Shown: positions 1 through 32,000 of the stretch, in pieces
Position numbering within the stretch: position 1 is the stretch's first letter
Layout of the letters: each line of letters opens with the position of its first letter
NCBI RefSeq assembly: GCF_000341895.1
Contig: NC_020409.1
Coordinates: forward strand, 2,310,001-2,342,000
Length of the DNA: 32,000 bases
Direction: 5' to 3'
From: Pseudodesulfovibrio piezophilus C1TLV30
GTDB taxonomy: Bacteria > Desulfobacterota > Desulfovibrionia > Desulfovibrionales > Desulfovibrionaceae
Program-made: the position numbers and the translations under genes
The notes under the pieces: generated by a model
Databases searched by the model: none
The model's input: only the letters and a program-made list of their open reading frames with translations
What the model was told of the DNA's origin: nothing

Positions 1-578
1 GCTTCCTCTTGAGTTGAAAAGGCTCCGGCCTGGACACGAAAAAGCCCTGTATCCGTCCTGACTAATTGGGACCCCTTGTACCCAGCCGCAATAAGCTTGG
101 ACAGGGCTTTATTGGCATTTTCCAAATCGGAAAAAGCACCCACCTGGATATAATATGCGCCACCGGTCATGACTGTGGAGGTCTCTTCCATCGCCTCACT
201 GACAGCAGCGAGAGTCTCTTTTTCCTCACGAACCTCAGCCGTGATTTCGGCTTTGGCCGGGGCAGCTTCCGCTGCCGAAGCTGTCACTTTTTCCTCGACT
301 TTGCCCACAGACTCTTCAGCCAGATCACTCTCTTCCACCTTGGGAGCCGGAGCATTGGCCTCGGTCGGAGCATCCACAACATATGTTTCTTCGATGACCT
401 CGGGTGTCTCTTCCACCACTTCAGGTCGTACAGCCTGTTGAGGAGCGGCCTTGACGGACTGGGCCGGTCGTTGGGCCGGAGGTGATGAAACTATATGCTT
501 GCGGAAGCACCCCCCCAGGGAAAACACGACCATAACCGCGGCCACGGTCGAGAGAAGCGTACAAAGATGTTTTTTCAT
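1..578 (-). CDS. SPOR-domain lipoprotein (C-terminus runs off the window edge)
   Basis: Absent from the ORF track because it is open to position 1. My translation from ATG 578..576 gives MKKHLCTLLSTVAAVMVVFSLGGCF (signal peptide plus LGGC lipobox). An acidic Pro/Ala/Glu-rich linker follows, then YYIQVGAFSDLENANKALSKLIAAGYKGSQLVRTDTGLFRVQAGAFSTQEEA, a SPOR repeat signature. GGAGG lies 8 nt upstream of the ATG. No in-frame stop down to position 1. Track ORFs 66..485 and 169..441 (+) are antisense shadows of this gene. Confidence 0.8.
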   Translation of the reverse strand, partial: MKKHLCTLLSTVAAVMVVFSLGGCFRKHIVSSPPAQRPAQSVKAAPQQAVRPEVVEETPEVIEETYVVDAPTEANAPAPKVEESDLAEESVGKVEEKVTASAAEAAPAKAEITAEVREEKETLAAVSEAMEETSTVMTGGAYYIQVGAFSDLENANKALSKLIAAGYKGSQLVRTDTGLFRVQAGAFSTQEE

Positions 579-757
579 GAAATATTCCTCCTTGCGATCA
601 TCAGATGCGTGGGAACGGAAGTAGCACGCAGCAATTCACCAAGTCTAGAGTTAATCTAAATTACAAGACAATTGCCTTACTTGGCAAGAGAAGGAATAAA
701 AAGGTGTCACTCATGATGAAGGGGAGCACCATTGATCCGCCCGATATGCTGAAGAGT

Positions 758-1504
758 CTACCAGACTGCGTCCGCCAGTGAGCCTTTCATATCATAAGGG
801 AACGTTTTCTTGCCCACTGTCATCTGCCCCTTGAGATCAAAAGACGTCTGGTACAAATCGACCGGATTGAGCAGCCCTCTTCCTGAAGCCTTGACTGATA
901 AGGGTTTTCCCATGGAAAAATCACGGATAGTCATATCCTGTCCCTTGATCTCGGAAGTGAACGCGAGATCCTCAACAACCTTTTCATCAGGAAGAATGAG
1001 ATGCTGCGAGCGGATATCCACCCAGCCATTCCGGGGAAGTATAGCACCTTCGGGCATGAAAAGATTTCCGGCCACATGCAGAATACCCTTGAGATCCGCT
1101 CCCCCCAAAAGCGCGGTCAGGTTAAGGTCGCCTTCAAAGTCGAAGGTGCCATTCTGAAAGAGGTTCAATTCGCATTCGGAACTGCCGGTATCGAGTCGGA
1201 CCTTGGCCAGAGGCGAAAAACCAATGGAAACATAGGCTTGATGAAACGCCAGATTTCCCGGAGTATCGGCTAGAGTGACCTTGAGTTCGCGAACACGAAA
1301 TCCAAAGGGACCATCCTTGTCAATGGAATCCCACCGCAGTCCCACGGTCGGAAGCCTTTCGTCCAACGAGGCAAGGGCTGACGACCAGAGCTTGTTCCAC
1401 GGCGTAAAAAGCGCGATGCCCAGAGCAAAACCGAAGAACATGAGAAAAAATCGGGCGAGAATTCGACCGGGAAGCGAGGATGTTTTCTTGAAAGGAGATG
1501 CCAT
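758..1504 (-). CDS. GspN-like (type II secretion / pilus-assembly accessory) single-pass membrane protein
   Basis: Track ORF 758..1510. I prefer ATG 1504 because GAGGA sits 6 nt upstream, whereas 1510 is a TTG. It has an N-terminal TM helix (ILARFFLMFFGFALGIALF) followed by a ~210-aa periplasmic region. It starts 3 nt after the stop of the GspM-like gene. The family call rests on topology, size and gene order only. Confidence 0.45.
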   Translation of the reverse strand: MASPFKKTSSLPGRILARFFLMFFGFALGIALFTPWNKLWSSALASLDERLPTVGLRWDSIDKDGPFGFRVRELKVTLADTPGNLAFHQAYVSIGFSPLAKVRLDTGSSECELNLFQNGTFDFEGDLNLTALLGGADLKGILHVAGNLFMPEGAILPRNGWVDIRSQHLILPDEKVVEDLAFTSEIKGQDMTIRDFSMGKPLSVKASGRGLLNPVDLYQTSFDLKGQMTVGKKTFPYDMKGSLADAVW

Positions 1505-1513
1505 GATCAATCC

Positions 1514-2011
1514 TCAACGGGCCAAGACGAAATGCGCGTCAGCAAGACGCGGATCATCCGGGTTGCGAGTCAGAATACAACTGGGCGTTTGCAAGCTCGC
1601 CCTGTCGCGCAGGGCAACCATGAAAGAGGTCAGTTTATTGAGAGAAAGCCCCGAGAATGTCACCTGAATGCCTTTTATATCATCATCTACAACTGTTGAG
1701 CGAATGGAGGTCAGATTCTTCTCAATGACCAAATCATCAATGATGGCCCAGGTCGCATCTTCCACACTCAAATGTGTCAGCGCACCCTGTTGGGCGCGTA
1801 ATGCTTTGATATCCTGTACGATAGGAACGACACGGCCATACTGTTCCTTGCTCTCAGCAATACGCTGTTCCAAAGAACCGGAAAAAAGCTTGAGGCCTAT
1901 AGAAATGGACAGGACACTCACTATGGTCCCCAAAAGAATCATCCGAAAAAATCGCTTTTGCGATTCTCTGGGCCAGAAGCTCCAGAAATATACCGGAGGC
2001 TGTTTTTTCAT
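1514..2011 (-). CDS. GspM-like type II secretion accessory protein
   Basis: 165 aa with an N-terminal TM helix (FFRMILLGTIVSVLSISIGL) and then a coiled segment. The C-terminal region IQVTFSGLSLNKLTSFMVALRDRASLQTPSCILTRNPDDPRLADAHFVLAR resembles the GspM C-terminal pattern. Its start shares an ATGA overlap with the upstream gene's stop (2008..2011). Confidence 0.5.
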   Translation of the reverse strand: MKKQPPVYFWSFWPRESQKRFFRMILLGTIVSVLSISIGLKLFSGSLEQRIAESKEQYGRVVPIVQDIKALRAQQGALTHLSVEDATWAIIDDLVIEKNLTSIRSTVVDDDIKGIQVTFSGLSLNKLTSFMVALRDRASLQTPSCILTRNPDDPRLADAHFVLAR

Positions 2012-2568
2012 TGTGGCTCCACAATCAGGCTGAACGTAATGCCACCGAAGACTTCTTCCCGTTTTTCAAGGGAAAAAAGATAGTATTCATCGTTGGTCAG
2101 GTCGGAAATATACGTGTCAAACTCCTCGACATTCGGCCCGAAGAACCCTCGCGCCCTGGCCTTTTTCCCATCCAGCGTCAAGCCTTCCAGGCGGAGACTC
2201 TCCACTGCCGGGCGGCTCAGAGCTGCCAGAACGGAAACCGGGTCGAGACCGATGCGATTCGTGGCAGCGAGTTTTCCATAGGCAAATTGCAGCCTGCCAA
2301 AAGGAGAATTCCCGATATCCGGGCCAAGGACTGAAATATATAATTTGTCGGTCTCGTCCAATATCTGATTGAGTTGTTGCAGGTTGAAGCCGTACCGCAG
2401 GAGTTGTCCTGTCAGAAAAAAGCCGCAAATAACCACAACCCAGACCAGATTCTGAAGAAAACGTCTGGATGCGAGAGCCGACTCCCGACTCACCGTCCTG
2501 CCCGTGGATGTGGACGAAATCGGCTCCGAAGCCCTGTCTTGTATCTTTCCTGCCGTCATTCCGCCCAA
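2008..2568 (-). CDS. GspL C-terminal / PilN-like membrane protein
   Basis: 186 aa with a TM helix (LVWVVVICGFFLTGQLL) followed by a ~125-aa periplasmic domain. It is the first gene of a 3-gene overlapping set. The start is uncertain: 2568 is a TTG, an ATG lies at 2559, and neither has a clear SD. It lacks the cytoplasmic actin-like half of a full GspL. Confidence 0.4.
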   Translation of the reverse strand: MGGMTAGKIQDRASEPISSTSTGRTVSRESALASRRFLQNLVWVVVICGFFLTGQLLRYGFNLQQLNQILDETDKLYISVLGPDIGNSPFGRLQFAYGKLAATNRIGLDPVSVLAALSRPAVESLRLEGLTLDGKKARARGFFGPNVEEFDTYISDLTNDEYYLFSLEKREEVFGGITFSLIVEPQ

Positions 2569-2656
2569 ATACGCGAAACCGACAGTCGGGGCAAGCCTTG
2601 CACATCGTCACACACAGGTCATGCAGCGAACAAATGTGAGTGTGTATTGTCACTGC

Positions 2657-3289
2657 ATGAAGTGGAAATCCCTGCTCTGGCTCGAATTCCTGACCCTCTT
2701 TGGCGCTTTGCCCCTCGCCTATGCCCTGGGTCTGATCCCTCTGCCCAGAATCCCTATACTGTTGGTCATCTTCGCGGCCAGCCTGATTTATCTTGTACGA
2801 CACCCTGACTTCAATCACCGGGAACTGATACATGGGTTGCGCGGGCATTCAAGAGAAATTCGAAACATCTTCATCCGATCAGGCTGTGTCGCCGTCATCT
2901 GCATGGCTGCCGTCCTGATGATCGACCCATATCTGCTCTTTGGCTTTCCCCGAAGCCGTCCACTCTTGTGGCTCGGAGTAATGCTTCTGTATCCGCTCCT
3001 GTCCGCCTACCCGCAGGAGATCATCTACCGGGCATTTCTCTTCACCCGCTACAAATCCATTCTGCCGTCATCGTCGGTGATCCTCTGGGCCAGTACGCTG
3101 GCTTTCGCATTTCTGCATATCGTGTTCGCCAACTGGCTGGCTGTGGCATTCACCCTCCCGGCAGGATATATCTTCACGCGGACGTATGTCAGAACCGAAT
3201 CCCTGCTCCTGACATCCATGGAACACGCCCTGTACGGCTGTATTGTCTTTACCTCCGGCCTGGGCCGTTTCTTCTATACCCCATCATAA
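2657..3289 (+). CDS. CPBP-family (CAAX/Abi) intramembrane metalloprotease
   Basis: Track ORF 2504..3289 begins at a GTG and would run into the divergent gene. ATG 2657 (MKWKSLLWLEFLTLFGALPLAYALG) gives a 210-aa polytopic protein. Motifs seen: PQEIIYRAF (EExxxR-like), FAFLHIVF (FxxxH) and SMEHALYG (Hxxx). Confidence 0.7.
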   Translation: MKWKSLLWLEFLTLFGALPLAYALGLIPLPRIPILLVIFAASLIYLVRHPDFNHRELIHGLRGHSREIRNIFIRSGCVAVICMAAVLMIDPYLLFGFPRSRPLLWLGVMLLYPLLSAYPQEIIYRAFLFTRYKSILPSSSVILWASTLAFAFLHIVFANWLAVAFTLPAGYIFTRTYVRTESLLLTSMEHALYGCIVFTSGLGRFFYTPS

Positions 3290-3312
3290 AAAACCCCGGA
3301 GAGTTCCGGGGT
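3288..3312. terminator. Shared hairpin terminator between the convergent CPBP gene and the 11-gene operon
   Basis: The stem is ccccgga (3294..3300) paired with tccgggg (3305..3311), with a gagt loop. An A6 run on the plus strand precedes it, which reads as a T-run after the hairpin on the minus strand. That makes it a good rho-independent terminator for the minus-strand operon and a weaker one for the plus strand. Confidence 0.6.
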
Positions 3313-3347
3313 GTTAAAGACATGTTTATTCCGACATCGTTATCAAC

Positions 3348-3788
3348 TTATTTATCCGATATTGTGAACGACCCTTTGGTCTTCTGCCCATCATCGTCCC
3401 AAAATATTTCAATTGAGCATTTGGCCTTGTCTTTCTTGCGACTCAGTTTCATTTCGAAAAAAACTTCCTCTGCCACACCGAGGCTGACGGTCTGTTCTCC
3501 ATCCCTGACCCTGATAAGCCCGCTTTCCAATGAGTGCGTCAAATCTTTGAGGTGGGTAACGACCTGCTCTATTCCCATGGTTTCCTTGATCTTGACCTTG
3601 GCCTTTTCCATTATTTTCTCCTTGTTGGCGGGACCGGAATCAGGTGGCAGAAAAAAACCGCCGTTTGCGACGACCGGAATCGGAGTGAGACCGGTCGTAT
3701 CGGTGATCGGGATCTCCACCGGTTTGGCAACGGCATTGGGATCAACCCAACTCAACGGATTGGCTCCGAGCCTCTTGTCACTACTCAT
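3348..3788 (-). CDS. amphi-Trp-domain protein with an N-terminal extension; candidate ParA partner
   Basis: Track ORF 3348..3929. I prefer the internal ATG at 3788 (MSSDKRLGANPLSWV...), which has GGGAG 5 nt upstream and overlaps the ParA stop by 8 nt (ATGAGTAG). The C-terminal ~70 aa (IEQVVTHLKDLTHSLESGLIRVRDGEQTVSLGVAEEVFFEMKLSRKKDKAKCSIEIFWDD) aligns by eye with the two other amphi-Trp ORFs, including the terminal Trp. Confidence 0.7.
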   Translation of the reverse strand: MSSDKRLGANPLSWVDPNAVAKPVEIPITDTTGLTPIPVVANGGFFLPPDSGPANKEKIMEKAKVKIKETMGIEQVVTHLKDLTHSLESGLIRVRDGEQTVSLGVAEEVFFEMKLSRKKDKAKCSIEIFWDDDGQKTKGSFTISDK

Positions 3789-4542
3789 GGGGTCTCCCTC
3801 GACGAAGCACTTCCAGAGCCAGGTTCCGATAGTCGGCGGCCCCATTGCTGCGTGGTTTGTAGGTGAATATGTCCTGCCCGAAACTCGGTGCTTCAGCCAG
3901 GGAGATGTTGTCGCGGATACTCGTTTCAAGAAGGTCGCCCTTGAAATAGTCCCGGATATTGCGTTGAATTTCTCGATTCAGTTTCTTCTGTCGCTGAAAT
4001 CGGGTCAGCACGATACCGGCCAGGGCAAGATGCGGATTCCACCCGGACCTGATGGCTCCCACGGTTTCCATCAGCTTGCCGAGACTTTGCAGGGCGAGAA
4101 ATTCGGGTTGAACCGGAACCAATAATTCGGTTCCCGCCACGAGCGCATTCAATGAAAGTAATCCGAGGTTCGGCGGACAATCCATGAGGCAGAAATCATA
4201 CCCCTCAACACCCTCAAGAGCCGCCTTGAGTCGGGTTTCACGATTCCCGACTCCAGCCAGCTCCACTTCGGTTCCGGCCAGGGCCACCGAAGCGGGAACA
4301 ACGTCCAGATCCCCAACCCTGCGAGCAACGTCGGCAAGGGCGCATTCGCCCGTCAGCACGGCTCCCATGGTGCGTGGTAACTCATGAGCCATGATCCCCA
4401 GTGAATACGTCAGATGCGCCTGGGGATCGAGATCGAGCAGAAGCACACGCTGCTTTTGCCGAGCAAGGCCAGCACCGAGATTGACCGTTGTCGAGGTCTT
4501 ACCGACCCCACCCTTCTGATTAAGAATGACGAGTGTTCGCAT
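3781..4542 (-). CDS. ParA/Soj/MinD-family P-loop ATPase (orphan, no ParB nearby)
   Basis: 253 aa. MRTLVILNQKGGVGKTSTTVNLG carries the deviant Walker A KGGxxGK[ST]. Also present are LLLDLDPQ, MDCPP (Walker B region) and a typical ParA C-terminal half. Confidence 0.9.
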   Translation of the reverse strand: MRTLVILNQKGGVGKTSTTVNLGAGLARQKQRVLLLDLDPQAHLTYSLGIMAHELPRTMGAVLTGECALADVARRVGDLDVVPASVALAGTEVELAGVGNRETRLKAALEGVEGYDFCLMDCPPNLGLLSLNALVAGTELLVPVQPEFLALQSLGKLMETVGAIRSGWNPHLALAGIVLTRFQRQKKLNREIQRNIRDYFKGDLLETSIRDNISLAEAPSFGQDIFTYKPRSNGAADYRNLALEVLRRGRPHE

Positions 4543-4579
4543 GGCGCTCCCGTGGACTCCTCTCCGACATTGCTCTTTC

Positions 4580-4759
4580 CTATTGGGTGACGAGAGCGAT
4601 CTTGCGAATCACGTATTCCCGTCCATGTTCATCCGTTACCTTGTTGATTCGCGAAAGTATTTTCTCCCGTTCTTCATCCTCCAGATTTTCCTCGTCACGA
4701 ATACAGAACAGGTCACAGACTTCCTTCCATTCGAAACTTCGCTTGGTTTCCTGAGTCAT
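4580..4759 (-). CDS. Small acidic hypothetical protein (59 aa), below the ORF-track length cutoff
   Basis: My translation is MTQETKRSFEWKEVCDLFCIRDEENLEDEEREKILSRINKVTDEHGREYVIRKIALVTQ*. A strong SD (GGAGGAAACA) sits immediately before the ATG at 4759. The ORF fills the otherwise empty 247-nt gap between two operon genes on the same strand. Confidence 0.6.
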   Translation of the reverse strand: MTQETKRSFEWKEVCDLFCIRDEENLEDEEREKILSRINKVTDEHGREYVIRKIALVTQ

Positions 4760-4789
4760 TGTTTCCTCCGGACGCGAACGTCCACATGT

Positions 4790-5296
4790 TCATTTTTTCG
4801 GCTTTGTGGCCGCAACGTGACGCGAAGCGGTCTTCTTGGCCGGAGATTTTTTGGCAGAAGCCTTTTTTTTCACGGTTTTCTTTTCTGCGGAAGGACCGGC
4901 AACCGGCGATGTCACTGCCGGCGGTTCGGCTGAGACCCTTTCGGCCGGGACCGCGCTCACCTTTTCCGCCGGAACAGCAGCAGGTTGAACGGCAGTCATC
5001 TCCGATCCCGGACTTGTGACCGGAGCCAGATCATCTTTAGGGATTGTATCGCCAATGACGAAATCACCATTGCTCCCCTCGGTCCATGTCAGCTCAAAAG
5101 AAAATTTCTGTTTGCCTTTCTTGACCTTGGCCTCAACTTCAATCCCCACGGTTTCCGCCGGAGTCAGGCTGACATGATCACCATCACGACTGACGACGAT
5201 AGTACCGGATTTGAAGCTCTCAAGCAGGGCCTCCATGTAGGCGACTGCCTCAGTGTAGGTCAGGGTCATCTTAACGTCGATTTTCTGCTTTTCCAT
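4790..5296 (-). CDS. amphi-Trp-domain protein with a Pro/Ala repeat linker and a Lys-rich histone-H1-like tail
   Basis: The N-terminal 73 aa (…AYMEALLESFKSGTIVVSRDGDHVSLTPAETVGIEVEAKVKKGKQKFSFELTWTE) are paralogous to 10182..10448. A tandem AVPAEKVS/AVPAERVS repeat follows (4931..4978). The tail is AEKKTVKKKASAKKSPAKKTASRHVAATKPKK (4793..4888). GAGGAAGG lies upstream of the ATG. Confidence 0.8.
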   Translation of the reverse strand: MEKQKIDVKMTLTYTEAVAYMEALLESFKSGTIVVSRDGDHVSLTPAETVGIEVEAKVKKGKQKFSFELTWTEGSNGDFVIGDTIPKDDLAPVTSPGSEMTAVQPAAVPAEKVSAVPAERVSAEPPAVTSPVAGPSAEKKTVKKKASAKKSPAKKTASRHVAATKPKK

Positions 5297-5324
5297 GGGA
5301 ATCCTTCCTCATCTGGTTGAAACG

Positions 5325-6509
5325 CTATGTCAGTGAGAGCAGCACCCGTGTCAGGTTGTGCTCGTCAATCAAGGGGCTGCTTGCCTCGGTTACCAGTGGA
5401 CAATCAATGACCTTCAATCCCATTGCCTCCAGTTCCCTGCGGCCAAGGCCACCCTGATAACGCCCCTGTTTCGTATCAACTACCACGAATTCGACACCGA
5501 CTCCATGCTCAGGCGCTCCACTTTGGTGCAGATACGTGTTGAGCAAAGCAGCCTGATCGGCCACACTCAACCCCTGCGCCTCTGGATCATTGCCGGTATT
5601 GGGAACAAAAACCTTGGGGCATGTATTGGCCGCGACTGCCTCTCCCACGCCATATGGCAGCAAATTGGCAACGACGCTGGAATAGAAGCTTCCAATAGGG
5701 TAGCAGATGAGGTCTGCCTCGGCGATACGCTCTTTGATCTTGTTGCGTACAGATGCCGTGACCGATTCCTGGCTGGTTAGGGAATCGGTCAACCAAATAT
5801 CACGGATGGGCGTGACGAGAGGAGCTGTCTCCTTGCCCGTAATGGCATGTTGGCCCACGATGACATTGCCATCCTCCAGCCGCACGGCCAGGTGCAAGTC
5901 CTTGTTGATCGTCGGCCGCACAATGCCACACACCTGCACCAGCTTGGAAAATATGTAGATGACCGGATCGAGCTGACGCCTGTTTTGCAGATACCCTGCC
6001 GTGAGCACTAGGTTGCCGATACTGGCTCCCTTGAGATCGAAATCTGTCGGCATGATATCCATGAACTGATGAAAATGATTTCGTATGATCTTGCGCATGG
6101 GATCGGGAATGGCACGCACCAGCGGATGTCTTCCCGCTGCCATGCTCTCCAGCTCGGCCTCCAGGTCGGCCTGTTTGGATTCTTTGGAAAGCCGATGGGC
6201 AAAGAGATCAAATATGGCGGGGTTGCCCTTCACTGATTGATCGGCCAAAGCCATGAGTCGATTGCGAATATCACCGACCGCAGGCATGCCGAACGCGCCC
6301 CGGATGACAGCTGAACTGCCCCCGGAATCAAAAGGGGTGATCAAGTGGATGGAATTATGGGTATAACAGATCAATTCGCGCGAAGTTTTGCGGAGGGCGG
6401 TTCCACCACTGAAAAAGAGAATCCTCGGTCCCAATTCCGGGGATTTTCGATATAATTCCAGCTTGAACGGGTCGGGGATTTCGACCTCTCTGGTAACGCT
6501 GATCCGCAT
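5325..6509 (-). CDS. CofD/YvcK-family protein (from memory, named 'GAK system CofD-like protein')
   Basis: 394 aa. ILFFSGGTALRKTSRELICYTHNSIHLITPFDSGGSSAVIRGAFGMPAVGDIRNRLMALAD matches the GGGTG…D(S/D)GGSSG…GDxRN core of the CofD/YvcK (UPF0052) family. GGGAG lies 5 nt upstream of the ATG. Confidence 0.8.
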   Translation of the reverse strand: MRISVTREVEIPDPFKLELYRKSPELGPRILFFSGGTALRKTSRELICYTHNSIHLITPFDSGGSSAVIRGAFGMPAVGDIRNRLMALADQSVKGNPAIFDLFAHRLSKESKQADLEAELESMAAGRHPLVRAIPDPMRKIIRNHFHQFMDIMPTDFDLKGASIGNLVLTAGYLQNRRQLDPVIYIFSKLVQVCGIVRPTINKDLHLAVRLEDGNVIVGQHAITGKETAPLVTPIRDIWLTDSLTSQESVTASVRNKIKERIAEADLICYPIGSFYSSVVANLLPYGVGEAVAANTCPKVFVPNTGNDPEAQGLSVADQAALLNTYLHQSGAPEHGVGVEFVVVDTKQGRYQGGLGRRELEAMGLKVIDCPLVTEASSPLIDEHNLTRVLLSLT

Positions 6510-6527
6510 GGCTACTCCCTGCCTATC

Positions 6528-7619
6528 TCAAGACAGTATGCCGGTTTCCATATACTTCAGACAGATATCAGCGGCCTTTTCAAAATCAACCCCTCCGGAA
6601 ATCTCGATAAGGTTTGTCCGGGAGAGCATGTCGGCATATGCCTCGATCCCCGGATCTTCCCGGCGGTCCGGATTTTGTGGCAGATAGAACAGGCCCGTCC
6701 CCTTCATGAAGGCAGGCAGCAGATCCTCACGGTCGTGGGGATCGACCAGTGCCACGCGCATATCACCGCCCTCCCGCTTCCAGTTGAGTATGACGAGAGC
6801 ATCCATGGTGCTTTTCAGGGAAAACCTGCCCGGACCGTAGCACTCATCAATAAGAGCATCATATTTATGCTCCAATTGCCACAAATCCTCCGTGGGCATG
6901 GCAAGGAACTCTTCACGGAGTTCAGATTCCACTATCCGGCTCAGGTCTGGATTATTCAAGGCGGTTCCAGGGTTGATCCGTGGTTGTTTGGCAACACCGA
7001 ACATGGTCAGTCCTTCACCGCTCTCCTCGACCATGATTCTGTCATTACTGACAAAAGTCGTGCCCTTGCTCATCAGATGCAGGGCCAATGTGGACTTCCC
7101 CGCACCGGAAAAACCAGCCAATGATATTCCGCGTTCATTGTGAATAACTCCGGCAGCATGCCCAAGAAACCCACCCATGTTGAGCTTCCACTCTATGAAT
7201 CTGTTGTTGATGAAGTTGATAACCTGGTTGGAATTGTCCAGGCAGGGACCTATGGCGCAATTTTCACCCTGACCAAAAATAAAATGCATGCCTGTTAGCC
7301 TCTTGCGGACAATTCTGCCGTCAGCCAGGTCCACCCATTCTTCCTTGATTTTGGTTTTTCCCGGATCCGGTGTTTTGACGGAAAAATCAAAATCAAGAGC
7401 CAGGGTATGACACTCGTGAGCAGAGACTGTAATCATCGCAGCCCCGGAAGTGGTGACAAACTCCTTGAAATAGTCAGCCAAGGCTTCATGCAAGGCCGCA
7501 GTGGAACTGTCCACCCGGATGAGACACCCGCCGAAATCGAGAAAAAGGGTATGCGTCGCCGGTATGTCATTCCTGATCCGGCCGACCAGCTCTTCTCTGG
7601 TGTTTCCTGTCAACTTCAT
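6528..7619 (-). CDS. HprK-related P-loop kinase
   Basis: Track ORF 6528..7625. ATG 7619 is preferred because GGAG sits 8 nt upstream and it forms an ATGA overlap with the ATP-grasp stop. ISLAGFSGAGKSTLALHLMSKGTTFVSNDRIMV resembles the HPr kinase/phosphorylase Walker A region plus the downstream (V/A)xDD-type motif. Confidence 0.7.
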   Translation of the reverse strand: MKLTGNTREELVGRIRNDIPATHTLFLDFGGCLIRVDSSTAALHEALADYFKEFVTTSGAAMITVSAHECHTLALDFDFSVKTPDPGKTKIKEEWVDLADGRIVRKRLTGMHFIFGQGENCAIGPCLDNSNQVINFINNRFIEWKLNMGGFLGHAAGVIHNERGISLAGFSGAGKSTLALHLMSKGTTFVSNDRIMVEESGEGLTMFGVAKQPRINPGTALNNPDLSRIVESELREEFLAMPTEDLWQLEHKYDALIDECYGPGRFSLKSTMDALVILNWKREGGDMRVALVDPHDREDLLPAFMKGTGLFYLPQNPDRREDPGIEAYADMLSRTNLIEISGGVDFEKAADICLKYMETGILS

Positions 7620-8488
7620 CTGCATTTCTCCATAACGTATTCAACATATCGCGCTGCGGCATCGATACCGCTGGTTTCCTGTATACCGCGAAATCCTCCG
7701 AAGGCAGAGACCTCGAAGACAAAAGGCCCGTCATCGGTGATGGCTACATCCACACAGGTAAAATCCAGGTTGAACCGGGATTGTGCCTTGCGGGCCAATT
7801 CGATGATATCCGGTGAAGGTTCATAGGAGCGGTATTTTCCACCGGATTCCGTGGTGGTATTCCACGCGCCATTGGTCTTGCACCGGGCATAAGTGGTCAG
7901 ATATTCGCCGCCAAGAAAAGCGATGCCAAGATCAAGATCGCCCAGTTCGATGGTCTTCTGGATGTACATGATCGGATTTTCCGCCTTGTATGCCTCAATG
8001 GCCTTGCGAGCCTCGGGACCATCCTTCAGTATGAACATTCCCCGCGCCTTGGAAGTGTAGAGCGGCTTGAAAACGGCCTCGCCATATTCTGCCATGGCAA
8101 CCAGCGCCTGATCCACACTTTCGGTTATGGTGGTGGGTGGCATGGGAATATCGGCCAGTTGCAGGGAGATGGTACAGCTCAACCGGTCGAGCACTCTGAG
8201 AATTGAATAGGCCGAGCTGAAAATCTTCAACCCGCGCTCCTGAAGATACCGGAGCACTTCCAATCTATCGAGCAGGTCCGGCGAGTACCTGGACCCTATT
8301 TTCTTGATGATCAGTGCGTCAAAGTCTCTCAGGTTGTGGCCGTTATAGTAGGCATTGCCTGAGGGAAGATCGAGACGGACATCTTCCATGCCGATAAGTA
8401 CACGTTCTTCGCCGGTCTTGTCGGCCACGGTATCGGCGAGCTTTTCCGACGACCAGCCGCCTTTGGTTCCGATGACTCCTATTTTCAC
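7616..8488 (-). CDS. RimK-type ATP-grasp ligase (from memory, named 'GAK system ATP-grasp enzyme')
   Basis: 290 aa with a GTG start and AAGGAG 7 nt upstream. Size and layout fit the RimK/CofF/MptN family: an N-terminal pre-ATP-grasp region, FKPLYTSKARGMFILKD (Lys loop), MYIQKTIE, and a C-terminal FVFEVSAFGGFRG (Mg-ATP site region). Confidence 0.75.
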   Translation of the reverse strand: MKIGVIGTKGGWSSEKLADTVADKTGEERVLIGMEDVRLDLPSGNAYYNGHNLRDFDALIIKKIGSRYSPDLLDRLEVLRYLQERGLKIFSSAYSILRVLDRLSCTISLQLADIPMPPTTITESVDQALVAMAEYGEAVFKPLYTSKARGMFILKDGPEARKAIEAYKAENPIMYIQKTIELGDLDLGIAFLGGEYLTTYARCKTNGAWNTTTESGGKYRSYEPSPDIIELARKAQSRFNLDFTCVDVAITDDGPFVFEVSAFGGFRGIQETSGIDAAARYVEYVMEKCR

Positions 8489-8524
8489 GAAATAACTCCT
8501 TGAAACTGGCTGATGCTGGTTGTT

Positions 8525-10177
8525 TTAAAAGTAAAGAACATCTTCGGGCAGAGAAAATTTTTCCCATGGCCCACCCTGATAATGGTGAATCTTTTCCAAC
8601 AGGAACATGGACCGGTTATACATTTCCTTGGCGAATTTGTAGTTCAGTTCGAACCGGGTGGAAGTGTAGAATGAACGGGCCAGGGCAAAGGCCATGCGCG
8701 CTTCAAAGGTGGCGTCCTCATGCTGCTGGGCGAATCCTTTGGCAAAGCGGTAGAACTGCCGAATGACATGATTGATACGACCACGATGTTCGGCATCAAA
8801 AACCGGCATACGAAAGTTCGAGATCAGAAAAACCGAAGCGTCCTGAATGTAGTCGAAATCACGCGACCGGTAGAGGTCTATATAATGCACTTGCTGAGCT
8901 TCATGATTGTAAACGACATTATTGATATTAAAATCGCCATGAATGAAGACTGAAAAAGGTGCTTCCAATTCGTTTTCTATCACCGCACAGTGCTTGAGCA
9001 GTTCCTCGGTGGATTCGACCTCGGAGCGACCGAGTGATTTGGGAGTCCGCCAGAATTCGGGGTGCGTTTGCAGCACCCCCTCCAATCGGGACTGGACCTG
9101 CCTGATATAGTTCGTCTTGATGGGGGTCGGGTCCAGTGTCTGAGTCCAGGTCTCCAAAACCGTTGACTCGAAAACGAACAAGGCATTGCGGGCAAATTCA
9201 TCCTCCCCTGAAAGGACTATCTCATCCAGGGTACACCCGTTGAGAAACTCGACCAGCATGGCCCCTTTGTCGCCATCTTCATGAAATCCGTAAATATCAG
9301 CCACCAGATTTGGGAACGTCTGTTTCCAGCGTTGAATCGATTCCCGTTCCTTGCGAATTTTTTCCAGGCTTCCTTCTTTGTAAATAGACCCCTGACGCAC
9401 ATCTTCAGCTCCCATCACATCATCACGCTGCTCAACCTTGCCGATGCGACACCCTGAGCGGGTCCCCCATATGGCCCTGAAATCGATATCCGCAAAAGAA
9501 TCGCTGAAGCCGGACTTGCTCAGGGTTTGCTGCAATGCGTCAAACTGTTCTATCTTGATACGCTCGCCCAGCAGGGAAAAAATGATCGCTTCACCAATGT
9601 TGAGCAGGGCGTCACCCACCCGCTCGAAATACCGGAAGATGAAAAGAACCGTGACCAGACTTTGAGCTTCCCGCCCCATGCCCATTTCATTCATCACACG
9701 ATCAAAACGGACCTTGTAGACCGAATCGAGCATGGGTTCGGACTTGCAGATAAAAAGAGCCTTGGACATGTCTTCCTCGTGATACGCCACCAAAATAATG
9801 GCCAATCGTTCGAGGATGATGTCAAAGACCTCGTTATAGTCATATTTCTGGATGAATGATTGCTCGTCGAGATATCTCATCTGCTTGACTATATTAACAA
9901 AATAGTCTGCTATCTTTTCCAGATTCACACACATGACCTGCATGGCGCGTATCTTGTTCAACTGATTCTTATCCAATGATTTATCCGAATGGATACGGGA
10001 ATAACATTTGTTTTCGATGATTGTTTTCAAATTATCGATGTAGTCATCGCGGGACGTGATCTTCGAGTGGCGTTTTCTGGTTGGGGAATCCATGAAGGCG
10101 CGGGTTGACCGGGCCTGATTTTCGACTTCAAGAACCATGAACTTGAAATTTTCGTCCAGTCCTTCAAAAGTAATCAT
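8525..10177 (-). CDS. Fusion protein: N-terminal PhoU-like repeat domain plus C-terminal APH/choline-kinase-type phosphotransferase
   Basis: 550 aa. PhoU-like signatures: SRDDYIDNLKTIIENKC, VNLEKIADYFVNI and FRYFERVGDALLNIGEAIIF. Kinase signatures: FIHGDFNINNVVY (HxDxxxxN catalytic loop) and VHYIDLYRSRDFDYIQD (metal-binding D). Confidence 0.7.
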   Translation of the reverse strand: MITFEGLDENFKFMVLEVENQARSTRAFMDSPTRKRHSKITSRDDYIDNLKTIIENKCYSRIHSDKSLDKNQLNKIRAMQVMCVNLEKIADYFVNIVKQMRYLDEQSFIQKYDYNEVFDIILERLAIILVAYHEEDMSKALFICKSEPMLDSVYKVRFDRVMNEMGMGREAQSLVTVLFIFRYFERVGDALLNIGEAIIFSLLGERIKIEQFDALQQTLSKSGFSDSFADIDFRAIWGTRSGCRIGKVEQRDDVMGAEDVRQGSIYKEGSLEKIRKERESIQRWKQTFPNLVADIYGFHEDGDKGAMLVEFLNGCTLDEIVLSGEDEFARNALFVFESTVLETWTQTLDPTPIKTNYIRQVQSRLEGVLQTHPEFWRTPKSLGRSEVESTEELLKHCAVIENELEAPFSVFIHGDFNINNVVYNHEAQQVHYIDLYRSRDFDYIQDASVFLISNFRMPVFDAEHRGRINHVIRQFYRFAKGFAQQHEDATFEARMAFALARSFYTSTRFELNYKFAKEMYNRSMFLLEKIHHYQGGPWEKFSLPEDVLYF

Positions 10178-10181
10178 CGTG

Positions 10182-10448
10182 TTAACTGACCTTCAAGGGT
10201 GTCTCGTTCACATCCCTGGTCCCGGTACAGTCCTTCCAGCTTACCCGAATGGACAACTTGGTCTCGGTCCCCTTTTTTTTGGCTTTGACAGTAAAATTGA
10301 GCAACCCCTCCGGCTTAAGCACAATAGCATCGCCATTGGTGGACAAGGTTATGCTCCCCTTGTCAAAACCATCGGTCAGGGACACCAGAAAATTCTTGAT
10401 GGTGTCGCAATCCTGCAACGAATCAAACACAAATTTTTCTTCTGACAT
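10182..10448 (-). CDS. amphi-Trp-domain protein (stand-alone, 88 aa)
   Basis: MSEEKFVFDSLQDCDTIKNFLVSLTDGFDKGSITLSTNGDAIVLKPEGLLNFTVKAKKKGTETKLSIRVSWKD… comprises an amphipathic helix, a beta hairpin, a Lys-rich turn and a strand ending in Trp. AAGGAGA lies 5 nt upstream of the ATG, and the stop lies 4 nt before the next gene. Confidence 0.8.
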   Translation of the reverse strand: MSEEKFVFDSLQDCDTIKNFLVSLTDGFDKGSITLSTNGDAIVLKPEGLLNFTVKAKKKGTETKLSIRVSWKDCTGTRDVNETPLKVS

Positions 10449-10467
10449 TCATCTCTCCTTGAAGAGG

Positions 10468-11631
10468 CTAGCCTGCGAGGCGTTCCTTGTATTCCTTGAT
10501 AATGGTCCGGCGACTGATGTTGTTGACTATGAGTCGCTTGCGGATACTCAGGTCATCCCATGCGGGCTGGAATCCTATCTCCCTGCCCGCCTTGGCACTA
10601 TCCTGCTGATTGACCGGCTTTGTCTTCTCGCCCATGTGACAATCGTCTCCCATGAAGATAAGCGTCTCGCGCTCGCCCCCTCGTCGCCTCTGATTCTGCT
10701 CATTGACCACGGAGATGAGAAATTCAGTATATTCCTGTGATTGAGGATTCCAGACCTCGATGCCGTCAACATCATAATTGCGTAACAGGATGGGCCAGAA
10801 TTCCTCGGGATGCGGAATGACCACGCACCCGCCAAGGGAACGGACTTCCTCGATCACTTCGCTGGCCCGGTAGAAAAAGGAAAGATTGAACTCGGCCTTG
10901 ACCAACTGCTTGACCGCTTTGAGATACGCCTGCACACGATTCACGGCGGTATCTCCAAGCTCCGGACGCATGGAATCAAACCAGTTCCGAAGCAACTTGT
11001 TTTTGACAGACATTCTCGGCACGTCTTTCCAATGATCATCAAGCATCCGCTCTATCTTGGCGACATTAATCCGAACAAACTCGATAAGCTCACGGTCTGC
11101 TCCCGTGGCCTTGGCCGCCTTGTGGAGACGTTCCTCGTGAGGTCTGGTAATAGTGTGCATAAACTCGAAGAGCTGACCTGATCTGTATTTGAACGTATGG
11201 GCCAGCATGGACTTGAGCACTCCGGCCTCCTGCACACGATCATTGGAAAAATGCAGCAGCAACTGCACTTTGCGGTTGAACCCGCTGGAATAGCAGTCCA
11301 CTTCCACGCCAGAGTAATCCCCCCAACTCATAAGCACATTGTGTTGTGTGGGGATCAGCAGTTCCTCCTTGCGATTGGGAAACATGGCGTCCACCCGTTT
11401 ACGGATGTATTCCATGGGGACAAACTCCGGATGCCAATGGGCAGCGAGAAGCGCCTCCTGCCGGACATACACATTGGAAGGCGTCACCACCTGCTCGATC
11501 TGCCATGGCTCCAAGTCCGTGGAAACCACGGCAAAGAACCGGGACTGATCGTCCTCGCTCACTTCTTCGGAGGCCACTCCAGGGAAAATCCGGCACTCCA
11601 CCTTTTCATCATCCTGCTTGATCAATTGCAT
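10468..11631 (-). CDS. PHP-domain-like phosphoesterase (tentative)
   Basis: Track ORF 10468..11640 begins at a GTG that overlaps the GGAAG SD. ATG 11631 sits 8 nt after that SD. PHP-like metal-ligand motifs: AAHWHPEF (HxH), VVIPHPEEFW…DGIEVWNPQS, and LIFMGDDCHMGEK (GxDxH). Confidence 0.5.
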   Translation of the reverse strand: MQLIKQDDEKVECRIFPGVASEEVSEDDQSRFFAVVSTDLEPWQIEQVVTPSNVYVRQEALLAAHWHPEFVPMEYIRKRVDAMFPNRKEELLIPTQHNVLMSWGDYSGVEVDCYSSGFNRKVQLLLHFSNDRVQEAGVLKSMLAHTFKYRSGQLFEFMHTITRPHEERLHKAAKATGADRELIEFVRINVAKIERMLDDHWKDVPRMSVKNKLLRNWFDSMRPELGDTAVNRVQAYLKAVKQLVKAEFNLSFFYRASEVIEEVRSLGGCVVIPHPEEFWPILLRNYDVDGIEVWNPQSQEYTEFLISVVNEQNQRRRGGERETLIFMGDDCHMGEKTKPVNQQDSAKAGREIGFQPAWDDLSIRKRLIVNNISRRTIIKEYKERLAG

Positions 11632-11655
11632 CGCCATCACTTCCGGTTGGGTATT

Positions 11656-12186
11656 TCAGTCATACTTGGCATGACAGCGACTCTTTTCATGAACGAGGAC
11701 ATCTATCGTCTCGTGCATTCTGCCCATGTCACCGGATTCATGCGCTTCACGAAATGCCTCACATGCTCTGGTATAGTCCTCATAATATTCATCACCATAG
11801 CCGGGATAGCTCACCATCAGGGCGGAATCCTCCAGAAATGAAACCACAGCTTCATCCGGTGGCATCTGCCCGTCATGAATCAACTTGACCAACATCCTGA
11901 AGCTCTGCTTCATCCGCTTCTTGAGGCTCTTGTATTTTGGCTTGGCGGGCGAACCGTCCGATTGCATACCATCGACATCAGGCACGCATTCCTTGCCCGA
12001 CTTGAATTTGCCTTTGACAGAGATCTTCCCGAATTCGTTCTTTCCGCTGATCTTGAATTTAATACAATCCTCGACACAGGGAAATTCATCGGAATTCCCT
12101 TGCTCCAGAGCATCAGCCAAATTCCGAAAAAAATCCGGTAATTCCTTGAGATCAATATATTTCACGATCTTCGATTCGTTTCCCAT
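11656..12186 (-). CDS. XXXCH-domain protein; first gene of the operon
   Basis: 176 aa. The C-terminus is …DMGRMHETIDVLVHEKSRCHAKYD (the xxxCH motif). The N-terminal ~60 aa (LPDFFRNLADALEQGNSDEFPCVEDCIKFKISGKNEFGKISVKGKFKSGKE) look like a Trp-less amphi-Trp fold. GGAG lies 8 nt upstream of the ATG. Confidence 0.7.
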   Translation of the reverse strand: MGNESKIVKYIDLKELPDFFRNLADALEQGNSDEFPCVEDCIKFKISGKNEFGKISVKGKFKSGKECVPDVDGMQSDGSPAKPKYKSLKKRMKQSFRMLVKLIHDGQMPPDEAVVSFLEDSALMVSYPGYGDEYYEDYTRACEAFREAHESGDMGRMHETIDVLVHEKSRCHAKYD

Positions 12187-12384
12187 GCTGTTCGCTCCAT
12201 TGTTGAGGGGAAGTCTGTCTCATACCATCGGCTTCCACCTGATCACAATAGAATAAGCAATATTGTAACAATTCTTCACACGGCGAAAACCTCGGAATCA
12301 AAGCCTCTTCAATAAATGGAACACATTCAGCCCCACCATCCGCACTTCCCAAACCCGGTCCCGGCTGATAGACATCTGCGTGAG
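12187..12384. promoter_or_regulatory. Divergent control region between the 11-gene operon and asnB
   Basis: 198-bp gap between divergent start codons. It contains three ACAAT/ATTGT half-sites: ACAAT 12245..12249, ATTGT 12262..12266 and ACAAT 12268..12272. The last two form the palindrome ATTGTAACAAT. No promoter hexamers could be assigned with confidence. Confidence 0.4.
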
Positions 12385-14346
12385 ATGTGCGGCATTACCG
12401 GTTTTATCAATCCAGCCATGATCGGCGACAAGCAGGGACTCCTGACCACGTCTGAAACCATGGCCAACACCCTGAACCACCGCGGCCCGGATGGCTCCGG
12501 TACATTTGCCGACGCGCAATTCGGTGTTGCCTTGGCCCATCGCCGCCTCGCCATCATCGACCTGACTGACTGCGGTGCCCAGCCCATGCGCAGTGTCGAT
12601 GGACGGTTGACCATTACTTTCAACGGCGAAATCTATAATTTTCAGGAAATTCGAACGGAACTGGAATCGGCAGGCGGCCCTTTCCTGCCCTGGCGGAGCA
12701 GTTCTGATACTGAGGTCATGCTTGCTGCCATACAGGTATGGGGTTTGGAAACAGCTCTGAGTCGTTTTGTCGGGATGTTCGCCTTTGCCCTCTGGGACCA
12801 GGATCAGCATGTTCTGCATCTTGCGCGGGACAGAATGGGAGAAAAACCCCTCTACTATGGCCGGGCCGGAAACAGTCTTGTTTTCGGCTCTGAACTCAAG
12901 GCTCTGCGGGCCTATCCCGGATTCTCGCCAGAACTCGATATGGAAGCCCTCTCTCTGTACCTACGCTTCCAGTATGTCCCGGAACCCCGCTCCATCTACA
13001 CAGGTGTTGCAAAACTTTCTCCCGGCCATCTGCTGACCGTTCATGCGGACGCGCTCCATGACCTGACCCCGGTCCCTTACTGGACCCTGAGCGAGACCGT
13101 GATCAACGCACAGGCTGCCCCTTTTTCAGGGACTGAGACTGAGGCCGCAGATCAGCTTGAAGGACTTTTGCGTTCGTCGGTTCGTAACCAGATGCTCGCG
13201 GATGTGCCATTGGGCGCACTCCTTTCCGGCGGTATCGATTCATCCCTGATCACCGCCCTCATGCAGCAGGAATCATGCCGCCCTATTCGCAGTTTCACCA
13301 TAGGATTCGACGATGCCGCCTATGACGAATCCGCCAGTGCCCGACAGATTGCCGCTCATATCGGCACAGACCATACCGAACTATTTGTCACCCCGGACCA
13401 TGTTCTCGATCTGATTGAGACCCTCCCCGATCTCTATGACGAACCCTTTTCCGACGCCTCCCAACTCCCCACCCATCTTGTGGCCCAAATCACACGAAAT
13501 CATGTCACGGTCTGCCTCACCGGAGATGGTGGAGACGAAGCCTTTGCCGGGTATAACCGACATTTTTGGGCACCGGCCATATGGAATAAAATCAGTCGGT
13601 TCCCGACAGGTCTTCGTTCTCTGACAGCCCGTGCACTTCAGCAGATTTCACCGGGAAGTTACGAAACGCTCTTTTCCGCCCTCGGACATCTACTCCCCAA
13701 GGCATCACGTGTCAGTACGCCGGGCCACAAACTCCACAAGCTCGCTGATATCCTCTCCATGGAGAGCCGAGAAGCCCTTTACAAGCAACTCTGCTCCACC
13801 TGGTCAGACCCTGCGAAACTGCTCGGAGTCCCGGAACCTTCCACAGATATCGACCTGCCCGATTCCTGGCCTCCCTTTGCCGATTATACACGCCAGATGC
13901 AGTATCTCGATACCATCACCTACCTGACGGGTGACATACTGCATAAGGTTGACCGCGCGACCATGGGAGTCTCTCTGGAATCGCGCGCGCCCTATCTCGA
14001 CCACAGGGTTCTTGAATTTGCATGGAGATTACCGGTCTCCATGCTGATCCGTAAAAAACAGGGGAAACATATTCTTCGGACCATCCTTGACCGATCTGTA
14101 CCGAAAGAACTGATGGACCGTCCCAAGATGGGCTTTGGAATTCCCATTGACAAATGGCTGCGCGGTCCTCTCAAGGAATGGGCTTATTCCCTGCTTGACC
14201 CAACACGACTTCGCCGACAGGGGATGCTCGATGTCGCTCTCATTACCCGACAACTCAACGAACATATGAGCGGTCAACGAGACAACCAGTACCGGCTCTG
14301 GAATATACTTATGCTTCAATCATGGCTGGACAGGTGGATGCATTGA
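12385..14346 (+). CDS. asnB: Asparagine synthase (glutamine-hydrolysing), class II amidotransferase
   Basis: Track ORF 12316..14346. The true start should be ATG 12385, giving MCGITGF… with the obligatory N-terminal Cys nucleophile. Also present are HRGPD, LAIIDL, the SGGIDSS PP-loop, and a typical AsnB C-terminal half. Confidence 0.9.
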   Translation: MCGITGFINPAMIGDKQGLLTTSETMANTLNHRGPDGSGTFADAQFGVALAHRRLAIIDLTDCGAQPMRSVDGRLTITFNGEIYNFQEIRTELESAGGPFLPWRSSSDTEVMLAAIQVWGLETALSRFVGMFAFALWDQDQHVLHLARDRMGEKPLYYGRAGNSLVFGSELKALRAYPGFSPELDMEALSLYLRFQYVPEPRSIYTGVAKLSPGHLLTVHADALHDLTPVPYWTLSETVINAQAAPFSGTETEAADQLEGLLRSSVRNQMLADVPLGALLSGGIDSSLITALMQQESCRPIRSFTIGFDDAAYDESASARQIAAHIGTDHTELFVTPDHVLDLIETLPDLYDEPFSDASQLPTHLVAQITRNHVTVCLTGDGGDEAFAGYNRHFWAPAIWNKISRFPTGLRSLTARALQQISPGSYETLFSALGHLLPKASRVSTPGHKLHKLADILSMESREALYKQLCSTWSDPAKLLGVPEPSTDIDLPDSWPPFADYTRQMQYLDTITYLTGDILHKVDRATMGVSLESRAPYLDHRVLEFAWRLPVSMLIRKKQGKHILRTILDRSVPKELMDRPKMGFGIPIDKWLRGPLKEWAYSLLDPTRLRRQGMLDVALITRQLNEHMSGQRDNQYRLWNILMLQSWLDRWMH

Positions 14347-14532
14347 TGGCGTCTTGAACAGACGTACCCGGTTAAAAAACGTCGTGGATTCAAGTTCTAT
14401 CGTCACGATACCGATTTTTTTATCCTTTTATTTCAAATAAAAAAACAATATCGATAACCAACCGATCTTTTCATGATATTTTTTATTTCTCAAGGGGAAA
14501 AGAGAGGAAAAACTCGCACCAAGTCCTGATTT

Positions 14533-15423
14533 TCACCCCTCTTCACCAGCCCAGACCGAGACAACGGATTCAGTCATGGCCCTGATAAGCGGATCTGTAG
14601 CGCGAGACTTCGGGGTAAGAAAGAAAAGGGTCAAGGAAAGCTCCGGCCCTGTCTCACAGATCACGGCCTGCCCGGAACGACACATTGCTTCAGCATCGCT
14701 CTCTTTGATAATGGAGAGGCCTTTCCCGGCCGCCACAAGTTCCCGGATGACACTTTCTGAATCCGCCTCAATGCTGTCGGAAAGAGATACCCCTGTGCCT
14801 GCAAACAGTTCATCGATGACCTTCATGAAAGGGCATTCGTCATTGGGCTTGACCCATGGCATGGCGGCAAGCTCCTCAATGGATTTCCCGTCAACCTGTT
14901 CAGCCCATGCGAGAGGGGCGATGATCCGGGCAGGAATTTTTTTCAAGGCAACGGCGACAACCTCCGGATAGGGGTTGTCGTAAAAGGAAAACCCCGCATC
15001 GATACGACGATCGCGAACATCCCTGAGAATATCGGCGGACATGCTCTGAAAGAGTTTGAGACGAAGTTTGGGATGAGCGACTGAAAGCGTTGTCACGAGT
15101 TGGGCTATGCGGAGAAAATCCGTATCCGTATTGAGCGCGATAACGAGATCGCCAGTCAACTCCTGACGATATATTTTGGCCTGGTTGAGCATGTCGTCGG
15201 CAGCTTGAAGAATCGAGTCTGCCTTGATCTTGAGACCCTGGCCCATTTCCGTCAGCTGCATACCATGTGGTGTACGGACAAAAAGAGGCAGACCAAGTTC
15301 TTCCTCCAGTGCCTTGATATGCGCTGAGACAGCCGGTTGGCTGGCGTGGATACGTGCCGAAGCCTTGGTCAGATTTCCAGCTTCGGCCACGGCTCTGAAT
15401 GACTTAAGTTGATACAGTTCCAT
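14533..15423 (-). CDS. LysR-family transcriptional regulator (downstream paralog)
   Basis: MELYQLKSFRAVAEAGNLTKASARIHASQPAVSAHIKALEEELGLPLFVRTPHGMQLTEMG is a LysR wHTH, followed by a substrate-binding domain. Starting at MELYQL (15423) gives a TGATG 1-nt overlap with the upstream LysR stop. The track start at 15435 (MESLMELYQL) is the alternative. Confidence 0.85.
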   Translation of the reverse strand: MELYQLKSFRAVAEAGNLTKASARIHASQPAVSAHIKALEEELGLPLFVRTPHGMQLTEMGQGLKIKADSILQAADDMLNQAKIYRQELTGDLVIALNTDTDFLRIAQLVTTLSVAHPKLRLKLFQSMSADILRDVRDRRIDAGFSFYDNPYPEVVAVALKKIPARIIAPLAWAEQVDGKSIEELAAMPWVKPNDECPFMKVIDELFAGTGVSLSDSIEADSESVIRELVAAGKGLSIIKESDAEAMCRSGQAVICETGPELSLTLFFLTPKSRATDPLIRAMTESVVSVWAGEEG

Positions 15424-16304
15424 CAAAGACTCCAAAGCTCACGCACCACATTGATCAGTGCTGCAATGGCCGGATCTTCCTCCTGAGCCTTGCGGTACAC
15501 GAAATTGAGTTCCACGGGATGGCGGCCCAGTGAGGTGCACACAGCACAGTGCCCGGACTCCAGAAGACTGGCCACCTCATCATCACGGACAAGAGCAAGG
15601 GCTTTCCCCTGAACCACCAGAGGCCGGATGACTTCTTCGGAATCCGCACCAATGGTCTGTGCAGGTGTGATGGCGTGATCCTTGAATATTTTCAGTTGCA
15701 ATTCCCGAAAAGGACAATGACTGGTGGGCATGACCCAGGTAAATTCCGACAGAGATGTTGCATTGGCCGAAGCAAGGCGATCCTGCCACTGTGCCGCACC
15801 CACAATGAAATATTCCGGTTCAGCCAGTTTTATAGCCTGGATATCCCCATAGGGATTGCCGGAGAAGACAAAAGCGGCATCAATATTCTTGGCCCGCAAC
15901 TCCGTCAGAATGACCCCGGAGGGTGACTGAACAAGCTTGAGATTGAGCTTGGGAAACCGCTCACTCATATACTCAAGCAGGGCGGTGACATTGAGATAAG
16001 TTGGGTCCGTACACAGACCTATACTTATTTTTCCGGCTATTTCACCGTGCAAAGTCACTGCTTTGGCCTGAAGTTTTTCCGCAGCAGCGAGAACTTCAAT
16101 AGCGTCCACTATAAGCTCACTTCCGGCTACCGTGAGTTCGACACCACGGGGAGTACGATCAAAAAGGCGTACACCGAGTTCTTCCTCCAATGCCTTGATA
16201 TGGGCTGAAATAGCGGGCTGAGTGGCATGAACACGTTTTCCGGCACGAGTGAAGTTTCCTTCCTCAGCCACGGCAACGAGTGTTCTCAATTGGTAGAGTT
16301 CCAT
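15423..16304 (-). CDS. LysR-family transcriptional regulator (upstream paralog)
   Basis: Track ORF 15423..16364. I prefer ATG 16304, MELYQLRTLVAVAEEGNFTRAGKRVHATQPAISAHIKALEEELGVRLFDRTPRGVELTVAG, because LysR proteins begin directly with the HTH. Confidence 0.85.
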   Translation of the reverse strand: MELYQLRTLVAVAEEGNFTRAGKRVHATQPAISAHIKALEEELGVRLFDRTPRGVELTVAGSELIVDAIEVLAAAEKLQAKAVTLHGEIAGKISIGLCTDPTYLNVTALLEYMSERFPKLNLKLVQSPSGVILTELRAKNIDAAFVFSGNPYGDIQAIKLAEPEYFIVGAAQWQDRLASANATSLSEFTWVMPTSHCPFRELQLKIFKDHAITPAQTIGADSEEVIRPLVVQGKALALVRDDEVASLLESGHCAVCTSLGRHPVELNFVYRKAQEEDPAIAALINVVRELWSL

Positions 16305-16448
16305 GGGAAAAACCTTTCCATTCAGGTTCGGGGAGCAATCGGAATTTCTTATGACAGCCCTCACGCATTGTTATTGGACCGTGACACCGCTGATATGTAT
16401 TAGACTGGTGATCTTGTCGACATAAGGGCAAACCAAAGGAGAATGACC

Positions 16449-16604
16449 ATGTACCGGGCCAAAACACCTTTCAGTTGGGTATATCTTGTTCAGCCTGAGG
16501 ACTCAACCACGGAAAGACGTGGCTGGTTCAACGAATTATGCAAGACCAGTCTCTGGATTGGCATGTCAGTGCTGGTCAGCATTGGTATGAGTCAACTGAC
16601 TTAG
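16449..16604 (+). CDS. Candidate small membrane protein (51 aa), not in the ORF track
   Basis: MYRAKTPFSWVYLVQPEDSTTERRGWFNELCKTSLWIGMSVLVSIGMSQLT*. AAGGAG (16436..16441) lies 7 nt upstream of the ATG. The C-terminal stretch is hydrophobic. A hairpin plus T-run follows at 16663..16705. The ORF is divergent from the LysR pair. Confidence 0.35.
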   Translation: MYRAKTPFSWVYLVQPEDSTTERRGWFNELCKTSLWIGMSVLVSIGMSQLT

Positions 16605-16662
16605 AATTTTCCAACAAAACGGGCCACAGGCATTCTCCCCAGTTTCGCCAGTGGTTCAGCGC

Positions 16663-16705
16663 AAAAAACGGCACCTCTCCTCTCCCTTTGAGCGTGCCGT
16701 TTTTT
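16663..16705. terminator. Bidirectional rho-independent terminator
   Basis: aaaaaacggcac (16663..16674) pairs with gtgccgtttttt (16694..16705). The stem can extend by 3 bp if C16693 bulges. The A-run/T-run flanks give a U-tract on both strands. It lies 53 nt downstream of the histidine-kinase stop. Confidence 0.6.
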
Positions 16706-16758
16706 GATGCCCTTTTTTCAAGCAGGACACTCAGAGCAACAAATCCATATATTGATGT

Positions 16759-18738
16759 TTATCTCCCTGGTGGAACTGTCAATATAAACGATGATCCTTT
16801 TCCCTTTTCACTAAAAACCTTCAGTGTGCCACCGTAGTGATTGACTATCTGTTTCGAGATGGCCAGTCCCATTCCACTGCCCCTATCAATGACCACTGCT
16901 TCGGAATCACGATTTACCTGATAAAATTTTTCAAAAACATTAGACAATTCTTCAAGCGGAATACCGATACCACTATCTTCCACTGTGATTCTCAACCACC
17001 TTCCTTCTGTCATATCCGCGATCACGGAAACAGTCCCTTCCTGAGTGAATTTGACGGCATTACCAACCAGATTCGTGAGGACTTGAAGAAGTCTATCCCG
17101 GTCTATGAATATCCTTGGAAGATTTGATTTGATTCGCAACACAAAAGAGACGTTCGAATCGACGAAATAGCCCTGAAGTATTGGACGAATCTGTTCCAGG
17201 AACAGTGCGGGAGACAAGGATATATCGTTCCAGACCATCTCTTCGGATTCAATCTTCGAGAGATCGAGGAAATCATTGATCAATCGAATGAGCCTGCCCC
17301 CTTCGTCTTCTATAATACCCAAGTTATCCCGTATCCGGTCACCCCGCTCGCCGAGTTTCTCGTTCATGGAGCAGACAGGTAAAAAGAATTTCTTGAAATC
17401 ACGGTCAATTATCTTGCAAAATCCGAGAACTGACGTCAGAGGTGTCCGCAGATCATGGGAAACCGTATTCAGAACACCTGTCTTGAGCGTATCCAGCTTT
17501 TTCAACTCGTAATTAGCCTTTTCCAGCTGACTGGAACGTGCGACCAATTCATGTGTACGTTCTTCGATGAGAGATTCCTGGTACCGGGTCAACTCTTCCA
17601 ATTCATGTTCCGCCTTCCTACGGGCGGCTTTATTAATCAGCAGGATGATGATGACACCGGTCAACAACGCGAAAACACAGAGAATCGTCCAGACTTCAAA
17701 TTTGTATTTGATGTAGATGGATTCCGGCATGTTGATGACGAGACTGTTGTCCGGTACCAGATCAGGATTAATATTGAATTGTTTCATGACTGCATAATCA
17801 AACATGTACTGGTTGGATCTTTGCAGTATGACCGGGATGTCATCCGCCTTTTTCCCGTTCAGAATCTCTGCCGCCAATTCCACTGCCATTTCCCCCTGAA
17901 CATGGCCGGAGGTGATCATGCCACCGACAATTCCATTGCCCAGATAAAAATCCCACATACCATAGATGGGGCTGTTGGCCACTGAGTATATCCTGACCAG
18001 AGACTCGGTAAACGTGAATGTATGGCCATGGCTGTCACTGGTGAACAACACCAGCAGGATTGCACTATTATTCGGAAGGTTGGAAACTGTCTTCCTGATT
18101 TCGTCCATGGACATGTCATCAAGCCATATGAAACCCAACCTGTCGCCATAATCCTTACTTATATGCTGTATTTCCTTCCGTTTTATCCTGCTTGTCGTAC
18201 TCTGATCCGTAATGATGTAAATATTTTTTAGATTCGGTTGCAAACGCAGTGCAGAGTCTAATGTTCCCGCAATATCAGTTAGTTCCAAAACACCGGTACT
18301 ATTTTTGAAATCATCACGTGCCGGGAACGCCATGTCGTTGACACCACAAAAAACGATCGGGGCACTGTTAAACAGCTCATCCCTGTATTTCAAGGCAAAA
18401 CGTGCTGCATCATCATCGGAAGTGATTATGGCATCAAAATGAACATCACCATATTTTAGCCGGTACTGTTGCTTGAGCAGGTCAAGGTAACGATCTTCAA
18501 GAAAATTCTTGGTGTCCATGAACTCCACATACAATCTGACAGACGGGCCAAGAGCCGAAAGTTCCGCCTTGACTCCATTCGTCACACTGGCTGTCCAGGA
18601 AAGATTCATATTGTAGGAATTAAGCAAAAGGATGCGTTTATCCTCTTGCGCATGACACGAAACAGCAAGGCAAAGTGCGCACAGGAAGGATGCAATAAAC
18701 AGAGGCACAAATGAAGCCGTGTGTTTCGATCCGTTCAT
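16759..18738 (-). CDS. Sensor histidine kinase with a periplasmic ABC-substrate-binding-like sensor domain
   Basis: Track ORF 16759..18834. The likely start is ATG 18738 (MNGSKHTASFVPLFIASFLCALCLAVSCHAQ, a signal/TM sequence, with GAGGAG upstream). A ~330-aa periplasmic domain is followed by a TM helix (VWTILCVFALLTGVIIILLI) and a coiled coil. The kinase core has an H-box (VSHDLRTPLTSVLGF) and an HATPase_c domain (N, G1, G2: GNAVKF, DSGIGI, GSGMGL). Confidence 0.85.
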   Translation of the reverse strand: MNGSKHTASFVPLFIASFLCALCLAVSCHAQEDKRILLLNSYNMNLSWTASVTNGVKAELSALGPSVRLYVEFMDTKNFLEDRYLDLLKQQYRLKYGDVHFDAIITSDDDAARFALKYRDELFNSAPIVFCGVNDMAFPARDDFKNSTGVLELTDIAGTLDSALRLQPNLKNIYIITDQSTTSRIKRKEIQHISKDYGDRLGFIWLDDMSMDEIRKTVSNLPNNSAILLVLFTSDSHGHTFTFTESLVRIYSVANSPIYGMWDFYLGNGIVGGMITSGHVQGEMAVELAAEILNGKKADDIPVILQRSNQYMFDYAVMKQFNINPDLVPDNSLVINMPESIYIKYKFEVWTILCVFALLTGVIIILLINKAARRKAEHELEELTRYQESLIEERTHELVARSSQLEKANYELKKLDTLKTGVLNTVSHDLRTPLTSVLGFCKIIDRDFKKFFLPVCSMNEKLGERGDRIRDNLGIIEDEGGRLIRLINDFLDLSKIESEEMVWNDISLSPALFLEQIRPILQGYFVDSNVSFVLRIKSNLPRIFIDRDRLLQVLTNLVGNAVKFTQEGTVSVIADMTEGRWLRITVEDSGIGIPLEELSNVFEKFYQVNRDSEAVVIDRGSGMGLAISKQIVNHYGGTLKVFSEKGKGSSFILTVPPGR

Positions 18739-18990
18739 GTCAACATACACTCCTCTCGTGAGATTCCGAAATTTCATGAACATGAAGAGGGCTGAGGATG
18801 ATAATACCATACCTATCGGTTCAACTATTGGCAATTCCCCCTTTCAATCGATTGACCATTCACTCCTGGAGGGGAATCATTTTTGAGAACTGACTGATGG
18901 TCTTGTTTCCCACTCTTATACTTATAACTGCCTTATTTTATATTATAGTTATATTCCAGATTTTCACCGGATGACAGCTTGACGGCAAAT

Positions 18991-19022
18991 GAAAAAGCCC
19001 TGAATATTCAAATATTCAGGGC
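18991..19022 (-). terminator. Rho-independent terminator after the gyrA-TPR transcription unit
   Basis: A perfect 12-bp inverted repeat, GCCCTGAATATT (18997..19008) and AATATTCAGGGC (19011..19022), is preceded on the plus strand by gaaaaa. That reads as TTTTTC after the hairpin on the minus strand. Confidence 0.6.
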
Positions 19023-19079
19023 TTTCCACAATTCATTTTGGTCATGCTCATGGAGTCAAAGCCATAGGACAGATTATCT

Positions 19080-19904
19080 CTAATTTTTGGGCGGATGAGG
19101 AGGGATTTCAGGTGGCGGAATATAGGGTAAATTCGCCAATCTCGACTCGATAACTTTCGGATTGGGATAACTGGTGGCAATGGACTCCAGCAGTTCCCTT
19201 GTCTTGACGAAATCCCGCTCATTTTCATAGATATCAGCTAAGAGAAAGACAGCCAAAGCACGAGTTTCTCCGTCTACATTCTGCATCCCCAGCAGTTTTT
19301 CCAAATATCGTCTGGATTGGTTCCAGTTGGAAATAAAGCTATAACTCTGTGCCAATTCATACAGGCAGTTCGCTTTTGAATTGTTGTCCACATCCGAATC
19401 CGCACAGCTTTCCAAGGTAGCGGCCACCATGTCATAATTTCCCATGGCACGATATATTTCGGCCATACGCATTTGAGTCTTGATGGCCTTCTCCGGCGAA
19501 TCATCAGTATGATTTAAGCACTTTTCAAAGGATTCTATTGCCTTGTCCGTATTTCCCAACAGGGCATAGACATCCCCCAATTGATACATGATGTGCCACG
19601 CCTCATCAGGATCTGTACCAAGCTCGAGATACATCGCTTCAAGAATGACGACTGCACGGTCATAGTCGCCTTTGATCGTGATGGCGATAGTGCTCAATCT
19701 TTCCCAGGCTTCGCGTCGGAATTTTCCCTGAGGCTCGACCTGAAGGTACCGTTCGTAATCCTTTTCCGCCTCCATATAAAATCCCTTGGAATAGGAATCC
19801 CTTGCCCTGTCTATATCCTGAAGCCCGGGAGAATCGTTACGTGAGCAGGCCACGACGAACAGCATCGTCGTGGCCAGCAATATGAGCATAAGTATGCGTT
19901 TCAT
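19080..19904 (-). CDS. TPR-repeat lipoprotein
   Basis: MKRILMLILLATTMLFVVACSRN has a signal peptide and a VVAC lipobox. Several TPR-like repeats follow (YYMEAEKDYERYL, LGDVYALLGNTDKAIESFEKCL, MAEIYRAMGNYD, LADIYENERDF). The gene starts 5 nt after the gyrA stop. Confidence 0.8.
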   Translation of the reverse strand: MKRILMLILLATTMLFVVACSRNDSPGLQDIDRARDSYSKGFYMEAEKDYERYLQVEPQGKFRREAWERLSTIAITIKGDYDRAVVILEAMYLELGTDPDEAWHIMYQLGDVYALLGNTDKAIESFEKCLNHTDDSPEKAIKTQMRMAEIYRAMGNYDMVAATLESCADSDVDNNSKANCLYELAQSYSFISNWNQSRRYLEKLLGMQNVDGETRALAVFLLADIYENERDFVKTRELLESIATSYPNPKVIESRLANLPYIPPPEIPPHPPKN

Positions 19905-19909
19905 CTGAA

Positions 19910-22357
19910 CTACGAGTTATCCTTGAGTTCGTCCTCGTCATCCATCACAAGGTCAAATCCGGCGACCTTATTCTTGCTGTCCATACGAACCAGACGGACT
20001 CCTTGAGTGGCCCGACCACGTGTCTGACTGATTTCACCCACAGACATGCGGATAATCTTGTTGGCAGTCGTCAGAAGAATAACATCGTCGGACTCATTCA
20101 CCATACGTGCCCCAATGACCTTGCCGGTCTTATTGGTCAGACGCATGTTCAGGATTCCCTTTCCGCCTCGTGACTGCTGCCGGTATTGATCAATACCGGT
20201 CCGTTTACCAAAACCACCTTCAGAGACAGTCAACAACTGATCACGCTCAGGGTCACCGGTCACAACGCAGGAAACGACTTCATCATCGCCGCGCAGGGCC
20301 ACGCCCTTGACTCCGGCAGTGGCCCGACCAAGTGGCCGCGCATCGTTGATATTGAATCGAATGGCTGACCCTTCACGAGTAGCGAGAATACAATCAACAT
20401 CCGGTTCGATCTCCCGAACCATCATCAACTCATCCCCCTCACGCAGATTCACGGCCTTGATCCCCGTAGCGCGGCAGTTGCCGTACAAGCCTATGGAGGA
20501 ACGCTTGATCATCCCCTTGCGCGTAACGAACAGGAAGAACCTGTCATCATCGAATTCGCGCAAAGAAAGGGCAGTGGCGATAAACTCGTCCTTATCAAGA
20601 GGGAGCAGGTTATTCACATGTCCACCTTTGGCGTAGCGGCTTCCTTCCGGAACCTGATGGACCTTGATTTTGAACATCTTACCCTGATTGGTAAAAAGCA
20701 CCAGATGCTGATGGTTTGTCGTCAGCATGAAGGTATGGATAAAGTCGCCGTCACCAGTCTGAACTCCAGAAATTCCCTTTCCACCCCGACGTTGCGCCGT
20801 GTAGTTGGAAAGCGGAGTCCGTTTGATATATCCACGATTGGACAAGGTGATGACAGTCTCTTCGTCAGGAATGAGGTCTTCTATATCAATGGTATCGGGA
20901 TTGGCCATCAACAGTTCGGATTTACGCGGTGTGGCATAGTTTTCCTTGATCTCGACCAACTCGTCCCGAATAACCCCCTTGAGGACATCTTCGTTTTCCA
21001 GAATAGACTTGAAGTATTCAATTTTCTTCATCAGTTCAGTCAATTCTTCCAGAAGTTTGTCTTGTTCCAGCCCAGTAAGCTTCTGCAAGCGCATATCCAG
21101 AATGGCCTTGGCCTGAATTTCTGACAATTCAAAGCGTTCCATAAGAGAAACACGAGCTTCGTCAGGAGACCCGGATGCCCGGATCAATTTGACCACTTCA
21201 TCAATATTATCCAGCGCGATACGAAGTCCCTCAAGGATGTGAACACGCTTCTCGCACTTGTCGAGATCAAACTTGGTACGGCGAATAATTACTTCACGCC
21301 GATGATCCAGGAAGTAACTTAAAACTTCTTTCAAATTCAACAACATCGGACGCTTACCAACAACGGCCATCATGTTGATGCCGAAGCTCGTTTCCAATGG
21401 GGTGAATTTGTAAAGCGAATTGATGATGATATCGGCAATAGCACCTCGTTTGAGATCCATGACGATGCGGATACCGTTTCGATCCGACTCATCTCGCAAA
21501 TCAGCTATTCCATCAATTTTCTTTTCATGAACAAGGGCGGCTATTTTTTCCACCAGGCTGGACTTATTCAGGGCAAAGGGAATCTCCTTGATGACAATCG
21601 ATTCCTTTCTGCCCTTTTTCGCTTCTTCAACTTCAACAACACCGCGAATCTTGATGGAGCCACGTCCGGTGGTGTAGGCATCATACAATCCCTGTCCGCC
21701 ATAGACCATTCCCCCGGTCGGAAAATCCGGTCCTTTGACATGTTCCATCATCGATTCAACAGTACAGCCCGGATTATCAAGCAAATGGACGGTTCCGTCG
21801 ATGAGTTCGCCAAGGTTATGCGGCGGAATATTGGTGGCCATACCAACCGCAATACCTGTTGTTCCATTGAGAAGCAGGTTGGGAACTTTGGTCGGCAGGA
21901 CAGATGGTTCCTGCATGGTGTTATCGTAGTTGGGCCTGAAATCAACGGTTTGTTTTTCGATATCGCCGAGAAATTCCGAGCACAACCGCGCCATGCGAAC
22001 TTCCGTATAACGCATGGCAGCTGCGGCATCTCCGTCAATCGAACCGAAGTTACCCTGTCCATCGACCAGCATGTCGCGCATGGAAAAATCCTGCGCCATA
22101 CGGACCAATGCATCATACACGGCCGAATCACCATGTGGATGGTACTTACCGATGACATCACCGACCACTCGCGCGGATTTCTTGTAAGCCCGGTTATGGT
22201 AATTTCCTAAATCGTGCATGGCGAAAAGAATACGCCTGTGGACCGGTTTCAGTCCGTCCCGTACATCGGGAATGGCACGACCAATAATGACCGAAAGAGA
22301 ATACTCAAGGTAACTTTTCTTGAGTTCACTTTCGATGGTAATCGTATCTTTAATCAT
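19910..22357 (-). CDS. gyrA: DNA gyrase subunit A
   Basis: 815 aa with [32 protein letters not shown], the [21 protein letters not shown], and the active-site AAAMRYTE. The C-terminus has a beta-pinwheel with the GyrA box QRRGGKG. GGAGG lies 7 nt upstream of the ATG. Confidence 0.98.
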
Positions 22358-22625
22358 TCAAATGCCTCCGGCGGCTTAAGAACCCATTATGACGAATTCT
22401 TAAGAATCTCCTAAACGTTGTGTTTGCACACCGCCTGACAGAATATGTCAGATTGCCGATTCAACATGGCGGTATGATGGAGCTTCTCTAATTTATACAG
22501 ACACGAATTCCGTTTCCGGTTTCGTCTCGTGTTTCTCCTGGTGGTATCGGAGCAACCCGACCCTTTTTCAAAGATATCTTCTGTTCCCTGCCTTTTGACG
22601 CAATAAAGAACAGTTCAAATGACAA

Positions 22626-22658
22626 TCGAAAAAAATCGGCATGATCTTTTCCCGATTT
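22626..22658 (-). terminator. Weak candidate terminator or attenuator just after gyrB
   Basis: On the minus strand the sequence reads AAATCGG-GAAAAGATCATG-CCGATTT followed by TTTTCG. This is a 7-bp AT-rich stem with an 11-nt loop, so it is only marginal. Confidence 0.3.
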
Positions 22659-22670
22659 CTTTTTGTGAAA

Positions 22671-25070
<2,400 letters not shown>

Positions 25071-26240
25071 CTAAGCATTTTCCTCTGTGTAGTAAGTCTC
25101 TTCCTGAATCATCATTGGCATCACGATCACGTTATAGTCACGATCGTCAACACCGGAAACGCCGCAGGGAGCTTCGGTTCCGGTGAGGGTGAATTTCACC
25201 GTGTCGGAATTGAAGTGGTTGAGTATGTCTATGAGGTTCCGAGTAGGGAACGCAATACGCTTCATATCGCCGCTGAAGGTGGCGTCAATGGATTCCTGAG
25301 CCGTCCCCGTCTCTTGACCTTGGGCCGAGACTAAAACTTCGCTCCCGTCGAATTTAAAGTAGGCGCAGCGATTGGAATCAGTGTTGAACAGGGCGACACG
25401 CGAAAGGGCATCCACCATTTCATGACGGTTCACTTCCAGGGTGGAAACATCATCATCATTCAATTTTGCCAGAAAATTCTGGTAGTTGGGATATTGGTAA
25501 TAGGACAGGGGCAGAGTAAATGTTTCTCTCTGGTCGCCAGTGCGGAAGAAAAGGCGTTTGTCGCTGATTGCCAGCTCTATTTCATCGGCTGTCAGCCATT
25601 TTTTCAATTCAGACAGATATTTTTTCTGGATCAGAACGCCTTCTTCCGGGAGCATGGAATAGATATCGTCGTTGACAAAATTGAACATGGCGAACTGGTG
25701 ACCATTGAGCCCGCAGACTTCCACTTTTTTGACTCCCATGATCTCGCGAGGAACAAGATAGATGCAGGCAATGGCCTCCATGGAGTCTTCATCGGAAATG
25801 CAGAATGAGATTTTATCGATAATCTCATGCAAAAAATCACCTGACCAGAAGACGGTTCCCTTCTCGGGAAATGTGGAGAATTTCTGGAACCATTCCGGAT
25901 CATTTACTGGAAATTTGTATTTTCTTGCTTTTTGCTCCACCACCACATTGGTCGAACTTTCATCCGTACGGATCGTCAACTCTCCCTGGTCAGAACGCAA
26001 CTGCTTGACCAGATCATAGAAAGCGCGCCCTTGAACTCCGGCCAATCCTTCCCCATCGATACTGGCTGGGTATGATCCCATGAATTCGAGATTGGAATCC
26101 GTGGACATCACATTGATGCTTCCATTTTCGCATTGCAGCCAGATGGTACGCAGGAAAGCTGCTCCGGTTTTGGCCGGGATAATGTTGGCCGACTTCTGGA
26201 GGCCTTCGATAATTTCATCTCTGTTCACTTTCAAAAACAT
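25071..26240 (-). CDS. dnaN: DNA polymerase III beta sliding clamp
   Basis: 389 aa. MFLKVNRDEIIEGLQKSANIIPAKTGAAFLRTIWLQ is a typical DnaN N-terminus, and the length fits three domains. It sits between dnaA and gyrB. AAGGAG lies 9 nt upstream of the ATG. Confidence 0.93.
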   Translation of the reverse strand: MFLKVNRDEIIEGLQKSANIIPAKTGAAFLRTIWLQCENGSINVMSTDSNLEFMGSYPASIDGEGLAGVQGRAFYDLVKQLRSDQGELTIRTDESSTNVVVEQKARKYKFPVNDPEWFQKFSTFPEKGTVFWSGDFLHEIIDKISFCISDEDSMEAIACIYLVPREIMGVKKVEVCGLNGHQFAMFNFVNDDIYSMLPEEGVLIQKKYLSELKKWLTADEIELAISDKRLFFRTGDQRETFTLPLSYYQYPNYQNFLAKLNDDDVSTLEVNRHEMVDALSRVALFNTDSNRCAYFKFDGSEVLVSAQGQETGTAQESIDATFSGDMKRIAFPTRNLIDILNHFNSDTVKFTLTGTEAPCGVSGVDDRDYNVIVMPMMIQEETYYTEENA

Positions 26241-26387
26241 AAATAATATCTCCTTGATTGAGATTTATAGTCTCGGTTCCTTTGTTCCTTATTAACTTAA
26301 GTAGCTTGAATTACTTGTATTAATATGCACACTCAATGTTTGTGATACAGAACATTTGGAACCGTAAACTCCAGTTTTGCGTTATGA

Positions 26388-27719
26388 TCATGTCATGCGA
26401 CATTTTGTCTTCAACGTTTTCAACAGTTGTTTCAATTCGTAATTATCTTCCTGTAATTGATTGATTTTTTTTACCGAATACAGGACTGTCGAATGGTCTT
26501 TTCCCCCAAAAGTACGGCCAAGGGAAGGGTAGGATGTCTTGAGCATCTGGCGACAAAGGAACATTGCGACCTGACGGGCGTGGGCGATGTGCTGATGCCG
26601 TTTTGAACCGGTCATATCGCCTAGGCGGATGTTAAAATGTTCACTCACCACGCTCATAATCTTCTTCGGGGTCAGGTCATCAGTGGCTTTTTCTTCTGTG
26701 TTCGACAAGATGTGTTCAAAGTCTTTCTGCGTCAGTTCTTTTTTGACAAGCTCCTTGAAAGCAAATAATTTCAGCAGAATACCTTGAAGGTATCTGAAAT
26801 CGGTGAAGCGTTGCGCCAAGGTCAGTATTTGTTCCTTGTTCAAAACGAGTCGCTTGATACGGCACTGACGCTGAATATACCCAACCCTGATTTCGAGGTC
26901 CGGTTCTTTCAAGGTGACGATCAGTCCCCATCCCAGACGGGACTGGAGAGAATCATCAAGAAAGTCATAGCTGGTAACCTTATCCCTGCATGCAAGAACC
27001 ATTTGTTTTTTATTGTCATAAAAATGGTTGAATATATTAACTAATTCCTGTTGAAAATGCGGGTATTCCCGTATTTTCTGAAAATCATCAAGGAACATGA
27101 AATCATATTCGAACAAGTGGTTTCTGGCTCGGAATGGGTCTCCTCTGAACTGAATGGCATAGAGCGAATTCAGTTCATCCATGGTCCCCATGAAGATATT
27201 CGAGTAGTCATGCTTCTTGCTGATCTCATTACCCACGGATTTGATAAGGTGGGTCTTCCCCGAACCGCCAGGGCCGCAAATGATAAACGGATTGAAAAGG
27301 GAACCCGTTTGCTTTGCCACCTCTTTTGCCGAGGCTATGGGGAAATAGTTTTTTTTGTTGATCAGGAAAGTGTCAAAGATAAATTCCTGCCCAAATGGAA
27401 AATCGATGCGTTTGACGACATCGGGAGCCTGAACTCCCGTGGATCTTTCTCCCGCGCTTTTGTCCTGATAGCTGACCAGATAGCCGCTGCCGAGAAACAT
27501 GTTGAGCTGGGCTTCGAATTTGTCTTGAATGTCGCTCTCGAACCATTTGGCGAAGAATGAGTGGGGGAATCCCACGATGATGCGTTTGGTTTCCTCTTCG
27601 TATTCGATATGAAGAGGGTCGAACCACCGCTTGAGGTCATCGTTGGAATTGGTCTGGAGAAGGTGTTTGCGAAGAGACTGTTTCACGCTGATTTCTTTTG
27701 CTTGAAGACGGCTTTGCAA
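26388..27719 (-). CDS. dnaA: Chromosomal replication initiator DnaA
   Basis: It has an AAA+ core (NPFIICGPGGSGKTHLIKSVGNE, Walker B FMFLDDFQ) and a C-terminal DNA-binding domain (ITGSKRHQHIAHARQVAMFLCRQMLKTSYPSLGRTFGGKDHSTVLYSVKKI). The start is uncertain: 27719 is a TTG, and GTG 27686 (VKQSLRKH…) is the alternative. Confidence 0.95.
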   Translation of the reverse strand: MQSRLQAKEISVKQSLRKHLLQTNSNDDLKRWFDPLHIEYEEETKRIIVGFPHSFFAKWFESDIQDKFEAQLNMFLGSGYLVSYQDKSAGERSTGVQAPDVVKRIDFPFGQEFIFDTFLINKKNYFPIASAKEVAKQTGSLFNPFIICGPGGSGKTHLIKSVGNEISKKHDYSNIFMGTMDELNSLYAIQFRGDPFRARNHLFEYDFMFLDDFQKIREYPHFQQELVNIFNHFYDNKKQMVLACRDKVTSYDFLDDSLQSRLGWGLIVTLKEPDLEIRVGYIQRQCRIKRLVLNKEQILTLAQRFTDFRYLQGILLKLFAFKELVKKELTQKDFEHILSNTEEKATDDLTPKKIMSVVSEHFNIRLGDMTGSKRHQHIAHARQVAMFLCRQMLKTSYPSLGRTFGGKDHSTVLYSVKKINQLQEDNYELKQLLKTLKTKCRMT

Positions 27720-27931
27720 CTATCCGGATTAATTTTTATAATTTTGTCAAAATTCGTGTCTGAAAAAATCAAGAAATTCTTTCGTCCATATACATTAAAA
27801 TATACTCAAAGCCAACCCTTGAAGCCCTCTTTCGAAAGGACGAAATCCGTTGATTTCAGCCCCTATTTAGTCCATGATCCCATTCCGTCAAAAACACGGA
27901 AAAAACGGCGAGAGCACGAATTGGAGGGCCT
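27720..27931. promoter_or_regulatory. AT-rich divergent intergenic region (dnaA promoter side / DUF39-gene leader)
   Basis: 212 bp between divergent starts, with a strongly AT-rich block at 27721..27830. An 8-bp long-range inverted repeat, tttcgtcc (27780..27787) and ggacgaaa (27838..27845), encloses the palindrome ctttcgaaag. I found no convincing TTATCCACA boxes. Confidence 0.35.
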
Positions 27932-29101
27932 ATGGCACAACATCAGGTGAACAAGACGATCAAGGAGATCAACGATCGGATCAAAAAAGGCAAGGCCGTG
28001 GTGGTCAATGCCGAGGAAATGGTCCGCATCGTAAAGAAGGAAGGCAAGGTCAAGGCGGCACAGGAAGTGGATGTCGTCACCACCGGAACCTTCTCTCCTA
28101 TGTGTTCGTCAGGACTGCTGCTCAATATAGGACAGCAGCCACCGGTAATGAAAGTTTCGAAGATGTGGTTGAATAATGTGCCCTGCTACTCCGGCATTGC
28201 TGCTGTGGATGCGTATTTGGGGTGCACAGAGGCTTCGGAGGATGATCCCCTTAACAAGGTCCATCCGGGACGCTTTGCGTACGGTGGAGCTCACGTTATG
28301 GAAGATCTGCTTCGTGGCAAGGCCGTTCATCTTCGTGGGGAAGGGTACGGCACTGATTGCTATCCGCGTCGAGAGATAGACAAGGATATCACGCTGGCCG
28401 ATCTTCCCAATGCCGTCATGCTCAATCCTCGTAACTGCTATCAGAATTACAATTGCGCGGTGAATCTGACCAGCCGGACCATTTACACATATATGGGACC
28501 GCTTAAGTCCAACTGCTCCAATGCGAATTTTGCGACGGCAGGGCAGCTTTCTCCCTTGTTTAATGACCCCTATCTCAAAACCATCGGTATGGGCACCAGG
28601 ATATTTCTCGGCGGCGGTATCGGGTACGTCATTGGTGAAGGCACCCAGCATGTTCAGAAGCCTCAGCGTAATGAGCGGGGTATCCCGGAAAATCCGTCCG
28701 GAACACTGATGCTGAAGGGGGATTTCAAGAAAATGGATGCTCGGTATGTTCGCGCCCAATCCCTGCTCGGCTATGGCGTTTCCCTGGCTCTTGGTGTCGG
28801 AATTCCCATTCCTATGCTCAATGAGGAGATGGCATGGTTCACTGGCGCATCAGATGCGGATATCACTATGCCTATCAAGGATTACGGCTATGATTATCCC
28901 AATGGGATTCCACGGGAACTCGGCCGTGTAACTTTCGAGGAACTGCGCAGCGGGGAAATCGAGGTCAATGGTAAAAAGACATCGACTGTCCCTCTGACGA
29001 GTTATTCCATGTCCTTGGAGGTGGCTGATAAACTCAAGCAGTGGATTGAGAATGGTGATTTCTTGCTGAGTGAAAAAGTAGATGATATTCCAAGCTTTTA
29101 A
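27932..29101 (+). CDS. DUF39/COG1900-family homocysteine biosynthesis protein (aspartate-semialdehyde sulfurtransferase-like)
   Basis: 389 aa. KTIKEINDRIKKGKAVVVNAEEMVRIVKKEGKVKAAQEVDVVTTGTFSPMCSSGLLLNIG is the characteristic DUF39 N-terminus. GGAGG lies 4 nt upstream of the ATG. Confidence 0.8.
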   Translation: MAQHQVNKTIKEINDRIKKGKAVVVNAEEMVRIVKKEGKVKAAQEVDVVTTGTFSPMCSSGLLLNIGQQPPVMKVSKMWLNNVPCYSGIAAVDAYLGCTEASEDDPLNKVHPGRFAYGGAHVMEDLLRGKAVHLRGEGYGTDCYPRREIDKDITLADLPNAVMLNPRNCYQNYNCAVNLTSRTIYTYMGPLKSNCSNANFATAGQLSPLFNDPYLKTIGMGTRIFLGGGIGYVIGEGTQHVQKPQRNERGIPENPSGTLMLKGDFKKMDARYVRAQSLLGYGVSLALGVGIPIPMLNEEMAWFTGASDADITMPIKDYGYDYPNGIPRELGRVTFEELRSGEIEVNGKKTSTVPLTSYSMSLEVADKLKQWIENGDFLLSEKVDDIPSF

Positions 29102-29120
29102 GCTGTGAACTAAATATAAA

Positions 29121-29160
29121 AAAGAAAGCCTGTCGGATATCCGACAGGCTTTCTTTTTTA
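29121..29160. terminator. Strong bidirectional rho-independent terminator
   Basis: The 13-bp stem pairs gaaagcctgtcgg (29124..29136) with ccgacaggctttc (29141..29153), with an atat loop. It is flanked by an A-run on the 5' side and T6 on the 3' side. Confidence 0.85.
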
Positions 29161-29278
29161 TATTGTATTAGGAGAATGTCTTCATTGTGTGTTTTGTTGT
29201 CCTTCTGTTTTTTTCTTGTTTCGAGAGTACTGTGCATGTTTTCGAATAGAGCGCATACTTGTTTTTCCATGGTCTGTG

Positions 29279-29930
29279 TCAACCAGCTTCGGAGGTAGTC
29301 AGGCCCATGATCTTATTCATGCCCCGCAGAAGGTAAATCTGTATTTTGAGCACCTGTTTTTGGATGAGTGAACCGTGTGTCGATTTGACATCAAGGTGTG
29401 TTATTTTGAGTTTATTGGAGAGAGGGACGGGTATAGCTCTTATTCCCTGTGTCCAGGCTGTATTGAGATGCAGCAGCACCATGTAGAGATCTTTTTCACG
29501 TATCCTCTTGGGTTCGCCAAGGGTATTGACCGAACTTGTGTCAAAGAGCTCCGAGCGATTGAAGTAGCGGTTGGTAATCCACGAATTTCCTTTTTCCCAG
29601 TATTTTATGAAGTCTGTCCGCTCCTGGACGGTGAGCAGTTTTTTCCTTGGTTAAAAAGTGACTGTCTTCAACGGTATCAATGAGTTCTTTAAATTCCCTG
29701 AGTTGTCCCCCTGTCTCTGGGATAGATGCATTGGCGGTGAGAAGGAGGTCCTTCAAGCGAGCATCTATTGAGACATTGATATTGGATGCAGGCAGTTTAT
29801 ACTGTTCATTCCAGTCCTTGCAAATTCTTTCATCGTACGGGAGTGATATTCGTCTACACATGTGAATGAATATTAATATTGAGTCACCAATGAACTTTTG
29901 GTGTGTCAGTGAAAACTGACAGAAATACAT
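29279..29930 (-). pseudogene. Frameshifted hypothetical gene in a low-GC islet
   Basis: Track ORFs 29541..29930 and 29279..29482 (both minus) join into one ~217-codon reading frame if one A is removed from the A6 run (plus-strand T6 at 29639..29644). The joined sequence reads …EDSHFLTKEK|LLTVQERTDFIKYWEKGNSWITNRYFNRSELFDTSSVNTLGEPKRIREKDLYMVLLHLN… with no stops between the shift site and 29482. I recognised no family. Confidence 0.5.
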
Positions 29931-30019
29931 GGGGTTGAATTAACTCTCTATGTAAGAGGCTTTTTCAAACGAATATGGGGAAGTCATCTTTTGGAAATAC
30001 GCAAAATGGTGTCTCGACG

Positions 30020-30055
30020 AAAAGGCCCTGCCGGAATTATCCGGCAGGGCCTTTT
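30020..30055. terminator. Bidirectional rho-independent terminator downstream of the oxidoreductase operon
   Basis: AAAA, then GGCCCTGCCGGA (30024..30035), an ATTA loop, TCCGGCAGGGCC (30040..30051), then TTTT. This is a perfect 12-bp GC-rich stem. Confidence 0.85.
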
Positions 30056-30076
30056 ACAAGTGTAGGGTTGTCTTGA

Positions 30077-30619
30077 TCAGCTGATTACTTTGGCACCGGC
30101 CAGAATTGCTTCTGTGTTGGCGGGAATGAGTTTGTGGTAGCGTTCGGATATCACGTTTTTCAGGGAGTCGATAACTGCCTGAACCGGGAGAATCCGCGTT
30201 GCTGCCACATAGGCGCCTATAGCGACCATGTTGGCCATGCGGGTATTACCAAGTTGGTCTGCTATTTCATTGCAGGGGACCGCGTGGCAATCAAGTCGGT
30301 CCTGATCAGCCAATTCCATGTCGATCAGTGAGGAATTGATGATATGGACACCGCCGTCAGCAACACGGGGTTGGAATTTATCCAGTGAAGGGCGGTTCAT
30401 GGCAATGAGTGATTTCGGGCTGTGGATGATTGGGGAGCCGATATCCTCGTCAGAGAGGACGACAGTGCAGTTGGCTGTTCCGCCGCGCATCTCAGGACCA
30501 TAGACGGGAATATAGGTAACATTCAGCCCCTCTTTCATACCGGCGTATGCAAGCAGATTGCCGATGAGCATTACGCCCTGGCCGCCGAATCCGGCGATGA
30601 TGGTGTCGATATAGCGCAT
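30077..30619 (-). CDS. 2-oxoacid:ferredoxin oxidoreductase, gamma subunit
   Basis: Track ORF 30077..30625 begins at a GTG. ATG 30619 ([28 protein letters not shown]…[19 protein letters not shown]) has GGAGG 9 nt upstream and forms a TAATG overlap with the beta-subunit stop. Confidence 0.88.
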
Positions 30620-31389
30620 TAGCACACACCTCCTTCCTCGGAGACATCCTTGTATATACCAAGAGGAAAGTAGGGGATCATTTCATTCTGGATTCGTTCA
30701 TTTGCCTGAAGTGGCGTCATCTTCCAGTTCGTGGAGCAGCCGGACAAGAGTTCAACAAACCCAAACCCGGTGTTGTTCAACTGGAATTCAAAGGCTTTTT
30801 TCAGGTATTTTTTGGATTGGCGAATATTTTTCACACAATCCAGTGAACCACGCGCGGCAAAGGCCACACCGCCCAAAGATGCGATTATTTCGGTCATGCG
30901 GATGGGGGCACCTTCATGCGTAGTGCAACGTCCCGCCGGAGTTGTCGTGGTTTTTTGTCCGATCAGGGTCGTGGGAGCCATCTGGCCGCCTGTCATGCCA
31001 TAGACTGTGTTGTTCACAAAGATGACGGACATCTTTTCACCGCGATTGGCAGCGTGCATGATTTCAGCCATGCCGATGGATGCAAGATCACCATCACCTT
31101 GATAGGTGAAGACAAAATGATCGGGACGGGCGCGTTTGACGCCGGTTGCTACAGCCGGAGCGCGCCCGTGGGGTGCCTCCACTGCATCGGCGTTCAGGTA
31201 ATTATACAAAAAGACGGAACAACCGATGGACGTGGTCATCAGTGTTTTTCCTGCCAGATCGAGTTCATCCATGAGTTCGCCGATTAGCCTGTGGGCAATG
31301 CCATGATGGCAACCGGGGCAGTAGTGAGTGGGGCGGTCAATGACGGATTCCGGTTTGTCAAAGACGAGCTTTTCATTCATGTCAGACAT
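30619..31389 (-). CDS. 2-oxoacid:ferredoxin oxidoreductase, beta (TPP-binding) subunit
   Basis: 256 aa with HYCPGCHHGI, and with GDGDLASIGMAEIMHAANRGEKMSVIFVNNTVYGMTGGQ as the TPP/Mg motif. The start abuts the alpha-subunit stop (TAAATG). Confidence 0.9.
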   Translation of the reverse strand: MSDMNEKLVFDKPESVIDRPTHYCPGCHHGIAHRLIGELMDELDLAGKTLMTTSIGCSVFLYNYLNADAVEAPHGRAPAVATGVKRARPDHFVFTYQGDGDLASIGMAEIMHAANRGEKMSVIFVNNTVYGMTGGQMAPTTLIGQKTTTTPAGRCTTHEGAPIRMTEIIASLGGVAFAARGSLDCVKNIRQSKKYLKKAFEFQLNNTGFGFVELLSGCSTNWKMTPLQANERIQNEMIPYFPLGIYKDVSEEGGVC

Positions 31390-32000
31390 TTATTTCCCCT
31401 CCAGGCATGTGAGGATCGGTGCCTCGAGTTCTTCCGGGGTGGGCAGGTTGCCGGGATAGATGGGGTAGAAGTCGGAGTCGGCAACCGTGCGAATGGCAAG
31501 GCGAACATCATCAACCATCTGACCCAGATTGTGTTCAATTGTCAGGAAACGTTTTCCCTGTTTAGCCAGTGTGAGTAAATCGGCTGACGGGAAGGGATAC
31601 AGGGTGATGGGTCTGAAGAGACCGACCTTTTTCCCTTCCTTGCGGAATTTACGGACAGCGGTTTTGGCAATGCGTCCGATGGAACCGTATGCGCAGATGA
31701 CAATATCGGCGTCCTCGGTTTCGAACTGTTCGGCTTCAGCCAACTCTGTCCATGAATCATATTTTGCCTGGAGATGGCGATTCTGTTCCGCCAGTTCTCC
31801 TTCGGCAAGGAACAGGGATTTGATGAGGCGTTTTTCACGCTGTCCCTTGTGGCCGTCAAGAGCCCACTCTCGTCCGGCTTCCTCGTCCACACCCTCGGGC
31901 GTCCAGGGGATGATGGGTTCTTTCATCTGGCCAAGGATGGCATCTGCCAGCAACAGGACCGGGGTCCGATGCTCGTAGGCAATATCAAAGGCCCGAATGG
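31390..32000 (-). CDS. 2-oxoacid:ferredoxin oxidoreductase, alpha subunit (N-terminus lies beyond the window)
   Basis: The frame stays open from 31390 to the window end. The translation …IRAFDIAYEHRTPVLLLADAILGQMKEPI… and the C-terminal domain III-like sequence fit KorA/PorA/VorA-type alpha subunits. Confidence 0.85.
   Translation of the reverse strand, partial: IRAFDIAYEHRTPVLLLADAILGQMKEPIIPWTPEGVDEEAGREWALDGHKGQREKRLIKSLFLAEGELAEQNRHLQAKYDSWTELAEAEQFETEDADIVICAYGSIGRIAKTAVRKFRKEGKKVGLFRPITLYPFPSADLLTLAKQGKRFLTIEHNLGQMVDDVRLAIRTVADSDFYPIYPGNLPTPEELEAPILTCLEGK

Follow-up and report, generated by a model that had tools for sequence, protein, structure and literature searches.

The GAK operon of Pseudodesulfovibrio piezophilus: gene content, conserved order and a suggested link to phosphate starvation

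The operon and its proteins

The ORF listing of the window (the whole 32-kb stretch of DNA that was analysed) contains eleven minus-strand genes spanning 3348-12186, and the identical eleven genes are present in an independent JGI gene call of the identical contig. Starting from the control region, the operon comprises the following features:

12187..12384, no strand: divergent control region in the intergenic space that separates the operon from an asparagine-synthase-type gene
12265..12280, minus strand: TGTGAA-GAAT-TGTTAC, a predicted PhoB box that differs at one position from (c/t)GTnAC-N4-(c/t)GTnAC
11656..12186, minus strand: XXXCH protein, 176 aa (TIGR04358, 104.8 bits, cut-off 40)
10468..11640, minus strand: PHP-like metal phosphoesterase by predicted fold, 387-390 aa depending on the start
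10182..10448, minus strand: amphi-Trp protein 1, 88 aa (TIGR04354, 68.1 bits, cut-off 31 bits), with the N-terminal motif F-x-F-D-S-L-Q-D
8525..10177, minus strand: fusion of a PhoU domain and an APH/EcKL-type kinase by Pfam profiles, 550 aa
7616..8488, minus strand: GAK ATP-grasp ligase, RimK/MptN-like, 290 aa (TIGR04356, 449.9 bits, cut-off 300)
6528..7625 (or 7619), minus strand: HprK-related kinase B (HprK_B), 363-365 aa (TIGR04355, 550.2 bits, cut-off 200)
5325..6509, minus strand: GAK CofD-like protein, 394 aa (TIGR04357, 548.1 bits, cut-off 340; Pfam CofD, 138 bits)
4790..5296, minus strand: amphi-Trp protein 2, 168 aa (TIGR04354, 66.8 bits)
4580..4759, minus strand: acidic 59-aa ORF, JGI-called, with a GGAGG Shine-Dalgarno (SD) sequence ahead
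3781..4542, minus strand: Soj-type ParA ATPase, 253 aa (AAA_31, 161 bits)
3348..3788, minus strand: amphi-Trp protein 3, 146 aa (TIGR04354, 48.5 bits, residues 66-131)
3293..3312, minus strand: intrinsic terminator, 8-bp stem with 6 GC pairs, followed by TTTTTAT

From gene to gene, the spacing is 15, 19, 4 and 36 nt, an ATGA overlap, 18, 28, 30 and 37 nt and an 8-nt overlap, in full agreement with an earlier note on this DNA; the ATGA overlap of the ATP-grasp and HprK_B genes grows to 10 nt if HprK_B starts at an upstream ATG. SD-like motifs were identified at 10 of the 11 starts (the exception is the PHP-like gene), in agreement with the claim that most genes have their own, and a GGAG lies 8 nt ahead of the XXXCH-gene ATG at 12186. 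The hairpin expected at the other end is a strong terminator with a T-run, 36 nt past the last stop and common to the operon and a convergent Rce1-like (CPBP) gene. This is a complete GAK system as catalogued in NCBIfam/TIGRFAM, the identity that the earlier note had proposed: all five GAK models exceeded their curated cut-offs in a profile search of the operon translations. Full-text literature searches found no paper assigning a GAK substrate, product or phenotype, also as that note had it.

The PHP-like protein (1589 homologues) has no Pfam or NCBIfam match. The top Foldseek matches of its AF2 model (pLDDT 86.9) are 3e0f/3o0f and RNase AM 9etk/7ug9, with probabilities of 0.99-1.00 (1.00 for 3e0f, 3o0f and 9etk) and a best E of 2e-5. 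All PHP ligand motifs are kept, the invariant residues being H68xH70, H100, E113, H130, H277 and D333xH335. The fold is predicted to match RNase AM-type PHP phosphoesterases, and the proposed phosphoesterase identity holds by predicted fold only. The kinase fusion scores 58 bits for PhoU, 28.8 for EcKL and 20.9 for APH; its N-terminus matches the PhoU structures 2i0m and 1t72, and both the HGDFNINN catalytic loop and the two E-[KR]-[IV]-[AG]-D PhoU motifs are conserved. HprK_B belongs to a family of 360 representative clusters (E<=1e-30) among 1.84 billion proteins, and its likeness to HprK/P is limited to about 45 residues, the P-loop GFSGAGKST and an SNDR segment (aligned with ADDR) where N194-D195-R196 is invariant. 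Judged by these kept motifs, HprK_B, the PhoU-kinase and the PHP-like protein are predicted to be catalytically competent. For the ATP-grasp enzyme the runner-up models are MptN (143.6 bits) and then rimK_fam (103 bits), and a natural fusion with HprK_B was identified in P0350. The nearest solved sequences of the CofD-like protein are the UPF0052/YvcK-type 2o2z and 2hzb.

The small GAK proteins show 50-75% identity along their whole length. The gene of amphi-Trp protein 1 lies between the PHP-like and PhoU-kinase genes in every locus covering this gap, with the exception of L019. Of 69 orthologues, 68 keep the Ser of its [ED]SxQD motif, a residue also present in the alphaproteobacterial (Rhodobacterales) forms FSHESLQD and FRHNSLQD. 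Of the amphi-Trp proteins, one was modelled, as a single chain over its 88 N-terminal residues; the AF2 model of amphi-Trp protein 1 (pLDDT 86.7) comprises a helix (14-30) and four strands, and the conserved Ser is located 4 residues ahead of the helix. This near-invariant Ser (ESLQD) is the proposed phospho-acceptor site. Amphi-Trp protein 2, a type found in about two thirds of loci, has its domain followed by a basic, Ala/Pro/Lys-rich disordered tail; the tails differ among loci, being basic or acidic and always of low complexity.

The N-terminus of the XXXCH protein is, by its alignment to the amphi-Trp profile (hhalign probability 90%, E 1.4e-6), a degenerate amphi-Trp-like domain. The C-terminal domain ends in KSRCHAKYD, in register with the C-terminus of cytochrome c' (CKACHDAYK) and with b562, which it resembles at marginal E-values (0.003-0.08), and nearly all XXXCH homologues stop exactly 4 residues past CH. 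ParA carries the deviant Walker A motif KGGVGKT and matches the PDB ParA 8ray (186 bits) and Thermus thermophilus Soj 1wcv (174 bits) over its full length. Amphi-Trp protein 3, whose gene shares its first 8 nt with the end of parA, consists of an N-terminal peptide MSSDKRLGANPLSWV, a disordered linker and the amphi-Trp domain. All five loci with ParA conserve the N-terminal motif, and we propose the protein as a ParA adaptor. No match to the 59-aa ORF came from the families searched; it occupies the same position in L002, L004, L005 and L007 (44-66% identity, tblastn) and is probably a real gene.

Gene order across genomes

The comparison set comprises 80 loci retrieved from other species of Desulfovibrionales, Desulfobacterales, SAR324, Zixibacteria, Nitrospinaceae, Ignavibacteria and Acidobacteriota MAGs. 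The core is formed by 7-8 genes in the order XXXCH, PHP-like, amphi-Trp, PhoU-kinase, ATP-grasp, HprK_B, CofD-like and amphi-Trp, an order far beyond chance because it recurs in nearly all 80 loci. The earlier note, which had proposed such a comparison, took ParA, the PhoU-kinase and the PHP-like gene as a local expansion. This stands for ParA but not for the other two, which occupy the same positions in essentially all 80 loci. The only lineage-specific genes are those of ParA, amphi-Trp protein 3 and the 59-aa ORF: the first two are confined to five Pseudodesulfovibrio-type loci (L003, L005, L006, L007 and L011), and the third extends to L002 and L004. A distant variant in Rhodobacterales (36-38% identity) keeps the PhoU-APH fusion, the ATP-grasp enzyme, HprK_B, an esterase and an amphi-Trp protein, with a histidine phosphatase and a calcineurin-type esterase (metallophosphoesterase) in place of PHP. 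One of these loci, in Qingshengfaniella, contains a NUDIX hydrolase gene within the operon. The CofD-like gene is absent from the Tritonibacter operon and from L019, L077 and L079.

Link to phosphate starvation

The PhoB consensus of Desulfovibrio vulgaris is a 6-bp direct repeat, (c/t)GTnAC, with a 4-bp spacer (PMC3333781), and the EMSA-validated site, AGGTTACAGCATAGTTAC, has a spacer of 5 (PMC6456213). Of 50 loci, 16 carry this consensus no more than 250 nt upstream of their first GAK gene, as against a mean of 0.10 of 50 (maximum 2) in dinucleotide-type shuffles and 1.4% of 846 control upstream regions; these locus counts overstate independence because the loci are phylogenetically related. 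The box in the window lies 79-94 nt upstream of the first ATG of the operon. No other site in the 32 kb fits the 4-nt-spacer pattern with one mismatch or none; taken alone, the box is not significant, 3.3 such matches being expected there by chance. The orthologous promoters of L004, L006 and L011 contain exact boxes in the same place with diverged flanking sequence; on this comparison the promoters of Pseudodesulfovibrio, that of the window included, show the box as a phylogenetic footprint.

In eight loci pstSCAB-phoU is found directly upstream on the same strand, none of them with a box of its own, and the same repeat types occur upstream of pstS in L059, L069, L024 and L050. The exact box is missing in about 60% of the loci that have no upstream pst operon. 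A pst/phoU, OlsF-like (398 bits), ArsC-type or PHP-GT4 lipid-glycosyltransferase-like fusion gene is a neighbour in 23 of the 55 loci of at least 15 kb; no such neighbours were found in the window or in any Pseudodesulfovibrio or Maridesulfovibrio locus compared. In D. alaskensis, OlsF and Agt make phosphorus-free lipids under phosphorus limitation only (PMC5193443). The comparison of about 80 genomes suggests that the operon is induced by phosphate starvation as part of the Pho regulon of Desulfobacterota. This is the strongest contextual clue to the operon, one absent from the earlier note, and it makes phosphate starvation a concrete condition for probing GAK function.

Possible functions of the system

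The leading functional ideas are still the two of the earlier note, modification of a carrier or scaffold protein and phospho-signalling. Our preferred reading, with a probability of roughly 40%, is that the putatively Pho-regulated GAK operon encodes a phosphate-responsive protein phosphorylation and modification device built around the small amphi-Trp proteins. The analysis shows in silico which genes are present, their conserved order, the enrichment of Pho boxes, the Pho-type neighbours, the folds and the motifs; the substrates, each of the biochemical steps and the existence of an assembly are inferred. Under phosphate limitation the operon would be turned on by PhoB bound to the box at 12265-12280. 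The HprK-type P-loop kinase would phosphorylate the Ser of amphi-Trp protein 1 in the unstructured ESLQD segment just before helix 1, and the phosphate might be removed by Pi-dependent phosphorolysis, by analogy to HprK/P, or by a dedicated metal phosphoesterase (PHP, or the other esterases in Rhodobacterales). The PhoU-fused APH-type kinase would tie a second phosphorylation to phosphate status. The RimK/MptN-type ATP-grasp enzyme, translationally coupled and sometimes fused to HprK_B, would add an amino acid, probably Glu, onto a carboxylate, the rigidly conserved XXXCH C-terminus being a candidate acceptor. The XXXCH protein and the tailed amphi-Trp protein 2 may join the same putative assembly via their shared amphi-Trp-type domain; in Pseudodesulfovibrio that assembly would be positioned on the nucleoid by the Soj-type ParA and an amphi-Trp protein with a ParB-like N-terminal peptide.

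This scheme leaves the CofD-like protein without a role, and MptN, the best match of the ATP-grasp enzyme outside its own model, is a small-molecule ligase, which goes against it. Further points against it are the short stretch of likeness between HprK_B and HprK/P, the mismatch in the box of the window and the absence of Pho-type neighbours there. In F420 biosynthesis the substrate of CofD is a small molecule; this role and the NUDIX gene of Qingshengfaniella point to nucleotide-linked small molecules. Possible but doubtful is a small-molecule pathway whose enzymes make or recycle a glutamylated metabolite or cofactor tail with a phosphodiester link, comparable to the tails of F420 (phospholactyl-glutamate) and tetrahydrosarcinapterin. 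The kinases would produce a phospho-intermediate for the CofD-like enzyme to transfer from a nucleotide-activated donor; glutamate would be attached by the ATP-grasp enzyme, and the esterases would serve in trimming or recycling. The amphi-Trp proteins would be carriers, chaperones or regulators instead of substrates, and Pho control would reflect phosphorus-sparing or -recycling metabolism. The strong CofD family match, MptN and the RimK/CofF group as the nearest characterised relatives of the ATP-grasp enzyme, and a PHP-like fold near pAp-phosphatase/RNase AM-type enzymes with nucleotide substrates fit this pathway, as does the exchange of PHP for other esterases in Rhodobacterales, expected if chemistry alone matters. 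However, the conserved cluster contains no CofC/FbiD-type nucleotidyltransferase for an activated donor, some operons lack the CofD-like gene, and the pathway accounts neither for the 1-4 conserved amphi-Trp proteins without enzymatic function in each operon nor for a disordered segment that keeps its Ser near-invariant.

It is unlikely that the amphi-Trp proteins are the purpose of the system and form an abundant cytoplasmic assembly or condensate that, for example, binds or replaces a polyanion (polyphosphate, nucleic acid) in phosphorus stress, with the enzymes doing no more than tuning its assembly and ParA spacing it. As many as four amphi-Trp-type domains occur in one operon, and two of these have tails that are long, disordered and charged; the predicted amphi-Trp fold has no match in PDB or BFVD, and ParA with an amphi-Trp adaptor is an architecture typical for cargo positioning. 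Also in favour, Dissulfuribacter thermophilus has an amphi-Trp protein, whether or not of a GAK operon, among its 20 most abundant proteins (PMC13490349). Nevertheless, ParA occurs in just 5 of the 80 loci, Rhodobacterales do not preserve the Lys-rich hairpin, and the tails, strongly basic in some lineages and strongly acidic in others, imply no single ligand. Highly improbable is a conflict system, be it anti-phage defence or a peptide natural-product (RiPP) cluster whose HprK-like kinase modifies a precursor peptide. HprK-related kinases modify the precursors of phosphorylated lasso peptides, and lasso cyclases belong to the asparagine-synthase family; here HprK_rel_A is a weak secondary match (27.7 bits) and the divergent asparagine-synthase-type gene adjoins the operon. 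That neighbour, however, was identified in only two other loci and is non-adjacent there, PADLOC gave no meaningful matches, and the compared loci contain no conserved protease, cyclase or exporter. The full-length conservation of the small proteins is unlike variable RiPP cores, and the stable chromosomal position in a housekeeping-type context near oriC and the Pho boxes in the promoter also argue against it.

The CofD-like protein is by sequence nearer to YvcK-type proteins than to CofD, which weighs against the metabolite pathway, YvcK being a UDP-sugar-binding regulator. In the phosphate-responsive protein device that we prefer, the Ser of amphi-Trp protein 1 would mirror Ser46 of HPr, which is located at a helix N-cap.

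Gene content, setting and distribution of the GAK cluster

The GAK cluster comprises eleven consecutive minus-strand genes (3348-12186), present both in a mechanical ORF list and among the genes that JGI called independently on an identical contig from a metagenome. The two sources agree on the junctions proposed in the earlier note (15, 19, 4 and 36 nt, an ATGA overlap, 18, 28, 30 and 37 nt, and an 8-nt overlap). That note had also given most genes their own SD and closed the operon with a terminator; SD-like motifs are found before 10 of the 11 starts, and a strong intrinsic terminator is located 36 nt past the last stop. The features around the operon are:

3312..3293, minus strand: intrinsic terminator with an 8-bp stem (6 GC pairs) and a T-run, a convergent Rce1-like gene lying opposite
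12316-14346, plus strand: asparagine-synthase (AsnB)-type gene, divergent from the operon
14533-16364 and 16759-18834, minus strand: two tandem LysR regulators, then a histidine kinase whose sensor domain is ABC-substrate-binding-like

None of the AsnB-type, LysR and histidine-kinase genes is kept beside GAK in other genomes. Just past the convergent Rce1-like gene are three successive called genes (248, 165 and 142 aa; 758-2436, minus strand) without any Pfam match, and no known RNA family was detected in the whole window by the Rfam scan. The genes gyrA, gyrB, dnaN and dnaA are arranged in series on the minus strand (19910-27719) and the minimum of the cumulative GC skew falls at ~26-28 kb of the window, which therefore spans the chromosomal replication-origin region. 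The operon is located ~14 kb from this region and is co-oriented with replication. Across the presumed origin, dnaA is adjoined by a gene of the HcyBio family (homocysteine biosynthesis, sulfur incorporation; 502 bits) at 27932-29101 on the plus strand.

The GAK families expected from the first reading were all recovered, five NCBIfam models scoring above their curated cut-offs in one same-strand cluster within 8.8 kb: XXXCH domain (TIGR04358, 104.8 bits, cut-off 40); amphi-Trp (TIGR04354, three proteins with 68.1, 66.8 and 48.5 bits, cut-off 31); GAK ATP-grasp (TIGR04356, 449.9 bits over the full length, cut-off 300); HprK-related kinase B, here HprK_B (TIGR04355, 550.2 bits over profile positions 1-351 of 351, cut-off 200); and GAK CofD-like (TIGR04357, 548.1 bits, cut-off 340). 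The P. piezophilus proteins already carry GAK names in RefSeq. The description of GAK as a label without assigned function agrees with the searchable literature, where no function paper was found and amphi-Trp has one incidental proteomics mention. In Dissulfuribacter thermophilus the amphi-Trp protein DITHS69_2464 is listed among the 20 most abundant (PMC13490349).

The 550-aa protein combines a PhoU domain with an APH/EcKL-type kinase, the catalytic loop HGDxxxxN and both PhoU metal motifs being conserved. It reaches 58 bits with the Pfam PhoU domain (threshold 23.5) but 78.3 bits with the PhoU equivalog TIGR02135 (cut-off 130.25), and is thus a PhoU-domain fusion and not PhoU itself. The CofD-like protein scores 138 bits with Pfam PF01933 and 111.6 bits with YvcK TIGR01826 (cut-off 196); by these profile scores it is a superfamily member, probably outside both characterised subfamilies, CofD and YvcK. 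The 253-aa protein is a ParA of the Soj type, full-length and carrying the deviant Walker A KGGVGKT (174-186 bits to Soj/ParA structures). It may be the chromosomal Soj; against this, its downstream partner is not ParB (no ParB family match in Pfam or NCBIfam) and the pair of ParA and amphi-Trp-3 (146 aa, 3348..3788) is confined to GAK loci.

For the distribution, 16 diverse HprK_B sequences were aligned, one genome per species was searched and the best 80 loci were retained. HprK_B relatives are found in at least 489 species representatives, and GAK mainly in sulfate reducers and other anaerobes. Recurrence of the gene set, predicted from the window, was observed in nearly every sufficiently long locus of the best 80, in the order XXXCH, PHP-like, amphi-Trp-1, PhoU-kinase, ATP-grasp, HprK_B, CofD-like and amphi-Trp-2 (tblastn). 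This order spans Desulfovibrionales, Desulfobacterales, SAR324, Zixibacteria, Nitrospinaceae, Ignavibacteria and Acidobacteriota MAGs. An HMM scan identified an 88-91-aa amphi-Trp protein between the PHP-like and PhoU-kinase genes in all loci covering that gap except L019, a Maridesulfovibrio locus, and the tailed amphi-Trp type in about two thirds of the loci. Their conserved positions across loci make the PhoU-kinase and PHP-like esterase core members, and not local expansions as the earlier note had them; the expansion stands for ParA, which together with amphi-Trp-3 is restricted to five Pseudodesulfovibrio-type loci among the best 80. The 59-aa ORF, without any family match, is present in those five loci and two more, its tblastn position being conserved in four related loci.

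A distant variant (36-38% identity) is carried on chromid-like plasmids of Rhodobacterales:

L082, 9373-15262: Rhodobacterales GAK variant
L083, 7674-15298: Rhodobacterales GAK variant
L084, 5011-12289: Rhodobacterales GAK variant

It retains the PhoU-APH kinase, ATP-grasp, HprK_B and one amphi-Trp gene in one operon, usually with a divergent CofD-like gene, and lacks the XXXCH and PHP-like genes. A histidine phosphatase and a calcineurin-type metallophosphoesterase are found in place of PHP, with a NUDIX hydrolase once (L083). From what is retained, the irreducible set comes down to a pair of kinases, one ligase, a phosphoesterase activity and a single small amphi-Trp protein.

Two further arrangements were identified. 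P0350, a representative protein of 648 aa, is a GAK ATP-grasp/HprK_B fusion with 47% identity to the window ATP-grasp over 290 residues; it agrees with the ATGA-coupled junction of the two genes in the window and could be a genuine fusion or reflect a frameshifted call at a junction of this type. Five Maridesulfovibrio loci (L009, L010, L013, L015 and L019) contain a second CofD-like paralogue (38-42% identity) at ~19-21 kb, on the opposite strand and ~6.5-8 kb downstream of GAK; L019 lacks the CofD-like gene of the cluster itself.

A probable link to phosphate starvation

Clustering of the unassigned flank ORFs identified recurrent neighbours of GAK: pstS, pstC/A and pstB/phnC, together with a true phoU scoring 206 bits; an ornithine-lipid synthase resembling OlsF (398 bits); an ArsC/LMW phosphatase of the thioredoxin type; and an 826-aa fusion of a PHP domain with a GT4 lipid-glycosyltransferase-like domain. 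At least one of the pst/phoU, OlsF-like, ArsC-type and PHP-GT4 neighbours is present in 23 of the 55 loci of at least 15 kb. pstSCAB-phoU lies immediately upstream on the same strand in 8 loci, and in two of them (L024 and L050) the distance from the end of phoU to the XXXCH gene, the first of the operon, is 65-99 nt. Desulfovibrio alaskensis G20 produces phosphorus-free lipids, through OlsF and the glycosyltransferase Agt, solely under phosphate limitation (PMC5193443).

The PHP-GT4 fusion (~826 aa) was identified in L029, L037, L038, L041, L043-L045, L049, L055, L057-L059, L064, L070 and L080, at 80-660 nt from the GAK cluster in 13 of these loci and farther away in L045 and L070. The PHP domain is N-terminal and the best NCBIfam matches are membrane-lipid glycosyltransferases; this protein may be a one-protein phospholipid-to-glycolipid remodelling enzyme for phosphate starvation.

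For the PhoB box of D. vulgaris, PMC3333781 gives a direct repeat of (c/t)GTnAC spaced by 4 bp; a site validated by EMSA is AGGTTACAGCATAGTTAC (PMC6456213). Tandem GTNAC repeats are visible in GAK promoters. The exact (c/t)GTnAC repeat with a 4- or 5-nt spacer, searched in the 250 nt upstream of the first GAK gene, is present in 16 of 50 regions, related loci whose counts are not fully independent; composition-matched shuffles of the same regions gave a mean of 0.10 and a maximum of 2, and control upstream regions contained the box in 12 of 846 cases (1.4%). Where pst-phoU directly precedes GAK, no box was found upstream of GAK (0 of 8 loci). The same repeats are found upstream of pstS in L059 and L069, and a CTAACA variant with 11-nt phasing precedes pstS in L024 and L050 and GAK in L045, L047 and L065.

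In the window, TGTGAA-GAAT-TGTTAC at 12265-12280 is one mismatch from the D. vulgaris consensus and not significant in the window alone; the Pho argument rests on the orthologue set. This box aligns with exact boxes of three other loci (L004, L006 and L011) within otherwise diverged promoters. Taken together, the boxes and neighbours make GAK in Desulfobacterota a probable, predicted member of the Pho regulon.

Published Desulfovibrio genes were considered and set aside as GAK counterparts. DVU1475, a 'PhoU family protein' in the PhoB DAP-chip tables (PMC3333781), is unlikely to be the PhoU-kinase as the gene spacing is too short, and a link of GAK to D. alaskensis Dde_3773/3774/3780 (PMC5193443) is without basis. 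In the Rhodobacterales locus L083 (8850-8935), a 66-nt divergent CofD-like/NUDIX promoter contains TTGTCAT … CTGTGAT-GGTT-TCGTCAT with 11-nt phasing, repeats that resemble the E. coli-type Pho box, in a single case without statistics.

Candidate acceptor, esterase and XXXCH protein

The AlphaFold model of amphi-Trp-1 (88 aa, 10182..10448; pLDDT 86.7) comprises a helix (14-30) packed against a four-stranded meander. Foldseek retrieved no significant match for this fold in the PDB (best E 1.8, cystatin-like topology) or in BFVD, and sequence matches of amphi-Trp to de novo designed Ig proteins were taken as compositional. The unstructured N-terminal segment reads F-x-[FYH]-[ED]-S-[LIV]-Q-D, with the Ser present in 68 of 69 orthologues; the Rhodobacterales, which do not retain the Lys-rich hairpin of amphi-Trp, have FSHESLQD or FRHNSLQD. 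The target of HPr kinase/phosphorylase is Ser46 of HPr, and the enzyme is itself responsive to Pi, which it uses for phosphorolysis. By analogy with Ser46, the near-invariant Ser10 of amphi-Trp-1, four residues before the helix and with an HprK-type kinase encoded nearby, is a candidate phospho-acceptor.

The other two amphi-Trp proteins carry extensions. Amphi-Trp-2 (168 aa, 4790..5296) has a long low-complexity tail, basic in Desulfovibrionaceae and acidic elsewhere; a general role of the basic tail as polyphosphate or DNA binder was rejected because the tails are acidic in many lineages. Amphi-Trp-3, whose start overlaps the parA stop, begins with the conserved peptide MSxDKRLGANPLxWV, followed by a variable disordered linker and the domain. 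Such a peptide-linker-domain layout is usual for ParA-stimulating adaptors.

The PHP-like protein (390 aa, 10468..11640) has 1589 homologues and no Pfam or NCBIfam match at E<=0.01, the PHP family model included, nor did a profile search of the PDB return anything relevant. Its AlphaFold model, built on 24 homologues (pLDDT 86.9), has as sole significant PDB neighbours the PHP phosphoesterases of the BAD_1165 / RNase AM (YciV/TrpH) type: the Foldseek probability is 0.99-1.00 for 3e0f, 3o0f, 9etk and 7ug9, with E from 2e-5 to 1e-4 for the three significant matches and 0.11 for 7ug9. A large helical insertion and an extension at the N-terminus keep the TM-scores at just 0.30-0.55. The ligand motifs H68xH70, H100, E113, H130, H277 and D333xH335 are invariant in the 24 sequences. 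The name PHP-like given at first reading thus holds for fold and active site and fails for membership in the sequence family. Compared by hhalign with the PHP domain of the neighbouring PHP-GT4 fusion, the protein gives no significant match (probability 0.35%), although the motifs do line up.

The XXXCH protein (11656..12186) is composed of two parts. Residues 1-80 match the amphi-Trp profile in hhalign (90%, E 1.4e-6), which makes them a fourth, degenerate copy in the operon. The last ~98 residues show weak, in-register matches to four-helix-bundle cytochromes: to cytochrome c' 2xle at E 0.03, where …GDLDKLRAAFGDVGASCKACHDAYK aligns with the consensus …gdleaakaaieeleklkkaCHdkYk at the extreme C-terminus, and to b562 at P 0.0027 (hhalign), whose end is …AYHQKYR. 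Pfam Cytochrom_C_2 is matched by 6 of 16 members and Cytochrom_B562 by 8 of 16, with a best E of 0.003 (PF01322, PF07361) that is short of the gathering score. His94 and Met46 are invariant, Cys93 and Met14 nearly so, and the homologues nearly always stop exactly four residues past CH. No signal peptide was seen on reading the N-terminal sequence, and the protein is therefore probably cytoplasmic. We somewhat favour, from these alignments, the reading of xxxCH as CxxCH minus its first Cys in a protein without visible signal peptide, heme binding being putative.

Proposed function and comparison with known systems

The overall scheme that is preferred, at a probability of roughly 40%, is a phosphate-responsive protein-modification device. 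Pi limitation would lead PhoB to induce the operon, and HprK_B would phosphorylate Ser10 of amphi-Trp-1, a modification that could be undone by Pi-dependent phosphorolysis, by the PHP esterase or by both. The PhoU-gated kinase would be a second, Pi-dependent input. The ATP-grasp enzyme would attach an amino acid to a carboxylate, which may be that of the fixed XXXCH C-terminus; the remaining proteins with an amphi-Trp domain would co-assemble through the common domain, and ParA would position the assembly in this lineage. The CofD-like protein is without clear place in the scheme, and this is its main weakness.

In the strongest rival, the operon encodes a pathway in which a small, glutamylated compound with a phosphodiester link is made or recycled. 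The CofD family match, the resemblance of the ATP-grasp to MptN, the PHP fold of nucleotide type and the NUDIX gene speak for this rival, the lack of any nucleotidyltransferase and the conserved non-enzymatic proteins against it, and it is held to be rather unlikely. A mainly structural role of the amphi-Trp proteins, overlapping with the device scheme, is likewise unlikely. Defence or RiPP readings are less likely still. PADLOC returned nothing meaningful, the anti-phage models giving trivial P-loop matches of ParA and one match at E=0.008, and the defence reading was dropped on that account.

A bolder form of the device scheme is improbable. GAK would be an unrecognised phosphate-status switch in which amphi-Trp takes the part of HPr and accepts phosphate from a kinase-phosphorylase of the HprK/P type and from a PhoU-gated second kinase, with further modification by the ATP-grasp enzyme, a readout involving a cytoplasmic, single-Cys, cytochrome-c'-like heme sensor, and a body that is ParA-positioned in some lineages. 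If true, the response of bacteria to phosphate starvation would gain a new branch, found in several hundred species of several phyla. The phospho-acceptor idea, if true, would give Ser phosphorylation of the HprK/P type a second circuit, one outside carbon catabolite control, and bacterial signalling a new small-protein fold.

GAK is already known as a catalogue entry and has been a database name for years; the predicted Pho link supplies a testable condition, a candidate substrate is at hand, and no principle is overturned. The following were not found in the searchable literature and are perhaps published elsewhere: the seven-to-eight-gene core including PhoU-kinase and PHP-like esterase; the predicted Pho control; the conserved amphi-Trp-1 Ser; the composition of XXXCH from amphi-Trp and cytochrome-like parts; the Rhodobacterales variant, whose esterases are non-orthologous; and the lineage-specific pair of ParA and amphi-Trp adaptor. 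As phosphate limitation shapes the activity of sulfate reducers in anoxic sediments, souring and corrosion, an unrecognised part of the response would have practical relevance.

Among known systems, the D. vulgaris Pho regulon (PhoB DVU1083; pstSCA, phoU and other targets) has its box type in common with GAK (PMC3333781), and the genes flanking GAK in other loci (pst, phoU, OlsF-like and PHP-GT4 lipid genes) resemble the regulon in kind, membership of GAK being predicted (PMC3333781, PMC5193443).

With HPr kinase/phosphorylase, HprK_B shares the P-loop GxSGxGKS and the ADDR-type segment (SNDR in HprK_B), and GAK offers the HPr-like feature of a small partner whose conserved Ser comes right before a helix. 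However, HprK_B reaches 24.5 bits with the HprK equivalog TIGR00679 (cut-off 240) in an alignment confined to residues 166-202, the remainder of its 365 aa is unrelated to HprK/P, the amphi-Trp fold differs from HPr and has no PDB match, and PTS genes are absent nearby.

The LysW/LysX and RimK-S6 systems have, like GAK, a RimK-family ATP-grasp beside small non-enzymatic proteins, in GAK together with kinase and metal hydrolase, and the strictly placed C-terminus of XXXCH is counted as a likeness to RimK-S6 C-terminal glutamylation or LysW/LysX. The GAK ATP-grasp is far under the LysX (76, cut-off 275) and RimK (70, cut-off 331) models, and the LysW-type zinc ribbon, the acidic EDWGE tail and amino-acid biosynthetic enzymes are absent.

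The nearest solved sequences to the CofD-like protein are YvcK-type UPF0052 proteins; it is ~80 residues longer than CofD and YvcK/GlmR, and of the F420 pathway cofC, cofE, cofG and cofH are all absent near the operon. PHP enzymes of the TrpH/YciV type (RNase AM, pAp phosphatase) have the predicted fold and the HxH, H, E, H, H and DxH motifs in common with the GAK protein. Class II cytochromes c (cytochrome c') and cytochrome b562 share the in-register C-terminal helix with XXXCH, where, as in b562, 4-5 residues separate the His from the C-terminus, whereas the first Cys of CxxCH is absent and all cytochrome scores are below family thresholds (E 0.003-0.08). The candidate partner of ParA resembles ParB- or McdB-type adaptors in its translationally coupled downstream position, basic conserved N-terminal peptide, disordered linker and docking domain; the HTH and CTPase domains of ParB proper are absent from the GAK partner, whose putative docking domain is amphi-Trp. 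Finally, the GAK label comprises five families, to which the conserved unit described here adds the PhoU-APH kinase and the PHP-like esterase, and this lineage further adds ParA, the amphi-Trp adaptor and the 59-aa ORF.

What the first reader, a model, noticed from the sequence alone, without database searches (positions are those of the whole stretch)
3348..4542. Orphan ParA ATPase embedded in the operon and translationally coupled to an amphi-Trp protein
A canonical Soj/ParA-type ATPase (KGGVGKT deviant Walker A) sits inside an enzyme operon with no ParB or parS partner. Its stop overlaps by 8 nt the start of a 146-aa protein. That protein's N-terminus (MSSDKRLGANPLSWV) is a short basic peptide followed by an LGxxPLxW pattern. 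This is loosely reminiscent of the N-terminal ParA-stimulating peptides of ParB, McdB and similar adaptors. Its C-terminus is an amphi-Trp domain. ParA-like ATPases with a dedicated adaptor are known to position non-chromosomal cargo on the nucleoid, for example carboxysomes and chemoreceptor arrays. This arrangement suggests the products of this operon form a spatially organised cytoplasmic assembly.
Basis: partly seen in the sequence, partly recalled or inferred. Interest (0 to 1): 0.7.

Follow-up and report, generated by a model that had tools for sequence, protein, structure and literature searches.

The report
ParA ATPase with amphi-Trp cargo adaptor
At the end of an uncharacterised enzyme operon in a deep-sea sulfate reducer sit a ParA positioning ATPase and a small protein carrying a conserved ParA-docking peptide, which suggests the operon's products form a body that the cell positions or partitions.

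Summary
A 253-aa Soj-like ParA (4542..3781, minus strand) overlaps by 8 nt a 146-aa protein (3788..3348). They are the last two genes of a complete GAK cluster in Pseudodesulfovibrio piezophilus.

The 146-aa protein has three parts: a conserved N-terminal peptide (MSxDKRLGANPLxWV), a variable disordered linker, and an amphi-Trp domain.

Comparative evidence supports the adaptor reading.
- All 16 distinct peptide-bearing amphi-Trp genes examined lie directly downstream of a ParA, with or without a GAK cluster.
- The same [KR][LM]Gx[DN]PLxW[IV] peptide heads other proteins downstream of the closest ParA relatives. These include ribbon-helix-helix-like small proteins, a CheW protein, a PAS protein and a DUF4177 protein.
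- More distant relatives carry ParB-like GGLDSLLG peptides.
- The ParA is not the chromosomal Soj. It is 43% identical to Soj references, has no parB or parS nearby, and belongs to a separate clade.

There are limits.
- The pair is a lineage-restricted add-on, found in 7 of 80 GAK loci surveyed.
- The cargo is inferred, not shown.
- Nucleoid binding is uncertain, because three of four canonical DNA-contact positions are not basic.
- No complex model or experiment was possible.

I read it as a new cargo-specific variant of the ParA/partner positioning principle.

The parts
3781..4542 (-). ParA/Soj-type deviant Walker A ATPase, 253 aa
   Evidence: ORF. Pfam AAA_31 2.9e-47. PDB hits 8RAY at 1e-53 and 1WCV at 3e-50. 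It is below the curated cut-off of every specific NCBIfam model; the best, ParA_partition, scores 103 against 180.
4495..4515 (-). Deviant Walker A motif KGGVGKT (residues 10-16), including the signature lysine K10
   Evidence: Read from the sequence. Invariant in alignments A3 and A4.
3348..3788 (-). 146-aa ParA partner (adaptor): peptide, linker and amphi-Trp domain
   Evidence: Independently called on contig L170.
3744..3788 (-). N-terminal peptide MSSDKRLGANPLSWV (residues 1-15), the proposed ParA-binding and ATPase-stimulating motif
   Evidence: M1, R6, G8, P11, L12 and W14 are invariant in 31 homologues. The same motif occurs in about 16 50%-identity clusters. It also occurs on unrelated domains downstream of related ParAs.
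3606..3743 (-). Disordered linker of variable length and sequence (residues 16-61)
   Evidence: The alignment shows no conservation and length variation. AF2 pLDDT block means for residues 11-60 are 36-61.
3396..3605 (-). Amphi-Trp domain (residues 62-131; beta-alpha-beta-beta-beta-beta), the proposed cargo-binding module
   Evidence: TIGR04354 and PF20068 hits. AF2 block pLDDT 71-86. It is 39% identical to the domain of the neighbouring 168-aa amphi-Trp protein.
3781..3798 (-). Coupling junction: GGGAG Shine-Dalgarno (3798-3794), adaptor ATG (3788-3786) and ParA stop TAG (3783-3781), giving an 8-nt overlap
   Evidence: Read from the sequence. The equivalent junction in relatives is a 4-nt overlap.
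3293..3312 (-). Intrinsic terminator that ends the operon
   Evidence: 8-bp stem with 6 G-C pairs, followed by a T run.
4790..5296 (-). 168-aa amphi-Trp protein with a Lys/Ala/Pro-rich tail resembling histone H1. It is the closest paralogue of the adaptor's domain and a candidate binding partner or cargo component
   Evidence: The tail is Lys-rich in all ParA-positive loci.
5325..12186 (-). GAK core genes upstream in the same operon, in transcription order: XXXCH protein, 390-aa unknown, 88-aa amphi-Trp, PhoU-kinase fusion, ATP-grasp, HprK-related kinase B, CofD-like. They are the presumed source of the cargo
   Evidence: NCBIfam models TIGR04358, TIGR04354, TIGR04356, TIGR04355 and TIGR04357 score above their cut-offs. 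Gene order is identical in L001-L005.
4580..4759 (-). 59-aa acidic ORF between the 168-aa amphi-Trp gene and parA; probably not part of the ParA module
   Evidence: Homologues occur in L002-L005, L009 and L011-L013, and also in L008, which lacks ParA. It is absent from L001 and L010, which have ParA. No Pfam hit.

Best explanation
The last two genes of this GAK operon are a two-gene ParA positioning module.

**Shown**
- The ATPase is a Soj-like ParA with intact catalytic motifs.
- It belongs to a clade distinct from chromosomal Soj.
- Its downstream partners all begin with a [KR][LM]Gx[DN]PLxW[IV] peptide.
- In this lineage that peptide is joined by a disordered linker to an amphi-Trp domain.
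- The pair is strictly co-inherited and translationally coupled.

**Inferred**
- The amphi-Trp domain attaches the adaptor to an assembly that contains the other amphi-Trp proteins of the GAK cluster. The most likely contact is the 168-aa paralogue with its lysine-rich tail.
- ParA-ATP dimers bound to a matrix, probably the nucleoid, then distribute or partition that assembly by the usual diffusion-ratchet mechanism.

The module existed on its own as ParA plus a peptide-amphi-Trp protein, and was appended to the 3' end of the GAK cluster in the Pseudodesulfovibrio lineage.
For: **Peptide conservation.** Six residues are invariant in 31 homologues, against an unconserved linker of variable length. 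AF2 predicts residues 1-60 as disordered and 62-131 as folded.

**Linkage to ParA.** A ParA lies immediately upstream, with overlapping stop and start or a 2-nt gap (L088), in every context read.
- L001-L006.
- L007 and L009-L014.
- L088.
- P0207 and P0173.

Flanking genes differ between these loci.

**Portability of the peptide in the same ParA clade.**
- RLGADPLAWL on a PAS protein.
- RLGADPLAWI on an amphi-Trp protein with no GAK cluster nearby.
- RLGKDPF on a DUF4177 protein.
- RMGSDPLS on a CheW protein.
- [KR][LM]GSDPLxWI on small proteins of about 110 aa that look like ribbon-helix-helix proteins.

More distant ParAs have partners with ParB-like GGLDSLLG peptides. One control locus has a canonical ParB starting RRGLGRGLNSLL.

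**Phylogeny.** In a neighbour-joining tree the GAK-linked ParAs are monophyletic. Their sister group is the amphi-Trp-linked ParAs found outside GAK clusters. Both nest among ParAs whose partners carry class A or B peptides. Soj references are 43% identical.

**Partner pocket.** Residues equivalent to M. xanthus ParA V116, L150, L152, L155, L187 and L192, shown experimentally to bind the ParB peptide (bioRxiv 10.1101/2025.03.14.642875), are V, L, L, L, A and W here.

**General principle.** Partner proteins use a disordered, positively charged N-terminus for the ATPase and the rest of the protein for cargo (PMC10241942).

**Domain kinship.** The adaptor's domain is 39% identical to the neighbouring amphi-Trp protein.
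Against: - No interaction, ATPase or localisation data exist, and a complex prediction was not possible.
- The pair is absent from 73 of 80 GAK loci, including L008, whose CofD-like protein is 70% identical to the window's CofD-like protein. GAK function therefore does not need it.
- What amphi-Trp domains do or bind is unknown. There is no structural match in the PDB (best E 0.13) and essentially no literature.
- At the four positions that contact DNA in Soj (TtSoj R182/R194/R208/R211), the window ParA has Q, R, D and S. The equivalent of M. xanthus R238, whose mutation to Glu abolishes DNA binding, is Ser.
- A basic stretch (TRFQRQKKLNREIQRNIR, 9 K+R) remains, so the matrix is uncertain.
- The pocket covariation (L to W) is a single evolutionary event.
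Confidence: 0.6

Rival explanations
1. The pair is a regulatory switch rather than a positioning machine. ParA-ATP sequesters or releases the amphi-Trp adaptor, on the nucleoid or elsewhere, to control the activity or availability of GAK enzymes or their substrates. This would resemble Soj acting on DnaA, or MipZ acting on FtsZ. No discrete cargo body is involved.
For: - The physical pairing and the peptide evidence fit this reading equally well.
- Related modules sit next to signalling genes. L087 has a PAS protein and a response regulator. The P0173 context has a response regulator. P0207 has a PhoU gene upstream.
- Canonical DNA-contact residues are only partly kept.
Against: - The closest ParA relatives pair with ribbon-helix-helix-like proteins and a CheW protein. 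Those are classical cargo-tethering architectures.
- The long flexible linker is typical of tethers.
- An amphi-Trp protein is among the 20 most abundant proteins in one Desulfobacterota proteome (PMC13490349). That fits a structural role better than a regulatory one.
Confidence: 0.15
2. The pair is a DNA-segregation cassette derived from type Ib plasmid partition systems. In this reading the amphi-Trp domain itself binds DNA, through its conserved basic hairpin SRKKDKAK, and acts as the centromere-binding protein.
For: - The nearest non-amphi-Trp relatives look like type Ib pairs: a small ParA plus a small ribbon-helix-helix-like protein with an N-terminal peptide.
- The amphi-Trp domain has an invariant Lys-rich loop.
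- The neighbouring paralogue carries a tail resembling histone H1.
- In this genome the locus lies about 22 kb from dnaA.
Against: - There are no iteron or inverted-repeat arrays around the pair and no parS.
- The pair is chromosomal and sits at the end of an enzyme operon in every genome examined.
- In L001 and L002 the cluster's 10-kb flanks contain no dnaA, and in two complete genomes it lies about 0.75 Mb from the record start.
- Amphi-Trp domains are mostly stand-alone proteins within enzyme clusters.
Confidence: 0.07
3. This ParA is simply the organism's chromosomal Soj with parB located elsewhere. The downstream amphi-Trp protein is functionally unrelated to it.
For: - Public annotation names it ParA, Soj or chromosome partitioning protein.
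- The window contains dnaA, dnaN, gyrB and gyrA, so the gene is near the origin in this genome.
Against: - It is only 43% identical to Soj references and lies in a separate clade.
- It scores below the NCBIfam ParA_partition cut-off.
- It is always coupled to a peptide-bearing partner.
- It is absent from most related Desulfovibrionaceae GAK loci and travels with the GAK cluster into different neighbourhoods.
- Arginines that contact DNA in Soj are substituted.
Confidence: 0.03

Closest known systems
Chromosomal ParABS (Soj/Spo0J; M. xanthus ParA-ParB, PDB 8RAY; T. thermophilus Soj 1WCV)
   Same: - The ATPase fold and motifs match (E 1e-53 and 3e-50), with no N-terminal extension and no membrane-targeting helix.
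- The partner peptide resembles the ParB LGRGLxxLI motif: one basic residue and four large hydrophobic residues, with the basic residue at a different position.
- Five of the six ParA pocket residues that bind that motif keep a large hydrophobic side chain and the sixth is Ala.
   Different: - The partner has no ParB fold, no CTPase and no DNA-binding domain, and there is no parS.
- The peptide has different spacing. Its basic residue comes before the LG, and it contains a [DN]-P element of the kind that often starts a helix.
- Three of the four DNA-contact positions in ParA are not basic.
- The ParA belongs to a separate clade.
Type Ib plasmid partition pairs (ParF/ParG of TP228; delta/omega of pSM19035), from my own knowledge of the family
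   Same: - A small ParA of about 250 aa is followed by a small partner whose flexible N-terminal tail activates the ATPase.
- The nearest relatives of this ParA are followed by proteins of about 110 aa. These carry the same peptide and a C-terminal segment that looks like a ribbon-helix-helix (TRATFI..E.L..LK..AY.ER..IK).
   Different: - Here the DNA-binding domain is replaced by an amphi-Trp domain.
- There are no centromere repeats.
- The context is a chromosomal operon.
- The ribbon-helix-helix assignment for the relatives is inferred from the sequence pattern only; there is no Pfam hit.
McdA/McdB carboxysome positioning
   Same: The logic is the same: a ParA-type ATPase plus an adaptor with an N-terminal ATPase-interacting region, a disordered segment and a cargo-binding part, encoded next to the cargo genes (PMC10241942).
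   Different: - McdA is a distant relative (E about 1e-16, against 1e-53 for ParA/Soj).
- There are no carboxysome or microcompartment genes here.
- The adaptor is unrelated to McdB.
ParC/ParP and PpfA/TlpT chemoreceptor-array positioning
   Same: The partner joins an ATPase-binding N-terminus to a cargo-specific domain. One member of this same ParA clade (L090) has the peptide fused to a CheW domain, which is the ParP-like solution.
   Different: The cargo domain here is amphi-Trp, not CheW, and there are no chemotaxis genes in the window.
GAK system (NCBIfam TIGR04354 to TIGR04358; function unknown)
   Same: The window carries a complete cluster in the conserved order, with every model scoring above its cut-off.
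   Different: ParA and the peptide-bearing amphi-Trp protein are not part of the family definitions. They occur in only 7 of 80 loci surveyed.

Membership tests
ParA/MinD deviant Walker A ATPases, ParA/Soj subgroup | Deviant Walker A motif KGGxGK[ST] with the signature lysine; Walker A' and Walker B aspartates | tested here: met
   KGGVGKT at residues 10-16. D37, D39 and D121 are invariant in A3 and A4.
ParA/MinD deviant Walker A ATPases, ParA/Soj subgroup | Full-length similarity to structurally defined ParA/Soj proteins, with no C-terminal membrane-targeting helix | tested here: met
   8RAY at E 1e-53 and 1WCV at 3e-50, aligned over residues 2-248 of 253. MinD and McdA hits are weaker than 1e-17.
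ParA/MinD deviant Walker A ATPases, ParA/Soj subgroup | Basic residues for non-specific DNA binding (BsSoj R189/K201/R215/R218 = TtSoj R182/R194/R208/R211; PMC6393308) | tested here: inconclusive
   The aligned residues are Q, R, D and S. Neighbouring R184, K186, K187 and R210 are basic, and the region holds 9 K+R against 5-6 in Soj.
ParA/MinD deviant Walker A ATPases, ParA/Soj subgroup | ATP-dependent dimerisation and partner-stimulated ATPase activity | not testable with these tools
   This needs biochemistry.
Chromosomal ParABS (Soj-Spo0J) | An adjacent parB gene and parS sites | tested here: not met
   No ParB domain was found among the window ORFs scanned. No parS was found with up to 3 mismatches.
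Chromosomal ParABS (Soj-Spo0J) | Orthology to chromosomal ParA (NCBIfam ParA_partition equivalog; clustering with Soj) | tested here: not met
   103 bits against a cut-off of 180. It is 43% identical to Soj references and sits in a separate neighbour-joining clade.
ParA partner (adaptor) proteins | Encoded next to the ATPase and co-inherited with it | tested here: met
   A ParA lies directly upstream in all 16 distinct peptide-bearing amphi-Trp genes examined.
ParA partner (adaptor) proteins | Conserved N-terminal peptide with basic and hydrophobic residues in a disordered region, separate from the cargo domain | tested here: met
   Invariant M1, R6, G8, P11, L12 and W14 followed by a variable linker. 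AF2 predicts residues 1-60 as disordered.
ParA partner (adaptor) proteins | The same peptide fused to different cargo domains within one ATPase clade (modularity) | tested here: met
   Seen on amphi-Trp, PAS, DUF4177, CheW, ribbon-helix-helix-like proteins and a protein with a C-terminal hydrophobic segment.
ParA partner (adaptor) proteins | Direct binding to the ATPase dimer and stimulation of hydrolysis | not testable with these tools
   No multimer prediction is available, and no experiment was possible.
McdAB carboxysome positioning | McdA-type ATPase with carboxysome genes nearby | tested here: not met
   McdA structures match only at about 1e-16. There are no carboxysome genes in the window.
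GAK system | Co-clustered TIGR04356 ATP-grasp, TIGR04355 kinase B, TIGR04357 CofD-like, TIGR04358 XXXCH and TIGR04354 amphi-Trp genes | tested here: met
   All score above their curated cut-offs: 450, 550, 548, 105 and 48-68 bits.
GAK system | ParA plus adaptor as a core component of the system | tested here: not met
   Present in 7 of 80 species-level loci. No ParA-like ORF lies within the flanks retrieved (up to 10 kb) in the other 73, some of which are short contigs.
Type Ib plasmid partition | Centromere repeats and a ribbon-helix-helix centromere-binding partner | tested here: not met
   No repeat arrays. The partner's domain is amphi-Trp.

The most novel reading that the evidence does not exclude
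GAK clusters, which are widespread in Desulfobacterota and of unknown function, may build a discrete protein body without a membrane, made of or coated by amphi-Trp proteins. In the Pseudodesulfovibrio lineage this body would have acquired its own ParA partition system. It would then be a previously unrecognised bacterial organelle or condensate. The [KR][LM]Gx[DN]PLxW[IV] peptide would be a general address tag that could be mined to discover further ParA cargos.
Probability: 0.3. Interest if true: 0.8.

Novelty: new variant of a known kind. Interest (0 to 1): 0.6.

Why it matters
**A functional clue for the GAK system.** The GAK system and the amphi-Trp domain have family models but essentially no literature in the library searched. 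A dedicated ParA adaptor built on an amphi-Trp domain is the first such clue. It suggests amphi-Trp proteins belong to something the cell needs to place or partition.

**An experimental handle.** The adaptor can be tagged and parA deleted in a cultivable Pseudodesulfovibrio.

**A searchable motif.** The survey shows that one ParA clade uses a recognisable N-terminal peptide on at least six kinds of partner protein. That motif can be used to find new ParA cargos.

**A natural experiment.** The clade also shows a DNA-binding domain being swapped for a protein-cargo domain.

Tried and rejected
- **Fold of the amphi-Trp domain.** Foldseek of the AF2 adaptor model against the PDB gave nothing significant (best E 0.13). 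The fold therefore gave no functional hint.
- **Literature.** 'amphi-Trp' occurs in one incidental proteomics table only. 'GAK system', 'HprK-related kinase' and 'XXXCH' returned nothing relevant.
- **Centromere search.** There is no parS and there are no iterons or tandem arrays near the pair.
- **The 59-aa ORF as a third component.** Rejected, because its presence is independent of ParA. L008 has it without ParA, and L001 and L010 have ParA without it.
- **The 88-aa amphi-Trp protein as the adaptor's closest paralogue.** Rejected, because BLASTP finds no similarity. The 168-aa protein is the closest.
- **DnaA boxes as evidence for the origin.** They are not enriched: 9 found against 6.8 expected.
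- **A second, canonical parAB in the genome.** This could not be checked, because only the window and 20-kb loci are accessible.
- **Pocket and peptide covariation.** The GAK clade has Trp at the position equivalent to M. xanthus ParA L192, and its peptides end in W-V rather than W-I. I note this but do not count it as evidence, because it is a single lineage event.
Full report
**1. What is there.**

The finding's region holds two minus-strand genes. The first is a 253-aa ParA-like ATPase (4542..3781) with KGGVGKT at residues 10-16. The second is a 146-aa ORF whose ATG (3788) lies 8 nt upstream of the end of the ParA stop codon (TAG 3783-3781). A GGGAG Shine-Dalgarno precedes that ATG by 5 nt. 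An independent gene call on a metagenome contig that encodes an identical ParA gives the same two genes and the same overlap.

ParA matches Pfam AAA_31 (2.9e-47) and CbiA. It falls below the curated cut-off of every specific NCBIfam family; ParA_partition scores 103 bits against 180. The 146-aa protein passes both amphi-Trp models.

Upstream, in one direction and with gaps of 28-37 nt, lie a 59-aa ORF, a 168-aa amphi-Trp protein and the full set of GAK genes. In order moving upstream from the amphi-Trp gene, the GAK genes are:
- CofD-like
- HprK-related kinase B
- ATP-grasp
- a PhoU-kinase fusion
- an 88-aa amphi-Trp protein
- a 390-aa protein with no family hit
- an XXXCH-domain protein

All the GAK models score far above their cut-offs. 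A strong intrinsic terminator at 3312..3293 follows the 146-aa gene. The pair is therefore the 3' end of the operon rather than embedded in it.

The ParA is 100% identical to a protein that NCBI names from Pseudodesulfovibrio piezophilus.

**2. The 146-aa protein has the anatomy of a ParA partner.**

Thirty-one homologues, 41-63% identical overall, share an N-terminus MSxDKRLGANPLxWV. M1, R6, G8, P11, L12 and W14 are invariant. A Pro/Ala-rich segment with no conservation and variable length follows, and then the amphi-Trp domain.

AlphaFold2 with this alignment predicts residues 1-60 as disordered. It predicts a beta-alpha-beta-beta-beta-beta domain at residues 62-131, with block pLDDT of 71-86.

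A profile search of 1.84 billion representative proteins finds 989 amphi-Trp proteins. Only about 16 clusters at 50% identity align from profile positions 1-3. Each of the 14 retrieved begins with a close variant of [RK][LV]Gx[DN]PLxW[ILV], with one divergent case (P0172). The peptide-bearing form is thus a small, distinct subfamily.

**3. Linkage to ParA is complete; linkage to GAK is not.**

Every context read for a peptide-bearing amphi-Trp protein has a ParA immediately upstream, with overlapping stop and start or, in L088, a 2-nt gap.
- Five homologues chosen across the identity range (L001-L006).
- Seven species-level genomes (L007 and L009-L014).
- A metagenome contig with no GAK cluster within 8 kb (L088).
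- Two divergent representatives.

In L001-L005 the whole GAK cluster is present in identical order, while the flanking genes differ.

I then scanned one genome per species for the GAK CofD-like protein. It has relatives in 246 species, and I read the best 80 loci with flanks of up to 10 kb. Only 7 carry the ParA and adaptor. All 7 are Desulfovibrio or Pseudodesulfovibrio, with CofD-like identity of at least 67%. None of the other 73 has any ParA-like ORF in the flanks retrieved, some of which are short contigs. L008 lacks the pair even though its CofD-like protein is 70% identical to the window's.

The pair is therefore an accessory module added to GAK in one lineage. It is not a core GAK component.

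**4. The peptide is a portable ParA-binding tag.**

ParA homologues show a gap between the GAK-linked set (at least 67% identical, almost all 251 aa) and the rest (62% or less). I read the gene downstream of ParAs outside the GAK-linked set.

| Locus | Downstream protein | N-terminus |
|---|---|---|
| L087, Desulfohalovibrio reitneri | 394-aa PAS protein, followed by a plain amphi-Trp protein and a response regulator | MPTRENRLGADPLAWL |
| L088 | amphi-Trp protein, no GAK cluster nearby | MSRETRLGADPLAWI |
| L089, Nitrospirota | DUF4177 protein | MTDKARLGKDPF |

A metagenome scan with a ParA alignment gave 80 more loci.
- Downstream of the closest ParAs are proteins starting [KR][LM]G[ST]DP[LF]xWI. 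Most are about 110 aa, with a C-terminal segment TRATFI..E.L..LK..AY.ER..IK. I read that segment as ribbon-helix-helix-like from its pattern only; Pfam has no hit.
- One partner is a 361-aa protein with a bona fide CheW domain (5.9e-35).
- One partner has a C-terminal hydrophobic segment that may span the membrane.
- More distant ParAs are followed by proteins starting KKxFxGGLDSLLG or MKGGLDGLL.
- One control locus has a canonical ParB starting RRGLGRGLNSLL.

The N-terminal motifs thus form a graded series. It runs from the classical ParB motif to the one in the window, and each form sits next to its own ParA clade.

In a neighbour-joining tree the 13 GAK-linked ParAs are monophyletic. Their sister group is the two ParAs paired with amphi-Trp adaptors outside GAK clusters. 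Next out is the clade whose partners carry class A or B peptides. Soj references are 43% identical.

**5. How it probably works.**

Established work on M. xanthus ParA-ParB shows that the ParB motif (L11, R13, L15, L18, I19) forms a short helix. [quoted passage not shown] Together with DNA it remodels the catalytic site (bioRxiv 10.1101/2025.03.14.642875).

The equivalent pocket residues in the window ParA are V, L, L, L, A and W. The adaptor peptide offers one basic pair (K5, R6) and four large hydrophobic residues (L7, L12, W14, V15). N10-P11 is placed where a helix could start; that last point is my inference.

Reviews of the family state the general rule. Partners use a charged, disordered N-terminus for the ATPase and the rest of the protein for the cargo (PMC10241942).

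I therefore propose that the peptide binds and activates ParA, and that the amphi-Trp domain ties the adaptor to the cargo. The adaptor's domain is most similar to the neighbouring 168-aa amphi-Trp protein (39% identity, E 3e-13), and shows no BLAST similarity to the 88-aa one. The simplest cargo model is therefore co-assembly with that paralogue.

**6. Weak points.**

- Nothing is known about what amphi-Trp domains do. There is no significant structural neighbour in the PDB. The only paper that mentions the domain lists such a protein among the 20 most abundant in a Dissulfuribacter proteome.
- The matrix is uncertain. At the four positions that contact DNA in Soj (PMC6393308) the window ParA has Q, R, D and S. 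The equivalent of M. xanthus R238, whose R238E variant lacks DNA binding, is Ser in the whole subfamily.
- The region is nevertheless unusually basic, with 9 K+R against 5-6 in Soj, and arginines lie one residue away from two of the canonical positions.
- No complex prediction could be run.
- The pair is dispensable for GAK clusters in most lineages.

**7. Rivals.**

- **A regulatory sequestration switch** fits the same pairing evidence and cannot be excluded.
- **A DNA-segregation cassette with a DNA-binding amphi-Trp domain** is disfavoured. There are no repeats and no parS, and the pair always sits at the end of an enzyme operon.
- **The chromosomal Soj** is disfavoured by phylogeny, by family cut-offs and by the partner linkage. 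Against that, the window does contain dnaA, dnaN, gyrB and gyrA about 15-24 kb away. This proximity to dnaA is not conserved: in L001 and L002 the cluster's 10-kb flanks hold no dnaA, and in L001 the neighbouring genes are different. In two complete genomes it lies about 0.75 Mb from the record start.

**8. Verdict.**

The adaptor interpretation is well supported by comparative genomics. The positioned-assembly interpretation is a reasonable but untested inference.

The finding is a new cargo-specific variant of the ParA/partner principle, attached to an uncharacterised enzyme system. Interest is moderate to high, for two reasons. It gives the first functional handle on GAK and amphi-Trp proteins. 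It also exposes a peptide tag that can be mined for other ParA cargos.

Noticed in passing
window 19910-27719 (minus strand); 25000-30000: The window carries dnaA (27719..26388), dnaN (26240..25071), gyrB (25070..22671) and gyrA (22357..19910). Cumulative GC skew turns from falling to rising at about 25-27 kb. AT-rich stretches lie at 26.0-26.5 kb and 29.0-30.0 kb. This is probably the chromosomal replication origin region, about 22 kb from the ParA gene. DnaA boxes (TTATCCACA, up to 1 mismatch) are not enriched: 9 found against 6.8 expected.
   Followed up: partly
window 4790-5296 (minus strand); L001-L086: The 168-aa amphi-Trp protein downstream of the CofD-like gene ends in a Lys/Ala/Pro-rich tail resembling histone H1 (KKTVKKKASAKKSPAKKTASRHVAATKPKK). 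The tail is Lys-rich in every ParA-positive locus. In ParA-negative loci it varies from Lys-rich to short and acidic. It could bind the nucleoid or another polyanion.
   Followed up: partly
window 4580-4759 (minus strand): A 59-aa acidic ORF (MTQETKRSFEWKEVCDLFCIRDEENLEDEE...) lies between the amphi-Trp gene and parA. It is conserved in a subset of Desulfovibrio and Pseudodesulfovibrio GAK loci whether or not ParA is present. It has no family hit.
   Followed up: partly
window 10468-11640 (minus strand): A 390-aa protein with no Pfam or NCBIfam hit occupies a fixed position in the GAK cluster. Its counterparts are 384-388 aa in L001, L002, L004 and L005. It is an unnamed core component of the system.
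   Followed up: no
L087 8001-10888: Desulfohalovibrio reitneri has an operon of ParA, a peptide-bearing PAS protein (394 aa), a plain 93-aa amphi-Trp protein and a LuxR-type response regulator, with overlapping start and stop codons. Here the ParA tag and the amphi-Trp domain are on separate proteins.
   Followed up: partly
L090 743-1828: The partner downstream of a ParA from the same clade has the peptide MARKSRMGSDPLS, a long Pro/Lys-rich linker and a CheW domain (5.9e-35). This is a ParP-like architecture for positioning chemoreceptor arrays. Its ParA has Lys at the pocket position equivalent to M. xanthus L187, and its peptide lacks the W-I pair.
   Followed up: partly
window 3781-4542; L001-L014: All 13 GAK-linked ParAs have Trp (GWNP) where M. 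xanthus ParA has the pocket residue L192. Nearly all other clade members have Leu, Ile or Met. Their partner peptides mostly end W-V rather than W-I, and mostly have N-P rather than D-P. This may be co-adaptation, but it is a single lineage event.
   Followed up: partly
P0297 (629 aa): An amphi-Trp domain is fused to the C-terminus of a calcineurin-like metallophosphoesterase. This hints that the domain can serve as a targeting or association module for enzymes.
   Followed up: no
window 758-3289: Three consecutive minus-strand ORFs (250, 165 and 186 aa, spanning 758-2568) have no Pfam hit. A plus-strand Rce1-like CAAX protease (2504-3289) converges on the operon's terminator. The same protease neighbour is seen in L002 and L170.
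   Followed up: no

Follow-up and report, generated by a model that had tools for sequence, protein, structure and literature searches.

What do several small proteins of one kind contribute to an operon whose other genes largely encode enzymes? The window, the whole 32,000-nucleotide stretch of Pseudodesulfovibrio piezophilus DNA analysed here, raises this question through three small open reading frames (ORFs) that a preliminary description, made from the letters alone, had grouped as paralogs sharing one module that ends in a Trp, and through a fourth ORF whose N-terminal half was said to have the same layout without the Trp. All four ORFs lie on the minus strand where that description placed them (Table 1), and the peptide strings it quoted are exact. 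In what follows, G1 is the bare copy, G2 the copy with a long tail and G3 the copy next to a gene for a ParA ATPase.

Amphi-Trp paralogs in a GAK-system operon

The four ORFs belong to a single tightly packed minus-strand operon that spans positions 12186 down to 3348, and this locus is, with near certainty, a canonical GAK-system operon of a Pseudodesulfovibrio-like sulfate reducer. The GAK set is complete on one strand (3348-12186), comprising TIGR04355, TIGR04356, TIGR04357 and TIGR04358 proteins together with amphi-Trp proteins, all of which score above their cut-offs. The grouping made in the preliminary description is therefore a rediscovery by eye, as NCBIfam and Pfam already list the amphi-Trp family and 'GAK system' is an existing name for its gene neighbourhood; public database entries for the orthologs likewise bear the amphi-Trp or GAK system names. 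Our literature search returned no functional paper on the amphi-Trp family or the GAK system and a single entry in a proteomics table.

Table 1. Features of the operon in the direction of transcription, with positions in the window
Feature	Positions	Strand	Evidence or remark
XXXCH protein	11656..12186	minus	first gene in operon order
Degenerate amphi-Trp-like N-terminal domain of the XXXCH protein, residues ~1-63	11998..12186	minus	HHalign 94.7%
XXXCH domain, residues 85-174	11665..11934	minus	TIGR04358 104.8 bits
390-aa protein, no family assignment	10468..11640	minus	follows XXXCH and precedes G1 in nearly all loci
G1, bare amphi-Trp protein, 88 aa	10182..10448	minus	TIGR04354 68.1 bits
PhoU-domain and APH/EcKL-like kinase fusion, 550 aa	8525..10177	minus	Pfam scores (see text)
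GAK system ATP-grasp enzyme, RimK/MptN-like	7616..8488	minus	TIGR04356 449.9 bits
HprK-related kinase B	6528..7625	minus	TIGR04355 550.2 bits
GAK system CofD-like protein	5325..6509	minus	TIGR04357 548.1 bits; PF01933 138 bits
G2, amphi-Trp domain with disordered tail, 168 aa	4790..5296	minus	TIGR04354 66.8 bits
Soj-type ParA ATPase, accessory gene of this locus type	3781..4542	minus	PF13614 161 bits
G3, ParA-coupled amphi-Trp protein, 146 aa	3348..3788	minus	TIGR04354 48.5 bits
Terminator-like GC hairpin with T-run	3293..3312	minus	consensus match only

A gap of 247 nt separates G2 from the ParA gene in an operon that is otherwise tight, and because the genes are so closely spaced throughout, adjacency cannot assign a specific partner to each paralog. 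The hairpin from 3312 to 3293 likely marks the operon end, to judge from its form: a stem of 8 bp with 6 GC pairs, followed by TTTTTAT and lying 36 nt past the G3 stop. An Rfam search of the window gave zero matches, a scan for sigma-54 promoters gave matches below chance level and none upstream of the operon, and a known defence system was set aside after PADLOC returned no match.

The three small ORFs are, with near certainty, paralogous members of the catalogued amphi-Trp family (TIGR04354/PF20068), as the preliminary description had supposed from an alignment by eye. Each exceeds the NCBIfam cut-off of 31 bits for TIGR04354, 'amphi-Trp' (Table 1), as well as the Pfam gathering score of 27 for PF20068, 'Amphi-Trp domain' (G1, 29.0 bits; G2, 32.2 bits; G3, 38.5 bits). 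BLASTP joins G1 to G2 (E = 2e-8) and G2 to G3 (E = 4e-13), with the 88-aa versus 146-aa pair not significant by itself, and profile-profile comparison with HHalign links G1 to G2 at 99.2% probability, G1 to G3 at 96.9% and G2 to G3 at 99.7%. The significance of such comparisons, which the preliminary description had named as the test of its proposal, thus came out in favour of homology, at 88-99.7% when the fourth ORF is included. The opposite reading, that a generic helix-plus-hairpin pattern or an effect of composition produced the likeness by chance, could draw on the non-significant BLASTP pair and on the weak matches of the family profile to de novo designed Ig domains, the only matches, and chance ones, that it gave among PDB sequences. 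It is refuted by curated HMM scores up to about twofold above their cut-offs and by the HHalign probabilities of 96.9-99.7% among lineages against at most 0.9% for shuffled profiles of the XXXCH N-half, and it must also contend with a positional orthology kept in about 70 loci; we accord it practically no probability.

With an alignment of HprK-related kinase B as the query, we scanned genomes from 185,579 species and located relatives at 460 places. The best 80 of these, which with the window make 81 sources, were compared; nearly all of the 80 loci are from Desulfobacterota and one is from SAR324. An HMM iterated on all ORFs of the 80 loci and the window recovered 127 amphi-Trp ORFs in 72 sources (71 loci and the window), with one copy in 25 of them, two in 39 and three in 8. 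The copies in the 80 loci form three positional lineages, namely the bare core G1, the G2 copies with a charged, disordered tail and the ParA-coupled G3, and the gene order conserved across about 70 loci reads XXXCH / 390-aa / G1 / PhoU-kinase / ATP-grasp / HprK-B / CofD / G2 / (ParA-G3). The preliminary description was right that the copies are spread between the enzyme genes, where their positions prove to be fixed, and right that their appendages differ: one copy has none, one a long charged tail, one an N-terminal peptide beside a ParA gene and one the XXXCH helical domain. BLASTP and HHalign agree that G2 and G3 are the mutually closest lineages, which suggests that G3 originated from G2. 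When 1.84 billion cluster representatives were searched with a profile, 1,681 clusters (50% identity; E <= 0.001) contained the domain, and the best 150 matches are mostly proteins of 80-100 aa, some of them with charged N- or C-terminal extensions or a tandem duplication.

Predicted fold of the module and of its degenerate relative

The AlphaFold model of G1 (pLDDT 86.1) places a helix at residues 14-30 and strands at residues 33-37, 40-44, 49-59 and 62-72, and so predicts a fold of about 85 aa in which an N-terminal strand-like segment precedes an amphipathic helix packed against one side of an antiparallel sheet of four strands. Searched with Foldseek against the solved structures of the PDB and the predicted viral structures of BFVD, the model gave no match with E < 0.28, and a cystatin-like topology was discarded at a TM of only about 0.25. 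That no solved Foldseek analogue anchors the function of the domain counts against the adaptor reading that we set out below.

The Trp, which in G1 is W71 and lies at the end of strand 62-72, is kept in essentially 100% of the 277 domains that we aligned, and conservation in this set reaches 90% at P46, 89% at K59 on the long-hairpin tip, 78% at K64 and 83-84% at L21 and L24 of the helix and at the turn glycine G31. Along the last strand of G1, L65, I67, V69 and W71 alternate with S66, R68, S70 and K72; since the Trp is in register with L65, I67 and V69 on the hydrophobic, presumably helix-facing side, it is probably a core residue packed onto the helix and not a functional handle, and such packing would account for the invariance of the Trp as well as for the amphipathic character of the helix. 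A conserved Lys cluster (K55, K57, K58, K59 and K64) surrounds the long hairpin and, in the model, would occupy the hairpin and the face opposite the Trp. The helix itself is clearly amphipathic, with I17, F20, L21, L24 and F28 on one face, and together with the family name this might suggest that the proteins recruit the GAK enzymes to the inner membrane. We consider such membrane association very unlikely, however, because the modelled helix belongs to a compact domain beside the sheet, a packing that accounts for its amphipathicity, and because the proteins are rich in charged residues and carry no signal peptide or transmembrane segment.

Contrary to the preliminary description, the module runs on past the Trp, with a conserved short strand 10-14 residues after it. 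Of 124 proteins, 118 have this hydrophobic-x-hydrophobic mini-strand, where shuffled tails would lead one to expect about 38, and it is modelled at low confidence in the AlphaFold monomer, which makes it a candidate for strand donation between subunits.

The N-terminal half of the XXXCH protein is a degenerate relative of the amphi-Trp domain and not a member of the family. HHalign aligned a profile of this half, built from 167 XXXCH homologs, with an amphi-Trp profile built from 127 domains at a probability of 94.7% (E = 5.6e-8; 66 columns), and aligned it with the separate G lineages at 88-97%. In the controls, 30 column shuffles stayed at or below 0.9%, a reversed profile reached 15% and the C-terminal half of the XXXCH protein 1.1%. 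The same half gave zero matches to TIGR04354 or PF20068 even at E values up to 10 and was also missed by BLASTP; it lacks the Trp, and its first hairpin is reduced. In the AlphaFold model of the whole XXXCH protein (pLDDT 79.8), strand 4-11 and helix 13-29 are followed by a vestigial first hairpin and by strands 41-51 and 54-63, and a check of this model against that of the 88-aa protein confirms a shared order of helix, small hairpin and long hairpin. The earlier phrase 'same layout without the Trp' accordingly survives as a statement of distant homology, supported by HHalign and AlphaFold, and falls short as a statement of membership, for which the family's own models give no match.

The remainder of the XXXCH protein is predicted by AlphaFold to form a four-helix bundle (helices 85-104, 111-125, 135-151 and 154-175). 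It closes on a C-terminal motif, C-H-[AD]-[KR]-Y-[DK], such that the final residue is D or K and the protein ends exactly 4 residues past the CH in 167 of 170 homologs. The best PDB matches of this head in Foldseek are cytochromes c' (1cgn; E only 0.015, probability 1.00, TM 0.61 on the target), and a profile of the XXXCH alignment found no cytochrome among PDB sequences. On the strength of the model, we describe the head as a predicted cytochrome c'-like four-helix bundle.

The bare copy, the locus enzymes and a possible substrate role

G1 occurs in 68 sources (67 loci and the window), always as the domain without an appendage, with a length of about 88-95 aa, and lies between the gene for the 390-aa protein and that for the PhoU-kinase, which starts at a median of 5 nt past the G1 stop. 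Its orthologs, the window's own protein excluded, include 55 at 57-75% identity, and those that have a source name are all labelled 'amphi-Trp domain-containing protein'. The lineage has an N-terminal motif of its own, F-x-[FYH]-[DE]-S-h-Q-D, carried in the window as F-x-F-[DE]-S-h-Q-D, in which the Ser is present in 67 of 68 proteins, and 45 of the 68 end in Ser or Thr (S in 37 and T in 8, followed by A in 5, R in 4, E in 3 and others). As a regulatory target of the kinases encoded here, G1 would be the strongest candidate. Its Ser motif and the Ser so often found at its C-terminus fit a substrate role as well as they fit an adaptor, or better, and to that extent they count against the adaptor reading.

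Among the enzymes, the ATP-grasp protein scores 143.6 bits against MptN, 103 against the RimK family, 76 against LysX and 22 against a RiPP maturase model, and is thus nearest to glutamate ligases of the MptN, RimK, CofF and LysX types; the transferase is CofD/YvcK-like. A conserved acidic C-terminus of the RimK/LysX type was sought in the proteins of the locus and none was found. From the glutamate-ligase-like and CofD-like enzymes and the lack of such a C-terminus, we infer that the GAK enzymes serve a small-molecule pathway more than protein tailoring, with a non-catalytic role for the amphi-Trp proteins. The PhoU-kinase fusion matches PF01895 (58 bits) and PF02958 (28.8 bits), and scores 20.9 bits with PF01636, under its cut-off of 23.2. 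The 390-aa protein gave zero NCBIfam, Pfam or PDB sequence matches, which leaves its tentative assignment as a PHP-type phosphoesterase unsupported. We also rejected a graspetide or other RiPP precursor among the amphi-Trp proteins, on account of the folded domain (pLDDT 86) and the mere 22 bits of the ATP-grasp enzyme with the RiPP maturase model.

The same evidence bears on the main rival, in which one or more amphi-Trp proteins, chiefly G1, are substrates or carriers: HprK-B or the PhoU/APH kinase would phosphorylate them, and onto that phosphate the ATP-grasp ligase and the CofD-like transferase would add further groups. We regard this as possible, though doubtful on balance. The Ser of the G1-specific motif, the C-terminal Ser or Thr of so many G1 proteins and the conservation of K59 at the hairpin tip would all suit a modified protein. 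So would the GAK name, which in NCBIfam pairs an ATP-grasp enzyme, an amphipathic protein and a kinase. Variation at the C-terminus argues the other way, with R, K, E, D and G in close relatives, as does the absence of the Ser motif from G2 and G3; the ATP-grasp enzyme is moreover nearest to cofactor and C-terminal glutamate ligases, in a locus with no conserved acidic C-terminus, and the presence of three or four paralogs with different heads is left unexplained. There is nonetheless a precedent for the proposed chemistry, as homologues of HPr kinase phosphorylate the C-terminal Ser of lasso-peptide precursors (PMC8498205). A substrate role for G1 and an adaptor role for the family are not exclusive of each other.

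Tailed and ParA-coupled copies in relation to known systems

G2 consists of the domain (residues 1-78, ~5063-5296) and a 90-aa disordered tail with a basic, Lys/Ala/Pro-rich end. It sits directly after the CofD-like gene, a position that it holds in 44 loci, with similar copies elsewhere in 7 more, and the lineage as a whole shows the domain, then an 'LKISxxEP'-type strand and then a low-complexity tail of 15-144 residues. Of 48 G2-type tails, 17 have a net charge of at least +3 and 21 a net charge of -3 or below; that of the window stands at +8.

G3 is composed of an N-terminal peptide, MSSDKRLGANPLSWV (~3744-3788), a Pro/Ala-rich linker and the amphi-Trp domain (~3378-3611). The preliminary description had started it at the ATG at 3788 in preference to the TTG at 3929 given by the ORF tool, and its choice is supported by 8 of 8 orthologs, which begin MS-DKRLGANPL-WV; this basic, K-R-containing N-terminus is conserved in all 8. 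The gene is restricted to 8 Pseudodesulfovibrio-related loci and always stands immediately after a ParA gene, which for its part is found in 8 of the 81 sources and in every case with G3. The ParA stop overlaps the G3 start (median spacing -4 nt; an overlap of 8 nt in the window with the ATG at 3788), an arrangement that points to translational coupling of the two genes. The ParA protein is Soj-like, with PDB matches to 8ray (E = 9.7e-54) and Thermus Soj, 1wcv (E = 2.9e-50), and the N-terminal peptide of G3 gave zero matches to PDB sequences. This peptide had been called 'ParA-type'; a ParB/Spo0J-like, ParA-directed peptide is the better description, by the resemblance of the G3 N-terminus to the ParA-stimulating N-terminal peptide of Spo0J/ParB. 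The N-terminus of Spo0J reads K-R-G-L-G-R-G-L-x-A-L-L. Because the ParA-G3 pair is confined to a narrow, Pseudodesulfovibrio-related subset, positioning by ParA cannot be the general role of the family.

Basic tails, the Lys cluster and a ParA partner could also be read as the marks of an anion-binding structural protein, whose Lys hairpin and basic face would bind nucleic acid, polyphosphate or a phosphorylated metabolite, within an abundant granule- or nucleoid-associated family whose cargo is positioned by ParA. Many G2 tails are indeed histone-H1-like, rich in Lys, Ala and Pro, the operon encodes a PhoU domain, one family member is highly abundant in one proteome, and the Soj-type ParA coupled to G3 is of a nucleoid-acting kind. 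We think this reading improbable, however, since acidic G2 tails are about as many as basic ones (21 and 17), no known nucleic-acid- or polyphosphate-binding fold was matched and most loci are without ParA.

We favour, with a probability of about 0.4, the reading in which amphi-Trp is a non-catalytic assembly or adaptor module that joins differently equipped small subunits into one GAK complex. It is the best fit because a conserved domain recurs at fixed positions with varied appendages, because one lineage is wired to ParA and because a member of the family can be abundant: in Dissulfuribacter thermophilus, one amphi-Trp protein ranks within the top 20 of all proteins by abundance (PMC13490349), and this fits a stoichiometric, structural role. 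In such a complex, G1 would be the bare, universally present subunit with its lineage-specific Ser motif, G2 would add a long, charged, disordered tail, G3 would link the complex to a Soj-type ParA through its ParB-like N-terminal peptide, and the XXXCH protein would add a cytochrome c'-like bundle on a degenerate copy of the module. The preliminary description had spoken of a common docking or substrate module wearing different functional heads; the homology and the different heads held, and the image fits the anatomy, with docking or substrate behaviour as its hypothetical half.

We can extend the adaptor reading to a picture that we hold improbable as a whole, in which a discrete body or metabolon in the cytoplasm, formed by co-assembly of the amphi-Trp domains, would hold the GAK enzymes. 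G1 would be its bulk subunit, the G2 tails would tether it to the nucleoid or drive its condensation, G3 would hand it to the Soj-like ParA for positioning and inheritance, and the XXXCH protein would serve as a heme-based redox or gas sensor. If true, this would define a new class of ParA-positioned cargo in sulfate reducers, built on a fold without a solved relative. Should amphi-Trp prove to be an assembly domain at all, it would offer an entry point into a multi-enzyme system that is widespread among sulfate-reducing bacteria. The practical value of our analysis lies in the testable handles that it provides: a universal G1 with residues of its own, a module shared with the XXXCH protein, a lineage wired to ParA and a cytochrome c'-like head.

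Set against the catalogued GAK system, the operon has every named component in canonical order, and its three amphi-Trp copies differ in nothing from those catalogued. The amphi-Trp family, its defining features and its gene neighbourhood were already known; what we add are the three positional lineages, the cryptic, Trp-less fourth copy, the post-Trp strand, the ParA-coupled lineage, the lack of a solved structural relative and the prediction of a cytochrome c'-like XXXCH head.

Three further systems invite comparison. As in the LysW/ArgW-LysX systems, the gene for a small protein lies near a RimK-family ATP-grasp ligase and a kinase; unlike LysW/ArgW, the amphi-Trp proteins have neither a conserved acidic C-terminus nor a zinc ribbon, and their predicted fold differs. 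A LysW-type carrier was accordingly rejected, as there is no EDWGE-type acidic end, the G1 C-termini are mostly S or T and the G2 tails are variable. With the class II cytochromes (c' and b562), the XXXCH protein would share its bundle, which in the model superposes on cytochromes c', and its Cys-His pair closes the last helix, with 4 residues left to the C-terminus, which is where cytochrome c' has its heme-binding CXXCH. It differs from cytochrome c' in lacking the first Cys of CXXCH and in having no evident signal peptide, so that it would be cytoplasmic.

The closest parallel for G3 is offered by the ParA partners of the ParB/Spo0J and McdB types, which are adaptors with an N-terminal ParA-stimulating peptide. 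Like these partners, G3 adjoins its own Soj-like ParA and is inherited together with it in 8 of 8 cases, and its N-terminus is a conserved basic peptide, D-K-R-L-G-x-N-P-L-x-W-V, a putative counterpart of theirs. It differs from ParB and McdB in having no ParB helix-turn-helix (HTH), CTPase domain or McdB-like sequence, and in that its putative cargo-binding part is the amphi-Trp domain.

Operon surroundings and the 390-residue protein

The genes that flank the GAK operon, and the other features discussed here, are collected in the table. The 313-residue ORF looks, from its sequence, like a second LysR regulator, and the 250-, 165- and 186-residue ORFs, which have no Pfam match, look like small membrane-anchored proteins. 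Within the operon, the 390-residue protein matched no Pfam, NCBIfam or PDB sequence, and the NCBIfam GAK models include none for it; it is kept in nearly all GAK loci and is a core component of the system that lacks a name. The other intergenic gaps are at most 36 nt, whereas 247 nt separate ParA from G2, one of the operon's three amphi-Trp paralogs; eight related loci show a similar spacing, with a median of 233 nt. The window's 247-nt gap had no Rfam match, and a search of it for promoter and terminator consensus sequences found none that was convincing.

Features of the window and of one related locus
Feature	Position	Strand	Remarks
Three ORFs in a row, 250, 165 and 186 aa	758-2568	-	
CPBP/Rce1-like intramembrane protease	2504-3289	+	PF02517; operon neighbour
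G2-ParA gap	4543-4789		non-coding
390-aa protein	10468-11640	-	
XXXCH domain	11665-11934	-	predicted four-helix bundle
Glutamine-dependent asparagine synthase	12316-14346	+	PF00733, 367 bits; divergent from operon
LysR-type regulator	14533-15435	-	PF03466 and PF00126; operon neighbour
313-aa ORF	15423-16364	-	adjoins LysR-type regulator gene (14533-15435)
P0162 and CofD-like minimal pair	L081 10001-11699		metagenome contigs

Additional CofD-like genes and module duplication

Eight related loci, mostly from Maridesulfovibrio (L011-L013, L015, L017, L019, L020 and L025), have a second CofD-like gene immediately past the GAK operon, downstream of G2 and encoded on the opposite strand. Metagenome contigs hold a smaller arrangement, in which a second CofD-like gene follows, after 8 nt, the gene for P0162, a paralog of the XXXCH protein that is 50% identical to the window's copy; a gene for a GAF-domain sigma-54 activator directly precedes this pair, and no other GAK components were found near it. 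P0162 carries the NCBI name Pseudodesulfovibrio piezophilus, and it and the window's XXXCH protein may come from one genome. Two neighbouring G2-type genes in another related locus (L061 11160-11915) and a 137-residue protein with two amphi-Trp domains (P0334) both show that duplication of the amphi-Trp module is still ongoing.

Predicted likeness of the XXXCH domain to cytochromes c'

The best PDB matches of the bundle predicted for the XXXCH domain are cytochromes c' (probability 1.00, E 0.015), and in 167 of the 170 XXXCH homologs a conserved Cys-His pair stands exactly four residues before the C-terminus, in the motif C-H-x-x-Y-[DK]. The domain may represent a single-cysteine heme protein located in the cytoplasm; at the position where the XXXCH homologs have Cys-His, class II cytochromes have CXXCH.
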